From positions 10,963,625 to 11,027,624 of the forward strand of contig CM082579.2 of assembly GCA_040954595.2 (NCBI GenBank): a DNA stretch of 64,000 bases, in the 5' to 3' direction. Below, one piece after another: positions 1-64,000 of the stretch. The stretch is from Balanoglossus misakiensis. Its lineage: Eukaryota; Animalia; Hemichordata. The number at the start of each line of letters is the position of its first letter. The stretch's first letter is position 1. Position numbers and translations under genes: made by a program. The notes below the pieces were generated by a model. The model saw nothing but the letters and a program-made list of their open reading frames with translations. It ran no database searches and had not been told where the DNA came from.

Positions 1-1110
1 AGTGAACAACATAACACTGCTTTACACATTTTCTTGAACAATATATGTTCATCCTACATGTAGTATGGTTGACATGTTTGTGTGCATGGGCCTACATACA
101 TGTAGGTTGACTGTCACTGACACATATTTAACGTATACCAGAACACAGTGAAAACACCCCCTATTCTAATGGCAAAAAGTCTATAGTATTCTGTTTGTTT
201 GGTTTGAACATCATTTCACTTCATTTGGTCACCCTTTCTTAGCAGGTCATTGACTGGGTTACTGGTTCTAGATTTATATACAATAATTAAAATGGGGCAA
301 TCCATTAAGTCTTCTGTTTTACTTCCTTCACCACATATTTCATGATTTATATATTTTAAATCACACATTTTCTTAATTTTAAATTTAATTGGTTTTGTGA
401 CTTCACATGTTGAATTTATTAGTCCGAACACAGAATTGCTGATTCAAATTCATGATGGTTCATTTGAGGCCACCACCCCCTAAGGGACAATGCGTTATCG
501 ACCTCCTGTCCAAACAACCAGAAAGAGGTCAGCGATATACACAAAGGGTTTCTCACTCAATTGTGGCATTCCAAAAGTGAAAGAATGTGAAGTGAAAAAG
601 AAGTCAAACACTCAACTGTCAAATAGTAAAGCATGCGAACATTTATGGTAGACTCAGGTCAAAGGTCATGAGTTGTACGGCGTATATTCAAAGCCGCATC
701 ACGTAGTGAAAGTAATCCGCCATATGCAAATTTATAAGGTATAAATAGAAAAGGTGTCATCCGGACTATCTCTCCTCATTGCAAACGGGGAGAAGGCGAC
801 ACAGAAGTAGGCTAAGACCCGATGGTGTAGAGGAGATACGGAGAGGGTCGGCGGTCTCCCGCCCACCCACCCCATGTATATATTGCTTTCGCCACGGATA
901 AGCCCACCAGAATTTCGACCCAATCCTAACAATGGCTATATCCCTGATCGAAGTGATAAGGCTTTAAATATATAGTCACTTTGAGAAGGGTTCAGGGAGT
1001 GGAGAGGGACGAATGGCCGGGAAGTGAGACTCGATGCGCGTCGTTTCAATACCAAATTCAAGTCTAATTTATTATCACAAACTCTGCGGTTTATATACCG
1101 TGTGGTGAAC

Positions 1111-1792
1111 CACAGACCAAGAGAAAAAAACAGACTAGCAACGCGGCATGTCCCTTTGATGTCTTGTTCACCTCGGCAAACAACGGCAAACAATAGGCTT
1201 CAAATGTGTCAAATGGGTTAGACACCGAGGAGACTTCCCAGAATACTTTGCGGTTGCGTCATTATCGACAGCTGCAGTACCTTGCCTGACACAGCTTTGC
1301 ATTCAGGACTCGACTGAAACACTACTTGACGACAACCACGATTTACACTTGATTTACACGTTAGAAGTAGTATTTGCATCTACAACCTATGCAAGTTTAC
1401 AGAACACGATTCGGCGAACAGGAATCTATTCCAAAAAATCGAGATTGATGATTAAACCTTTTCAAATTTACGATCGAACACACTTATTATATATTCATAT
1501 TTTTTATTGAAATGGTCAAACTCATCTCTCCGATGCTCAAACTTCCTCAAATTTTCGCTGTACACTCGCCTTCCATCTACAGCTGACTGACAACAACAAC
1601 ACAAACTTTCACGAAAACACTTTCGTTTCATAATCGGGAAAATTCCGGACATTGCCGAAGTGGATACGTTCGGAAATCTTCGGAGACAAGCTGCACCTTG
1701 AAGGTGAGCTGAGACACGCATAGGGGGATTAGGAGATGTACTTCACACCTTTTGACAATAGCGTTGCTAGTCTGTTTTTCTCTTTGTCTGTG
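1111..1792. mobile_element. Non-autonomous TIR DNA transposon (CA...TG ends, 7-bp TSD; P-like)
   Basis: TIRs of about 33 bp: CACAGACCAAGAGAAAAAAACAGACTAGCAACGC (1111-1144) matches the reverse complement of 1761-1792. Direct repeat GGTGAAC at 1104-1110 and 1793-1799. Confidence 0.8.
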
Positions 1793-2603
1793 GGTGAACC
1801 TTGACATTTGTTCACACCTGATACAATAGGTTTGGTGACCGGCGTCACACAGGTAGCAAATAAAGGAATTACATGTCTGATGAAGGAATTGCATGTCTGA
1901 CAGACAAATTGTGGGCGGAGCCTAATAGTAATATACAATGAGTGTGGTCTCCGACATGATAGCATTGCTCGATATTCTGTCAATAAATTCACAGTGTGTA
2001 CAACAAAATTGACGTCAAATATATTGATTCAAAAGGTCAACTGAGTTCAGACCAACCTCCCACAAACAGAACAAAACTGTGCATATCATGTTATTGTTAA
2101 TGACGAGGAAGTACAAAATTATATCACTTTCTTCAAGTCTTAAACCAGTGTTTTCTCTAGGATGTTGAGAGAAGGGGGGAATATCCCCCCTTAGTCCAAA
2201 ATTAAGGGGGGATTTGGTCAAAATAGGGGGGAATCATGATTTGCATAATTTATGTTAATTAGGTAAACATCAAGGAATGACAATTTTGAACGTTAACTTA
2301 CTAACTGCCTTCATTCCATATTAAAAACAGCATAAGGAAATTACAACATTTTACATGTGAACTTGACAACATATTAACAGTTACAGTTTTTTCTACTTTA
2401 AATTAGTAGATTTTGCAGAGGAAGACACCAGCTTGCATAACTTTCAGGGCATGTAATTTAACAAATGCTGGAGAGCTGAAAATAACTCTCCTGAAATTAA
2501 TTACACAAGTAGTAGGAGAGTGACTGATTAACTGCTCCCCTGGCAAGTAGAGTGAAATGAATAAAATAAATGCAACTGCAAAAACAATAGTGTCTTTCTT
2601 TAA

Positions 2604-2950
2604 AGGGACAAAGTCTCTCTCCAGCTGCCCCTTTTCCATTAATTATGTTTGATACAAGACACCATTTATGTTAATGTAAATGTGGATATATAGTGAATCA
2701 ATGATCAACCACGTAAAACTTCCATCCCACTTGTATGATATGAGAGTAAAAACTCGCCCAAAGTGAATAAATGGTAAAGAACGATTATTCATTTTGGCGA
2801 GTTTTTTCACTCTCCTGTCTATAAGAGGGATGGAAGTTGTGTGTGGTTGAACGTTCATTCACTATATATCCACATGTAGAATAACAAACGGTGTCTTGTA
2901 TCAAATATAATTAATGGAAAAAAGGGCAGCGAGAGAGAGACTTTGTCCCT
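2604..2950. mobile_element. MITE with TTAA TSD (Kolobok-like ends AGGG...CCCT)
   Basis: Imperfect TIRs of about 70 bp (AGGGACAAAGTCTCTCTC...TGATACAAGACACC vs GGTGTCTTGTATCA...GAGAGAGACTTTGTCCCT). TTAA at 2600-2603 and 2951-2954. Confidence 0.85.
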
Positions 2951-3381
2951 TTAATACTATACCTGAGAAAAAATTTTCTTGTTTGATTTTAAAAGTTTCA
3001 GTTTAGCTGCCAAAATATTAGATTGTGAAACCATTAATAGTGAAATAAATTGAAGTGGTATATATTTCTTCAGATTTCTGCCTACACTTCCCCATCTGTG
3101 GGTAGGCACACTACTCAAATAAACAGTCTCTGTACATCTTGAATGACTTTCCTTCCTAAGTAAGAAAACAAGGTCATGGAAAACTGATACATTCTTGATA
3201 ATCGCCATTCCATGAACGCAGTTTCTTTAATTTGCATAAAATTGTTACGTTCTGCCTAAACAATTTCAAAAGTCGCCATAACAACAAGTTCACTTGAGTG
3301 CAGAGTGTGTGCTCTAAATTTAGACGGTATCCAGATAGGCTGTTCCAACAATTGCACACTATAGCCCTGGAGCTAAATTAC

Positions 3382-4145
3382 GGCTAGTTATACTTTGCGA
3401 AACAACGAAACAGCGAAACGACGAAACCATTATTAAAATAGGGGCCAGTCATCAAGACGGTGGCGTATGATTTTTTTAAAAGTTTCCAAATTAAAACGTA
3501 AGCGAGCCAAGAAAACTACAGGTCAGATATATTGTTTTCTCGGAAATTCAACATTAGAATTTGGCGTTGGAAACAAACGGCGGGTCGCCAGTTCCTGGTC
3601 TGCGGCCTGGTACTATGTAGTGGTAGAGTCGACGTCGTGTGCGCGCAAACGATTCATGCCAAACTGCTACATATACACAGTGAATATACGCGCGCACAAC
3701 GAAACCACAAAAGATCGAAACCTCAAAATGCGGCAGCAACTGACACTATTTCCTTAAATACCACAAGGCGGGGAGGCATGAATTGCAATTAAGATAATAA
3801 AGAAATTTCGACAATGACACTGTGTTGTGTGAGTTACATGTGTTTCTATATATAACTACTACTCTTACCCCCCATCAGTGTTTGACCCTCGAAAGCTTAC
3901 GGACACTACTGCTTTGTTTCAACTAATCCTTAGCCCTGTGAATATACTCGTACATTGACCTTTTGGGGCGGGATTCTTTTTTGGCGCGCAACCACTAGTA
4001 CCAGGCCGCAGACCAGGAACTTATTTGGAAACTTTTAAAATAATAATACGCCACCGTCTTGATGACTGGCCCCTATTTTAATAATGGTTTCGTCGTTTCG
4101 CTGTTTCGTTTCGCTGTTTCGTTGTTTCGCAAAGTATAACTAGCC
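3382..4145. mobile_element. Mutator-like MITE (long TIR, 9-bp TSD)
   Basis: TIRs of about 110-120 bp beginning GGCTAGTTATACTTTGCGAAACAACGAAACAGCG. TSD CTAAATTAC at 3373-3381 and 4146-4154. Additional internal inverted repeat at ~3590-3615 vs ~3996-4021. Confidence 0.9.
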
Positions 4146-4595
4146 CTAAATTACACGTATAAGAATGTGAAAGTCATCTACATATAGTTTTGGGGGTGGG
4201 AAGTTAAAATGTATACGCAGTAATATCGGCCGTTTTCCCAGTGTTTTGACTGACGGTGTCTGCTATGGAGGCTTGGACGCGCATGTACTGGCCGGGTGGG
4301 CTGCTCACGAAGGGGCGATTGTCGCCCCCTGAACTTGTTACAAGGGGCGATTTAAGTGTAAAAGAGGGGGAATCGCGCGTCCTGGAGAAAACACTGCTTA
4401 AACGACCTTAAACTTCTAATTCCACATTTCAAACTAGAGTAAACAAAATGACAGAGCACTATTAAGTGACCCAGTATACCATTACCTGTTAACGTTTTAC
4501 CCATCCATTTGAAATGTATTTCTCATTTCTTGAAGTCAGTCGATACACATGGCAGGCTACATTTTCTGTACTGAGATCATCGCAGCTGTTACTTA

Positions 4596-4830
4596 CCTGT
4601 TGATTTGCACAGAATCGCGATTAGGTCTAATAGGACGTCCTCCCTTTGTGATTAAATGTGCCCAAGAGTGTCAGTCACATCAAGTGAACGCGAGAAATGT
4701 GATTCACAGGTGAACATTTACCGTGTTGTTGACTCGTACAGATTGCGGAAAAGGACAGTTACAGTCACATACTTGTTCAGCGACGCCATCTTTAGAGCGC
4801 GTGGTGCATTGTGGGATTGTTTGGGGGCAA
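4596..4830 (-). promoter_or_regulatory. Putative promoter/first exon of a leftward-transcribed gene
   Basis: The minus strand reads TCCCACAATGCA (ZNF143/Staf-like), then AAGATGGCG (YY1-like, overlapping an ATG), with a strong donor CAG|GTAAGT near 4596. Downstream exons were not identified. Confidence 0.35.
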
Positions 4831-5196
4831 ATGTATGTTAGAACCAATTTTCACATTTTTTTGTCTGGCTGAGGAAATGAATGATAAAAAACTTGTTTTG
4901 TAAATAAAAAGGGACTGAAAACGAGACACTATTTACTAGACAGTGTGACATATTTCTTTCTTTTCTTCATGTAAGTTAGTCGATGTAAATATTTTAATAG
5001 AAGTTTTGAAAAAAAAAACTTATGTACATCAGAATTTATAGTTTGTCTGAGCATGTCTGTAGTGTGACTTAGGCTTTGTATACAGCTGTAGAGGATTACA
5101 TAGAATTTCTCTGAAATGTGTTCTGTCCAAAGCTGTTTATATACAGGCAATGTTTATGAACATTTGTAAACAACTGAGAGATTTCTAGCTTTTGAA

Positions 5197-5232
<36 letters not shown>
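5197..5232. repeat. (GAT)n microsatellite
   Basis: About 12 perfect GAT units. Confidence 0.95.
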
Positions 5233-5235
<3 letters not shown>

Positions 5236-6354
5236 GTACATCTAATGCAAGATTCTGCAAGTGTCTCTAGCACTCACAAGGATAGTCATGCTTGAATCTA
5301 GGTGATGTTGCCATTTGGTTAATTGGAAGGGCTGTCACAAGAAATCTTATTCTGAACTTATGGGTTTGTGATGAAAAACTGAATATTATTAAAATTGAGT
5401 CAATAATTTCATGAATCATTGCTCCACTTTGTTTTAGTTTGCTGGCCAGTCCCATGTAATTTTAAACAAATGAAAATTAGCCCTAACTTTTTGTAAGGGG
5501 AAACTTTGGAGTAGAACAAACAAGAAACCACTTTGCCACAATGCAAAAGTAAGACGTCTTTAAACACTTGTATACTTGGGACGACTCATCACTGGTAGAA
5601 ATCTTAAGAAATCCAAAATAGGTGGAAAATAACAACTTCTGTACTGATCAACACGCATGTTCGTGCTGTAGCATTGAAATATTTCAAAGATTTGTGATTG
5701 GAGTCACTCAAAAGAATTACGGGAAAATTAATACCACCTTGTCTAAATGCGTTCTGAATGATTGAGGTGTGTGTGAAAAGCTTGTTCAAGTCTGTCATGC
5801 ATACATGTACACCCAGGTGAGACATTGGAAATGAAACAGAGAAAGAATGTCAAGTGTGTTGCAATAAATCTATAAGAACTTTATTACAATGATGAAACGT
5901 TCATATACAGGATTTATGTCTAAAGTATATATTTACATTTTTTCTCCTGTTGTAAATGACAATTTGCTCCAAAACTTCATTGAAGAGACAAAGTCTTTAT
6001 TTTTTATCCTCTTTGTGATATCAAGAACACATGGAATGTCTCTCAGTGCACAAATCAATGGTGTTTCATGACTTAAAAGTGTAAAATATTGACCCCTTTG
6101 CTGTATGTAAAGAAAAAAATTAGTTTGTTCCCTCTTTATAGGTTCAACGCACCCCCGGGAACGCACCTTACCATAAAAAAACAATTGATTTGGACTGATC
6201 CATGGTGGTGAAAGGATTCAGAAGCCCACTAGGAGAATAACAGTACCGGTATAGTGTCATTTTGTTTGTCTAGTCAGACTGCCCATAATTCCCATGTACA
6301 TAGTGGAATCTGTTCAAAGTTCATCATTATATAAATATTAAGATTTCTTGTATA

Positions 6355-6562
6355 CTGTAAAACACTTTATTTTCGCGAGTTAAATTTTTCGCGATATCAA
6401 GAGAGGCCACTGTTTCGGGAGTATTAATTTTCGCGTTCTCTTATTTCATTCACTACATCGTTATCTTCAAAAACAATTTACGTGACTTTTTATTTTCACG
6501 CTATTTTGGCTCTCGCGTATTTGGCGAAAATTAATTGCTCGCGAAAGTAAAGTGTTTTACAG
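6355..6562. mobile_element. Tc1/mariner/pogo-type MITE (TA TSD)
   Basis: TA-CTGTAAAACACTTTATTTTCGCGAG ... CTCGCGAAAGTAAAGTGTTTTACAG-TA, with internal TTTTCGCG motifs. Confidence 0.85.
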
Positions 6563-7248
6563 TATATACAAAAAGCAATCACTGCATAATAGTGCTGAAT
6601 TAATACAGGTAACTACACTCAAGAAATGCTAAGCTATAAGAAAATGTTCCTGTATGGGCTTTTATAATCTCCAAACAAAATATGATTTTGCGAAGCTGAA
6701 CAAGAAGCGCATATACTCTTCATCGTAGTCTGGTTATAAGCTGCATGCAGTAACTGGACGATCTGAAACCATAGGGCGAGTTGACCTTGGAAGCAGCCAT
6801 CTTGCTTATGGGTCAGGTGACTGTTCTCCATAATACAATTGGGGGAGGGGGGGGGGGGAAGAACAATACATCAATTAATTATTTATAAATAAACAGTCTT
6901 TTCTTGACCAAAAAAAAACAATTACAGATTAAGTCCCCTTCTCCAATATTGTAGGAATTGAGATATCCACACATTGACATACACACACGCATGCACGCAC
7001 ACACACACACGTACGTACTCCCTATAGCCTATGTGGGGACACTGCATGAAAAAATAACACTTTATTCAACAATATTGCAATTAATAATGGACAGTTTTCA
7101 ATTATCATTAATCAATATTTTAACTATGCAGCCTAAGTTACATGTATGCCAAACAATTTAATATGGGGACATGTGTATATGCCAACATGTGTAGGATAGG
7201 GAAATTGAACACAGTCCATCTGATTGACAAACCAATGAGTGAAACTGT

Positions 7249-7931
7249 TTACATATCTGAACAAAATCCCTGTGCCCCAAGAGATTGTTTGCATGGTCGA
7301 CTTTCTAATGTATTTAACTTTTGTACCTTTGAATGATGCTGAGGCCACTTCACAAGTTTATCTGCCAGAACCTTGAGATTGACATACTGCAGTAGCTCTA
7401 TACCAAGTTGTCTGTCAGTTTCACTGAAGTGCCCCATATCATACAGGGCCTTGAATAAATCCCACGGATAGCGCATTCTCTGACACTGATGGTATGACAG
7501 GATAGGCTTATCACCAACAGTACACAGGAATATCATCTGATCAAATTGCACTAGGTACGAGAAGGAAAAGAAAGTATTAATGAGATAGATGGTACATTCA
7601 TCACAAACATATTCTATTCCATTATCAAAAACATAATACAGGCATCTATGGTACCGGTATTTCTCCAAGAAGTTAAAATTCCAGGGAATTTTAATTTATT
7701 TATATATAAATATTGATACTCTCAATGAATTCATCATTATTTCTTCTTAAACTTCATGTTGGTAAGAAATTATCGTATGGATTATAGAGATTATCTTCAT
7801 GTTCAATTTGTCTTACCTTCTGTGATTTGGTGACACAACTTCAGAACATGTATCCAAAAAGGACTCAAGTACACTTCATTTGTGCCAACATTCATATTGT
7901 CTTCAACACACCTGTGTGCTTTGCTTGCCAT
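7249..7931 (-). CDS. Small single death effector domain (DED) protein, 138 aa, 2 coding exons (7931-7817, 7550-7249)
   Basis: A phase-1 GT-AG intron joins MASKAHRC...SPFWIHVLKLCHQITE to VQFDQMIFLC...WDLFKALYDMGHFSETDRQLGIELLQYVNLKVLADKL. This fits the DED pattern F..ll.is..lt..el..lkFLC...dLF..Le..g.ls.....l.eLL..i.r.dL. AATAAA on the minus strand at ~7066-7061. Confidence 0.75.
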
Positions 7932-10900
7932 CTTAAGATTAGGGCAGTCTCACACGTAAACTAGAAAATAAACATAAGTATGCAATGTTTCAGATAGGCT
8001 GCAAGATTCATGGATTGCAGAATATGTACATTTTTGCAAGCTTTTGCAGCACTGACACACCCATTCCACTGGTTGAAAACAATGACATGAAACACATAAA
8101 CAATTGATAGTCAAATATTAATTCCAAGGAACATGATCTACTAAACAGTATGCACAACAAGCACCTGTCTACCTACTTATGGGTCCATCGCTCTACTGGG
8201 GTACCACTCCTATGCTGGTTTGTGTTGGGGAGTGGGGCTACAGTGTTATGAATGAGGTGCCTACTCTAGCACGCAAGGGAAGGGGTTGTCGCGCCGCGTG
8301 GGTGTCCCCCTTGTCATTTTGAGAATATCTTACAAATCTAGGACCACACTGAGTCAGTACAGGATCATTCAAGACACAATAACAGAAGAGGCAGCAAATT
8401 TGGCAAAAATAGAAAATGCAAGATATCAGCTCACATGGAAAAACACAACACGAAATACCCAAAAAACTTGCAAACTAATTCAAAAAGCAATATGTCAAGT
8501 AGTAACTTTTGGATGACAATTAAACACTTGAAAAAGTAAAGTATGAACAGTGTTTCATGTCAAACTTGTGTTTGGTGTAGCCTGTGGTCAACAAAAGTAC
8601 TTACCAGTTACTACCCTAATAAATATTAACTAACTTGTAACAGGAACATTTGCATAATTTATGTATTTATTCATCCGTTTCACGTTTCACCATTTGTACT
8701 TTCTGACAGTACCTTTTGCTTCTAGAAAGAAATTCTAAGAATTTTCAAAAACATACAAGTATAGCCTAACATTAATTTATTTATGAATTTTCACCAACAC
8801 AAATATCAAGTACTTTTAACAACAAAGTGCAATAACTGCACTGTAAAAACAGAAGACTAAGAATTGCATTGTATTTTTATTAAAAATGAGATAATTTCAG
8901 CACAAATTTGAACTTGTTGTCGATGAACTTGTCATAGATGAATATGTTAATTGATCTTGCATAAAATTTCACACATTTCAGGAGTTTTTACTCAGAATTC
9001 TTAAACATAGATTCAGTAATGACTTCTTCAACACATTTCTTTTGAATCTGACATAAAATGTACTTTCAATACATTCTTTCGAAATTGTCAGTGCAAAGCA
9101 TACAATGCAAATGTTGATTCGGATGAACTTGCAGCATTTTCCACATAAACTGTGGGAACAATAATTAAAGAAAAAAGCTAGAACTCACCGGAACGACTCA
9201 ACTGCAGACAGAAACCAACATATACTCACACTAGTACGTAATAAGGAACCCCCAGCACACAGTAATTTTGCCGACCTTTAATAATATGTTTTACCACATA
9301 CCTTAATTTCAACACCTGTGTTTAAACTCCCATCATTATTATGAAAAATGTACAAAGCTGTAAGTTGCATTCCGTAATGACCTCGACGACCATGGTTAAT
9401 AGGCTCCAGCATGCAGCACCAGTGAATACTTCGAAATTAGCTGTAAAGCCAAAACAGATAACACTGGAGGTTATGGTTGGAATTTAGGTAGCAGAGCTAT
9501 AATTTAGGGTTTGACTACAGGTCGCACCGTAGTTGACAGCGCTTAGTTAGAACACAGGCATCGGAATAACACTCCGCCGGGATTTTAGCAAAACAAGAAA
9601 GAGAACAGAGATTTTGAAAAAAATCAACCTGATTTTCATAAACGTTGGCCGTAAATAATTATGACGACTCCCTAAATATTCGCCACACGAACAATATACT
9701 GACCTGTTCGTTGACATGATTGTTGTTTGCCATACTAGACTCACACTGCCAAATCCTCGAGCAGCTACACCTGAGGCTGCAGCTCCAGTAGCATGACAAG
9801 TCCAGAGTGTATTCTGTATTTGGCTAGTAAAAAGTACTAGGATACGAATCTGCTGTAGTGCTTTCCATACAGTGCCAAAAAATCTGCTATCGTCACCTCT
9901 TTCAAAAAGCACGCTGGTCGTATGATTTTATTATGTGTACATTCAGATCTGAGGTAAAAAGACATGCGCAGTGCAGACACAATAAATAGTTAGCTGGTTA
10001 GGGGTGCTTGTAACAAACCATGCCAAAAAAAGCTCACGCTGTACAAATGCATTGCGCATAGTTGTGCGCCTTCTTTGACAATGGTTCGTCGATTAACAAT
10101 GGAGGGGTGGTCGAGACTTTGATTCCTAAGCGCATCAACAAAAATGGAGGTGCTTGGGTTACTCAACCGTCGATCTTCCCGAAGTAAAAACTACACAGGG
10201 ATTAATATACACGAACAACAACATTCTAAATGCATTTTTATAGTTTATTTTGAGTCATTTTCTGCAAGGAATAAATCACGCACATTTGTCCCTCCGTTTT
10301 GGAGCCTTCATTTTTTCAGTGATGTATCCCCAGTTTTATGGAGTTGCTGGTTTCAAATTAAAGTTGCTGGTTCTAAAACTTTTCCAAATTGAAGCTTAGT
10401 AATTGACTCAAAGCCATACTTTTGCCCGGAAAAAACTTCGCTTGCCCGAGTATGTTTCCAAGCTTCCGAAGTTGGTCATGCCTTATTTAGCGAAAGTTTG
10501 GCATGGTTATTACCCTGGGTTATTACTGCCGAGACGAGATTCAAGACACTGCACAAGGCTATCGTCCCCGATGATGCAACCACCTGAACGTGAAATTAGC
10601 AGATAGTGCTATTAATAATATTAAATTACTAATAGCTATACAAAATAACAAAAAATGTTGTTTCTGTAACACCATGGACGTAGAACTAGAATGATTTTGA
10701 TCGTGTTTTGATGCGGAAGTCAGTCTTGCCGCGAAATTCGCACGTTTACTGATGTAATTAATTAACATAACGATAGCGCGGCGCGAATTTTGAACTAACC
10801 ATGACGGCGTCCTTAGAAACAAACTTGCTGTAAGTTGGAAATTTGAAAGCATTCACTCATAAGTAAGCCAGTCAGTACTACGCCAAACCTGACGATGGCG

Positions 10901-11497
10901 ATGATATGCGCTTTGTCACCACGTACACGGTCTCAATACCAAGATTTATGCAGTGGTGAGCGCCGTCGAGTCTATGGTAGATATGCATTGTTTGCTGCAG
11001 TGGTAGGAAGGTGAATTTTTATGCAGGTTTCATTACGAAATGTTTCCTTGATGTACAGGAGTTGAGATATTTGTACAAATAGCCGACGAATTTTAAAACT
11101 GCCTGTTTACTTCGCATGTACGTCACCGGGGTACGTCAACATCAGTCACCTGCACTTAATTATATACTGCGTTGCGCTAGTCTGTTCCTCGTCGCGTTTG
11201 TCTGTTTGGTGATGTCTCAGAAACTATGAATATACACATACATATTCTATGTATGTTAGTAGGCTTTGAAACTCCCTTTAATCAGAAATGTCGAAGGAAT
11301 TTGGCGAACAACCTAAGCTCCTTTACGCGGATACGGGACCGGGGAACCAGACGCCATAATATTTGAAATGACGCCATTGTGATGTCAAGAATGTGCGAAA
11401 TCCGTCCAAATGAAAATATTTAGTGAAATATATTTTATTAAGTGTTGTTATTAGTAATCTGGGTCATTACTGCACTATTCGGGTGCAAGTTCAACAA

Positions 11498-11571
11498 CTG
11501 GCCGACTTCTCGTACTGGCCGACTTCTCATACGCGCGTACTGGCCGACTTCTAATCTGGCCAACTTCTCAT
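11498..11571. repeat. Four copies of CTGGCCGACTTCT(C)
   Basis: Direct repeats separated by irregular short spacers. Confidence 0.8.
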
Positions 11572-12049
11572 GTATTCGGTAAACACTCATTTCGTTTATA
11601 CTTAACCAAGTTAAAGCGTCCGAAACGACAATTCATCTAACTCCTTTAACTCTATTTCTGTACTATTGGTTTCTCCTCATGATTACGGCCAGAAGTCTCA
11701 AGTAGTTGGCTCCAGCAGAGAAAACTTTTCGAATCACGCTGCATACGCGTCCGGGTTAACTCGCGCATGCGCGTTGCGTTTGTACAGCGTCGGCGGAAAA
11801 AGTGGCCTAGCTATGACCTTTTTTGTTAACCCATGGAGATAAAACTATGTTGTGATTGCCGATGCGGTGAAACGTATTGAATGTCAATGTTGTCTGCCTG
11901 TACGACTAGTCTGGTCCCCGGCCCCTATCCCACCGCTGGCTGCACCAGACAATTCGAGGTTCTGTAATTTCAAACACTAGAGGGCGTTGTCTGAACCCGG
12001 CTGTGCAATGCCTCGTGGATAAAGTACAGTGGCCCGTATATGACAGCAT

Positions 12050-12250
12050 AAATCTCTAATTAAGTGGACAGAACTTTAATTATGCCGGACAAAACTCCTA
12101 AATTGATGGACACTACTATAACTTTGTCGGACAAAACTCTCTAAATTTGTCAGACACAACTCTCAAATTGATAGACACAACTCTAATTTCGCCTGACACA
12201 GCCCTTTATTTGTTGGACACAACTCTAATTTTGATAGGCGCAACTTTCAG
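12050..12250. repeat. Degenerate ~21-bp minisatellite (GGACA(C/A)AACTCTAAATTT-like, about 9 units)
   Basis: Recurrent GGACA/AGACA-nAACTCT-AATT units. Confidence 0.7.
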
Positions 12251-13023
12251 AGCACCCTGGCGTCAGCGTTCTCGCTGGATACACCAGAGCGCCCTCTAGT
12301 ATAATCATGTCGTTGATGTATTTAGGGAGCTTTCAATTAATTTCAATTAGTAGGGGTGGGTCGGGAGTGGGCGTACATAAGAGTGTAACATCTCCGGGAA
12401 TATCGTCATTTTTATTGGAAAAATGCAAAAAGCTTTGATTCAACAATGCCAATACACTCATAGACTGTGTTAAGCAAAAAAGTGCTAGTGGTTCTTTGAG
12501 GTTCAAACAAGAAATTGGCATAGCTATGCAGAAAACAAAACTAGCAGAAACGGTAATAATAGAAGTTTATTGTAAAAATGTTGGTGTTAGTCACAGTTAA
12601 TATAATGTCAAGTATGATGGTGCTATTGTTGTATTAATTGAACAAAATTAACATTATAACACGAATGGAGGAATTCGGGAAACTTTTCTGTAACTAAAAT
12701 GTGTGGAAATCTCAGTTGTATTTCGGAGTCACTGTCACTGTATTTGTCATTTTGTTATGTTCAAAAATTTACAAATTCACAATTTTATTCGTATGCAATC
12801 ATTCAAAATATACTTTCAACCATGTTTTATGACAAAAGGTTTTTATCTGGATAAACATACATTGTATTACTAAATTGGTCACGCGGCAATGGCATATTTC
12901 TATGTAATTTTCGATTCATCAGTATTTGAAAAATTATCTTGAAATATGTTAACTGAAAATTCCATGCAAATGTTAAGTTGTATGGTGTATTTTTTCGGCG
13001 GCGGGTATCAATGCACCAGCAAC

Positions 13024-16000
13024 TTATCGGCCGTAGCATAATTTTGCTCCGATTTTCCCGCTAACCTCTATTTTGGGGTTCTTTTCTATTTTCTCGGGTT
13101 TCAAAACCGTCCCGAAATCACATCCACCAGTTCCACACTTGACACTTGTAGGTCCGTAGCTCCGCTTATAGTTGGCACCCCACTCCGTCTTCAAGCAGGG
13201 GTTGATTTTCCCTTCGTCCCAGTCAATAGGGTCGACGACCTCGTAGCTGGCATCCACGCTGTGGCTCATCACCCCAGGAATGTTGATGGAGCCCTCGGCG
13301 AAGACTCCCGCCCGAAAGCCTTTCTTCGGGCTCCCCGAGTTCAGCTCGTGCGAGAAACCGCCGACGCCAGCCCCACCCTCGACGCAGCCGGACCATCCAG
13401 TGTGATCGAAACACAGCTCCGCGCCCCCTCCCCAGCCGTTGTAGTAGCTGAACCCGATACACAACAAGCCCAGAGGATCGCGGAGGTTGACGGGGTCGTT
13501 GAAGACGTATTGATACAGATTCGGCTGCTGGCTGCTGTACAGACTAGGGTCACGCGACGTCCATCGACCAATGGTCGCATCGTAGTCTCGGTAATGAAAC
13601 CTGGTGAGTTTGGTTTTGTCGTCATAAAGGCCCCCAGCGAAGCCAAGTGGTACAAAAAGACTTGGATTGGAGTCTGAGAGGAGGGCGCCGTACGAATCTC
13701 TACGAATCACTTTCAGGACGACCCCACGGGCGTCAAATACAGCGAGTGGGGTACCCAGATGGTCACACATGACGTAACTGACGACGTCATCATTAACCAT
13801 GGCAAAAAGGTGGCCCAGCTGGTTGTAGTACAAGGCGATAACAGTTTCCTCCTCGCCGTGCACGACGTGTGTAACTCTGAGAGCATTGTTGGGGTCGCCA
13901 TAGAAATAGCGCACGCTTTCTCCTGTAGCTTCGTCGGAGGTTGAAGTGCGCCTGCCCAAACCATCATACATATATGTGACGTCATAGAAATCTGGATTGA
14001 CCGCTTTTTCTAATTCCCCACGTGAGTTGTACGTGAACCGGGCAGTTCCTTTGCTTTTCAGAAAACCATCTTCCGTGAAGTCATACGGCAGAAGATCCTG
14101 CTGCTCGATTCGGTCGTTTTCGTCGTAGATGGCGGTGTGCAGCTGTTCACCTCCCACCCCTCCCCACTGAACGCGATTTCCATTGACGTCATACTGGTAA
14201 TGCTCCGTGTGTCGGCCGTCTTCGATGACGTCAACCAACTGCCCATCAACGTCATACTCGTACTCATTGGTGAAGAGTTGTTCAGAGCCCAGTTTAACAC
14301 TTCTCTCCGATATGAGGGAGTCATTGCTGAACTGCAAACTGTACTGGAATTTTTGACTGCCTTGGAAGCTGCAACTGCTTTCCACAAGGCGGCCATTTTG
14401 GTCGTGCGTGTACCTGCAAGAGATGTCTGAATCGGACAGCAATCTCACGTTGGGCGAAGCACTCCCAGCATCAAAAGCTCCGTACTGGGTTATCTCACCG
14501 ACCGTGTCGTAGGCGATGTCCGTAACAAAGGTCCGCCCAAACACAACAGAAATGAGTTCCGTGACGAGGAATGCATCGTTGTAAGAATACTTGAAACTCG
14601 CCACCACGTCTGCCATTTCGAACAGTGTTGCGGCGACGGGGAGAAATCCGTCATAGACGTAGCTGATAGCACTTTCCAAGTTCCCGTTGCGGTACCGGTT
14701 TAGTCTCATCACTCGCTCGCTGTTGTCCGTGTAGAGGAATTCGAGGAACGCCTCGTTGAAGTGGACCCCCGTGGGCCTTTGCAACTCGTCGTACCAGTGC
14801 GACACCTCGCCGACAACGGGGTAAAGAGTCTGGATCATGTCTCCGTCCAGATTGAAAGTTGACATGAACGTCGAGTGGAGCGACAGAGGCGCTCGGTACG
14901 TCTCGTCCCACCCCTTCGGCCGTATTCGGGTGCGCAAGAAGTGCTCGGAACCACCGGGCATCACGATACTTGCCAGATTCCCAGCATCGTCGTAACGGAA
15001 TTCGTAGCTTCGACCACTTGGAAGAATTATCTTAGAAAGCTGGTGGAGAGAGAGAGAGAAATGAATGAAATCTCGATAAAGATTCTTCTGTCGCCGTGAC
15101 TTGCGGCAAATTGACGTCATGAAACTGATGTAGGCCTATGTTTTCACCGAATTTACGTCACATGTATTTATAATACCAGATGCGTGGTGGTTCGGCCAAC
15201 AACACGATCATACACTCGATAACAAACACAATGTCATACTAACATGTTTCAACGCGACCACGATTCTTAGCTGTCCGGCAATGACCGAATATTTTTTTTT
15301 TTTTGGGGGGGGGAGTTAAAATCTAACCAATGCAAGGATCTCAAATTTGAACTCAGCATGACTCACCAATGAACGATCAATATATTCATATTTGGTTTCC
15401 AAACCGGAACTCTTTAATTCACTGATGACGTTACCATAGATATCCTGAGTCACGTGTCAAGGATAAGAAGTCGCATGGTCATGAATTGTTAAACATTTCG
15501 CATTAATTCAACGCCAAGTGTGTTTTATCATGTTATGCTAGTAGTCTGCAACAGTTCGACAGCGAAGTGGTGGCTGCTGCATCAGATTGGCATTCACGTT
15601 TCGAATCTGACATCAAAGGATACGTATGTATAATGCTGCCAGAGCTCGCCTTGTGTTCTCCGCATGAACTGGTCCGATGTTGCATTGTAGTCGAATACAA
15701 CGTCTGCCAAGCCAACCGAGGGCCTCTGAATTCTCGTTTCTCTACCATCTTCGTCATAAACTGTCCTTCGTTCACTGTCAGCAAAAATGCAACGTTAACA
15801 GCGCATCAGTACATTTTATGACCACAATCATATGTGTTATAATGCACATAACTATCTTAACATAAACCTATAGTTACATGTATTAAAGTACACCAAAAAA
15901 AAGCTGAATACAGTCACACATCCAGCCTGAGGCAACCCAAACCGGAAGCATGATTAAAGATGGCTGCCTCTTGCAGATGATCTGGCAATTGCATTTGGGT

Positions 16001-19000
16001 TTAACTGACGCCAGAAGAATTTCTTCCACCCAGTATTTGGCAGTTTGTGAGTTTATTATGGTTCAGTAACAATACCTTTATGTCGGCAAGCATACTTACA
16101 CATCACCTCCAAGCACTATTGTAGAAGTTCGATCGTCACGATCATACTCGGAAGTTGAGATCAAGTCTCCATTTATCTTTAGAAAGCGAGAAAGGGGAAC
16201 GTGTAGTTTAATTGTCAAGTCCGTCCGATGTCTGCATGTCAATACATTTCGCCTAATCAAGCTACTAGAAAACCTATGAATGCCAATGATCGCCTTTGCT
16301 GATTGATTCTTCAGCTGGTTGGGTTACCTTTATGTGTTTCCCAATGGTCAGCACTGTTAGCGGATCGTTCGAGTCGGACTGCGTGGCGAAATGGTCGACT
16401 TCTAATCGTTTGGTCAGACCAGATGGCAATGTGGTGACCGTAGACCCCATCAGAGTAATCTGCGACCCCCATACTGGATGTGGTGTCTTAGTCTTCAGTG
16501 CCTGTTTCGGCCAGATAGACAGTTAAGGTAGAAAGGGTCATATTCACCATAAAGCACATACTTTCCTTGTCAGAGTACAAACGAGCAGAAAAGGTTGGGT
16601 GTGGGCTACAAAACTCAAAGATATGACAATTATTTTGGGGTAAAATACATGAGAAAAATCTTGCAAATAAATCAAACCCAGCTCAGTACAGTATACTTCC
16701 ACAGAAAAAAATGTCAGGATTTGTCACTAACGAATCTGTACATATTCTTTGGCCAAATCCTCATTTGGAATATGGAAAACTAAATCGTGAATACACAAGT
16801 CATGAGTTATATTACATAGTCGGCAACACATGCCATTGGAATTCAATTTGTCGCTTTAGAACCATTTTTTCGACATCTGTGATTAAAACACAACGGTCTG
16901 CGAGAGAATGTAGTCTACCTTGGTACCGTCGGCCGACGTGGTGACCGTAGACCCATCCACGAAGTTGCTCAAAACCTCCTGGGCCACACCGAAAGTGGTT
17001 TTGAACGTCTGTTTTAGTTGACCGGACAACGTTTGCGTTTCGGTTATCTGTTGCCTGTTCATTGAAGAGTATCTGACCCGACTACTCGACGTAGTGCCCT
17101 GGAAATTGCCGTAGAGTTCGCGTCGACCCAGGTTGTCGTACTGCGCAAAGACACGTCCGTTTTCGTCGTACCTGTTGAATGAACATGTATACCCCCCACA
17201 TTACACGTCATTTCGTTCATAACTTTATGGGTGATGGCCCTTTCGATTAACGTTTCATGGTAAGCTTGTGTGTGACACAATGGTAATGATAAAATTCAGG
17301 GGGCAAATGTGTTATTCAACATCGGTTTCATTGAGCAACAGGCCAGAATGAAGTGAGAAGCTCCAGCCCGGAACTTACGCAAGGTATTGTTCGTATCCCT
17401 GTGGCGTCGTTATTCCGCGGAGCAATCCGCCATCTTGATATGTAAATCGAGTGTTTCCTTTTTCCGAGTCGGAGAAGAAGTCGAGAAGACCCTCGGAATT
17501 CACCCCAAGTATGGTTCTGACGCCATTGGCCGCCACAAAAGCATGTGGAGTACCATCTGACAGACGCTCGATTGACACAGTGTTGTTATAATTATCGGAT
17601 ATAGCCTAAAAATTCAAGCAAAGTGAACTTGAAACAGTTTTCACTAAGATATTTTCTGGTTACACAGATAAAGGAGAGCCATATTCACTTGCATGATAAA
17701 CACAGTGTCAGCGAATTTCCATTGGATGTAGCTCATAAAGTGACACCTGTTTCGACACACCCTGTTTAGTTGCTTGGTCGAGAGAGAGGTAGTTTTTTCT
17801 TTGCATAACAAAAGGCGCTGTCTTTTCAATTAGTTCATTAAAATATTAGACGTTAACCAGATGGTCACCCATATAAAAGGCATTCTCACAAAAACCACGA
17901 GGAACACTTCTCAACACTGCCTGGGAGGAGCACGTCACTCCACATCGCCTTGGGAATTTGGAATCTAACTAGCTGGTCCTACAAATTTATCGCGTTGTCT
18001 GGAAACGGACTTTGTGAGCAACAAACTTTGTGAGCAACTGAATGACGGACTTTGTCAGCAACGGACTTCTGTGCCTTGGAGAAACTTGAGTTCGGCCAGG
18101 ACTTTTGTGGACTCGATAATAACTCCTCGACCAAGCAGGGTAAAAACATAGAACATTTTTTTCCTGTTAGACTTATTTTGACCTTAGAAAGCTAATTGTT
18201 CAATTACATATTTTGTTGTTGAACTACAAACTCCATTTTGAGCTCCCGGTAATTTCTACCGTAATATACCTAACACAATTACTTACATTGAGGGAGCCGT
18301 CTTCATTGTAATGGAACTGGTATAACAAGCGATTGTTTTTCAAATCCAGCGTCCTCAAGTGCTGGCCAAGACGGTCGAAGATAAACACGTTACTAAAAAC
18401 AAAAAGATCAATATGTTGCCACAAGAAGTCTTTTTTGTGTGTGAAAACAACCATTATTTAGCAGCAGTATGTTAGAAATTAAGTTTCGTTAAAGTGTATT
18501 GGTGTTGCAATATTGAAGCACAGAAATATTTCCGCAGCCTGGAATCTTTAAGTTGCTACGCTCACTCTCGTAGTTGCATTATTTCTTTCTTAGCCTATAC
18601 CAGTTTATCACATACGAGTCGGTAAATGCCTTATTACGAGAAATTTAACAAAATAAAGCTCTTTACCTCGGATTTGGTCCAGGGATGATGTAGTTACCAC
18701 TTTCTAGGCTTGACGGCAGTTTGATTCTGACGGCCCGGATTCGATAATTTCCTATTAAATTATAACAATGGAAAATATACATTTATACATCGATTTTTAA
18801 GACCGATAAAATGATCTGACAATCCTGGAAACACACGGATTATATGATACAGATACAGAGAACGGACTTGTATTAACACATTACCAATTGTATCCGTGTG
18901 TATTTAACTTATACGGCACATTATTACATGTGTCTTCTACTTGTAGCTATGTTATGACTCTTCAACTTACTTAAAGCATTAACGGAGTGAAATAAACTGA

Positions 19001-22000
19001 TCATGAACTTTGTTTACTAACTACTAAGTAATATGCGTCTTCATGTTTACGTTCAAAGCAAGAGGGTACATACACCACCAATATCCCAGATGGAAACAAC
19101 TCCATTTCCTCCGAGCCACTTACCCTCATCGGCGACATAAAGAGCCCTCGTTGGCGAGAGAGCAACAGAAGTTGGGACGTAGAGCTGGCTGGCTGGAGCA
19201 AGAGCTTCGCTGAAACAGTCACAGCTGCTCTGTGCGCAGTCGCACTCGGACCTTTTCCCTGCGAAATGAGTGATCCCACCGCCTTGAGCAAGTATTCGAA
19301 TACGATTGATGTAATGATAGTCAGTTTCGCTGATGTAGACGTTACCTGACGCCGAGACTGCAATGCCCTGTACCCGGAAAAAAGCAAATGTTCAGCATAG
19401 TTCTAACTTGCCTTCTGTGACCCCGCCTTTCCTTCGTGTATAGCCACGCTGTTTTCCAGCACGTGTAAAGAATGTTATGTTTAAAGACATCACCAAGAAA
19501 AGACGTTGACTTCAGTTTTTAACAAGGCGCTACAATTTTACAACACATGTCGAAACGATCACCAATAGACATGTGTTGCTATACACTGTGCCTGTTATGT
19601 CTCGTCAAAAGTGAATATAATATGATCATGTACTTTAAAAATGGTAAATGAATGTCAAAATTTGGTGAAGCTCGTCAGGAAGACTCACATACGAATGTAA
19701 CACTTTTGTGCAACGGCCACCCCAAACCAATCTTGGTGACACACGTGAATAGTTAGTTTACATGAAAAGAGTTGAAAAGAATTTTGTCTTACCCTTGGTG
19801 AAATGAGTTTTGTGTCGAGTGCGTTTTCTGTTTCCCTGTCGTCGACTATGATTGGAAAGACAGGGCCCCGGACAGCTGACCTACCCACGACGGGTCTGAC
19901 ACGTCCTTGTCGACTCAGCTTGAAGATGACGTCACCGTCGACGATATACAGCGTGTCCTCTTCCGGGTGCACGGCAATGTCCGTCGGCCACGTGAAACTG
20001 ATCTCCTTCATTGGCGCGTCGAAGAGGTCACGTGAACGGTTGGTACCTGATTGGCCGACCAGGTTGGTACCTATGTGAGCTTCGATGACACCGTCGTTGC
20101 TGATCTGACGAATTCGCCTGTTGTCGACGAGAAAGATATCGCCATCTTTGCCAACAGCTATTCCTGGGAACCATGAAATATTAAACAAAATCTGAAACGG
20201 TGCATGTAACCACATATTTTCGATTATACCATCCATATTCTAAAGTTCATAGGTCAAATACACAGTGTTTACATGGACAGTTGCAAAGACAAACAGTCAC
20301 AAGACGAAACAGTACAGCACAATCAACATACGCAGACAAAGTCCTGTATGAAGGATAGATATATGGAGTTCCGGCAAAAAGACCAGGAAGTGATGTCAGG
20401 TGTTTCGAAAATAGTATGCTCACCCTGCCCACAACACGTTTCGGATCCCTGGTGCCCTGTATGGTTGAGTGAAGCGTGGTGTAATCAAAGTCGTCAAAAT
20501 GTGCAAACCGTCTATAAAATCCGAATTAATTTTACCTTTTGGCATTGTTAGTTTAGCTTTGACAGCAAGTCCACCATCACCGCAGCCATCTTCCCATGGT
20601 GCACAGCGCTCGCCTGTACCAGCAAACACAGTCTCTTCTCCAGTGGTGGGATCAATTCGCAACACCTGACGCCGTGCGGGGTCAGACATGTAGAGGGCGC
20701 CATCACGTCGACTTGTGGCCAAGTAATATGTATGCCAAGGTCGTGTTTCTCTGCAAAGAAGAACATTCTTTTTCCCCAGTCTCTTCAGGATAACGAATTT
20801 TCGATAAATTTACTTTTAAACAAGTCACAAACCATCCTATATGTATCTATGTATCTTCTTTGGAGATTATAAGCAAACTGAATTTAATTTAAATTGGACA
20901 CGTTTTAGACAAATATAAACAATGTAGGTGGCACATGTTACGTGGAAGGCACAGGTACATACGATAACTGCAGAATAGTCGATACTGTTCCGTTTGGTGC
21001 AATTCTCCTGATGAAATTATAGTCACCAAAATAAACACTCCCATCAGGCGCCGTTGCAAGGGCAACAGGAAGACGTAGCTTGGTTTCTTTGCCAAGTCCT
21101 TCACCACATGTCTGATGACAGAAGAAGACAAGAACGCTTAAAAGAAAGTGGTGTGTGACGGGTTCGATGTACAAATCAGCGGGCGGTTCTCCGTTAAATG
21201 GAACTCCCGAAAAAGACAGCTTTATGATATCAAATGTCATGTACATGGCTGTTGGTGACAAATGACTTACCCTGCAATCTATAGTTGCTCTTGTGTCGCT
21301 GCCGGCAATGGTTTCTAAAACTGCACTTTGGTCGGTGTAGCTTAGCACGTCGCCAGTCCCCATGTGTAAGGTACCTGCAATAACATTGATGACTTCACTT
21401 TAGAAGAAAGCTGACCCATTTGTTGTATAGGGCACAGAAGGGATGCGAGCTCGCCAAGTCCAAAGGATGTCTACGGCGAGAGAACTGATGCGTTGAAAGC
21501 AGGGCAAAGAAATGTGATATACTGGACAAAGCTCCTCACCCGAGTTGGCGTCGTAACTATGGTGGATGTTCAACGACCATCCGGCCAATTCTCCTCCAGC
21601 AATTCCCCGAACCACGTCCAACTCTCTGTCCTCCCAGTACACGACACTCCTGTCAGCGCGAGCAACCTGGGTGCGGGTGTTCGCCTGACTGAAACGATTG
21701 AAGCTTCTAGTGAACTCTGACCTCACGGGGTAGTAGACCATCTGGTACTTGTATCCGATCTTCACTGTTAAGGGTGGACAGTACATGTACGAAGAGATAA
21801 CTCACATGTATTGACTCAAATGTTTGATTTGCCCACTAACACAGTGTTAAACTATCTTTGAAAAACAAGCCCCGTAAAGGTTTATGCTCCACCAAGTATT
21901 TATTGGCATACGAATACAAAATGGCAGTTGACAATGCGCATTTTCTACTGTCGCAATTCTTGTTCTGATTCATAACAGAAAGCGTTTACAGTAACGAGTA

Positions 22001-25000
22001 CTCAATTAAACTTGCTTATTTTATACTATAAATTCATAAAACTACGAATATCGATAAAATATTACATTATCATTTTGTCATAGACCAATAATTTTGCAAA
22101 GTCGGATGTAGTAATACTGTATACATGTAGATGGTATGTTGGATCAAAGATGCTAGTTTGTTTTCAATACCTTTTGCCTTAACTCCACCTTTCATGGTTC
22201 TGCTGTAACCATCTTTTCCATCCCAAGACACCGATTCGGTTACATGAAGCCGTGGCTCGACGTCACGGGTGAACTTCTTCCCGGCAACCTGTGAGCATCA
22301 CGTGACAGTAAAAAGAACAATTTCCTTGTGCAGTGGGGGGGGGGATGGCCTTCATGAACACAATTGTGATTTCAATAATATGCGTGCAATCTTCAAAGCA
22401 TGTCACATGTGGGCTGTTATGAACATATCTGAAACAACTGAAATCTAGGGTACAAGTATGTACGAGCTATGTACACTGGTCAAGTTTTCTGTTTAAGCAC
22501 AAATATTGAGCCAGTAACTAATTATTAATTTTGAAATAATTTGTCATGTTCTTGTCCTGTTCCAAATTATAGACTTGCTCACCGTGACCTCCATGATAAC
22601 CTTTTCCATGATATCCGGTACGCTGTTTCCTGTCAGTGGCACCTTGATCAGGGTTTTATAACCCGGCTGTCTGTTGTGATTGTAGACGAGTTGTAGTGCT
22701 GTCCCCGGTACTGTCACGGACATGGACCCAGGACTCTGTGGTCATTGAAGGTGAGACGAGGTAAAAATTTATGTTCGAATGGACAGTCATCGATTTCCGT
22801 CAATGCATAATGAACCTTCTGTGTACATGTATATGGCTCACCGTCCTCCACACATTGCATTGGGTCTATTGATCTAGGACAGGTACCCGCTGAACATGTA
22901 CCCACCGGACACTTACCCAACGCTAGTGGATAGGAAACGTCGGGGTGACAATTGACCAAAGGACAGTCGTCCTGATACAAACGAGACACCAAAGGTTTTA
23001 TGGTTGGTTCTAATAACAAGAATATTTCCCACCTTGCTTAAATCCGGTATTTTAAAGCTTCCTCCTGGTTCAAAAGTTTCGTCAGACCGTCTGGTGCGAA
23101 TTTCGGTGTCGTTAGAAATTGGTACGCCCGGTAGAGCGGGTCCAAAGTAGCCTGGGTTCACTGTGGTGGGTATACTGGGGTACTGTGACGCCCACTGTTG
23201 TGTGGGTACCACAACGGGTGTGGTCGGTAGAGAGACACCGGGAGACGGCGGTTGACCGGGTGATGCCGGAACGCCAGGGACGGGTGGGACATTGGGTACG
23301 CTGGGGATGATGGGTATGCGAGGGATTTGTGGTGGGGACACGCTACCACCACCACCGGGAGTACCTCCTGGACTACTGCCACCACCACCTGGACTACTGC
23401 CACCACCACCTGGACTACTGCCACCACCACCTGGACTACTGCCACCACCACCTGGATCACCACCACCGTTACCTGGATCACCACCACCACCACCTGGATC
23501 ACCACCACCATTACCTGGATCACCACCACCTTCACCTGGATCACCACCACCTTCACCTGGACCACCACCACCTTCACCTGGACCACCACCGCCCTCGCCA
23601 GGGCCACCCCCACACGGTTGTGCTGGAGGTGGTGGGCTAGATGGCGGCGTTGTTGAGCCTTCTTCACAATCATCCTTGGGCGGCTGCTTCCCAGGGTCAC
23701 ATTCTCCCGGCGTACATCCACAATCTGGAGGACCATATGGCCAATTGCAATCCCATGGCGTAAAATGGGGTATGGGAACTCTCCATAAAGTTTCTCCGGG
23801 TGAGTACAAGGTAGCGAGCGTCTGTAATTCTTGTTCATTGAATCCTGAAAATACAAGATTTGACAAGATGAAGTCGTTTTATGTAGATAATCCAGCAGTA
23901 AAAGAAATTGCGAAAGCTTCGGGCAGCGCGGCGCCAACTGTCTGGATTAGTTGTTACATTTTGGTCGTTTGTGTCTGACTTCGAGGTTGATATCTTCCAT
24001 TATGCTTCATAGTAGCAAATCGCAACAGTTTATTTTGTTTGGAATACTAGCAAGGGTAAGGTGGGTCAGTAAAGCCTATTGCTAACTAGCCTAGATGTTG
24101 CTAATTAATGCTAATTATTTTCCAACTATTAGCAACGCAACGCCCGGGTCATTGCTCCGGCCAATCAGTAATGTGTCGCGTATGGTGATTGACTTGAACG
24201 ACATCAGAGTCAAGACCATGTGGTGACCTCGTTGCCATGACATCGCATTTCGAGTTCTATTGACATGCAGATCTTAAAAATGGAAGATAGTTGACTGTGT
24301 GGCCTGACCCTTGTGTGTGAGTCTATCTAAAACACACTGGGTATGGAGACCAGGCTAATTGCTAACCTAACCGGGCGAGCTCCTCTTCCGTGGCTTCCAC
24401 CTTGTCACCAGTGACATCTACGCTAGCTCTGTCAGTGTCATCGGACGGTAGTATTTCGATGACTAAACCATTCTCAGATGCTACCCATTCTCCCAGAGTC
24501 CGGTTATAGGATCCTGTTATAGCGGGAATACAATAAATTAATGTAAAAATAATAGAGAACTATTTAAGGCACTATCAAGAATTAACTGAGGTACGTGAGA
24601 ACATTTTGGGGAAATCCTTTATGATTATATTAAACTTGATAACACTGGCTCAATGGTGAGTATTTGCTGTAATGCAGCAATGTTTACCTGTTGGCACAGC
24701 TGAACCTACTGGAAAGCCGAGATAGTTTTCGACGTAATAGTAAACGGTTTGGTTGAAGAATACATCAGTAGTACCATTGACACTAGCTTCGTCCATACTA
24801 TTGGTCGGAGAAAGGATAGAGGAGTGTAGCTTTGTTATATCTCACAAAACAAGAATAAAACAGAATTCAGAGCTGGACAAATTCTGGTCTGTACTATCTT
24901 TACAACACAATCCATTCAAGTTTAACATTAGTGGGTTTATTTTAGTAAAGAGAAGTTAAACACGTGAGGGTTACGTTTGATATGTCTACTTGCTTTATGG

Positions 25001-28000
25001 GTATTTAATTTCTCTTAATTGAAACGTGAGATTTTCAACTCTGGCAGAATCACTGGCCTCTCCTCCAAGTTCAGCGTGGTTCTTACCTGAGCTCCATGGC
25101 GTATGTGTACCCAGTGAAAGGTGGTAAAACGGCAGGCATGGCCTCTTCCCCATTATCGCCTACAGTGTATTCCGTCACCCTAATGTGCGGTTGCACGACA
25201 GTCTGAGAGGAAAATGGTGGATGAGTCTTATGGGATTAAAAAATTATATGAAACTATGGATTTATGTCCCAAAACATAACCTGTCTTGCGATTCATTGTT
25301 TAAAACAAGTTATAAGAAACAAACTACAAAAATATGACGCGCTGCTATGTTTTGTGAATACATACCTCATTATCTGTCCCATTGTTGGAGACGATGGTCG
25401 CTTCAGTCCCCGGATGGAACATAATGACTCCCTTCCTCTTGCCTGCAGCGTCTTCAACTACACTTCCTTCAGCAACTTGGATATCCTCAGATTCCAAGTC
25501 AATGACTGTGACCTAAAAATACCACGAGTTTCTCATTTAGCCTCCTTCTTGCGAACACGATTGAAATATAAATTCGAATGAACTACTATTGCATTACATG
25601 TAGTCGGCAAACGCAGACACATTTGTTTGTTGCATTCAATTTGAATACACTGCACTGTAAAATTACACCTTTTGCAGATAAACGGTGACTAAACCAAGAA
25701 CATAACCATTTTGTAATCTCAACAAGGCTTGTCAAAATTACATCTCCACTTTTATTGAAAACGGGTTCAAAATACACCACAACAAAAAAGCAGCCATAGT
25801 ATAGTAAAGACACTAAGTTTTTTTCTGGTTTACCTTTTGATCCACCGCAAGGAGAACAACGCCATCGACGGCAACATACTGTTCGGTGGCAATTTGGACA
25901 CTTCTCTGCGCTCCAATAAAATTCCTCCGATTGAAGTTTAGTGTGAGAACACCACCGCCGTTGACGGCTATTTCATACCTACATCAAAATGATAAATATG
26001 TAATGATATTCAGAACACTCCGTCTCTCAAAGCAATAAAAGTACATGTACAACAAACACTATACATGTATTAAACGTTCCACACACCGGAAATGGCGGAA
26101 ACGATATAGTAACCTTCGAACTCACCCGCCATCTTGTCTGGTTAGAGTGTACCCATATTGTGGATAACCATGGACAGACACAGTCACACCCTGCAAAGGG
26201 CTACTGTCTCGACTAGTCACGTACCCTCGCAGTACGCTGATAAGCCTAAGAGAATGGGGCGTAAAATCAATCGATTAATCTTGCAGATTATGTCAATAAT
26301 CTGTTTAATAACTAGAAAAATAGTCCCTTCAGGACACCATGTGTAGTGTAGCAAACCACATAGTGTAAGAACCTGTATGATTGTTCCAGCTCCACATGTG
26401 GTATGCAATGAAACTGAAAACAACTGAAATGATGACAATTTGCCTATTCAGAATTATTGAATTACTAGTTACATAATTACTTCTCTCGGAACTATATGTA
26501 CAGATGCAATGCATTACCAAACAAAAACCAAGGCCATTTTATTCTTAATACTAAAGATCTTCATTTTAGCTTATTATACGATGCTAAAACTATAGCCAAA
26601 GGGGTGAACGTCTTGTAAACACCGAATACGTTTTGGTCCTTAATTTCTCACTCCTAAATTCTGCACTTATAAGTCTTACTCTGCTTGGAAGTAGTCCACA
26701 TCTGCATCCAGTTGAATTCCACTGTCGAGGAACAGGAAGGAGACTTGGTCGTAGAAGTCCTGCGTGGCGCTGATATTCGTCCTGACAAAATCCTCGGGTG
26801 ACGGCGAGTATGTACAGGAGACGTCGTTCATGCACTCGGTGGAATTGCAACAGTCGGGGTCGTCGCAATCTATCAGGGTGTCTGGAACAGTGAGAATGAG
26901 CGATTTGAAGTTACAACACAACATTATGCTCTAGAGTATCACAACAGCTGAAAATTGTCAGATGACTCAGGGACTTCAACTAACACCCAGTATAAATTGC
27001 CATGCAAGGCTTACTGTACTGTAAGATATTTAAGAAGTTTAATACTTCAGTATTTCTTCTTAAAATATGGTATAGAAAGGCTGATTGCCACTGTTATACT
27101 CATATTAAAAGGTTTATATTTAAACTATGAGGCACGACGTATACGTCGTTTCTAGAACACTAACACATAACTAACTGTATTGTGACAAGTAGTATAGTAC
27201 ACACCTCTATCATTGTCGATACCATCACTGCAGGCTGACTCAACCCCTGGAAGTAAAATCAAGTTTTAAACACCGTCAGCGAGACGCCTAGACAAAATTA
27301 GCCTTCAATCCCACAAAAGGAAGACACGTGAATGGTACACCGATTGTTGACGTGTTCGTACAAAAGTCAATTGGATGATGTCTTGATCTGTGGTCTTACT
27401 ACAGAATTCAAAATAGCTGCAACAACCGCCAAACTAGCAACACCGTATTTCTTTGATGCCAGCGACACGTTATCCCTAAAAGTGTAACAATGTCACAATT
27501 TATTGCACTGAATATCAAATAATCTCATTATACTCTTAGGCCTTTAATCTGAAGTGGTTCATTGTATTGATCTGAAGAAATGAGACCTGCACCACGCCTG
27601 GTCAGACACTTACCAATTGAACACTCCACTCCCTGGAAGTGTTGGTCACAGACACATTGCCATACTCCAGATATCAGTGTGCAGGCTCCGTTTCCATGAC
27701 AATTGTTAGGACATGCATCTGGGAAAACGAGGGTTGTGTTACTCTACAAAGTCACACTTTCATCGATGGGGCATCGATTTGCGAGGCAACGACTACAATC
27801 TTCTGTCGGCCTCACCATTATACAGAATTTAACGGTTCATAATTGAATAGACGATTTAATTTAAATATTTACCTCGATACACACGATACCGGTTTTCAGT
27901 AAATAAGCCCAAAAGTCTGTGTGTGGGAGGGGGGTGAAACTGATCAGCTGTTACAAAATGAACTTACCTATTTCACAGGTATCTCCCGTCCAACCACTGT

Positions 28001-31000
28001 CACAAACGCACGTACCATTGTGACATGTACCGTTATCACCGCAACCTGAAAGGCACTGGCCTATACAGAAATCAGAAATACTTATTTGTATACACTGTTT
28101 AACGTAAGATGCAACTATAGAGATATAGTCCAGGAGATAGGTGCCGTTAATCAGAATTTTTGGTAAGGAAGGTTTGAGAAGTCCATTCTATGTAAAAAAT
28201 GGTGCTGATTCCAAAAAAGTCAGTCTTATTGACCCCACTCAAGACAAAATTGCCATTTTGGCCCTTTTTAACCCAAAAATGGTCTTTTTTAGAAAACACT
28301 AAAAACACACTGTTTTCGTCACATTCTGAGATCTGATGACATACGATATGCTTATTCTATGTAAAATTTGGTGAATATTACGAAAAAAGTAGTCCGATTG
28401 ACCAAAAACAACACAAAATTGCCTTTTTGACCATTTTTTGCCCAAAAAACGTCATTTTTAGAAAAAATTTAAAACACACGGTTTTCTTCATAATGATTGA
28501 TCTGGTGATATATGGAAAGTCAATTCTATGTTAAAAGTGGTGACTTTATAAAATAAAGCAGTCTTTTTGACCCCAATCAATACAAAAATGCCATTTTTGG
28601 CCACTTTTTGAGGTCAAAATAGGTCATTTTTACAAAAAAAACTAAAAACAAATTGTGTTCTTCATATTCAGAGATCATTGGATATATGAAATGTCCATTC
28701 TATGTAAAAAATGGTGCTGATTCCAGAAAAAGCAGTCTTATTGATCCTACTCAAGAAGAAAATGCCATTTTTGCCACTTTTTGCCCAAAAACGTCATTTT
28801 TAGAAAACACTCAAAATTTATATATTTTCTTCATTTTCGGAGATCTGATAATGTATTATATGCCCACCCTATGTAAAATTTGGTGATTATTCCAAAAAAG
28901 CACATTTATTGACCCAACCTAATACAAAAATGCCCTTTTGAAAAGTTTTTGCCCAAAAAGGCCATTTTTAGAAAAATAATTAAAAATAAACTTTTCTTCA
29001 TAAAGGTCAGAGATCATGTGATATATGAAATGTTCATCCTATGTAAAAAATGGTGCTGATTCCAGAAATAACAGTCTTATTGATCCTACTAAAGAAAAAA
29101 TGCCATTTTTGCCACTTTTTGCCCCAAAAACGTCATTATCTGAAAACACTCAAAATTTATATATTTTCTTCACTTTCGGAGATCTTATAATGTATTATAT
29201 GCCCACTATATGTGAAAAATTTCCAAAAAAGCAGTTTTATTGATGCCACTCAAGATAAAAGTGCCTTTTTGGCAAGTTTCTGCCCCAAAAGTGTCATTTC
29301 TAGAAACCACCCAAAACGTTTATATTTTCTTCACTTTCGGAGATGATGATGTATTATATACCCACTCTATGTGAAAAAATTCCAAAAAAAAGTTTTACTG
29401 GCGCCACTCAAGAAAACAGTGCTTTTTTGACAAGTTTTTGCCCAAAAAGCCACTTTTCGAAAATCATTAAAAACAAACTGTTTTCTTATTATTCGGAGAT
29501 TCTATGATGTGTGAAAAGTACATTTGTTGTAAAATAGGTGTTGTTTCCAGAAATGCAGTCTTAATGACCTCAAAGATGATGAAATCGCCTTTTTGGCTAA
29601 GTTTTGCACAAAATTGTTATTTTTAGGAATATATTAATAGCATTCTCTTTTCTTCACTTTCGGTGATCTTATTATAAATAAAAGCCCATTCTATATTGAA
29701 ACGTGGTTACTGTTCCAAAAACGGAAGTCTTACTTACCCTATTCAATTGAAATTTGTAATTTCGGCCACTTTTTTGGTCAAAAATGTTCATTAAAAACAA
29801 ACAAACTAAAGACAAATTGTTTTCTTCATATTCAGAGATCTGATCATGTATGAAAAGTCCATTCTGTGTAAAATTTGGTGACTATTCCAAAAACGGCAGT
29901 CTGGTTGGCCCCACTCTAGTCAAAATTGCCTTTTTGGCTATTTGTAGCCAAAAATAGATCTACTCAAGAAAAATTTATCCTTTTTGCCATTTTGTACCAA
30001 AAACATGTTTGTATTTGGAGTTTTTGCAAAATTAGCCCAAGTTGAACTCATAATGATGATGAAACAGCGTCGACAGGAAAAGAAGTTACGAATTGAACAA
30101 AACTCGCGTCGATGAATGTAAACACGCTGCCCGGGACCAAGCTCTAAACATGATACAGATGACAAAAGACAGGCATTGCATATTGCCCAAATATTCCCAT
30201 ACAGCAGTTCCAAATTAAAATGTCAAGGAATTTAAGTGTTTTCATTATGTTTATTTGGTTTAAGCCCACATTTTCCCTGCTGCGTGCTAGTTCAGGGGCC
30301 AGTTTTAGCAGTGCTCTATTGAGTATTCTAGCATCGTCGGTTGCACTCCTGTCCAATCAGTATGACGGAGGTATCATGATATAAATTATAATATAATTTC
30401 TGATTTTGTATTCAGATTGAAGAGAATAAATTTCAACAATCTCTCCCGAGCTGGCATATCTGAACCTAAATATTTCACACCACGCATAATCGACTTATAG
30501 TAGACAGTGCGTGTACATGGTTCATCTTATTGTTGAGTTCAGTTTTGGGCTAAATATGCCAAATTGTGGCAACCCTGTCTTTCAATATCATCAATTTAAT
30601 TGATATTATATGGTTATGGCGTTTTAAATATGCATATACAACATCAGAACACAAATGGCAAAAACATCAATTATATTTGTTTTCTGAAAATGCCTATTGT
30701 TGACCAAAAGATGGCAAAATGACAATTTTGTACTGAGCGGGGTGTCTCAATAAGACCGTTGTGCTGGTATCAGCATATTTTTTGCACACACACAAAAAAA
30801 ACAAAAAACAAAAACAAACAACGAATGTACATACATCACAAGGGCTCTGAATATGAAGGAATAAGTTTGTATTTATTTGTTCTAACAGTTACCTTTTTGA
30901 GCAAAGAGGCAAAAATGGTATTTTTCCCTCTGTACAATGTACTTTTCACACATCATAGAATCTCCAAATAATAAGAAAACAGTTTGTTTTTAATGATTTT

Positions 31001-34000
31001 CGAAAAGTGGCTTTTTGGGCAAAAACTTGTCAAAAAAGCACTGTTTTCTTGAGTGGCGCCAGTAAAACTTTTTTTTGGAATTTTTTCACATAGAGTGGGT
31101 ATATAATACATCATCATCTCCGAAAGTGAAGAAAATATAAAAGTTTTGGGTGGTTTCTAAAAATGACACTTTTGGGGCAGAAACTTGCCAAAAAGGCACT
31201 TTTATCTTGAGTGGCATCAATAAAACTGCTTTTTTGGAAAGTTTTCACATATAGTGGGCATATAATACATTATCAGATCTCCGAAAGTGAAGAAAATATA
31301 TAAATTTTGAGTGTTTTCAGAAAATGACGTTTTTGGGGCAAAAAGTGGCAAAAATGGCATTTTTTCTTTAGTAGGATCAATAAGATTGCTATTTCTGGAA
31401 TCAGCACCATTTTTTACATAGGATGAACATTTCATATATCACATGATCTCTGAGCTTTATGAAGAAAAGTTTGTTTTTAATTTTTTTTCTAAAAATGACC
31501 TTTTTTGACCTCAAAAAGTGGCCAAAAATGGCATTTTTGTATTGATTGAGGTCAAAAAGACTGCTTTATTTTTTAAAGTCACCACTTTTAACATAGAATT
31601 GACTTTCCATATATCACCAGATCAATCATTATGAAGAAAACCGTGTGTTTTAATTTTTTTCTAAAAATGACGTTTTTGGGCAAAAAATGGTCAAAAAGGC
31701 AATTTTGTGTTGTTTTGGGTCAATCGGACTACTTTTTTCGTAATATTCACCAAATTTTACATAGAATAAGCATATCGTATGTCATCAGATCTCAGAATGT
31801 GACGAAAACAGTGTGTTTTTAGTGTTTTCTAAAAAAGACCATTTTTGGGTTAAAAAGGGTCAAAATGGCAATTTTGTCTTGAGTGGGGTCAATAAGACCT
31901 ACTTTTTTGGAATCAGCACCATTTTTTACATAGAATGGACTTCTCAAACCTTCCTTACCAAAAATTCTGATTAACGGCACCTATCTCCTAGGGTAATAGG
32001 ACTACGTACCCCCATGCTGCAATCCATTTAAAATATCAATGTGCTCGTTCGTTTCAGGACCTTGTCGATTTTCAATGATTAATTCAGAGAGAAAAAAATC
32101 ATGTCCAAATACATTATCATGCATGAAAACCAGCAACTGTTAAAACAGCTTTACTAATGGCGTGAAACTTACGATCTCTGCAAAGTGGGCCTGTCCATCC
32201 CTGGTAGCAGTCACATGTACCGTTGCGACAGATACCCAGTCCAGAACACGATTCTTCGCAAGAAACTAGAGAAAGTACATAAGTGATAAACAAAATTTTT
32301 ACACAAGATAGACTCCAAGGCCACATAGTCCATTAAAATATTAATTATTGGTGTGTTCCACTTCGCGTAAAAGCTATGTCTTGGTCAGATATTTTAGATG
32401 GCTCATTTCTATAGACTAACATATCGCCGTATTAAAATCACTGACTTCTTATTTTACTTTCCCGATAACATATTTAGTTCACGTTGTCTATGATGAGATA
32501 AGGAGCTTCGTATACTAAAAATAGACTGGATCAAACTGAAAGTTTTCTTACGTTCAGAGCAGTCTGGTTCCTGCCAATTCCCATAGCAAGTGCACAGACC
32601 AGTGATGTTGTTACAGTTTCCATGACCGTTGCAGTCACTTGGACATGGCCTGTAGGCTATCAAATGATGTCAATTGACATTTCGTTAGTCTTGTTAGTCA
32701 TGGATTGTGTTAAAGGGACAATTTCCCTATAATTTTTGACGTTATTTTTTAAAATTCTTATCATATTATGTTTATGTTGATCCACACACCGAAACATGCT
32801 CATTCATCAGCTGCCCTGGCCCAATTCACAACGTAGAAGAAGATACTAGTATTACACATGGATGATTCCACCATTTCATTTTGGTCAGTACAATACTTTA
32901 TATATTGGCCAATAATAACAAACTGTTGCAACAGCTATTTTTCTCGCTCCTGCTGATAAGATCTAACCAAGCCCAGACATTTTTACACTCTACTTACGTG
33001 TTGTACACACTTGTCCCTGCCACCCTTGATAACATCGACATTGACCGTCGACGCAGTTCCCGTTGTTGTTACAATCACTTGGGACACAGTCGACTGAAAG
33101 TAAGAAAACACAACAATATATAAAACCCAATGGAAAACAGAATCGTGAATCACGTTAAAATGATTTCAAGAGTATAGTAACTATTCGGAGCAATTTTATT
33201 CACACACAAATCATATTGGATTCAGGGATCCTAAACAGTACTTGTAGCATCCCTGAAATCGTGTTAGATTTTGTGTCGAGTTACATTCCGCTTTTTAATG
33301 TGTCACAGCTTCTGATCGTATCCCGTGTAAGAGTCCACTCCACAAAATATCACAAAACTCAATTAATAGTTTAAATGTACCTCTATCACAAGTTGTTCCC
33401 ATCCAGCCTTGATGGCACTGACAGACAGCATCCACACAGTTACCGTTACCATGGCAGTCACGAGGAATGCAATCAGCTGTAACATAAATAATGCGTCATG
33501 TTCTAGGCCTATCACTTTCGTCGACAATATCTCAGAAACCACAATGTCCTGACTTAAATAGACATTTAACATATCTAGTACGCTTTTTGAGACTTTAAAG
33601 TCTTCAATACTTACGTAGCAGACACTTGTCTCCTGTCCATCCATCATAGCAATTACACACATCGTCTCTAAAATAACCATGGCCACTGCAGTCTTCAGGC
33701 GAGCACGGGACAGGTGACACTAGAAAATTCAAGAAATATGTGATTGTTAACATGAATACTTCATTTAGAATGTGAAAATTGATAGTTTCTTCGACGTTTT
33801 TCTTATGTAAATGCTTTATTCCGTTTAATAATGGCACTGGAATTTCGGTCTGCTTCTCTCGAGTTTCGTACAGAACAGCGCCAACACGCAGAGACTTGTG
33901 TTCATCTTGATGGGTGTCTAAATCCCCCCAGATCAGAATTCGGATAGGAACATACTGATATTCATATCTGTTAACATTGATAAAATTACAGAATTAAATG

Positions 34001-36357
34001 TCCCTCCTGCATTGAAAGACCGAAGTTACTCCCTCTCTCATAACAACATTGTTAGAGAAAACTTGAACCACCACCTTCAAGTTAAGGCTGTATGATGTTT
34101 GTGGTAAAGGGGCTTAGGGAACTATTCTTGTTTACCTTGTGCGCAGTCCACTCCACTCCATCCTTCTGCGCACTGACACACACCATCCTCGCACTGGCCT
34201 CGTCCATGGCAGTCTTGGGGACAACGTAGAGGGCTCGCTGGAACATAAAGATCAACATGTGACATTTACAAACAGACCAGACCTGTTGCTGCCTTTGAAT
34301 GCTGGAAAATCATTGTCAACGGAAAATGTGAAGTCCTGTGTAACAAAATGGTACAGCTTTGCATTAAGAGCTTAATATGCATAATCTGGGGTTTCTGGAA
34401 ATGCAAGGAATATACATGGCAGCGGTGTATAATTTTTTGTACATGTATAATGATGTGTTATAACTCACGGGTTTGTGTGAATCCCATGTCAGTCCGAAGT
34501 GAATTCTTTTCTCCGTTGAATATTCCAAACACCCAATTTCCGGATGCAAGATATTCAAATGTCACTTTTATGCCAACTTCTTCGTCAGCGATTGCCCTCT
34601 TCCTCATCCTGGAGTTATGCAAATTAAATTAACTATAATTGATCAATGGGTATTATTTATTGCCTTTTTCATAAACATCAGCAATTAATGGATAGATTGG
34701 TTAATCAATAAATGACCTACACAGCTGATTAACATATGTTTCAGTCAAGATGCCAATCAATCGATCAATCAATCAATCAGTCAGTCAGTCAGTCGATCAA
34801 TCAATCAATCAATCGGCCAGGTAGTTGGGTGCATTGCCCTGATGATTGTTACTTGCCATTTCAAACTGCGGGATATATATTTAAGTCAATCTGGGGAAAA
34901 TAAATAAACACCCACTTTTCAGATACAACAGTCTTGACGACATCATACTCCACGTGCGTTGGTTTTTCGTCCAGACGGCCATAAACAGCCACCGCCACAT
35001 CGCTGCCAGGATCATCCAGTGAAAATTCTAAATCAGAGTCTTCGGCCAATTTGACTGTGAAATACTCGAACTCATCTGGTGGTACGGAGATGGGAACTGG
35101 CTCGTCTGGTGATATTTCTGTCATCATTTGAGAGAGGTTTGTACAGGTTATATTTGACCTATGATTTTGTGGTCGATGGATGACTATCATTATAAAAAAG
35201 ATGAAAATTCTCACCTGGGAGATCAGCTACTGCTGTACTTGCTGGTGCCGTATCTGTACTGTGCACACCTGGTACAGTAGGACTGATGCTGCTATGTCTA
35301 GTTGTTTGACTAGTTGAAGCACGGTCACTCACCGTGGTTGAAGGTTTGGTTGTATGTTTGGTTGTATGTGTGGTTGATACTGTGGTGATTTTATCATCTG
35401 CTGACGTAGTTGATGCTGTTTCCATGGTAGCTGGTACTTCCCTAATGGCATCTGTGGTATCTAGGTATAGTACTGAGAAGATGAAGAATATGTTCATGAG
35501 TGAATATCGTGTTCCTGCTGATTAAACTATTGTACTTTGGTGTTGATATTGTGACTGATTTGATGTTGGAGAGACTTGACAGGCTTATTAAGCATATAAG
35601 GGCATTGTACCATCATCCTTGTACCATCATCCGAAAATATTCCACTCGAGTATTTCATAGTCCGTGTCAGTGCTTGAGGGCGCTTTCCTTAAGCATAGGC
35701 CATTAAAAAATAGCTGAATGCTGATTCAATTTGAACCAAAAGCTAATACTGAAAACATTTATTTTCAGTCTGTGTCACAAACAAAAAGAAATCATCATAA
35801 ACAGGAAAAAAAATTAGGGGTTGTAAAGTGGAGATTATCTGCCACGATCTTCCCTGATAGACGGCGGACAGGGATGGGACCAGAGTACATACATAACTCA
35901 CCTATGACTACGATGAGAGAAGCGAGTAGGATTAGAAGGAAAACGCACATCACGACGATTATAATTATCAGTGCTTTTGGGTACGGGGGCGCCTTGGCCT
36001 TTGATGGTCCCGGCGTGTCCGTGGCTGTCCGTGGACGTAGTGGGAAAGAATAACTTTCTGGGTAAAGACCAGAGAAATGATGATGCATACAACTACTTTC
36101 ATACATTCATACATATTCATTTCAGATTAGAGTACACTGTACTGTTGCCATGACACTCCCTCTTATGCACAAAAGTTTAACATAATATATGTATGGGTGC
36201 CTGTGTGTGTCTCAAATACTAAGTTTATTTATTCCTAGTATGTTTACATCATTTATTGATTTATATTTAGATTGAGCTTATACACACCTTCGGGCGGGTG
36301 TTCTTCAAATTCGCCCATGGCAATGTGCTCGGGTTCTGCGATGTCGGTGTCAGCCAT
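13024..36357 (-). CDS. Atypical teneurin-like type II membrane protein (TM, mucin-like stalk, 8 EGF, Cys-rich, TTR-like, extra bacterial-type domain, FN-plug, NHL, YD shell, RHS core, novel C-terminal domain)
   Basis: Exon 1 at 36357-36288 ([11 protein letters not shown]...). [27 protein letters not shown] at ~35900-35980. Teneurin motif [19 protein letters not shown]. Eight single-EGF exons between 34240 and 27615. [18 protein letters not shown]; [20 protein letters not shown]...YTLTRQDG; [16 protein letters not shown] motifs [43 protein letters not shown] and WPTDIAVHP. Last exon 15039-13024 carries YD repeats and the RHS core. Splice phases checked at several junctions are compatible; 22736-23035 is ambiguous. 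Confidence 0.92.
23342..23610 (-). repeat. Coding 21-nt minisatellite (GGGPGEG/GGDPGxG/GSSPGGG, about 12 units)
   Basis: 7-aa periodicity within ORF 22913..23866. Confidence 0.9.
24087..24357. mobile_element. Short-TIR non-autonomous element (TAGCCT...AGGCTA, 9-bp TSD; Academ/AcademH-like by termini)
   Basis: ATTGCTAAC is duplicated at 24078-24086 and 24358-24366. The family assignment is an inference from the TAG...CTA ends and TSD length. Confidence 0.65.
28132..31989. mobile_element. Foldback-type element with kb-scale inverted arms built from ~170-bp tandem units, in the EGF6-EGF7 intron
   Basis: AGGAGATAGGTGCCGTTAATCAG at 28132 is the reverse complement of the end at 31989. 30940-31989 is a near-identical inverted copy of 28132-~29530 lacking about 340 bp. 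The motif TTCTATGTAAAA recurs about every 160-175 bp. No transposase; TSD not resolved. Confidence 0.9.
34755..34815. repeat. (TCAA/TCAG)n simple repeat
   Basis: Tetranucleotide run in an intron. Confidence 0.85.
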
Positions 36358-39344
36358 CTTAGAATGACGTCACTGTTAAACAGAAGGAAGAAACAGGGAT
36401 TTCTTTAATAACTGTGTATTGACTAAACACGATCTTAATTTCAACAAATATTATGATGATGTTTTAAAGCACTGAGTGAAATAGCACCAGAAAGCAACAG
36501 ACACATTGCCAGCCTGAAGATCCGAGTTTATAAACTTTTATGGTAGATGTCCAAGTCACTGGATTCCAAGGTCTCTGATAATGAGGTTATTGACACGGAT
36601 TTGTTGGTGAGATACCGTACGGGTAACAGGGCGTAACCAGGTCAAGGAATTTGGTTGAAGTACGGGTAGCATTGTAGTACCACATGGTGAAAGCGTGCGA
36701 CAGGTATGTAATGCTTGCACTTCAACCGATTAACCAACCAGTGCACGTTGTGACTTCACATCAATCAATCTGACAGATTTTGGCTGACGAGTGGTTTCTA
36801 CCCATTCCCGCCTGCACTCAACAACGAAAATGAAAGAACACCGTTATCGAAAGTTTTATATTATCAACTCTGCTCACGTGCGGCGCGGGTGAGCTGGAAG
36901 ACGCTGCATATTCGATATAGAATAGGTTGTTGCCCCAGAATTCTCCCTGGTTGGTTGACCAACACATAAATTTCACGAAAATTGGGGGAATGCCCAGCTA
37001 CACAAAACGTTCTGACTTATTCCCACGAGCGACTATGGCGATGTTTGAGTGAAAAATTTGTATTTTATAGGATTCGAACATCTACTTATATGGCTCTTGA
37101 TATGATAAACAGCATGACACAAAAGTCGTATGGAACACAGTAGTACAAATTGACGTGCAAAAATATGTTTGTCACGGTACATTTTCCCCGTTGCATAACA
37201 CCAATATGAACGAAATATGTTTAGGTATGCCAGCATTGCATTGAACCCGCAGACATTAAAAACACAGCAAAACAGCCAACCAGTAGCCATATTTCATCGT
37301 ATTGCGACACAGACTATGAAATGGGACATGTATGTCATGATATATTGTCCCTATACATGTACTGAACTTGAATGGAATATGTTCAAGCATGCCTGCGTTT
37401 GGCTGCAGGCATGAAGAATTTTGCTGGTAGGAACGACGTCATTTACTGTGCAAACGCCATCTTTTGTATCTAAGTGTACAATCAATAGGCAAATTTATGT
37501 CTCTAACATGACATCCGTGAAGAGAGAATGATACTTGTACGTACACGCAAAATCGTGACGGGTGATAAAGTATGTCAATATATCTTGCCACTTTAAACAT
37601 TTTCACTTTGTCTTTTGAGGAATTCTGTTTTGCATGTCGGCTCAGTTCAATAGGTGTTTGTTTCACCTCAGGTTGACAGCACATTTCGTGAAGGACATTT
37701 ATGCTTTGAGTTTACATTGGTGGGTGTATGCCGTCAAGAAAAGTTTGACCAAAACAATCTCGAGCCAAAACTTTAAGTTGTAAACGACCACTGTCGGGCA
37801 CACTTTGAGATTTGAGGTGACCTCCCAAAACCTTAGATTTCCACAATCATTACATCAAGATAAACAAATTGTTAAGATTATTATGACAAATGCAAATTAT
37901 ACATACAAAAATCAACAAATGACGTAAATTATTTCTTCCCATCGCGTGTTTTTGAAGGAGTGTCTATACTTATTGATAAGCGTTCACCAAATTTCTTCTG
38001 GTTTCTTATGTTTTCATGTAGTCACCACTTACTAGCAATCTAGGCGTCAGAGACAATAAACAATACATATATTGTTGAAAACGATACGAAATATTTCCGC
38101 CTTACAACTCTGTACTAACATAATAAACGTCCGACTCATATCTTATTATATGTCCGACAATAAGCACCGGATTTATTGTTGAATACGATAAGAAAAATTT
38201 TCATCTAATGACGTCATTTTTCATTCGCCCGTTTATTTTTTTTATCTTCTGTCCGTTTTGAAGATATAGGCAGCAGTTTTAGAGACAAGTCATGTTGGAA
38301 AGTGAATTTATACACGAAATTGGCCGTAACGTTGTGAACAGCAATCACACATTGACTATTCTCGAGACCGTGGTAGTTAATTGATAGTGGCTAAGCTGTA
38401 TTTGCTTGTCTGGTACTAGTAACTGATGGGCGTAGAGTCAAACCGCCCTAACTGGAGAAGTATCTCCCCCCCCCCCCCGAAATATCAAATGGGTCACTCC
38501 TTAAGGCATCTTTTGTTGAACAGACCGAACTTTCTATTGTAACTACGTGCAGATAGTGCTGAGCGATATAGGACACCAACCTAAATGCATATATCGTGAC
38601 TTAACGACTTTATGCATGGCCCTTTCGATGTCAGCTGGTCACGAGACCATGACTCGGAGCTCTCACGCCTTTTACAATTACATACACTTTGGCTAGTATT
38701 ACGTCATGTTCTAATTCTGGTTTAGTGAAATTGCTAAGCGCGTCCTGGTAATTGGCGTGACTTCATAACCGCATTACCACGTTATCGATTTAAATCCTGC
38801 CAAGGTGAGTTTCGCGGAAATGTTGACACTGATTCGTCAAAAACAGATTAACGGGCGTGTATACTATTTGCCTTTGCAAAACAAACGTAATTTGGGCAAA
38901 CACCCAAATGTGCTGCAATCTACCTGAAACTAGTTCAGCGTACGGGTTTCGCCAACGCGACGTCGAGTTTTGTAATTGCAGGGGGCCAGATAGAGGTTGC
39001 TGAACCTTGTGGCAGGGCTCCATTTCTCTGGATCTCATTTACGGTCGTTCCCATCTGGATTCGAACGATAATGTTGATCTAAATGTTATCACACTTGTGT
39101 AATTGGTTTGTGAAGTTGATTCCAACTTTGCTACAGTTGTTGTACAGTTTATATGCTTTGCGGCAAACACAAACAGGATTAATGGTTTCTTACCCGGTAG
39201 GATGCTTCGCCAGTTTGTTTAAATAAGACAATAAAACGAGTCAACTGATTGGCGCTACCCTGACTTTATTTAATAGCCCTGTGTGTGGTAAAAGTTTCGC
39301 GGGAATACTGCAAATCCAACGTGTTTAGTCGCTGTCGGTTCAAC

Positions 39345-39941
39345 ATGGCCGAGTATATGTTCAAGGTTGAGTTTTCCTATTATTATCAAACGCGGATTGT
39401 GCCAGTCTTCATTTCTGACGAGGACTTTCACAGTATGTCTTATAGCGACTTCGAAAACAGAATCACTAGTGATACTCCGTATCTGCGAAGGATGGTCTCA
39501 CTTCGTCTGCAAGTCATGGATTACGAAGGGCAAAGAATTGACCTTCCGACGACAAACAGATTCAGACAACTTATTGACGACAACGCATCTAAAAAGGGAG
39601 GAACACTCAACGTGAAATTGTTCGTTCTCGACGGTACCTCGCCATCCATAAAACGTTCACATTCTGGTGATTCTGAGATCGATCACTGTACTCCACAGAG
39701 TCATTCTATTGCGAGTAAAAGAACGCGAACTAAATTGCAGTACGCTCAAGATGAAAGGGGACCGGAAGTCAACAAACTGAAGCCGACTGATGGACCGACC
39801 ATAGAAAACCGCCGCGATGTACTTGGTGAAAAACTAGACACTCTGACTAAAGCAAAAATTGTCATGGAACGAGAACTGACTGACCTAGCAGTTCGAAGAC
39901 AGAGAGCAAAAGGGAAGGACTGGACACGCACGCGTAGATAA
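39345..39941 (+). CDS. Intronless 198-aa ORF with PB1/ubiquitin-fold-like N-terminus and coiled-coil tail; possibly a transposon-derived fragment
   Basis: Good Kozak context (CAACATGG). FKVEFSY...SYSDFENRI...LRLQVMDYEGQRIDL resembles the PB1 pattern (K..f...l.y.DeeGd.i.l). C-terminal LGEKLDTLTKAKIVMERELTDL is helical. Confidence 0.45.
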   Translation: MAEYMFKVEFSYYYQTRIVPVFISDEDFHSMSYSDFENRITSDTPYLRRMVSLRLQVMDYEGQRIDLPTTNRFRQLIDDNASKKGGTLNVKLFVLDGTSPSIKRSHSGDSEIDHCTPQSHSIASKRTRTKLQYAQDERGPEVNKLKPTDGPTIENRRDVLGEKLDTLTKAKIVMERELTDLAVRRQRAKGKDWTRTRR

Positions 39942-40260
39942 AAGTCTTGCTTTAGCAAGCAATGTGAAGTGTAAGACGATCCTCTTACGACACCCGTAAT
40001 ACCCCACTGTTAGTATTGTAATCAATCTCGATATAACCTCTTTGAATTTACCGCAACATCAACAACTGGGCGCCGAAACTGAAGTAAGATAAGGAACAAC
40101 TTGGCAAACCAAATGTGCAAGTATGGTAACATTTAGATCAACATTATCGTTCGAATCCAGATGGGAACGATAATTCAGTTTCATTTGTTTCGTCTTGGAC
40201 TGTCTGTGACTACACGCCTACATACATGCATGTCTGTCTGTCTGTATGGCTGGCTGGCTG

Positions 40261-40384
40261 GCTGTGTGTGTGGGGGGGGGTATGTATGTATGTATGTATG
40301 TATGTATGTATGTATGTATGTATGTATGTATGTATGTATGTATGTATGTATGTATGTATGTATGTATGTATGTATGTATGTATG
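40261..40384. repeat. (TATG)n microsatellite with flanking (TG)n and G-run
   Basis: About 26 TATG units from 40281. Confidence 0.95.
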
Positions 40385-40462
40385 CATGCATGTTTTTGGG
40401 TGGGTGGTTGTTGGATGGACGGATGGGATGGATGGGTCGGTGGACTGTTGGTTAGGTAATAC

Positions 40463-40486
40463 CATGGAGGTACTAGTACCTCCATG
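40463..40486. mobile_element. 24-bp perfect palindrome in an 8-bp TSD; probable P-like transposon excision footprint
   Basis: GGTAATAC-[CATGGAGGTACTAGTACCTCCATG]-GGTAATAC. Confidence 0.65.
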
Positions 40487-43391
40487 GGTAATACATATAC
40501 ACAACGTTATATGCAAATCAAGACTATTCCACATGCTTCATGTGGTTGCCACAATGTCATGACTGTTATTTGCTTGGTGTAGGCCGGCTCAAGCCCCAAG
40601 GCCGACAAAACAACTCCACATACACGTATTTACCAGACTACAGAGCCCCCTTTCCCCGAGGATCTGTGAACCCATCTTACATAATCGTCTGTAGTTGCCA
40701 ACATGTCAAAATCAAAACCGCTTGCAGCAATCAGATATTTTAACAAGAGCAGGAACATGTGTAACGCCCTCATACATCCTCATTTTAGTTTGGTTACGTA
40801 ATAAATAAAATTATTGTGGTCCCTGGAACCATGGACATGCTGGAACCAAAAGTAACAGTGGTGTTTTATACACCAAATTACAGCGTACCTCACGTGTCGG
40901 AGTCAAGCGGCGATGGCGTAGAAATTTTATTACCTAGATACAGCAAATGATACGACAATTTTATGACTTTTATTACCTAGAGATGAACATCGTATGATCA
41001 AGTGTAAGACGTTGAACTTTCTAATTTTAAAAGCTGACTCATTTTAAGAAAGCGGACAAATGGAATTTTGACAATATAAATATGAGTGATGTACACTTTT
41101 TGAGTGGAATTCGAATTGGAAACAGAGGTTGAGTAGCTAGATGATTATTAAAGATTTGGTTGGAGATCTGAACTTGAACTCCTGGTGTCTGCCTCAGTTA
41201 CTGAAAGTATTACGATCCTGAGCGGTACCTCGACAGAATAAAGACTCTACGGACTGACAGTGAGTGAGAGTCTAAAGTGAGACCGTGACACATGTAATAA
41301 TTAGATCACCGGTCGTCTGTGATTGATACAATACTCAGCATTGACTCACGAAATCAGCGACTGCGTCCACTGTTGTGTCACTGTGCATCCATGTACAAGG
41401 ATTGTTTACTGTGGCGTTTTTCCTTGGGTGGTGGTTCCTCGCTTCTGTACCGGGATTGGCGCGTAGGTGTTGCTGACCACTTCGGTGCTTTGTAGAGTTG
41501 GCCCTGCAGTTGCAGTGCTATCAGGCAGAATTCTTGCTGTTGTGCTGTACACTGCTTCGACTTCAACATACATACACGTTGATCTCGTTTGCTACAGTCA
41601 TAAACTGTAGAAGGTGACTACCCTACCCGACTGAGTATTCGGTGCAGTTGACTTGACCTGCCAAACCTTCTTTTCAGAAAGTCCTTGCTATTGTCCTCGT
41701 GCGTTCCACATAAATATTTAGCCGATCTGGCCTAGGCTCGTATTTTGGGGACGGGCTACTTCGGACCACCCGTCTTCCTTGGGAAAGTTACGTGTTTGTG
41801 TTTTCACTAGTTGCATCCGGGCATGTGACCAGGCAGGAAACGCCAAGTTTTCGGAGGCGTTAAGCAGCCCGATTGGTCATTGGGTGACTCTGGTCGACTT
41901 TGGCAATCTCTTTCAGCCAAGCAAAGGCGCGGATGACCAGTTGAAGTCCAGTCCATGTTATTTTGTAAGCGTACCTACCATGGGAGGATAACTTCGCGGG
42001 GTTTCATCTGCAGTCCTGCCACTAATATAGGTCTTCAAAACAAGGTATGTTCAGAGTGAGTGACGGTGTCAGATGAAGTATTCTCACTTGCAGACCAGCA
42101 TGTATCGATGCACCAATATTGAAACCGCAGCCAATATTTGTATCGACGCACGAGTCAAAAAGCGTCGGGGTTTTTGTTGACATCGGCGTTGCAGGAAAAT
42201 TCGAGTAAGGGTGATTTCGGAAGGCCTACGTTTAATCATGCGTAATGTAGAAAAGCGTGCAATTGGCACAGTTTAATATTACGTTCACTGCTTATGTTGT
42301 TGTGATAACCACCGCCGGTAACATCCTTTTGTTGTGCCAGGTAATACTACCCGGAAATAAAACAGAAAGAAAGAGTGCCCGATCATTACGTAATCGTAAA
42401 AGGTTCTTTAGAATTCTGCCGTTCTGATACTGCCAGGCCTCTACCTACCTGTAGCAGGTAGTGTGCATTAATAAAACATGGTGGGTTTGTGCTGACAGGT
42501 ATTGTGCATTGGCTAAGGTGTTTAATTGATAGCAAAATATTTCACTATCCTGCAATTGTATTCAACAGTTGTTTAATATGCATCCTCCAATGACGCAATC
42601 GTTTGTCATTTTGAAAACCTCGCATCGAGTCTCACAAATGGGTGTACCGTGAGTGAAACGTCACAGTATCTACAGTATTTTAGGTCGACGACTGCGTGTG
42701 TTGCTGCCCTGAAGCGTGAAGAAGGTTCTTGTCAATTCATTAGTGAAGGGCGTTTATGGCATACAGGTGACCGCACTGTTTGAGTCTGAACGAAGTAAAT
42801 ACACGCGCGAAACTTTAACTTCGTGTCTGACCATCTGCCCCCCCCCCCCCGTTGGGGGATTACTTGCTCACATCTGAGGTAACTACTTTCAAATCTAGCA
42901 CATGGATAATGCAGTGTCTTGAACTGCGCATGCACCATGTTATTTATGCCATACGATCCCTGGTGCCGATTAAACGACTATTCTGTTGCCGAACTTCCAG
43001 ACTCTCACATACTGTCGTACCCGAAAGTTGAGACCAAAATGGCCATTGCCCTATTTTACGCTGTTAAACAAGTTTCTTTGATACTAAATCTTTCTGTGGA
43101 AACACTACGCATGAACACGTGACTGCCCATCTAATAGGTCTCCTGACCAACAGTCGCTTAGTCGAGTATGGTTTGCGGTTTTGTGTGTGTAGGCCTACTT
43201 TATGTCCCTTTTATGTCCGTCTCAATAAAATTAGTTGGTTTAGTAGTTCAATGTAACCATTCTTATATTTCGCTACGTTAGAATGTATGCTATGGCTAGA
43301 CTTCGCAAAGCGATCGCATCGACGTACACTCACTCCAATTACGTTTTACAAATGTTGCTGAACTATAATATGCTTAGTTGTTGTATTTGAC

Positions 43392-43451
43392 CACGGTCAC
43401 TCCACACACGGTCATGAATCTAAGTGGGGTCTTTTGTGTGGAGTGACCGTG
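43392..43451. repeat. Hairpin with 17-bp perfect arms
   Basis: CACGGTCACTCCACACA ... TGTGTGGAGTGACCGTG with a 26-nt loop. Confidence 0.75.
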
Positions 43452-45229
43452 ATTTGACATGTATATCAGCATGATACTGAATACTGTGTGCCTTTTCTCC
43501 TAAACTTCTGATGCCTGTAAATAGGCAAGGACATATCGGATCGTCGTAACTTATTATATTTTCAAATCCGATTCTACAATGTTTTACAAACGAAAAATTA
43601 ACCGGACGATAAACTTCTCCCAGTCGGAATAAATGGCAAGTGAATTGGCTCCAGTGAGATTACAGAATCATTTTATCACCTGAATGTTTAAATTGTTCTC
43701 TATGATGAAGAGCCGGTACAGGTATTTCGGAATAAAAATCAAATCCTCGCTATACGTGCTCTATGAATACTCTGTCGCGCGTGTCCAGGGCACTGGCCGT
43801 TCTGAGTTTGCTCAATGAATATGCAGGCCAAGGCAGGGAGGTCTGAGGCTAAAATAGCTCAGACGACCGTCGACACTCTGAACACAGAAAGTGTGCCCAG
43901 GTCGTCCGACACTGGTGTGCGTGGAGCTACATGTGGCTTCGCCCTGCGTACAGGTTTGTGCGTTCAAGGCGTTACACGGTCTTCACCACTGTGGTCTCCA
44001 CTGCAGGCGTCTATGGTGTCTCCATGGTGAACCATACCGTGATCCTTGTATTGGCCTCTCTGCTGTGAACACAGCGTGATGGGCCATGGAGACGGTAATT
44101 TGAGAGTGCTAACTTTCAGGGTGTACTGTACTCGTTTGACCCCAACAACTCTTTCTACCCTAGTGCATATATACTGACCCCTTCACGCTCCTCGCGGGCG
44201 AACTAAAGATTCGCTGTCCTCCCGTTAAAATTTTCAAGGTATCCATCCGCGACGCACCTTGGTTAAGACACAGACAAAGAGCTGCCTGCTTTGCGTTAAA
44301 GCCTCCAGAGCTGCCACTTTTTGCATTATTTTCATGATTTTATTTTCCAACTTACATTGGTCCATCTGAATAAGCTTACTAATGGGTACACATGAACACC
44401 TTATCGATGCCCGATTGTGACTGTATGAAATTGCTATGTATTAAAGCGGTGTCGCACCGATTTAATCCGCCTCCATACAAACAGTACGCAGCTATCGTGG
44501 TATGCGTCGCCAAGAGATGACAAACTGATGCAAATGCAAGTATTATGGCTTAAAGGTGGGGATTTTAGAGGATAGGGAATATTTTTGAAGTATTTTACTG
44601 TAGAAAAAATATGTGAAATTCGGCAGCTATAGGGGCTTTAAAGGAACGGGCAATAAGCATGCGTATTGCGTGAGGGGCAGTTACTTGTATGTAAATCAGC
44701 TTGACAAATATCGTCGCTGACCGAGAAATACGCGCGTATTTATTTGGGTCGACACGTTCCCCAAGGCCAACCTTGCAAAACTATGTGGACCAGACGTCGC
44801 TTGACTGCAGAAACCACTGTAGTTTACAGGTGATCACACAGCACGATAAAATGTCGACCAGAGACCTGGTCCTCGGACAAAAGAACGATTGTAACCAAGC
44901 AATATGAAACGTTGATTTTCCAATAGTTGTGGTCATTTTACTAATGTCCATGATCCGAGGTTACCCCAGCCTCAGCCCTGCATGAACCATTCATATACAG
45001 ACGTCCGCACAAGTTGTGAAAGTGATGCGACGGCCGTGATATTTCGAGACCCGAACGGAAAGTTTGTTGAAAGTTCGTAGCGTCATTCTATTACAGATAA
45101 CCATGTACATGTATAGTCGGAAAAACAATCTACTCAAACAAAAGAGCTATTTAAAATTATACATAACTTATCATGGGTTTTTTTAGCATAAGGAGATCGA
45201 AAGAATTTAACAAACGCCACCCCATTTTA

Positions 45230-45413
45230 GGGACTGGTCAGTTTCTTCGGCCTGGGGATGGAATCTATTTCGAGATATCAAAAAGTGACTGACGCCCCCT
45301 CCCCCCCCCCACATTGAACATGGAAAGTGGGTGGGAACCCCCCCCCCCCCATCAGCCAATTCCAAAACATGATTCCACCGCCCCTCCACAGGCCGAAGAA
45401 ACTGACCAGTCCC
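45230..45413. mobile_element. PIF/Harbinger (Tourist-like) MITE
   Basis: 25-bp TIR GGGACTGGTCAGTTTCTTCGGCCTG / CAGGCCGAAGAAACTGACCAGTCCC, with TTA on both sides. Confidence 0.88.
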
Positions 45414-46454
45414 TTATCAGACTGGGTGCAGCAGTCCAACAAACAGCGGGCTTTGTATTGACTTTGTGGACGGGCAGGTGTATTAATGACTCACAGACGA
45501 CTCGCATTGCACGTACACGTATTGGGTTTCCGAGAAGCAGACGCGATAGCACACCACTCGTTTCGTGTGTACACAGGATAAAGGCTTCATCATTACTGAG
45601 TAAGGGTCAGGATTAGACTAGCCCACTAGTCGCTTGGTGATTTTTAAATCTCAATACTTTTTTGTGTTTTCGGTGGTTTTTTGTCTTAATAAATAATTTC
45701 AATACTTTTTTGCGTTCATGCTTGCCTTGAGCGTGTTTTTGGTAGTGAGGTGAGTTTCGAATTTGGGACTGAGCTTGTGGTTTCGGGTGGCGTCGGCCTA
45801 CGCGCTCCGTACACATAATGAAGCCCATAGACTTTGAGCAAGTCTAGGTCAGGATGCATTGCACAACCTATCAGTGAGGTCTATGTTTGCGTGGATTCCT
45901 GTATTAATGCCATAATCGGTCAGAAATTGTTTGCTAGCAATTGTGTACATTGGCCCTCGCCCCCGATAGTTTACTGCCTGTCCCTCTCATAGTTGCTGTC
46001 GCTGCGGTCCATCACGTAGACAGTCATTCAATCAATATTTAGTAGGTCACATGATCAAGAACAGTTTGTAGGCTTAGTTGCCCTGAAAATCATTCCATTA
46101 AAAGTCATTCCTGCATTTACTTTTCTGTCGAGTCATTAATTCATTAAACTCCGGTATAGTTTCGAGTTTTTTATCATTATAGTGTGACAGTGTAGGAAAT
46201 GGCGGAAATAAGTCCACAATCAAAACTTAAATTACCGTACGGGATCATTGTGCCATATAAGGGTTATTCACAGTGCTCTAGAATTAACGTTAATTATTTG
46301 AAAGGACAAAATGAAAAAATAGATACATAGTCTCGCAAATTAGAGTGTATTATCATGCTATAAGAAGCATATAACTTTCATCTGTCTGTCTGTCTGTCTG
46401 TCTCCCTCTCTGTCTCTCTCTCTCTCTCTCTCTCAGAACTTCATCACAACAGTC

Positions 46455-49400
46455 ATGACTTGGTTCATCGTCGCTCTTCTGGTCGCCGTCCTCTCATCGC
46501 CCTCTACGGCAGCCACTGTGAGATGGCATGAAGCTTCCAGTGGAAATTGGCATGACGAATCCAAATGGAGTCTTGGTCGTGTACCCACCGCTGAAGATGA
46601 CGTTGTTATTGACCTTGGTAGGCGACTTTAATTCATATTCCTGTATCCACTAAGCTCTTAAAATATGGTTCTAAACACACGTATTAAAATCCCACTTGGC
46701 TGTGTTTATGCATTTTTCTTTTTACAATGTATCATTTTCTCTCACAGTTGTCAAAATTGGCCTTTAGCAATGTAATCCTTTACCGGTTACTGTCGCCTAT
46801 GCAATCATTAACTGGACATGAGAATAACCGCATACGACTGTCTGTCTGACAAATAATATCAAAATATCCGATAGACATACTCCAACCCCCCCCCCTCTTT
46901 CCTCCTCAAATAATTCTGGTTAAATTGAACCATGTTACAACCAACACAATGCATGGCTTACATTAGCATACATTTTGGATTTTTTATACAGATGGGTCAT
47001 ACCAGGTAACAGTCAATGGGGATGCCACAGTCACGTCTATATACATGCCTGTAGATACTCCGACACTGCATATTTCTAGAATACTGCGTGTCCATGGCAA
47101 CATTGACGTAAACGGTGCATTGATTTTGGATGCCAGCAGCAACCAGGAAGATGGTCTCTATGTGGATGGCAAGGCTTTTTTCAATGGCGACTTCAACTGG
47201 AGAAATGGCCGCTTGAAGAGCAGCGGAAACGGGCAGGTAACGATGAATGGAATGCTCCAAATCACTCCACCGAGCAGTTATTATTATAGTCACCCCAGAG
47301 TTCGCGTGGAAAAGATACAAGTCACGATTGGCAACGTCGCCATATTGGACGGAAACACGATGTATTTCACCAACGACGGTCACTTTACTGTCGCGGAGGG
47401 CGCCGTTTTCAACATGACCAATTCTCCCAACTTGGCCAGCGAAAGTGGCGGCACCCTACTCAACCAGGGAAAGGTTTACGTGAAATCCGCCAGCACGACA
47501 ACTGTAGGGGTGAACGTCCATAATTTCGGCACGGTTGCTGTAGAAGAGGGCACACTCGCCCTTGGCGGACAGACGACATGGGAAGGCGCCCTCTCAGGGT
47601 GGCAGGACAGCCAGGTTACTTTCAACGGGGGGCGCCACACCTTTCGCAGCACCAGCAGCCTTCTCGGGATTCGCACTGTACGGGCACAGTCACAGGCGCA
47701 AGTCTTGTTTTCATGTCAGAGAGTGGAAGCCAGCGAGATAGAGTGCGAAACAGGCACAATCCGAATCGAGCAACTGACCCAATTAGACCTGCAAGGACTC
47801 ACACTGTGGAATGACGCTCGTTTCGAACTATTCTTGACGAAAGATGGCGAAGCAGGCACTCTCCAAGTTGACGAGATAACTGTTCACTACGCAGCGAGTG
47901 TGACAATAGTGGGAGACCTATCTGTGAACAAGTAAGGACTCGTCAATCACAGATTTTTGTACATAATTTTCTCTCCTGCTTACCCTCCTTAAATTGATGC
48001 AAAATAGAAGTTTCACGTTGTTCGCCAGCCATGTCCTCAAATTTCACAAACTGTTCTCCCTATATGCTATATGTTATTGCACCAGTGTAAATGTTGCGAA
48101 CATTCATGGTAAACTGCTTCAGAGCATTGGAATTGTAGCATAAACAAACTTTGAGTTGAAAAGTCTCAATGAAAGGAGAACATGTTGACGCCTGTGGAAT
48201 GAATTTCATGTGTTCACGATTGTTCTCTACTTTGTTTTGTTGTTTCTCTCCTTCAGATTCAACCTTGAACAAACTGCTAATCGTGGTGGTGTTTTTGACG
48301 TGACTGGTCAGGTGACAATATCTAAGCAGTGGAAGTGGACCGGCGGAGTGATTCAGTGTACAGGTCAAGTAATCGTTGAGGGCGATGTTTCCATTGAGGG
48401 ATCTTCAAGTTGGTACAAGTACGCGCGGAGGGCGCAGTATATTTTCAGAAAGAAAGTTGTACTGCGCACGTTGGCAAGAGTTCACTTGGAGTCAGATGCC
48501 GAGTTTTTCAACGACGTAGGCAGTGAGTTCGTGGTCACTTCCACCAGCGGGTCCCTTGGTGGGGGCGGCAGCTTTGAGAATCGTGGGACTTTAATCTTCA
48601 ATACATACGAGACCACAACATACCAACTGGACCTGGCCAGCTTTAAGAACTTGGGGTCTGTGCGGGTTGAATCCTCACCCTCCTCAGTTTTTAAAATTTC
48701 TGCAGTTGTCACGCCTTCCGGCACTTTCTACATTGACACCGAAAACACTCTGATATTTTTGGGAGAAAGTACAATGACGTCAGATGGTGTTTTCCACGGC
48801 CCTGGAACTTTGCAGATCCAGGGCAACAACTACGAATTCCAGTCGGTAGATGTAGAGAACCTTAGAATCGAGGGAGGCTCTCTGTTCGTTCCTGCATCAG
48901 AGGCCAGTGGCGCACAGCAGACTCTGCCAAATGTTGTTGTTACAGCGGGAACGTTAACCCTACCAGTGTCAGAACAGCCACTACTGATCAAGGACTTGCT
49001 CATCTCTGGCAACGGAAAGATTCTGACAAACAGACAAACCAACATTATGTCACTGCAGATGTCTGGTGGGACCCTTGGAGGGAATGGCGATATCTCGGTA
49101 ACGGATCTATTCGTGTGGGAATCCGGAAGAATAGAAGGGGAATCTGGTCACCGATTGATCATCGAGCGAGATTTGCAAGTCTCTACTTCCAATGATAAGA
49201 TCATTCACCGAGACTTGGTCGTGAGAGGCAACGTGACCTGGGTCGCCACCGATTTCGACGTCACGATTGAAGGGAAGTTTACCATCGCTGAAGAAGCTTC
49301 TCTGAGAATAATCGGCGACCGCATGCTTATTAACAGCGACGATCCTGGGAGGGGGGTCATGGAAAATTACGGAAATCTGGAAATAAACACGCCCTTCGGT

Positions 49401-52400
49401 AGTTTCAAACTGGATGTGGAATTCCGCAATTTTGGGAAAATAACCGTGGTGTCTGGAGACATAGAGCTTCTGTCGAAAGTGACATGGATTGAAGGCACTG
49501 TGGAGTTTTTGGACCTGGCGAGCTCTGTCCTGGTCAAAGGTGGTAGCCATACAATTACCCCAGACACTTATCCAGAACAAGGATTTGGAAAGCTATCGGT
49601 AAGTGTTGTGTTATCACCTTGTGTTAGCTATCTTTGCTATAGCGCCCTCGCTCGCCCCTTGATTTCCAGTGTATGTAACCCTGCAGTTACTCTCACTCTC
49701 TTGCTGTTTTCATGGCGGACTGTATAGGCACAGTCGCGCACGTGCAATAATAGTCAATCCAGGTCATCCTGTAATTGTTAGGGGTAATCACGTTCTAACG
49801 TTTTGCCTAAATTATGGCCTCTGTGAGATAGTTGCCTGTTACTCAGACATGATGTATTCTCGTCAACAGCGAATGATAGTTATTTTCTGGAAACACCTGC
49901 TCTTTTCTGGCTATCCATATTCTTCAATTCCTTTTCTTCACTTTCAGGTGACTGACGCAAACTTACAAGTCATTGACTGCAACTGGGCGGAAGTGACGAT
50001 CAACAACAGGGCGGATGTCAACGTCACCTATCAGTCAATCATCCAACCCGTGATGGAGAAATTGGTCGTCACCGGCGGTGAGGTGACCATCAGCGCCCTC
50101 ACCGAAGGCAGTCTGAGAATCAGGGATATCACGTGTGATGACGGGAAGGTGACGTTCTATGGCGACGTCATAGCTACAAAAGTGACAATAAGGGGCGGTG
50201 TCATTGAGAACCAAGACAAGTTGGAAATTGTTGGTAATCTGTTATGGATGGCTGGCGTCATCCGAGGCAGTCAGTTTGGTCAGGTTGGTATCCGAATGAT
50301 AGAATCATGTTGTAAGAGATGGAGATACCTGTCGTTACAATCATCAAGGGCTTACGGTGTGCTTACTAACCATTGACCTCCATGGTCTTACTGAAGACTG
50401 AACTTATTTTTTACCTCCACCACCAGGCTAAAATGAGCATCTTTGGGACAATCAGTATTTTGGGCGAGACAACCAAACGTCTTGAAGAGCAGCTCCTTGA
50501 AATACACACTGAGGGTGTATGGTTTGGTGACGGGGAAGTTGTTATGAGCAAGTCTACCAGTCTTATGATCATGCCCGGTGGAACATTTACCAGCAAGGCA
50601 TCAGGTAGTAATTCTGATGTAGAGATATATAGTTGCCCAGATTGAACTATGCAGTTAATACTTATCTAAATGACACTGTATACGTACTGTTGGTATAATT
50701 GCACATACGCTGGTAACATTTAACAAACTTATTTTACCTGTAGATGGCGTCTTCAGGGATGATGACAATACCAATGTAATCAGCAACCGTGGAATGTTCA
50801 CCATTGACAGCCGATCGTCGACAACGTCGTACGTCCGATTTGAAAATGAAGGCGTTCTTCAAATTTCTGATGATGCATATCTTGCACTCAGAGGTAAGTT
50901 ATTTTAATTGATGATAGCATATTAATTAATATTCTATTGGACAACTACATGCAAGGAATTTATCCCTCCATCTGCCTGTGTTTAATGTATGGTTGCATGC
51001 ATGCATGCATGCATGCATGAATACATAATACATAGATCTGTCCATCCATCCATAACTTCCCACATCACCATTTCGGTTCACAGGAGACAGTCGGTCCAGT
51101 GGTCAGGTGACAGTTGCAGAAAATGGTACCTTATATTTCCGTGGTGGGTATCATCGTTGGTATGGTAACCCCGACACTGGCCTAGGTATGTTTTTTGTTG
51201 GATTATATCTATTTGGCTCCAGGTCAACTGGTCATTCATATACGTATTTCTTATACTACCGGGTAATGATTACTGCTTCATTCGACGTTGCTAGTAAAGT
51301 GCATGGTGATATTGGTTTGTAGTGTATTCATGATCATCCAGCTGTCTGTCAGAAGTTGAAGTGATGTGGGATTGAAGTTGTTAATGTTAATTTCAATGTT
51401 CCTTGGTGGCAAATTCCCTTACATGTTTGCTGTTTGTTTAATTTCAGTTGAAGGCAATATCTCTGTTGCTGACGCAGAAGTACACATATTTCATTTCAAC
51501 GTGCCTGGTTACCTTGACGCAAAGGAGCATGGGAAGTTGATAGTAGTGACCAATCTTGCAGAGCAGAGATTCAATTCGATCCGAATTAGTGGAGGGGCAA
51601 TGGTAAACATCAATAGTGTGAAGAAGGCAGCTCAGTATCACATCACTGATGTGTCAATCCAATCTGGAACGTTACAAGTTGCCGGTGACGTGACAGTAGA
51701 TGAGGCCATTTTGCTGGAATCTGATTCTTACCTCGTTCTCCCCAAGTTTGCAAACTTAAGCTTACTGGAATGGTGGGGTGGGACGATTGAAGGTAATCGA
51801 GACACTCGCATGGAAGTTAAGACTCTGGTCATGAATGGAAGATGGGACAAGAAGCTGACTCACAAGGTGATGAATCTTAAGGATGACGCATCGGTTGGCG
51901 GGACCGGAAGCCTTACCTTACAAGGAGACTCCACCTGGGATATCGAAAGTACTGCTGAGGTCAACATCTTGTCTGACATGGTGATCAGATCCGAGAAAGG
52001 GAAAGTTCACAATAATGGACAGCTGAATATCGTACTGAGATACAGTGGAAGTTCTAGTGTTGTTAGCATTGAAGGCAACTTTCTCAACAGTGGGATGTTA
52101 TCATGTAAAGAAGGAGCGAAACTCCAAGTGTCTGGTGCATCACAAGTAGATGGGCAAATAGAGTTGTTACGAGAGAGTTCTATCGAATTTTCCGATGGAG
52201 AACACATGCTACTTGCCTCGTCGTTGGTCCAGGGAGAAGGAACCTTAAAAGTGGATGGACCAAGTACGCTATATTTGAAATCACCAGGCATCCAAGTGGG
52301 GACCGTCCATGTTTTTTCAGATTCTGCCACTATAGTCATTGAGACACCAGAAGTCCACCTGGAAGACGTCATTGTCGATGGCATACTCAGAATTACTGAA

Positions 52401-55400
52401 GACAGTGTCAGCTTTGGAACCGTAACTGTAAATGGTGGAACTGTAGCTGTACTGAAAGACACCGTGATCGACCATGTCGTTTTCAACAGTGGAACCATCG
52501 ATCTCAGTGCCAATATGGACTGCAATAACTTTAACTGGGATGGTGGTGAGATCACTGGCAAGGGAACATGTACATCCCAAAACACACAGATGCGAGAAAT
52601 TCGACAACTGAGTTTGAGCAAGGCAGTGCTCAAACTAAATCAAACTGCTACGTTTCAGTCCGGCTTTAAGCAAGCATTGTACATCAATAATGGTGGTACT
52701 CTTGTAGTTGAAAATAACGCCATATGGGATATTTATGAAGAAACCGACTTGCGAACATCTTCCAACTTACATAATGAACTCGTCAACAATGGGGAAATTA
52801 CTTTTCACAAGCCATCCAAAGTTGGCATGAAGGTTACTAATGATGGCGTCATGAAGTCCTATGGGAGTGTCCTGGATTTTGAGCATGATGTGAATAATTT
52901 TGGAAAAGTTCAAATCAGTGAATACACCAACATGAAAACTCGAACATTCTTCTCTGATGGCGGTTCAACAATATCCGGTAATGGTTCCTTATCAATCGTC
53001 AGTGGATCCTCAAAGTTTTCTCCGAGTATTCTTGAGGTCAGTGAAATTGAAATCCAAGGTGGAACAGCTGATTTTGAATGGAGAGGCAGCACTGGTCGGA
53101 CACTGAAGTCACTGAGTGTGCTCGATGGAACCATTGCATTACACGCTGCACATGACGTCCAATTAATGGTCATTGAAGTGAAGGTGGAAGGCGGACGATT
53201 GAATCTTGGTGTTGGTGTCGAAGTTGCCAATCTTTCCATGACCGCTGGCACCTTGGAGATAAGAAATAACCTGAATATCGACCGATTGGACTTCTCTGGG
53301 GGCACAATCCAATCCCTGTCTTCCGAGACATTTTCTGTGACAACACAGGACATGTTTCTTCACCACCACACTGACACCCAGAAGAAGCTCCAACAAATTA
53401 GCATGAAAGTAGCTCGCAGAGGATCTTGGGAAGAGATCCCTCTCATTGAAGACGTATTCTGTATAGAAAACAGCGGCAAGTTGGTTATTTTGGAAGGTGC
53501 AGTTTTCACCATTGACGGAATGCGGCATGTTGACAGGTGCAGTGGTGTTGGCGTTGGTGTCATTAATAACTATGGCATCTTTGAGATTATGGAGACCAGC
53601 TCACAAGCCCCCAGTGCAGTTTCACACTTCAAAACTGAAGCTGACTTCCGCAATTATGGATCTCTTCTATTGGATGCAAACAGTAAAGTTTCATTCTTGG
53701 CAACAGCGTCGCTGGATGGTGCGTTCTCCTCTGGGGTTAATACCAGCGTTGAATTCAGAAATCACCAAAGTTCAAGCGATTTGAATATCAACTGCACGTG
53801 GCTGCTGGTCGCAACTTCGAAAGTTGTACTCGCCCAACCAGTCGCATTGGATTCAATCACTCTGGAAAACAGTGATTCAACTCTTGTTCTGACAAATCGT
53901 AATGATGTAAAAGAATCGAACTACAACGTCGGAACTGTGAGTATCACTGGCGGTACACTGGATCTCAGAGAAAATGTGAACATTGGCTACTTGGACATGT
54001 CTGGCGGTTCCCTAACAGGCCACACATTGGAATCAGACGTGATACATGTCTCGGTAGTGAAAGCTGACCTCCGAGATACATCTGCCATCAGGCATGTGGA
54101 CCAAATAGCTTTTCAAGAAGTCAACATGTATGGACCAACAGTGACTTTTGACTCGAGCAACGTGTTCTTCACTGAAAAGTCAACCATAATGACCAAATTC
54201 TTACTGGATTTGTCTAATGGGGCCAATGTCACCAACGGAGACAATTCCCTCATGCAAGTCAGCGGACAAACCATCGTCGATAAATGTACCGGGGAAAACA
54301 AGTGTTCGTTCTTCAACAATGGCCGCATTACTGTTGATAGTCCAAGTTTTTCAGTTCTTGCATACTTCTACAACAGTGGGCTTGTTGAGGCTATTGGTGA
54401 GCGAGTTAGCATAGATATTGTGATGCCCGAAGATCAAAACGAGGTTGGCACCTATGAGATGAATGGACCTAAGAACAAGTTAACATTCAATGGGCCGTAT
54501 GACGAACTCGGTTCATCGAGTTACAACGGACAGACAGAAATAGACGAACATTCGTATTTCAATGATGGGACCACTTTGGCAGTCACTCAAGGAACAGTGA
54601 AGATCACACCAGTGTCGGGCAGATATGATTCTATCACTGATGGATTGAACATTAAAGTGGACGGTGGGAAAGTAGTGTTCAATGACTCAATGGTCGGACG
54701 GGGATCACAGTTGAAACTCAAATCATTAATTGTTAACTCCGGAGAAGCCATCCTGGACGACAATCTTTCACCAATTTCAAGAGTGGAACTCAACGGTGGC
54801 ACTCTACTGGGCAGTGGAAAAATTGAGAAATTCTTCTGGAGAAACGGGCATATCCAGGATGCAGCAGTTGATATTGATGATCTCACCATGTACAGTGGAG
54901 ATCAGAAGTCCATTGCTGCGAGTGCTATCAGCATCAAAAGTCAGCTGACCAACAGATTTTCCAACACCTTGATGCTGTCAACGGAATCGCGCATAATTAA
55001 TGACGTCACATCAAACTTCTCAATCACGGCTCCTCTCACAATCAACAGTGGTGATGATGACCGCGATGTTCTGATGAACAGAGGTACACTATTCATCTCC
55101 ACAGTGTTGGAACAAGAAGCAGTCTTTGACGTCTCGTTCAACAGTACAGGAGATATCGAGATTCTAAGTGGTGCACTAAGGCTCGTGAAAAACAGCTTGC
55201 TTTCGGCATCTATCAAAATGAGCCCTGGCACGAGACTACAGTTTGATGATGGAGAACACGAGCTAACAGAGTCCTCGTCCGTATCGGGAAATGGGTATCT
55301 GAATGTCCAGGACTCCGCTCTGGTGACATCGTCAACAAACAACGTTAACATCGACAAATTTGAATCATCTGGAAACTCGTTTCTGAAAGGTAGGTGTGTT

Positions 55401-58400
55401 GATTATCAACATGTGCTCACTCGAGTAATAAATTAACTATAATTGAGATGTCAGCCGTGTTGTCATGGCTGATTCGAATGTACACCTGGTCCTTAAAACA
55501 CACATTATTTCCTTATTGCATTTACATGCTGCGATGCTACTAGTGTGTGATACGTGGTCATTTTGAGCAATAATGAAACAGCATTTGATGAACGTGACGA
55601 ATGCCAGAACTAAGTATGTAAATGCCCTTTCATTCTCCAGGATCATCTTGCATTGATATAATGCGTTTACACGATGGCTCAATTGAACTGAATGGTGGAC
55701 TTGCAGCCAATGATGGCATAAGTATTGGTAAGTTCTAGTTCTGGATGTCACTTGACCGTATGTCTGGATTTTCCATTCAATTTTAGCCACTGCAGTGAAT
55801 TTGCGTAAAGATGAAGAAGAGAAATATAAGAATGACATGACTGCACGTGGACACTTTCATAATGTTAGTGTTAGCAAGAAATTTCCATCTGGATGCGCAT
55901 CATTGATTCCTAGAGACACGGTATAACAAGTGCTCTGACAAAGGGGTCGTTTAGCATCATACAGTGTACAATATAGCAGACCACTAACTGTGCTGTATTT
56001 CATATGTGTAGGGTCCTTAGAGGTGTATGGAGGCACCCTGCAATGCCCCGGGATTGCCGCCATCAATGGCCCTGCCCTACTTACGTCCGGTCAGGTATTC
56101 GTAACTGGGTCACTATATGCCAATGGGTATCTCCAAATTGGCGATGACGTCACAACTATAGGGAACATAGAACAACCGCAAGGTAGGTGCATTGAGGCAT
56201 GGTTTAAAGCGTGACAATCTTTATCCCCACTCCCCCATTATTACACGCGAGTCATCTAAGCTTTTGAACAATATAGTATGTTAAAACACGCCCTAGCATA
56301 CCACAAATGCTGACAGTTTTATCGCAATTCCTTTCTGCAGATGCAAGTTGTAGTGGAATAACGGACTGCAGTTCTTGCATATCACCATGCACGTGGAACC
56401 CAAGTACAAACCTGTGTGTCAAGCAGAGTAAAGCTGGGCCCCTACAATGCTACCAGGCAGACTGTTCAGCAGGTATAAACTTGATATCACTTATTTCAGT
56501 TGCGTGTATTATTAAACAATTCCAAACCAGAGACAAAGGAATAGCTCACCAAACACCTACCGCACCATCCTTGAACATGGCACATTGTCACTCCAGACAA
56601 AACAAAACAAGACAGATCTTTAACAATGGAGTTGATGATAAAGAGAGACGGACACAGTTATGTTTATATGGTCGTGGTGATTCTTGGTAAATTTCTATCT
56701 CACAATTGACGAGGCACGTGGCAATCTGGAAGTGGTTTATGAGGTTAATAATGTGTGGACTGTTGTGTTATCACCCTGTGTTAGCTATCTTTGCTATAGC
56801 GCCCTCGCTCGCGCCCTGATTTCCAGTGCATGTAACCCTGCTGTTACTTCGCTCTCTTGCTGTTTCATGGCGGACTGTTAGACACAGTCGCGCACATATC
56901 TTCATAATAAATAGTTGTGTTTACTTGCAATAAGTCAGTCCTGGTCATCGATCCACCCCACGGTCTCCCGAATAATAATAGTCAATAACATAACATGGTG
57001 TCAGGAAAGGTGACTTAGCCGACAACTAGAAACCGTCGCTGGAGTAGTGATCAGAAGAAACCAACGGACTCGACTGCACAGAACATTGCCAGGTATTGTA
57101 ACACACACTGAGACGCTCTCCGCGCCGAAATCGAAACAGCATCAGCATGGCAGAATTAAGTGGTCTCCCAACACCACAGATGGACTGGAACTCTGACGAC
57201 CCAGTCACTGCACTCACAAAGTTTAAAGACTTGTGTGAGCTGTACTTTGATGGTCCATTAGCGAACCTAGACGACAAAAGAAAACTCAGATATCTGCTGA
57301 TCTGGATTGGTCAAGATGGTCGTGACATACAGAAATCATGGGGACTGAAAGGCGATTCCCTGAACGATCTCGCCAAACACTGGGAGATGTTTGAGGCATA
57401 TGTGAAGCCACACAGCAATTTTCGAGTTGCCAGATTCAAATTGAGAAACCTGAAGCAAGAAACCGATGAAACCGTGGACAGCTTCATGAAACGAATCAGA
57501 CTCATTTGTGCTGATTGTAATTACAAAGAGCCTAACGAACACATGTTAGATACACTCATTTATGGCATCAACTCACGTCAAGTACAATTGAAATTGCTTG
57601 AGAAAGGCGAAAAAACAACGCTACAAGACGCCATACAAGTATGTCAGCGACACGAGGCCACATCTCGTCAACTGAATGACATCAATAGCGCTGAACCAGA
57701 GACAGTTCACGTTATACACAGATCCCGTGGTGGAAAACCGAAAACCCACAGAATGACTAGCGCCAAAAAGCGTGACACGAGGTCACCGCCTAGGTCACCA
57801 ACCCAACCCTGCCGGAATTGTGGTAAATCTCATAAACGGGAGGAAAGATGCCCTGCCCGTGGATCAACCTGCCGAAACTGCGGTAAGCAAAACCATTGGA
57901 TAAAGATGTGCAGATCAACTCGCTCGAGAGTAGCACCGAGCACAGTGAAGTCAGAGCCGACTACTCGTGTTCACACAATGAAAGAGACTGACTCAGGAAG
58001 TCCAGTCAACGCTGAAGCAGCTACTGTTTACTTTCACACGGTTCACGAAGACCACAGCTGTCAGACCGTTACCCATAGCAACCGTAGCGACAAGCAAGCC
58101 TTCGTCACGCTCAGCGCCAGATCCGATTACAAAACAAAAGCCATCAAGTGCAAGATAGACACTGGTGCAGAGGGTAATGTCATGCCCGCCTCAGTATACC
58201 GAACACTGATTCCCACTGAAGAAAACGAATTGGTTGGATTACAGCCGTGTCAATCCAGACTGATTGCGTTCGGAGGTCACACCGTTGAGCTTTACGGTAC
58301 GTGTTACCTCACACTCAAACACCGCGACCAGACTACGCGCTGTTTATTTCACGTGAGCAAAGCCGAAGGACCGGTACTACTCGGTTTGCCAACCTGCAAC

Positions 58401-61400
58401 GCATTGCAGCTAGTGACATTTCACTATAACATCGATGTGGTAGACGACAACACGGTGTCCGACACTGTGTCCAACGCGTCATCGCAACGCGGCAGACCAA
58501 AGGGCGATCCCATAGCGCGTGAGAAAGTGCTTGAACAATACGCGGATGTATTTCAAGGGATTGGCTGCTTTGAGGGCAAATATCACATCGAGACTGACCC
58601 GAACGTACCGCCCGTGGTACACCCCCCGCGACGCGTTCCGTACGCTCTCCGCGATGCGCTCAAAGAGGAGTTAGACTCGCTTGTAGAAAAAGGAGTACTG
58701 AAACCGGTCACACAACCGACTGATTGGGTCAACAGTTGCGTCTGTGTCACAAAGAAAAACGGCAGAATCCGCCTCTGCCTCGATCCGAAAGATTTAAATC
58801 ACGCGATCAAACGTCCTCACTATCCTACCCCAACGTTCGATGAGATAGTAAGCCGCCTGCACGGTGCAAAGTGGTTTAGCATTTTAGATGCTCGCTCCGG
58901 GTATTGGAACATACCGCTAGATGACGAGAGCGCCCTACTCACAACGTTCAACACACCGTTTGGTAGATACTGCTACCGTCGATTACCGATGGGCATAAAG
59001 TGCGCCCAAGATGTCTTTCAAGGACAGATGGATAAGCTATATGGTGACATCCATGGCGTGTCCGGAATCTCAGATGACCTCATAATCGCAGGCTGGGACG
59101 CGGACGGCCATGATCACGATGTCGCGCTTCGCCGCGTACTACAACGCGCACGAGAGAAAAACGCACGCTTCAACGACGAGAAGCTAGTCGTACGATGCAA
59201 ACGCATACCATTCTACGGTCACATCATCGGAGAAGATGGTATCTCGCCCGATCCCGCTAAGATATCAGCGATCAGGGAGATGGACCGCCCAGCTGATAAG
59301 AAAAGCTTACAGAGCTTTCTCGGTATGGTCAACTACCTAAGCAGATTCACGCCCTGCTTAGCAGACCTAACGGCACCGTTACGCGACCTTTGTAAACAGG
59401 ACTCAGAGTTCCTGTGGGGTCCAGAACACGACCGTGCATTCACGCGAATCAAAGCAGAGATGTGCGCAACACGCAATCTTCCGTTTTACGATCCACACAA
59501 ACCGCTGACGTTACAAGTAGACGCGTCCAGCCGAGGCCTAGGTGCATCGCTTATTCAAGACAAACGCCCAATCGCGTTCGCGAGTAAAGCACTGACGGAC
59601 ACAGAAATGCGCTACTCGAATATCGAGAGGGAAATGTTAGCCGTGATATATGGTCTAGAGCGTTTCCACGAGTACGTATTCGCCCGCCACGTCACAATCG
59701 AGACAGATCACCGGCCGCTGGTGAGCATCGTAAAGAAAAACATTGTGAATGTTACATCGAGACTAGCACGAATGCTGCTACGCATGCAACCATACAACTA
59801 CACGCTAGAGTACGTCACAGGGAAATGCGTCCCGCTAGCTGACGCGCTATCACGCGTTGATCCCAAAGCCGGAACAACAGTCGAAGGTCTCGACATTACA
59901 GTACATCAGATGAACCTGAGTGCTTCGCCCGCTCGACTCGATCAGTTCCGCGAAGAGACCGCCCGCGATGTTGAGCTAACCGCGCTTCGAAACATGATAA
60001 TGACAGGTTGGCCAGACACGCGCGCCGAGTGTCCAACTCACTTGCTTCCGTATTGGACATTCCGAGAAGAATTAGGTGTAGCGGATGGAGTCGTCATCAA
60101 GGGTAACAGAATCGTCGTACCCAAGTCATTACGCAAAATGGCGCTAGAGAAGATTCATCTCGCACACCAGGGCATAGAGAAATGCCGGCTACGCGCCAAA
60201 TCTGCAGACTATTGGGTAGGCATGAACAATGACATTGAACAAATGGTACGCAAATGCCCAACGTGCCAAAAGCACCAAAACTCGCTGCCCAAAGAACCGC
60301 TGCACTCATACGACGTGCCACCCGGACCATGGCACACGCTATCAACCGACTTGTTCTACTGGGAACAATCAACATACCTATTGGTAGCCGACCAGTATTC
60401 TAAATTCCCACTGGTACGCAAACTGAGCAACCTCAGTTCGAGATCGATCATCAACCACATGAAAGTGATGTTCGACGAGCATGGAATATGCCATCGCTTG
60501 ATTTCTGACAACGGACCGCAATTTGATTGCAAGGAATTCAAAGAATTCGCGAGAAACTACGGATTTGAACACATCACGAGTTCACCTCACTTCCCGTCCA
60601 GCAATGGCTTCATCGAGAAGCAGGTCGATACGGTGAAAGATCTATTCACGAAAGCCCGCGAGACAGGCACTGATCCGCATTTAGCTATGCTATGTCTGCG
60701 CACAACGCCAATTGATCACAACTTGCCGTCGCCCTGCGAGATGCTGAATTCACGCATGTACAAGTCAAACCTACCGGGCAGGATGCCACACAATGCAAGC
60801 CGCCATAGCGAAGCATTACAACGCAGTCAAGACGTGTCCACAAAACGCTTCGAGAGCAACCGTCCCCTGTCCGAGCTGAAGCCACACCAATCCGTCCGTG
60901 TGCAACACCCCGTCAACAAGACATGGGAACCAGGCAAAATCATCACGCGCACCGCTGAACCGCGATCTTATACAGTAGAGACATCGCGAGGTGTGTACAG
61001 GCGTAACCGACGCCACATCAGGCCTACTGCAGAGATCTTCCGTGATGTAGACCTACGTACGCGCCGTCACGACAACGACATCACCGTAGATGTACCGGGA
61101 CCAGCCAGCACTGCAAACTCCACACCCACGAAGGAAAAACAACACCGCTGCGTTACGTCGTTCACAGCGTACGATCAGGAAACCAGAGCGCCTAGACTTG
61201 TGAACTCTCATGAGCTCAATCAGTGACACTTCAGTTATGAGTTCATTCATTGAAAGACATTGTTATTGACATTCACAAGTTCAGATTTTGCCAAACTGTG
61301 TTCTATCACTTTTTCTTACAAAGGGGGATGTTGTGTTATCACCTTGTGTCAGCTATCCTTGCTATAGCGCCCTCGCTCGCGCCCTGATTTCCAGTGCATG

Positions 61401-64000
61401 TAACCCTGCTGTTACTTCGCTCTCTTGCTGTTTCATGGCGGACTGTTAGACACAGTCGCGCACATATCTTCATAATAAATAGTTGTGTTTACTTGCAATA
61501 AATCAGTCCTGGTCATCGATCCACCCCACGGTCTCCCGAATAATAATTAAGCAATAAAACACCCCCAGCCATGGTATACCACAAGATTTTGACCAGTTCA
61601 CGACATATACGCACGAGCGATAGCAAGTGCGTATATGGAGTTGAACTGGTCAAAATCGAGTGGTATACCATGGCTGGGGGTGTTCTATTGCTATTATATT
61701 ATGCCAGTATATTGAAACTTTGCATAAAACATTTTAAAAAGGCATTTTCTTTGACTATGATATATGACTGTGGTATATGGCTAATATATCACGGTCACGT
61801 GTCGTGTCTCGACCAATCAAATAGCGTGATTTACACCATCAATATACTGGTATAATATAATAGTCAATAACATAACATGGACATACTGCAGAATCATGTG
61901 TTAGGTGTAGAGAAAATAGATGTGTCTATTTGCTCAGTCAAGATCAATTTCTGTATTCTCTTTTCCATAGGCACCCTTTGTTATGCGTATGATTCTGAAA
62001 CCACGTGTACAACAACCAGTGAATGTGTATGGTGCAGCTGGTCCCATCATTGTGTTCCCCAAGATTTGTGTGTCCAGTCAGAGGATTCGGTGTTTTGGGC
62101 TGACATCAATGGCGGTGAATGGAATACGGAAAGCAGCTGGTTTAACTCCTCAGCACCGAGTGCAGACAGCTCGGTGATCATTGGTCACCATGCCAACGAC
62201 TACACCGTCAGAGTTACATCAGATACAACAGTGAAAGACATCGTGATAGGAGTACCATGTGACGACCGTAGGGTTCCCATGTGTGACCATGTCCAGGAAT
62301 TGTCCATAGACAGCACCTTGACAGTGACGAACAACATTGTGGTTCACAAAAATGGACACCTTGTACTTAAAGGGACCCTCTCGGTTGGAGGACTCGTGAC
62401 GGTTTATGGGAAAATGACATGGAGATGGGGGACTTTGACGGGAAGCGGTAATTTAACAGTTATCGGCACACTTGATGTCTTCAATGACTGGTATCACTAC
62501 TACAGATACACACACAATGTTCTTGAGATGCGAATAGAAAACTATGGTGATATGCACTACAGGAACACGCGAAATAACCTTGTGATGAATGAAGGTGGCA
62601 TCATAACAAATCAAATATCGGGTGTATTTTATGTGAGTAGTACATGGCAAGTCCAGTATGGTATTCTCTACAATTATGGAAGAGTGGTTGCCGATATAGG
62701 AGGAGAGATACAGTTCGGGCCCAAAATTTACAACTATGGCACTGTTGAAGTTGACGCTGGAAAAGTGAAGTTGGTGTCGGGACTGTTTTCAAGTGGAGAT
62801 ATTTCTTTAGCGGACGGAACAGAACTGTTGCTGATGGATGATGTGTACGACATCAAAAGTACATGTAGACTAGTGGGGCACGGTGCTAAACTGTCTGCAT
62901 CCGGCGCTACTGTGAATTATGAATCTGAGACATTCACTATCAGTTCTCTGTCGGTGGTGGCAAACAGCATCTTCAATGTGGACAGCACCATTCAAATGTC
63001 GTACATGTATCTGGACTATCGTGTAGTTTTGGGTGGAAGCGGCAGCATCATCATTGATGATATCTTGGAGTGGAAGGGAGGATCCATTGAGGGCGATAAA
63101 GACATCGTTGTCAACGGAGAATTGAGACTTCTGTATCCAGAACGGTACAGTTACAGGCGCATCAAAGCTATAAGCGGAGGCCATCTTAGGTTGAAAGGGC
63201 ATGTTTCCATCGCTGCAGATGACATTGTTTTACAGCTATCAGCAAATGCAACTGTAGACTTCGATACAATGTCCCGCGTGTACGTCACTCAGTCGAAACC
63301 CTTCACAATCCAATCGGATTCAACAAGGTGCCGAGTCACCAATTATGGAAACATGATCATAGATGGAACAATGTCGCTGTCTACAGACTTCCAGAATTAC
63401 GGTAACATTTCTGTTGAGAAAGGTAGGATGTACCTCAACAGAAATAGTTATTTTGTAACCGGTCAACTTCAAACCTTCTCTACGGGCACATTGGAATTCC
63501 AAGGTTCGAATCACGCGTTCCTTGCTGATGCGCATCTCTTCCTTGAAGGACATCTATATATGAAAGCACAGTCCATGGTGATCAACTCAAGTATGTGTCA
63601 GTACATCGGGGATATCACTTCAACATCTGGTATCATTGAAATAAGTGACCAATCGGATGTTAGATCTATTGGAACAATAAATTTATATCAAGCAGAACTG
63701 TTTCTCCAATCACTATATGAAGGTGGAGTTAACATAAAGCATGCTGAATTGAGACGGGATGGTAAATTATATTTGAAGACATCATCGAAAATTGACACTG
63801 TCAGATTCCCTGAATACAGCTACACAGGGTATCTTTATCTTGGATCACCAACAAATAGCTATGAGGTGTATGGTGCTATCAACTGGGTCAACGGATATGG
63901 ACAGATTAAACCAGAAACTCCATCTGAAATTCCAACTTTAAAAGTGACAGGAATGTTTTCTCGGAATGGCCGCCAGGATACGTACATAGTATCAATTAAC
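46455..64000 (+). CDS. Giant secreted/surface beta-strand-repeat (autotransporter-passenger-like beta-helix) protein with PSI-like Cys modules; runs off the window end
   Basis: Signal peptide MTWFIVALLVAVLSSPSTA followed by ATVRWHEASSGNWHDESKWSLGRVPTAEDDVVI. Approximate exons: 46455-46617, 46992-47931, 48257-49598, 49948-50283, 50428-50603, 50744-50893, 51083-51186, 51448-55389, 55640-55727, 56012-56182, 56341-56472 and 61971 to beyond 64000. Recurrent W.GG.I.G, N.G.l.i and v.GGtl motifs. Cys modules CSGITDCSSCISPCTW and CTTTSECVWCSWSHHC. Confidence 0.85.
49604..49768 (+). mobile_element. Solo/partial LTR of the same Ty3/Gypsy family as 56761-61877
   Basis: TGTTGTGTTATCACC...CATGGCGGACTGT...CACAGTCGCGCAC is nearly identical to the first ~135 bp of the LTR at 56761. 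The 3' part is deleted or diverged. Confidence 0.9.
57147..61226 (+). CDS. Gag-Pol polyprotein, 1359 aa
   Basis: Two CCHC knuckles, protease IDTGA, RT (LDARSGYW...LPMG...ISDD), RNase H (VDASS...EREML...TDHRPL), integrase H-H-C-C and D-D-E (TDLF, SDNGPQF, NGFIE), in Gypsy order. Confidence 0.97.
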   Translation: MAELSGLPTPQMDWNSDDPVTALTKFKDLCELYFDGPLANLDDKRKLRYLLIWIGQDGRDIQKSWGLKGDSLNDLAKHWEMFEAYVKPHSNFRVARFKLRNLKQETDETVDSFMKRIRLICADCNYKEPNEHMLDTLIYGINSRQVQLKLLEKGEKTTLQDAIQVCQRHEATSRQLNDINSAEPETVHVIHRSRGGKPKTHRMTSAKKRDTRSPPRSPTQPCRNCGKSHKREERCPARGSTCRNCGKQNHWIKMCRSTRSRVAPSTVKSEPTTRVHTMKETDSGSPVNAEAATVYFHTVHEDHSCQTVTHSNRSDKQAFVTLSARSDYKTKAIKCKIDTGAEGNVMPASVYRTLIPTEENELVGLQPCQSRLIAFGGHTVELYGTCYLTLKHRDQTTRCLFHVSKAEGPVLLGLPTCNALQLVTFHYNIDVVDDNTVSDTVSNASSQRGRPKGDPIAREKVLEQYADVFQGIGCFEGKYHIETDPNVPPVVHPPRRVPYALRDALKEELDSLVEKGVLKPVTQPTDWVNSCVCVTKKNGRIRLCLDPKDLNHAIKRPHYPTPTFDEIVSRLHGAKWFSILDARSGYWNIPLDDESALLTTFNTPFGRYCYRRLPMGIKCAQDVFQGQMDKLYGDIHGVSGISDDLIIAGWDADGHDHDVALRRVLQRAREKNARFNDEKLVVRCKRIPFYGHIIGEDGISPDPAKISAIREMDRPADKKSLQSFLGMVNYLSRFTPCLADLTAPLRDLCKQDSEFLWGPEHDRAFTRIKAEMCATRNLPFYDPHKPLTLQVDASSRGLGASLIQDKRPIAFASKALTDTEMRYSNIEREMLAVIYGLERFHEYVFARHVTIETDHRPLVSIVKKNIVNVTSRLARMLLRMQPYNYTLEYVTGKCVPLADALSRVDPKAGTTVEGLDITVHQMNLSASPARLDQFREETARDVELTALRNMIMTGWPDTRAECPTHLLPYWTFREELGVADGVVIKGNRIVVPKSLRKMALEKIHLAHQGIEKCRLRAKSADYWVGMNNDIEQMVRKCPTCQKHQNSLPKEPLHSYDVPPGPWHTLSTDLFYWEQSTYLLVADQYSKFPLVRKLSNLSSRSIINHMKVMFDEHGICHRLISDNGPQFDCKEFKEFARNYGFEHITSSPHFPSSNGFIEKQVDTVKDLFTKARETGTDPHLAMLCLRTTPIDHNLPSPCEMLNSRMYKSNLPGRMPHNASRHSEALQRSQDVSTKRFESNRPLSELKPHQSVRVQHPVNKTWEPGKIITRTAEPRSYTVETSRGVYRRNRRHIRPTAEIFRDVDLRTRRHDNDITVDVPGPASTANSTPTKEKQHRCVTSFTAYDQETRAPRLVNSHELNQ
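61548..61861. mobile_element. 314-bp non-autonomous element with two adjacent internal inverted repeats, inserted in the 3' LTR (possibly Crypton-type)
   Basis: Absent from the 5' LTR. IR1 is 61550-61582 vs 61660-61692; IR2 is 61691-61714 vs 61840-61863. No terminal inverted repeats or clear TSD. Confidence 0.75.

Follow-up and report, generated by a model that had tools for sequence, protein, structure and literature searches.

It has long been asked how a bacterial toxin could turn into a receptor that wires nerves. The 2026 study of bacterial teneurin-like proteins (TLPs) did not decide whether the earliest copy in eukaryotes was a toxin, noting that an ancestor with matching cargo may be extinct; it also reported that TIP, a domain of TLPs, is absent from metazoan teneurins (PMC13018210). 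[quoted passage not shown] Is this domain bacterial, and how did the gene come by it? The five predicted exons lie on the minus strand, agree in phase and give the quoted peptides:

25512-25366, minus strand: TIP exon 1 (exon 18), phases 0/0, AG/GT ends
25202-25087, minus strand: TIP exon 2 (exon 19) with the TEYTVG and AMP motifs, phases 0/2, AG/GT ends
24797-24688, minus strand: TIP exon 3 (exon 20), phases 2/1, AG/GT ends
24513-24367, minus strand: TIP exon 4 (exon 21), phases 1/1, AG/GT ends
23738..23844, minus strand: TIP exon 5, the start of exon 22 (23844-23033), phases 1/0, AG/GT ends, with the final strands of the modelled ZU5-like fold

A Paenibacillus TLP segment (P0125) matched precisely these five exons, in order, with 39.7-72.0 bits and 45-71% identity; the match ranking next reached 26.6 bits, and 25.8 bits was the highest score among 20 shuffled windows. 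The whole TIP is 57% identical to P0125 over 215 columns and is alignable to the Bacillus structure 9ifo; no family is named for it in Pfam, NCBIfam or Atlas. None of 59 vertebrate teneurins carries the segment, against 53 of the 60 other rows of the same protein search (the seven misses being short rows of 1,238-1,542 aa), and the best matching stretch of fly Ten-m (PDB 8fia) covers the TTR part only. The spacer between TTR and FN-plug measures 453 aa here, 253-254 aa in two prokaryote-type TLPs and 47 aa in all four vertebrate teneurins measured. Sequence comparison, with bacterial homologues for the segment alone and ordinary vertebrate teneurins lacking it, thus confirms that the five exons encode the TIP domain of bacterial TLPs, and that the predicted motifs are bacterial-type signatures without counterpart in vertebrate teneurins or in the fly match. 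Both the domain (TIP, PMC13018210) and the gene family (TRIP, PMC6428715) have already been named.

The gene containing these exons has one open frame of 8,208 nt with a single terminal stop at 13024. The gene is intact, and its 38 introns, all GT-AG, show it to be resident in the animal; introns had been argued at the outset to exclude contamination and very recent transfer. The 2,735-aa protein is 74% identical over 953 columns to its P. flava orthologue XP_070561911 (P0121), 54-56% to P0001, a paralogue of P0121, 42-47% to P0235 of B. belcheri, and about 31-34% to canonical bilaterian teneurins. Outside TIP its features are as follows:

13024..36357, minus strand: whole gene, TRIP/TLP type, type II membrane protein, 39 exons, 2,735 aa
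35902..35968, minus strand: transmembrane helix, aa 54-76, the sole strongly hydrophobic window (mean 3.5)
34236..35215, minus strand: galactose-binding-like domain (aa ~162-276), which follows a stalk rich in Ser and Thr
27615..34223, minus strand: eight teneurin-type EGF repeats, one per exon (PF25024 on P0121)
26775..27614, minus strand: cysteine-rich domain
25846..26244, minus strand: TTR domain
23654..23668, minus strand: C-x-x-G-S, at the same place as the Bacillus TLP cut (G723/S724)
23759..23767, minus strand: H910-F-T912, immediately ahead of the final TIP strand, a site of predicted ZU5-type self-cleavage
23033..23653, minus strand: Gly/Pro-rich linker, 21-bp repeat in 10.9 copies, one furin-like RTRR; present in P0121 too
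21328..22735, minus strand: FN-plug domain (PF24329 weak on P0121), the splice into it agreeing with P0121
18723..21327, minus strand: NHL beta-propeller (PF25021 on P0001 and P0121)
13792..18722, minus strand: YD-repeat shell (PF25023, PF05593)
13468..13791, minus strand: RHS core with the aspartyl self-protease residues R2548, D2561 and D2585 (TIGR03696 above cut-off)
13027..13467, minus strand: C-terminal cargo of 147 aa, rich in Gly and Cys and predicted to form long beta-strands, lacking ABD and Tox-GHH

A frameshift near 22735 was considered and ruled out, a phase-0 GT-AG intron yielding the P0121 reading. The cytoplasmic tail before the transmembrane helix is 53 aa long and gave no PF06484 (Ten_N) match in the Pfam search; for the galactose-binding-like domain, PF23093 is weak on P0121 (E 1.4e-4, below cut-off) and passes on Oscarella P0122. 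EGF2 has five cysteines. The flanking EGF, Cys-rich and NHL parts had been taken as metazoan, and the N-terminal TM-EGF module is indeed eukaryotic; beyond what had been noticed at first, the bacterial character also takes in the protease site of the RHS core and the cargo at the C-terminus. The spacing of R2548, D2561 and D2585 (13 and 24) is that of R2103, D2116 and D2140 in the Bacillus TLP, and the bipartite DPxx/DPxG with its upstream Arg is present. The three residues are kept in 8 of 9 copies and in 36/36 prokaryote rows (a partly circular count, 29 having been chosen by that motif), and the second catalytic Asp in 0/7 vertebrate teneurin rows; the RHS self-protease thus appears, by its residues, to be retained, unlike in canonical teneurins. 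Searched for ABD and Tox-GHH, the last exon matches neither PF23538 nor PF15636, both of which match the vertebrate control P0057. No family is named for the cargo in Pfam, NCBIfam or Atlas; it is homologous after DPxG to bacterial TLP cargoes of the Paenibacillaceae type (~15 kDa); in the amphioxus copies the same junction leads into a goose-type lysozyme. Downstream, where an immunity gene was sought, positions 1-13000 hold no stop-to-stop frame over 148 aa, a search that a spliced gene would escape.

Compared with the Bacillus inaquosorum TLP (PDB 9ifo, 9pt5; PMC13018210), the order TTR-TIP-FN-plug-NHL-YD, the R/D/D spacing, the C-x-x-G-S site and the ~15-kDa cargo of Paenibacillaceae type are alike. 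In contrast, the signal peptide and bacterial adhesion/S-layer N-terminus of TLPs are replaced here by a eukaryotic TM-stalk-GBD-EGF-Cys-rich module, the gene has 38 introns, and a 200-aa Gly/Pro linker precedes FN-plug.

TIP, which is unresolved in structures so far, also gains a candidate fold and a candidate catalytic site. Its predicted structure (~210 aa with a helical insertion) resembles ZU5 domains, which are known N-terminally in other bacterial RHS toxins (PMC3482391, PMC3210808). With the ZU5/GPS/Nup98 autoproteolytic superfamily described there TIP may share the fold, going by the model, and it has H-F-T/S before the last strand; it differs in size and insertion, gives no sequence-level match, and would cleave itself by prediction. 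At the end of TIP, H is found in 242/242 and T or S in 242/242 prokaryote-type rows, and H and T in 11/11 eukaryote rows; on the model, H-F-T is predicted to be a ZU5-type self-cleavage site. The C-x-x-G-S motif is present in 134/237 prokaryote-type and 7/10 eukaryote rows. The mapped cut of the Bacillus TLP falls 38-39 residues beyond H-x-T/S, cleavage at which is not reported for that protein.

We consider it somewhat more likely than not that the TIP-bearing gene is the ancestral teneurin, derived from one old bacterial transfer, and that it encodes a membrane-tethered, self-cutting capsule whose released cargo would act on bacteria. The most likely function would be a surface-tethered, self-cleaving capsule for antibacterial cargo. 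Linked by the free cysteine of EGF2, the protein would be presented as a dimer with type II membrane topology; the RHS core would cut after the DPLG motif, with the 147-aa cargo inside the YD shell as in the Bacillus TLP; and the shell would come off its stalk by cleavage at H-F/T of the ZU5-like TIP, or else at either the G/S site or the furin-like RTRR. The cargo here may then form a membrane-inserting beta-structure, while amphioxus would have swapped in lysozyme. After duplication, TIP and the second catalytic aspartate would have disappeared from the canonical line, which would have acquired ABD/Tox-GHH. The same ancestry could instead belong to an adhesion or signalling receptor, a retained ancestral paralogue that self-cleaves for shedding or force sensing as adhesion GPCRs do, with a cargo that is no weapon. 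This seems less likely, though a serious contender: the protease residues are conserved as above, the cytoplasmic tail is short and lacks PF06484, and in amphioxus the cargo is replaced by a lysozyme, which fits an antibacterial slot.

In the superfold tree under a site-mixture model, where canonical teneurins are represented by vertebrates only, the eukaryotic copies fall on one side against bacteria (support 100/100), with the present gene in a clade with P0001 and P0124 (100/100). The TIP tree also groups animal and choanoflagellate copies against bacteria, and TIP alone agrees with the species tree. Because the trees set all eukaryotic copies apart from bacteria, a single old transfer with later loss of TIP in canonical teneurins would fit best. 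Amphioxus is not alone in having this build: the sponge Oscarella shares it, as do choanoflagellates, the Monosiga 'teneurin' among them, so that it is probably ancestral. The choanoflagellate proteins (Monosiga brevicollis XP_001749414; Choanoeca perplexa EukProt P016861) share TM, EGFs, Cys-rich, TTR, TIP, superfold, DPLG and the cargo family, and differ in a longer cytoplasmic tail and all six-cysteine EGFs; the Monosiga gene has four exons, one of 6.8 kb. Canonical teneurins (Ten1-4, Ten-m) share type II topology, GBD, eight EGFs with a five-Cys EGF2, Cys-rich, TTR, FN-plug, NHL plus the YD shell; unlike the gene here, they lack TIP (47-aa spacer) and the second catalytic Asp and have an ABD + Tox-GHH end, a second five-Cys EGF (EGF5) and a Ten_N tail. 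Among the named rows of the 150 listed out of 5,195 matches, none is a cnidarian, ctenophore, protostome or echinoderm TIP. A further protein search, crowded by tenascins, yielded neither Monosiga nor any invertebrate canonical teneurin. Of 80 loci from a metagenome scan with P0505, not one has EGF repeats in frame with TIP, so that genomic DNA of the environmental eukaryote copies did not turn up among them.

One rival is a second, independent bacterial transfer: either a TLP took the place of an early teneurin's C-terminal 2,000 aa, or the canonical teneurins stem from a transfer of their own. In its favour, the last exon ranks 55 TLP-type or unnamed rows (one, P0002, being eukaryote-type) above the first vertebrate teneurin. 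That ranking follows from the long canonical branch; Paenibacillaceae and Choanoeca branches are long as well, and for the nearest version that could be tested, rejection by the AU test is borderline (p 0.041). Against the tree support, the agreement of TIP with the species tree, and an alignment of EGF5-8, Cys-rich and TTR that is unbroken across all eukaryote copies, a second transfer is improbable. Of the two origins originally proposed, the trees therefore favour the missing-link paralogue over the second bacterial-animal chimera, and TIP is better described as retained than as embedded.

TRIP, the teneurin-related immense protein, was described by Wides 2019 (PMC6428715) for teneurin-like genes that hemichordates and amphioxus have in addition to a canonical teneurin, a coexistence given there and in PMC3278476; P. 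flava has three paralogous TRIP-type models. The 39-exon gene is a TRIP orthologue but not a 7,000-aa TRIP. The homologue of the supposed >4,000-aa C-terminal extension is a separate gene:

46455..64000, plus strand: giant secreted beta-repeat gene, running off the window

It is encoded on the other strand, 10.1 kb upstream, has an ATG of its own and a signal-peptide-like start at 46455, and is collinear with amphioxus P0234 residues 1-3266 at 23-33% identity, whereas the TIP-bearing polypeptide of about 2,700 aa ends at 13024. In the 7,569-aa P0235 the lysozyme is cut short, and behind it, at residue 2680, the extension opens with a signal-like peptide; NCBI has that portion as a separate annotation, P0234. 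Wides states (PMC6428715) that gene and extension were connected by inverting the Saccoglossus scaffold by hand. The extension looks like an annotation join. As none of 159 loci around TLP-type genes holds a homologue of the giant gene, there is no sign of a transferred operon. Wides 2019 makes TRIP an early-deuterostome duplicate of canonical teneurin fused to this extension, and what is available of it describes neither TIP, nor the RHS protease site, nor the cargo. The P0235 model exists, a clade of canonical and deuterostome copies is not rejected (p 0.228), and the five-Cys EGF2 is common to both; however, a canonical derivative would have to regain TIP, the catalytic aspartate and a bacterial cargo, and the family is not confined to deuterostomes, which with the separate gene makes the fusion very hard to credit.

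The printed absence of TIP from metazoan teneurins then holds for the canonical line only, while the printed lack of a teneurin-family gene in sponges is affected by the Oscarella copy and the 7,000-aa deuterostome TRIP by the opposite-strand gene. Taken as a whole, and tentatively, a polymorphic toxin in the bacterial style may still be at work in animals. On this reading the first teneurin of choanoflagellates and animals would be a surface capsule that frees itself via a ZU5-type TIP and whose antibacterial cargo can be exchanged: choanoflagellates, a sponge and acorn worms would have a beta-barrel-like one, amphioxus a lysozyme. The neuronal teneurins would be a disarmed duplicate, the Monosiga 'teneurin' a member of the older line, sponges bearers of the gene, and the 7,000-aa TRIP nonexistent. 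Since the probable intermediate survives in choanoflagellates and in animals that serve as models (acorn worm, amphioxus, Oscarella), the toxin-to-receptor question is directly testable. The reading as pseudogene or annotation artefact, proposed by Tucker et al. 2012 for the B. floridae copy, for which they reported no ESTs, can draw on the incomplete or frame-disturbed P. flava models P0121 and P0248, but is scarcely tenable given the open frame across 39 exons, a TIP 89% identical to that of P0121 amid far less identical linkers, ORFs that are complete in two species of amphioxus, and records of transcript type from Oscarella and Choanoeca.

The original prediction held that five phase-compatible exons encode a segment familiar from the teneurin-like proteins (TLPs) of bacteria and situated between the domains TTR and FN-plug (hereafter TIP). 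These exons are present on the minus strand, bounded by GT-AG and agreeing in phase, as exons 18-22 of a 39-exon gene, the structure of which was built by hand with homologues as guides (ATG at 36357, stop at 13024; 8,208 nt, 2,735 aa, no internal stops). The bacterial homology proposed for the segment was borne out, a Paenibacillus protein segment matching precisely those five exons, in order and far above 20 shuffled windows, and so was its absence from vertebrate teneurins: in the first search it was found in 0 of 59 vertebrate rows and in 53 of the 60 others. The closest named protein is the orthologue XP_070561911 of Ptychodera flava (P0121), with 74% identity over 953 columns and 89% within TIP, which makes an acorn worm the likely source of the window. 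The sole long intron of the gene (28061-32172, 4,112 bp) is taken up by two opposed arrays of a 158-169-bp repeat. The protein is of the type named TRIP (teneurin-related immense protein), and its domain order is listed below, together with the neighbouring gene.

Features of the window
36357-13024, minus strand: whole gene of the TRIP-type protein; its N-terminal part: 53-aa tail, TM helix, Ser/Thr stalk, galactose-binding-like domain, eight EGFs, Cys-rich domain, TTR
Same gene, remainder: TIP segment (aa 707-919), C-x-x-G-S, Gly/Pro linker, FN-plug, NHL, YD shell, RHS core, 147-aa C-terminus
46455-64000, plus strand: giant secreted beta-repeat gene, homologue of the TRIP extension, with its own signal-like peptide

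Pfam was run with P0121 and its paralogue P0001 for the N-terminal half, and with the window sequence itself for the last exon; it detected no ABD, Tox-GHH or Ten_N, all three of which are carried by the vertebrate control. EGF2 has five cysteines. The Gly/Pro repeat after TIP (23363-23590) resembles that opening the lysozyme cargo of two amphioxus copies (P0123 and P0124); the repeat here and the amphioxus one each begin with P-C and poly-Gly.

As to mechanism, the parts and their conservation were observed. By analogy with the Bacillus structure, the RHS core would cut itself at DPLG, the C-terminus behind it (the cargo) would sit inside the YD shell, an N-terminal cut would free the shell, and the released cargo would act on bacterial envelopes, a scheme that we hold to be somewhat better than an even bet. 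The main rival, equal ancestry but a role in adhesion or signalling, is possible at a clearly lower probability.

The TRIP family and the TIP domain are already named in print. Within the literature outside subscription papers (including PMC6425310, PMC10084454, PMC5408475, PMC11401434, PMC12716839 and PMC8061703), we found no report of an animal or choanoflagellate protein with TIP, with an RHS protease site left intact or with a TLP-type cargo, of a sponge member of the family, of TRIP as two genes, or of TIP as ZU5-like. PMC6428715 describes sponges as having no teneurin. Proteins bearing both TIP and EGFs were identified in P. flava (three models, all on one 47-Mb sequence), Branchiostoma belcheri, B. 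floridae, the sponge Oscarella pearsei and the choanoflagellate Choanoeca perplexa (the last two from EukProt, with transcript-type names). Four unnamed environmental clusters were added, P0245, P0505 and P0519 grouping with Oscarella and P0249 with Choanoeca; P0245, a fragment beginning downstream of TIP, was assigned from the tree. On inspection by eye only, the Monosiga brevicollis 'teneurin' (PMC3278476, Supplementary Fig. S1) shows the motifs of TIP as well as DPLG, and its tail follows the same pattern. The TIP-bearing eukaryote copy P0519/P0513 (environmental, Oscarella clade) no longer carries the RHS protease motif, and its tail is unrelated, which parallels the history of canonical teneurin. 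The third P. flava paralogue, P0248 (XP_070560322), carries a pair of galactose-binding-like domains together with a long stalk rich in Thr, and its model appears mis-spliced inside TIP.

For the origin of the gene, a 'missing-link' paralogue and a second bacterial transfer had both been proposed. The former agrees with the position of eukaryotes on one side of the trees for both the superfold (FN-plug to RHS core) and TIP, and the latter, which these trees do not favour, is improbable. In the superfold FastTree (52 rows) the support was 100; with IQ-TREE (LG+C20+F+G4; 28 of those 52 rows, 1,319 columns) eukaryotes received 100/100 and animals minus Choanoeca 99/96, Paenibacillaceae adjoined the eukaryotes, and the placement of the canonical clade was not settled between the Oscarella clade (90/74) and the deuterostome copies. 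The AU test gave p 0.041 for every TIP-bearing eukaryote forming one clade and p 0.228 for canonical and deuterostome copies together. The TIP-only tree (46 rows, LG+G4) gave 90/99 for eukaryotes and 96/86 for animals, branching in species order, and the EGF5-TTR tree gave 69/86 for TIP-bearing animals. The trees included canonical teneurins from vertebrates only and were built without Monosiga and 15 of the 44 complete GTDB ORFs, the superfold trees also without partial P. flava models, and the root was taken on the prokaryote side. We infer a single transfer before the choanoflagellate/animal split, after which the canonical duplicate lost TIP and the protease, as requiring the fewest events. 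The five-cysteine EGF is common to the canonical proteins and those of hemichordates and amphioxus but did not occur among the repeats found in Oscarella and Choanoeca, a hint that the duplication may date to the bilaterian stem.

PMC6428715 describes hemichordate and amphioxus TRIPs as 7,000-aa teneurin derivatives and reports one canonical teneurin alongside them. In this genome the homologue of the extension lies head to head with the TLP-type gene, 10.1 kb apart, and is collinear with the separately annotated amphioxus protein P0234, the linkage of the two genes being common to amphioxus and this genome. Since it has a separate plus-strand start, and since in the 7,569-aa B. belcheri model P0235 the extension begins at residue 2680, behind a lysozyme cut short, the giant TRIP is most likely a pair of linked genes that annotation has fused, and the single-protein TRIP model of Wides is very improbable. 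Equally hard to credit, for a gene with an uninterrupted frame, is the pseudogene interpretation offered for the B. floridae copy in PMC3278476.

The giant gene has PSI-like Cys modules, and neither Pfam nor NCBIfam gave a family above cut-off for it; a fragment from amphioxus gave TM 0.6-0.67 against models of bacterial beta-strand-repeat proteins and autotransporter passengers, and the gene is possibly a second bacterial-type surface protein. Between its exons lies a Ty3/gypsy-type LTR retrotransposon (56760-61556, plus strand), its 229-bp terminal repeats, 96.9% alike, flanking an open gag-pol frame of 1,374 aa that encodes RT, RNase H and integrase. In the interval that separates the two genes, an open frame of 225 aa (39264-39941, plus strand), matching no Pfam family above cut-off, is perhaps a transposon piece or a small gene.

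What the first reader, a model, noticed from the sequence alone, without database searches (positions are those of the whole stretch)
46455..64000. Giant bacterial-adhesin-like beta-helix protein in an animal genome
Seen: more than 3200 aa in this window alone, with a signal peptide, a W....GnW.d...W..g.vP...ddV.I cap and long Gly/Val/Ile/Asn/Thr beta-strand repeats in unusually large exons (one of ~3.9 kb). From recall, this cap-and-repeat style is typical of bacterial autotransporter-passenger-like or very large surface proteins and some protist surface proteins; I do not recognise it as a named animal family. Inference: an old horizontally acquired or patchily retained adhesin fused to metazoan-type PSI modules.
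Basis: partly seen in the sequence, partly recalled or inferred. Interest (0 to 1): 0.7.

Follow-up and report, generated by a model that had tools for sequence, protein, structure and literature searches.

The report
Ancient giant secreted animal beta-helix rod
This is an intron-containing animal gene, shared with an acorn worm, amphioxus and a sponge, for a very large protein built from a repeat also found in bacterial proteins; it is predicted to be a secreted two-armed beta-helix rod that likely works as an adhesive or cross-linker in mucus or matrix.

Summary
The gene is real: 12 exons with GT-AG introns give 3,191 stop-free codons, open at the window end. It is 63-64% identical to a Ptychodera flava gene, and collinear with amphioxus and with a complete 4,759-aa protein of the sponge Oscarella pearsei. 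Layout: signal peptide, cap, about nine ~260-aa repeats, a PSI-like cysteine hinge, a second cap, about nine more repeats, a C-cap. Two full-length relatives end without a membrane anchor. AlphaFold gives confident beta-solenoids that best match pertactin and UpaB (Z 19.9, 17.1). A profile from bacterial-type repeats finds 10 units at 18-67 bits against 2.8 for shuffles. It is not fibrocystin and not an autotransporter. Repeats match by position between sponge and window, so the family is at least as old as the sponge-bilaterian split; trees cannot give donor or direction. A polymorphic gypsy element fills intron 11 and is not part of the protein. Function is inferred, not shown. I found no paper on the family in the searches run.

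The parts
46455..46617 (+). Exon 1: start codon, predicted signal peptide (about aa 1-19), first Trp cap (aa 24-54)
   Evidence: cap profile 60.5 bits
46992..47931 (+). Exon 2 (aa 55-368), repeat unit 1
48257..49598 (+). Exon 3 (aa 368-815), units 2-3; AlphaFold model pLDDT 82.8
49604..49758 (+). Truncated LTR copy starting 5 nt into intron 3; donor GTAAGT kept
49948..50283 (+). Exon 4 (aa 816-927)
   Evidence: junctions align without a jump to P. flava
50427..50604 (+). Exon 5
50744..50893 (+). Exon 6
51084..51185 (+). Exon 7
51448..55389 (+). Exon 8, 3,942 nt (aa 1071-2385), about five repeat units; two unnamed relatives lose similarity at its last codon
55641..55727 (+). Exon 9
56012..56182 (+). 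Exon 10, end of the first solenoid arm
56341..56472 (+). Exon 11: first PSI-like cysteine module, between two phase-1 introns
   Evidence: Pfam PSI 22.5 bits, cut-off 23.1
56761..61877 (+). Gypsy-type LTR retrotransposon in intron 11: LTRs 98% alike over 219 nt, 5-bp target duplication, primer site, polypurine tract, one 1,374-aa gag-pol ORF (57102-61226); absent from contigs of two runs. Not part of the protein
61545..61870 (.). Very high-copy short element nested in the 3' LTR
61971..62095 (+). Start of exon 12: second PSI-like module
   Evidence: Pfam PSI 18.4 bits; six invariant Cys in alignment A3
62096..64000 (+). Rest of exon 12: second Trp cap and start of the second solenoid arm, open at the window end; AlphaFold model pLDDT 86.5

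Best explanation
The window holds the first 3,191 codons of a spliced animal gene, collinear with acorn-worm, amphioxus and sponge proteins, whose product is predicted to be a secreted rod of about 4,800 aa: two right-handed beta-helix arms joined by a disulfide-bonded PSI-like hinge, likely acting as a non-enzymatic adhesive or cross-linker in mucus or extracellular matrix. Shown: gene structure, orthology, repeat and cap homology with bacterial proteins, no anchor in two full-length relatives. Predicted: fold, secretion, N-glycosylation (21 sequons). Inferred: each arm is a stiff rod of roughly 50 nm (from recalled rise per residue of bacterial beta-helices); caps at both ends seal the helix; one exposed loop per repeat, often Tyr/Trp/basic in animals, gives many weak binding sites for glycans, partner molecules or microbes; the hinge lets two arms bridge two surfaces. 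Origin: the repeat module is shared with bacteria and was already expanded and fixed before the sponge-bilaterian split; it probably survives patchily.
For: Gene; flat depth with half-depth alleles and contigs across exon-intron borders; empty-site contigs join intron 11 across the element; 17 of 31 displayed exonic variants synonymous against 23% expected, none a stop. Orthology: one alignment covers aa 19-2916 against Oscarella 15-2875, E 7e-85, and aa 1177-3177 against Branchiostoma, E 3e-156; same-position unit is the best match for 5 of 10 window units in Oscarella (13 candidates) and 6 of 6 that have a counterpart in Branchiostoma. Fold. No anchor: C-cap profile hits the last 130 aa of Oscarella (36.8 bits) and of unnamed P0017 (21.3), best shuffle 4.3. 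Non-enzymatic: invariant columns in A1, A3, A4 are Gly, Trp, Cys, Asn and a few other uncharged residues, no Asp, Glu, His, Lys or Arg. Loops: Tyr+Trp 57 of 990 in the loop against 444 of 12,941 in units, p 1e-4; bacterial-type 3.0 against 2.3%, p 0.12.
Against: No binding, localisation or tissue data. The last third of this gene lies outside the window, and the P. flava model stops inside the C-cap (5.9 bits only), so an anchor in hemichordates is not excluded. Foldseek found no match at E under 0.001 (best 0.05, TM 0.2-0.3), and a shared beta-helix fold says nothing on function: tailspikes and lyases score Z 11-17 too. The loop enrichment rests on few, non-independent loops (4 of 10 in the window). 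Positional matching is weak for P0017 (3 of 10) and some bacterial units score as high as sponge units (206, 193). The hinge is poorly modelled (pLDDT 44-56).
Confidence: 0.5

Rival explanations
1. Same rod, but mainly a microbe-binding agglutinin or food-capture protein of suspension feeders, with variable surface loops.
For: All three named hosts are marine suspension or mucociliary feeders (feeding mode from established knowledge). Fold resembles adhesins. Seven amino-acid-changing differences cluster in 62617-62708 of one allele.
Against: The loop at aa 2688-2696 is identical in P. flava, which argues against fast diversification; only one gene copy was seen; the allele changes are mostly conservative.
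Confidence: 0.2
2. It is the ectodomain of a membrane-anchored receptor, with the anchor encoded beyond the window.
For: PSI domains usually sit in receptors (established knowledge); the C-terminus is not in the window and the P. flava model is cut short.
Against: The Oscarella ORF is marked complete and ends at the C-cap; unnamed P0017 ends likewise; the best internal hydrophobic 19-mer (1.87) lies inside the C-cap.
Confidence: 0.12
3. It is a glycan-cleaving or -modifying beta-helix enzyme, like polysaccharide lyases, GH28 or tailspikes.
For: Such enzymes appear among the fold matches at Z 10-17.
Against: No invariant acidic, basic or His residue in three alignments; no enzyme family in Pfam or NCBIfam; 18 divergent repeats suit a spacer or multivalent surface.
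Confidence: 0.1
4. Origin rival A: one transfer from a bacterium into the stem of animals or their close relatives, then fusion with the PSI-like exons and loss in most lineages.
For: N-cap, repeat and C-cap are all shared with bacteria of several phyla; 82 animal-type units form one side of a branch in FastTree, next to Sphingomonas units; the hinge exon has phase 1-1 borders.
Against: IQ-TREE splits the animal units (3 changes); long branches may attract; an unnamed EGF-hinged relative (P0039) hints at a wider eukaryotic range.
Confidence: 0.5
5. Origin rival B: inherited from a much older eukaryotic ancestor, the bacterial likeness being deep homology of a G8/Amnionless-capped beta-helix class.
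For: P0039 has the same two-arm plan with an EGF hinge; animal plus EGF-form clade not rejected, p 0.25; caps of relatives weakly hit Amnionless and G8.
Confidence: 0.4
6. Bacterial contamination or a mis-assembly.
For: Likeness to bacterial proteins and very long exons.
Against: Eleven GT-AG introns, LTR insertions in two of them, flat depth with heterozygous bubbles, contigs over exon-intron borders, animal orthologs far closer than any bacterial protein.
Confidence: 0.01

Closest known systems
Uncharacterised animal orthologs: P. flava XP_070561913 + XP_070561910, B. belcheri XP_019631531, O. pearsei EP00118_P004640
   Same: Collinear sequence (64/63%, 25%, 22%), same caps, hinge and repeat order
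   Different: None has a described function; the P. flava gene is split in two models, one auto-named 'CdiA-like' although no toxin domain was found in it
Unnamed bacterial cap-repeat-cap module (Calditrichaceae NUQ44224, Okeania WP_293138047, Sphingomonas WP_440490455, Verrucomicrobia, Methyloversatilis two-partner-secretion proteins)
   Same: Trp N-cap, 195-270-aa repeat with WxGG and NxG motifs, C-cap
   Different: Bacterial modules hold 3-9 units that cluster within each protein and sit among Ig, cadherin, Calx-beta or sorting domains; the animal protein is two long arms and a Cys hinge, with units fixed by position
Autotransporter passengers and TpsA adhesins (pertactin, Vag8, UpaB, EtpA, antigen 43)
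   Same: Predicted right-handed parallel beta-helix; best structural matches, Z 15-20, rmsd 3.8-5.5
   Different: 7-12% identity, no significant sequence or Foldseek match, no barrel, no PATR or TPS domain
Animal beta-helix proteins: fibrocystin/PKHD1L1, TMEM2/CEMIP (G8 domain), amnionless
   Same: Extracellular beta-helix; caps of some relatives weakly match G8 and Amnionless profiles. Amnionless has two right-handed beta-helix domains (PMC6283879, passages read)
   Different: No IPT/TIG or G8 hit in the window exons, no TM; the window's own caps do not hit these profiles at E 1; no sequence match to their solved chains
Plexin/semaphorin PSI domain
   Same: Cys spacing; Pfam E 1.4e-4 and 2.7e-3; plexin-B1 PSI is the top PDB hit of profile A3, E 0.3
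   Different: Below the curated cut-off; no sema or IPT neighbours

Membership tests
Fibrocystin / PKHD1L1 | IPT/TIG repeats before the beta-helix | tested here: not met
   No TIG hit in 8 window exon pieces or in P0001, P0007, P0008, P0017, P0037
Fibrocystin / PKHD1L1 | G8 domains | tested here: not met
   No G8 in window exons at E 1; only sub-threshold hits in P0009 (E 0.005) and P0039 (E 7e-4)
Fibrocystin / PKHD1L1 | C-terminal membrane anchor | tested here: not met
   Absent in full-length P0037 and P0017; the window's own C-terminus was not available
Classical autotransporter (type Va) | Right-handed beta-helix passenger | tested here: met
   Predicted models match pertactin (Z 19.9, rmsd 3.8, 368 aligned) and UpaB (Z 17.1, rmsd 4.2, 305 aligned)
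Classical autotransporter (type Va) | C-terminal beta-barrel translocator | tested here: not met
   No barrel family in P0001, P0017 or P0037; these end at or in the C-cap
TpsA / CdiA | N-terminal TPS domain and C-terminal toxin | tested here: not met
   No such family in P0007, P0026, P0001, P0017, P0037; the RefSeq name 'CdiA-like' is not borne out
Amnionless | Amnionless profile over its length, with SEA and TM parts | tested here: not met
   Only profile positions 7-44 of 442, in relatives and below cut-off; none for the window cap
G8/Amnionless-capped beta-helix class | Cap structurally homologous to G8 or amnionless helix 1 | tested here: inconclusive
   Weak profile hits in relatives; the cap was not folded and searched on its own
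PSI domain | Pfam PSI score above 23.1 bits | tested here: inconclusive
   22.5 and 18.4 bits; Cys invariant from sponge to window; model poor there
Beta-helix glycan enzymes | Conserved catalytic Asp/Glu/Lys/Arg/His | tested here: not met
   None invariant in alignments A1, A3, A4 of 8-9 rows; these cover only part of the protein
Horizontally acquired gene | Nesting inside a bacterial clade in a supported, rooted tree | tested here: inconclusive
Adhesin | Binding to cells, glycans or itself | not testable with these tools
   Needs binding assays

The most novel reading that the evidence does not exclude
An undescribed family of ~4,800-aa secreted beta-helix rods, taken from a bacterial surface-protein module before the sponge-bilaterian split, hinged with animal PSI-like exons, and kept mainly in marine suspension feeders as a structural or microbe-trapping part of their mucus or matrix: a second case, beside teneurin, of a bacterial adhesion or conflict protein built into early animal surfaces.
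Probability: 0.3. Interest if true: 0.8.

Novelty: new variant of a known kind. Interest (0 to 1): 0.6.

Why it matters
Animals have few beta-helix proteins, and those compared here use the fold in one or two domains. A protein of nearly 5,000 aa made almost wholly of it, with the same plan in a sponge, amphioxus and acorn worms and no family in Pfam or NCBIfam, would be an overlooked part of the ancestral animal extracellular toolkit. It offers a test of whether bacterial surface proteins were recruited at the origin of animals, and a candidate for the material of mucus-based feeding. It also shows an annotation trap: the P. flava gene is split and half of it is named after a bacterial toxin.

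Tried and rejected
No whole genome is held, so the C-terminus and paralogs could not be read. Self-BLAST finds no repeats. Pfam and NCBIfam give no family above cut-off for the solenoid. PDB sequence searches: nothing under E 0.18; amnionless, TMEM2 and fibrocystin are not among the listed fold matches, which does not exclude them. ESM Atlas: best 0.80 and 0.88, leads only. No RNA holder listed; the only transcript support is the transcript-style, 'complete' Oscarella record. A DNA scan for related loci could not start for lack of a conserved stretch. The viral fold library was not reached. Alignment A2 put relatives out of register and was dropped for A3. Earlier findings of this scan: none. 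Rejected: contamination; the gypsy ORF as part of the protein; CdiA toxin; fibrocystin; a recent, lineage-specific transfer. No complex was predicted, since no partner is known. Literature: searches and the accession search 95 found no paper on this family; the two supplementary files of PMC4729200 held as text lack six relevant terms, but further supplements, and most subscription papers, were not searched.

Full report
Observation. Long + strand frames at 46967-47935, 48189-49727, 51360-55436, 57102-61226 and 61871-64000 stand out. Reading splice sites by eye gave 12 exons from ATG 46455; all 11 introns are GT-AG with pyrimidine-rich acceptors, and the joined frame runs 3,191 codons without a stop to the window end. 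Seven of the junctions could be checked against the P. flava N-terminal model and align without a jump; the rest lie inside a 1,661-column alignment with 2 gap positions. The 57102-61226 frame is gag-pol of a gypsy-type element (RT, RNase H, integrase) with LTRs, primer site, polypurine tract and a 5-bp target duplication. Contigs of two runs of one sample skip exactly these 5,122 bases, leaving a 376-nt intron, so the insertion is polymorphic and exon 12 belongs to the gene. Depth over 46367-56642 is 42-95 in run X1, mostly 43-60, with half-depth alleles, and contigs cross exon-intron borders; X1 may be the source of the window and is not independent. Of 31 exonic differences among the displayed rows (40 of 187 and 40 of 95 rows were shown), 17 are synonymous against 23% expected, and none makes a stop.

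Relatives. Four protein searches were run; the three word-based ones scored only about 7,990 candidates each. Named animal hits: P. flava in two pieces (64% over aa 5-1433, 63% over aa 1531-3191), B. belcheri (25%, E 3e-156) and O. pearsei (22% over aa 19-2916, E 7e-85). The window is therefore probably an acorn worm (inference from identity). Adding the P. flava remainder predicts at least 4,833 aa; the full-length relatives have 4,759 and 4,740. No vertebrate, insect, nematode, echinoderm or cnidarian name appeared, but with six unnamed records and limited searches, patchiness is likely, not proven. The best bacterial match to the model is Sphingomonas at E 1e-18, far below the sponge.

Anatomy. 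A profile was built from 15 repeat units: 5 from named bacteria (Calditrichaceae, Okeania) and 10 from four unnamed records assumed prokaryotic. It finds 10 units in the window protein at 17.8-67.3 bits, mostly about 260 aa apart, against a best of 2.8 bits in 50 shuffles and the reversed sequence; it finds 18 in P0017, nine in each half. A cap profile from 22 bacterial or bacterial-type records scores the two window caps at 60.5 and 28.1 bits; a C-cap profile from 9 such records hits the last 130 aa of Oscarella (36.8) and P0017 (21.3), P. flava only in part (5.9), best shuffle 4.3. Neither full-length relative has a hydrophobic tail. Between the arms lie two PSI-like modules just under Pfam's cut-off, with six Cys invariant from sponge to window in the part aligned.

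Fold. AlphaFold2 with 8-row alignments gave pLDDT 86.5 for exon 12 and 82.8 for exon 3, nearly all short strands. Foldseek ranked autotransporter and TpsA helices first but none at E under 0.001. VIA-align against 48,161 chains put pertactin (Z 19.9, rmsd 3.8, 368 aligned), Vag8 (18.0) and EtpA (17.8) first for exon 12, and UpaB (17.1, 4.2, 305) first for exon 3; left-handed LpxD-type chains align only at rmsd 12-13. Handedness is read from these matches, not from coordinates. Tailspikes, lyases and fungal Awp adhesins follow closely, so the fold does not give the function.

Age and origin. For each window unit I asked which unit of a relative scores best. The same-position unit won 5 of 10 times in Oscarella (13 candidates; 8 units have a counterpart; binomial p 1e-4 to 5e-4), 6 of 6 in amphioxus, 5 and 4 times in P0010 and P0011, but only 3 of 10 in P0017. 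The repeats were thus expanded and diverged before sponges and bilaterians split, and a recent transfer is excluded. Two unnamed records of 21-23% identity lose similarity at the very codon of intron 8, one of them also starts at intron 7, and two others stop just before the hinge near intron 10; I infer shared intron positions, without seeing their DNA. Trees of units are weak. FastTree on 195 units put the 82 animal-type units on one side of a branch, next to six Sphingomonas units. IQ-TREE on 66 units (units under 150 aa and the unnamed animal-type and P. flava rows left out, most bacterial proteins thinned to three units) needed 3 changes for the animal label. AU tests reject neither an animal clade (p 0.26) nor animals plus the EGF-hinged P0039 (p 0.25). 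Donor and direction stay open. Simakov et al. (PMC4729200; passages read, two supplementary files searched by term) raise the same two options, transfer or repeated loss, for genes shared by deuterostomes and marine microbes, and the terms searched did not show this family there.

How it likely works. Inferred: the protein is exported, glycosylated (21 sequons) and folds as two capped rods. Capping matters because open beta-helix ends tend to aggregate (PMC6283879, passage read). With recalled dimensions of bacterial beta-helices the whole would be near 100 nm. Invariant residues are structural, with no charged or His residue, which argues against an enzyme. About 20-35 residues after each WxGG motif lies a loop that is short in bacteria and richer in Tyr/Trp in animal units (5.8 against 3.4%, p 1e-4); two such loops are the low-confidence dips of the exon 12 model (61 and 67) and one is identical in P. 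flava. I take these as repeated binding sites, so that a hinged two-armed rod cross-links glycans, matrix, copies of itself or microbes. I give this 0.5, an agglutinin or feeding role 0.2, an anchored receptor 0.12, an enzyme 0.1. The identity and fold claims are much firmer than the function.

Comparison and novelty. It works like a bacterial beta-helix adhesin in shape, but fails membership of autotransporters, TpsA/CdiA, fibrocystin and amnionless. The cap may belong to the wider G8/amnionless class (weak). Paper searches (listings and abstract starts only) and accession search 95 found no description; the library lacks most subscription papers. I rate it a new variant of a known kind: known fold and an unnamed bacterial module, in an animal family that appears undescribed. 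Interest 0.6.

Neighbour. Head to head, about 10 kb upstream, lies a spliced teneurin-like gene. Its last exon scores higher against two 'Teneurin-like protein' chains (280 and 272 bits) than against vertebrate teneurins (241), passes the Rhs core cut-off, and keeps two Asp 24 residues apart with an Arg 13 before the first, then a 146-aa tail without Tox-GHH. PMC13018210 (passages read) gives the same spacing for the catalytic residues of a bacterial teneurin-like protein and says the motif is absent in mammalian teneurins. This deserves its own follow-up; whether the two genes share an origin was not tested.

Noticed in passing
window 13027 to about 36100, minus strand: Spliced teneurin-like gene (TM segment, EGF, NHL, YD shell). 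Its last exon keeps the Rhs self-cleavage set (Arg, Asp, Asp at the spacing of a bacterial teneurin-like protein), scores higher with 'Teneurin-like protein' chains than with vertebrate teneurins, and ends in a 146-aa Gly/Cys tail with no Tox-GHH. Possibly an animal teneurin that still releases a C-terminal domain.
   Followed up: partly
window 22916-23878, minus strand: Gly/Pro-rich stretch with 21-nt tandem units inside an exon of the teneurin-like gene.
   Followed up: no
window 56761-61877: Young gypsy-type element with one uninterrupted gag-pol frame, several copies elsewhere by depth, absent from the empty-site contigs of two runs; a very high-copy short element sits in its 3' LTR.
   Followed up: yes
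window 49604-49758: Truncated LTR of the same family 5 nt downstream of the exon 3 donor; two insertions of one family in one gene.
   Followed up: partly
window 62617-62708: One allele carries seven amino-acid-changing differences in about 90 nt of exon 12, mostly conservative.
   Followed up: partly
window 28100-32000: Foldback-like element: long inverted arms (570 nt at 98%) made of ~169-nt subrepeats, in an intron of the teneurin-like gene.
   Followed up: no
window 39045-40170: 94-nt inverted repeats around a 225-aa ORF with no family match; probably a DNA transposon remnant.
   Followed up: no
window 12074-12243: Degenerate 21-nt tandem array.
   Followed up: no
P0039 (unnamed NCBI record): Same two-arm plan, with a C-cap and EGF repeats as the hinge in place of PSI-like modules; may be a non-animal eukaryote.
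   Followed up: partly
P0007 and P0001: The P. flava ortholog is split into two RefSeq models, one named 'CdiA-like'; the second stops inside the C-cap.
   Followed up: yes
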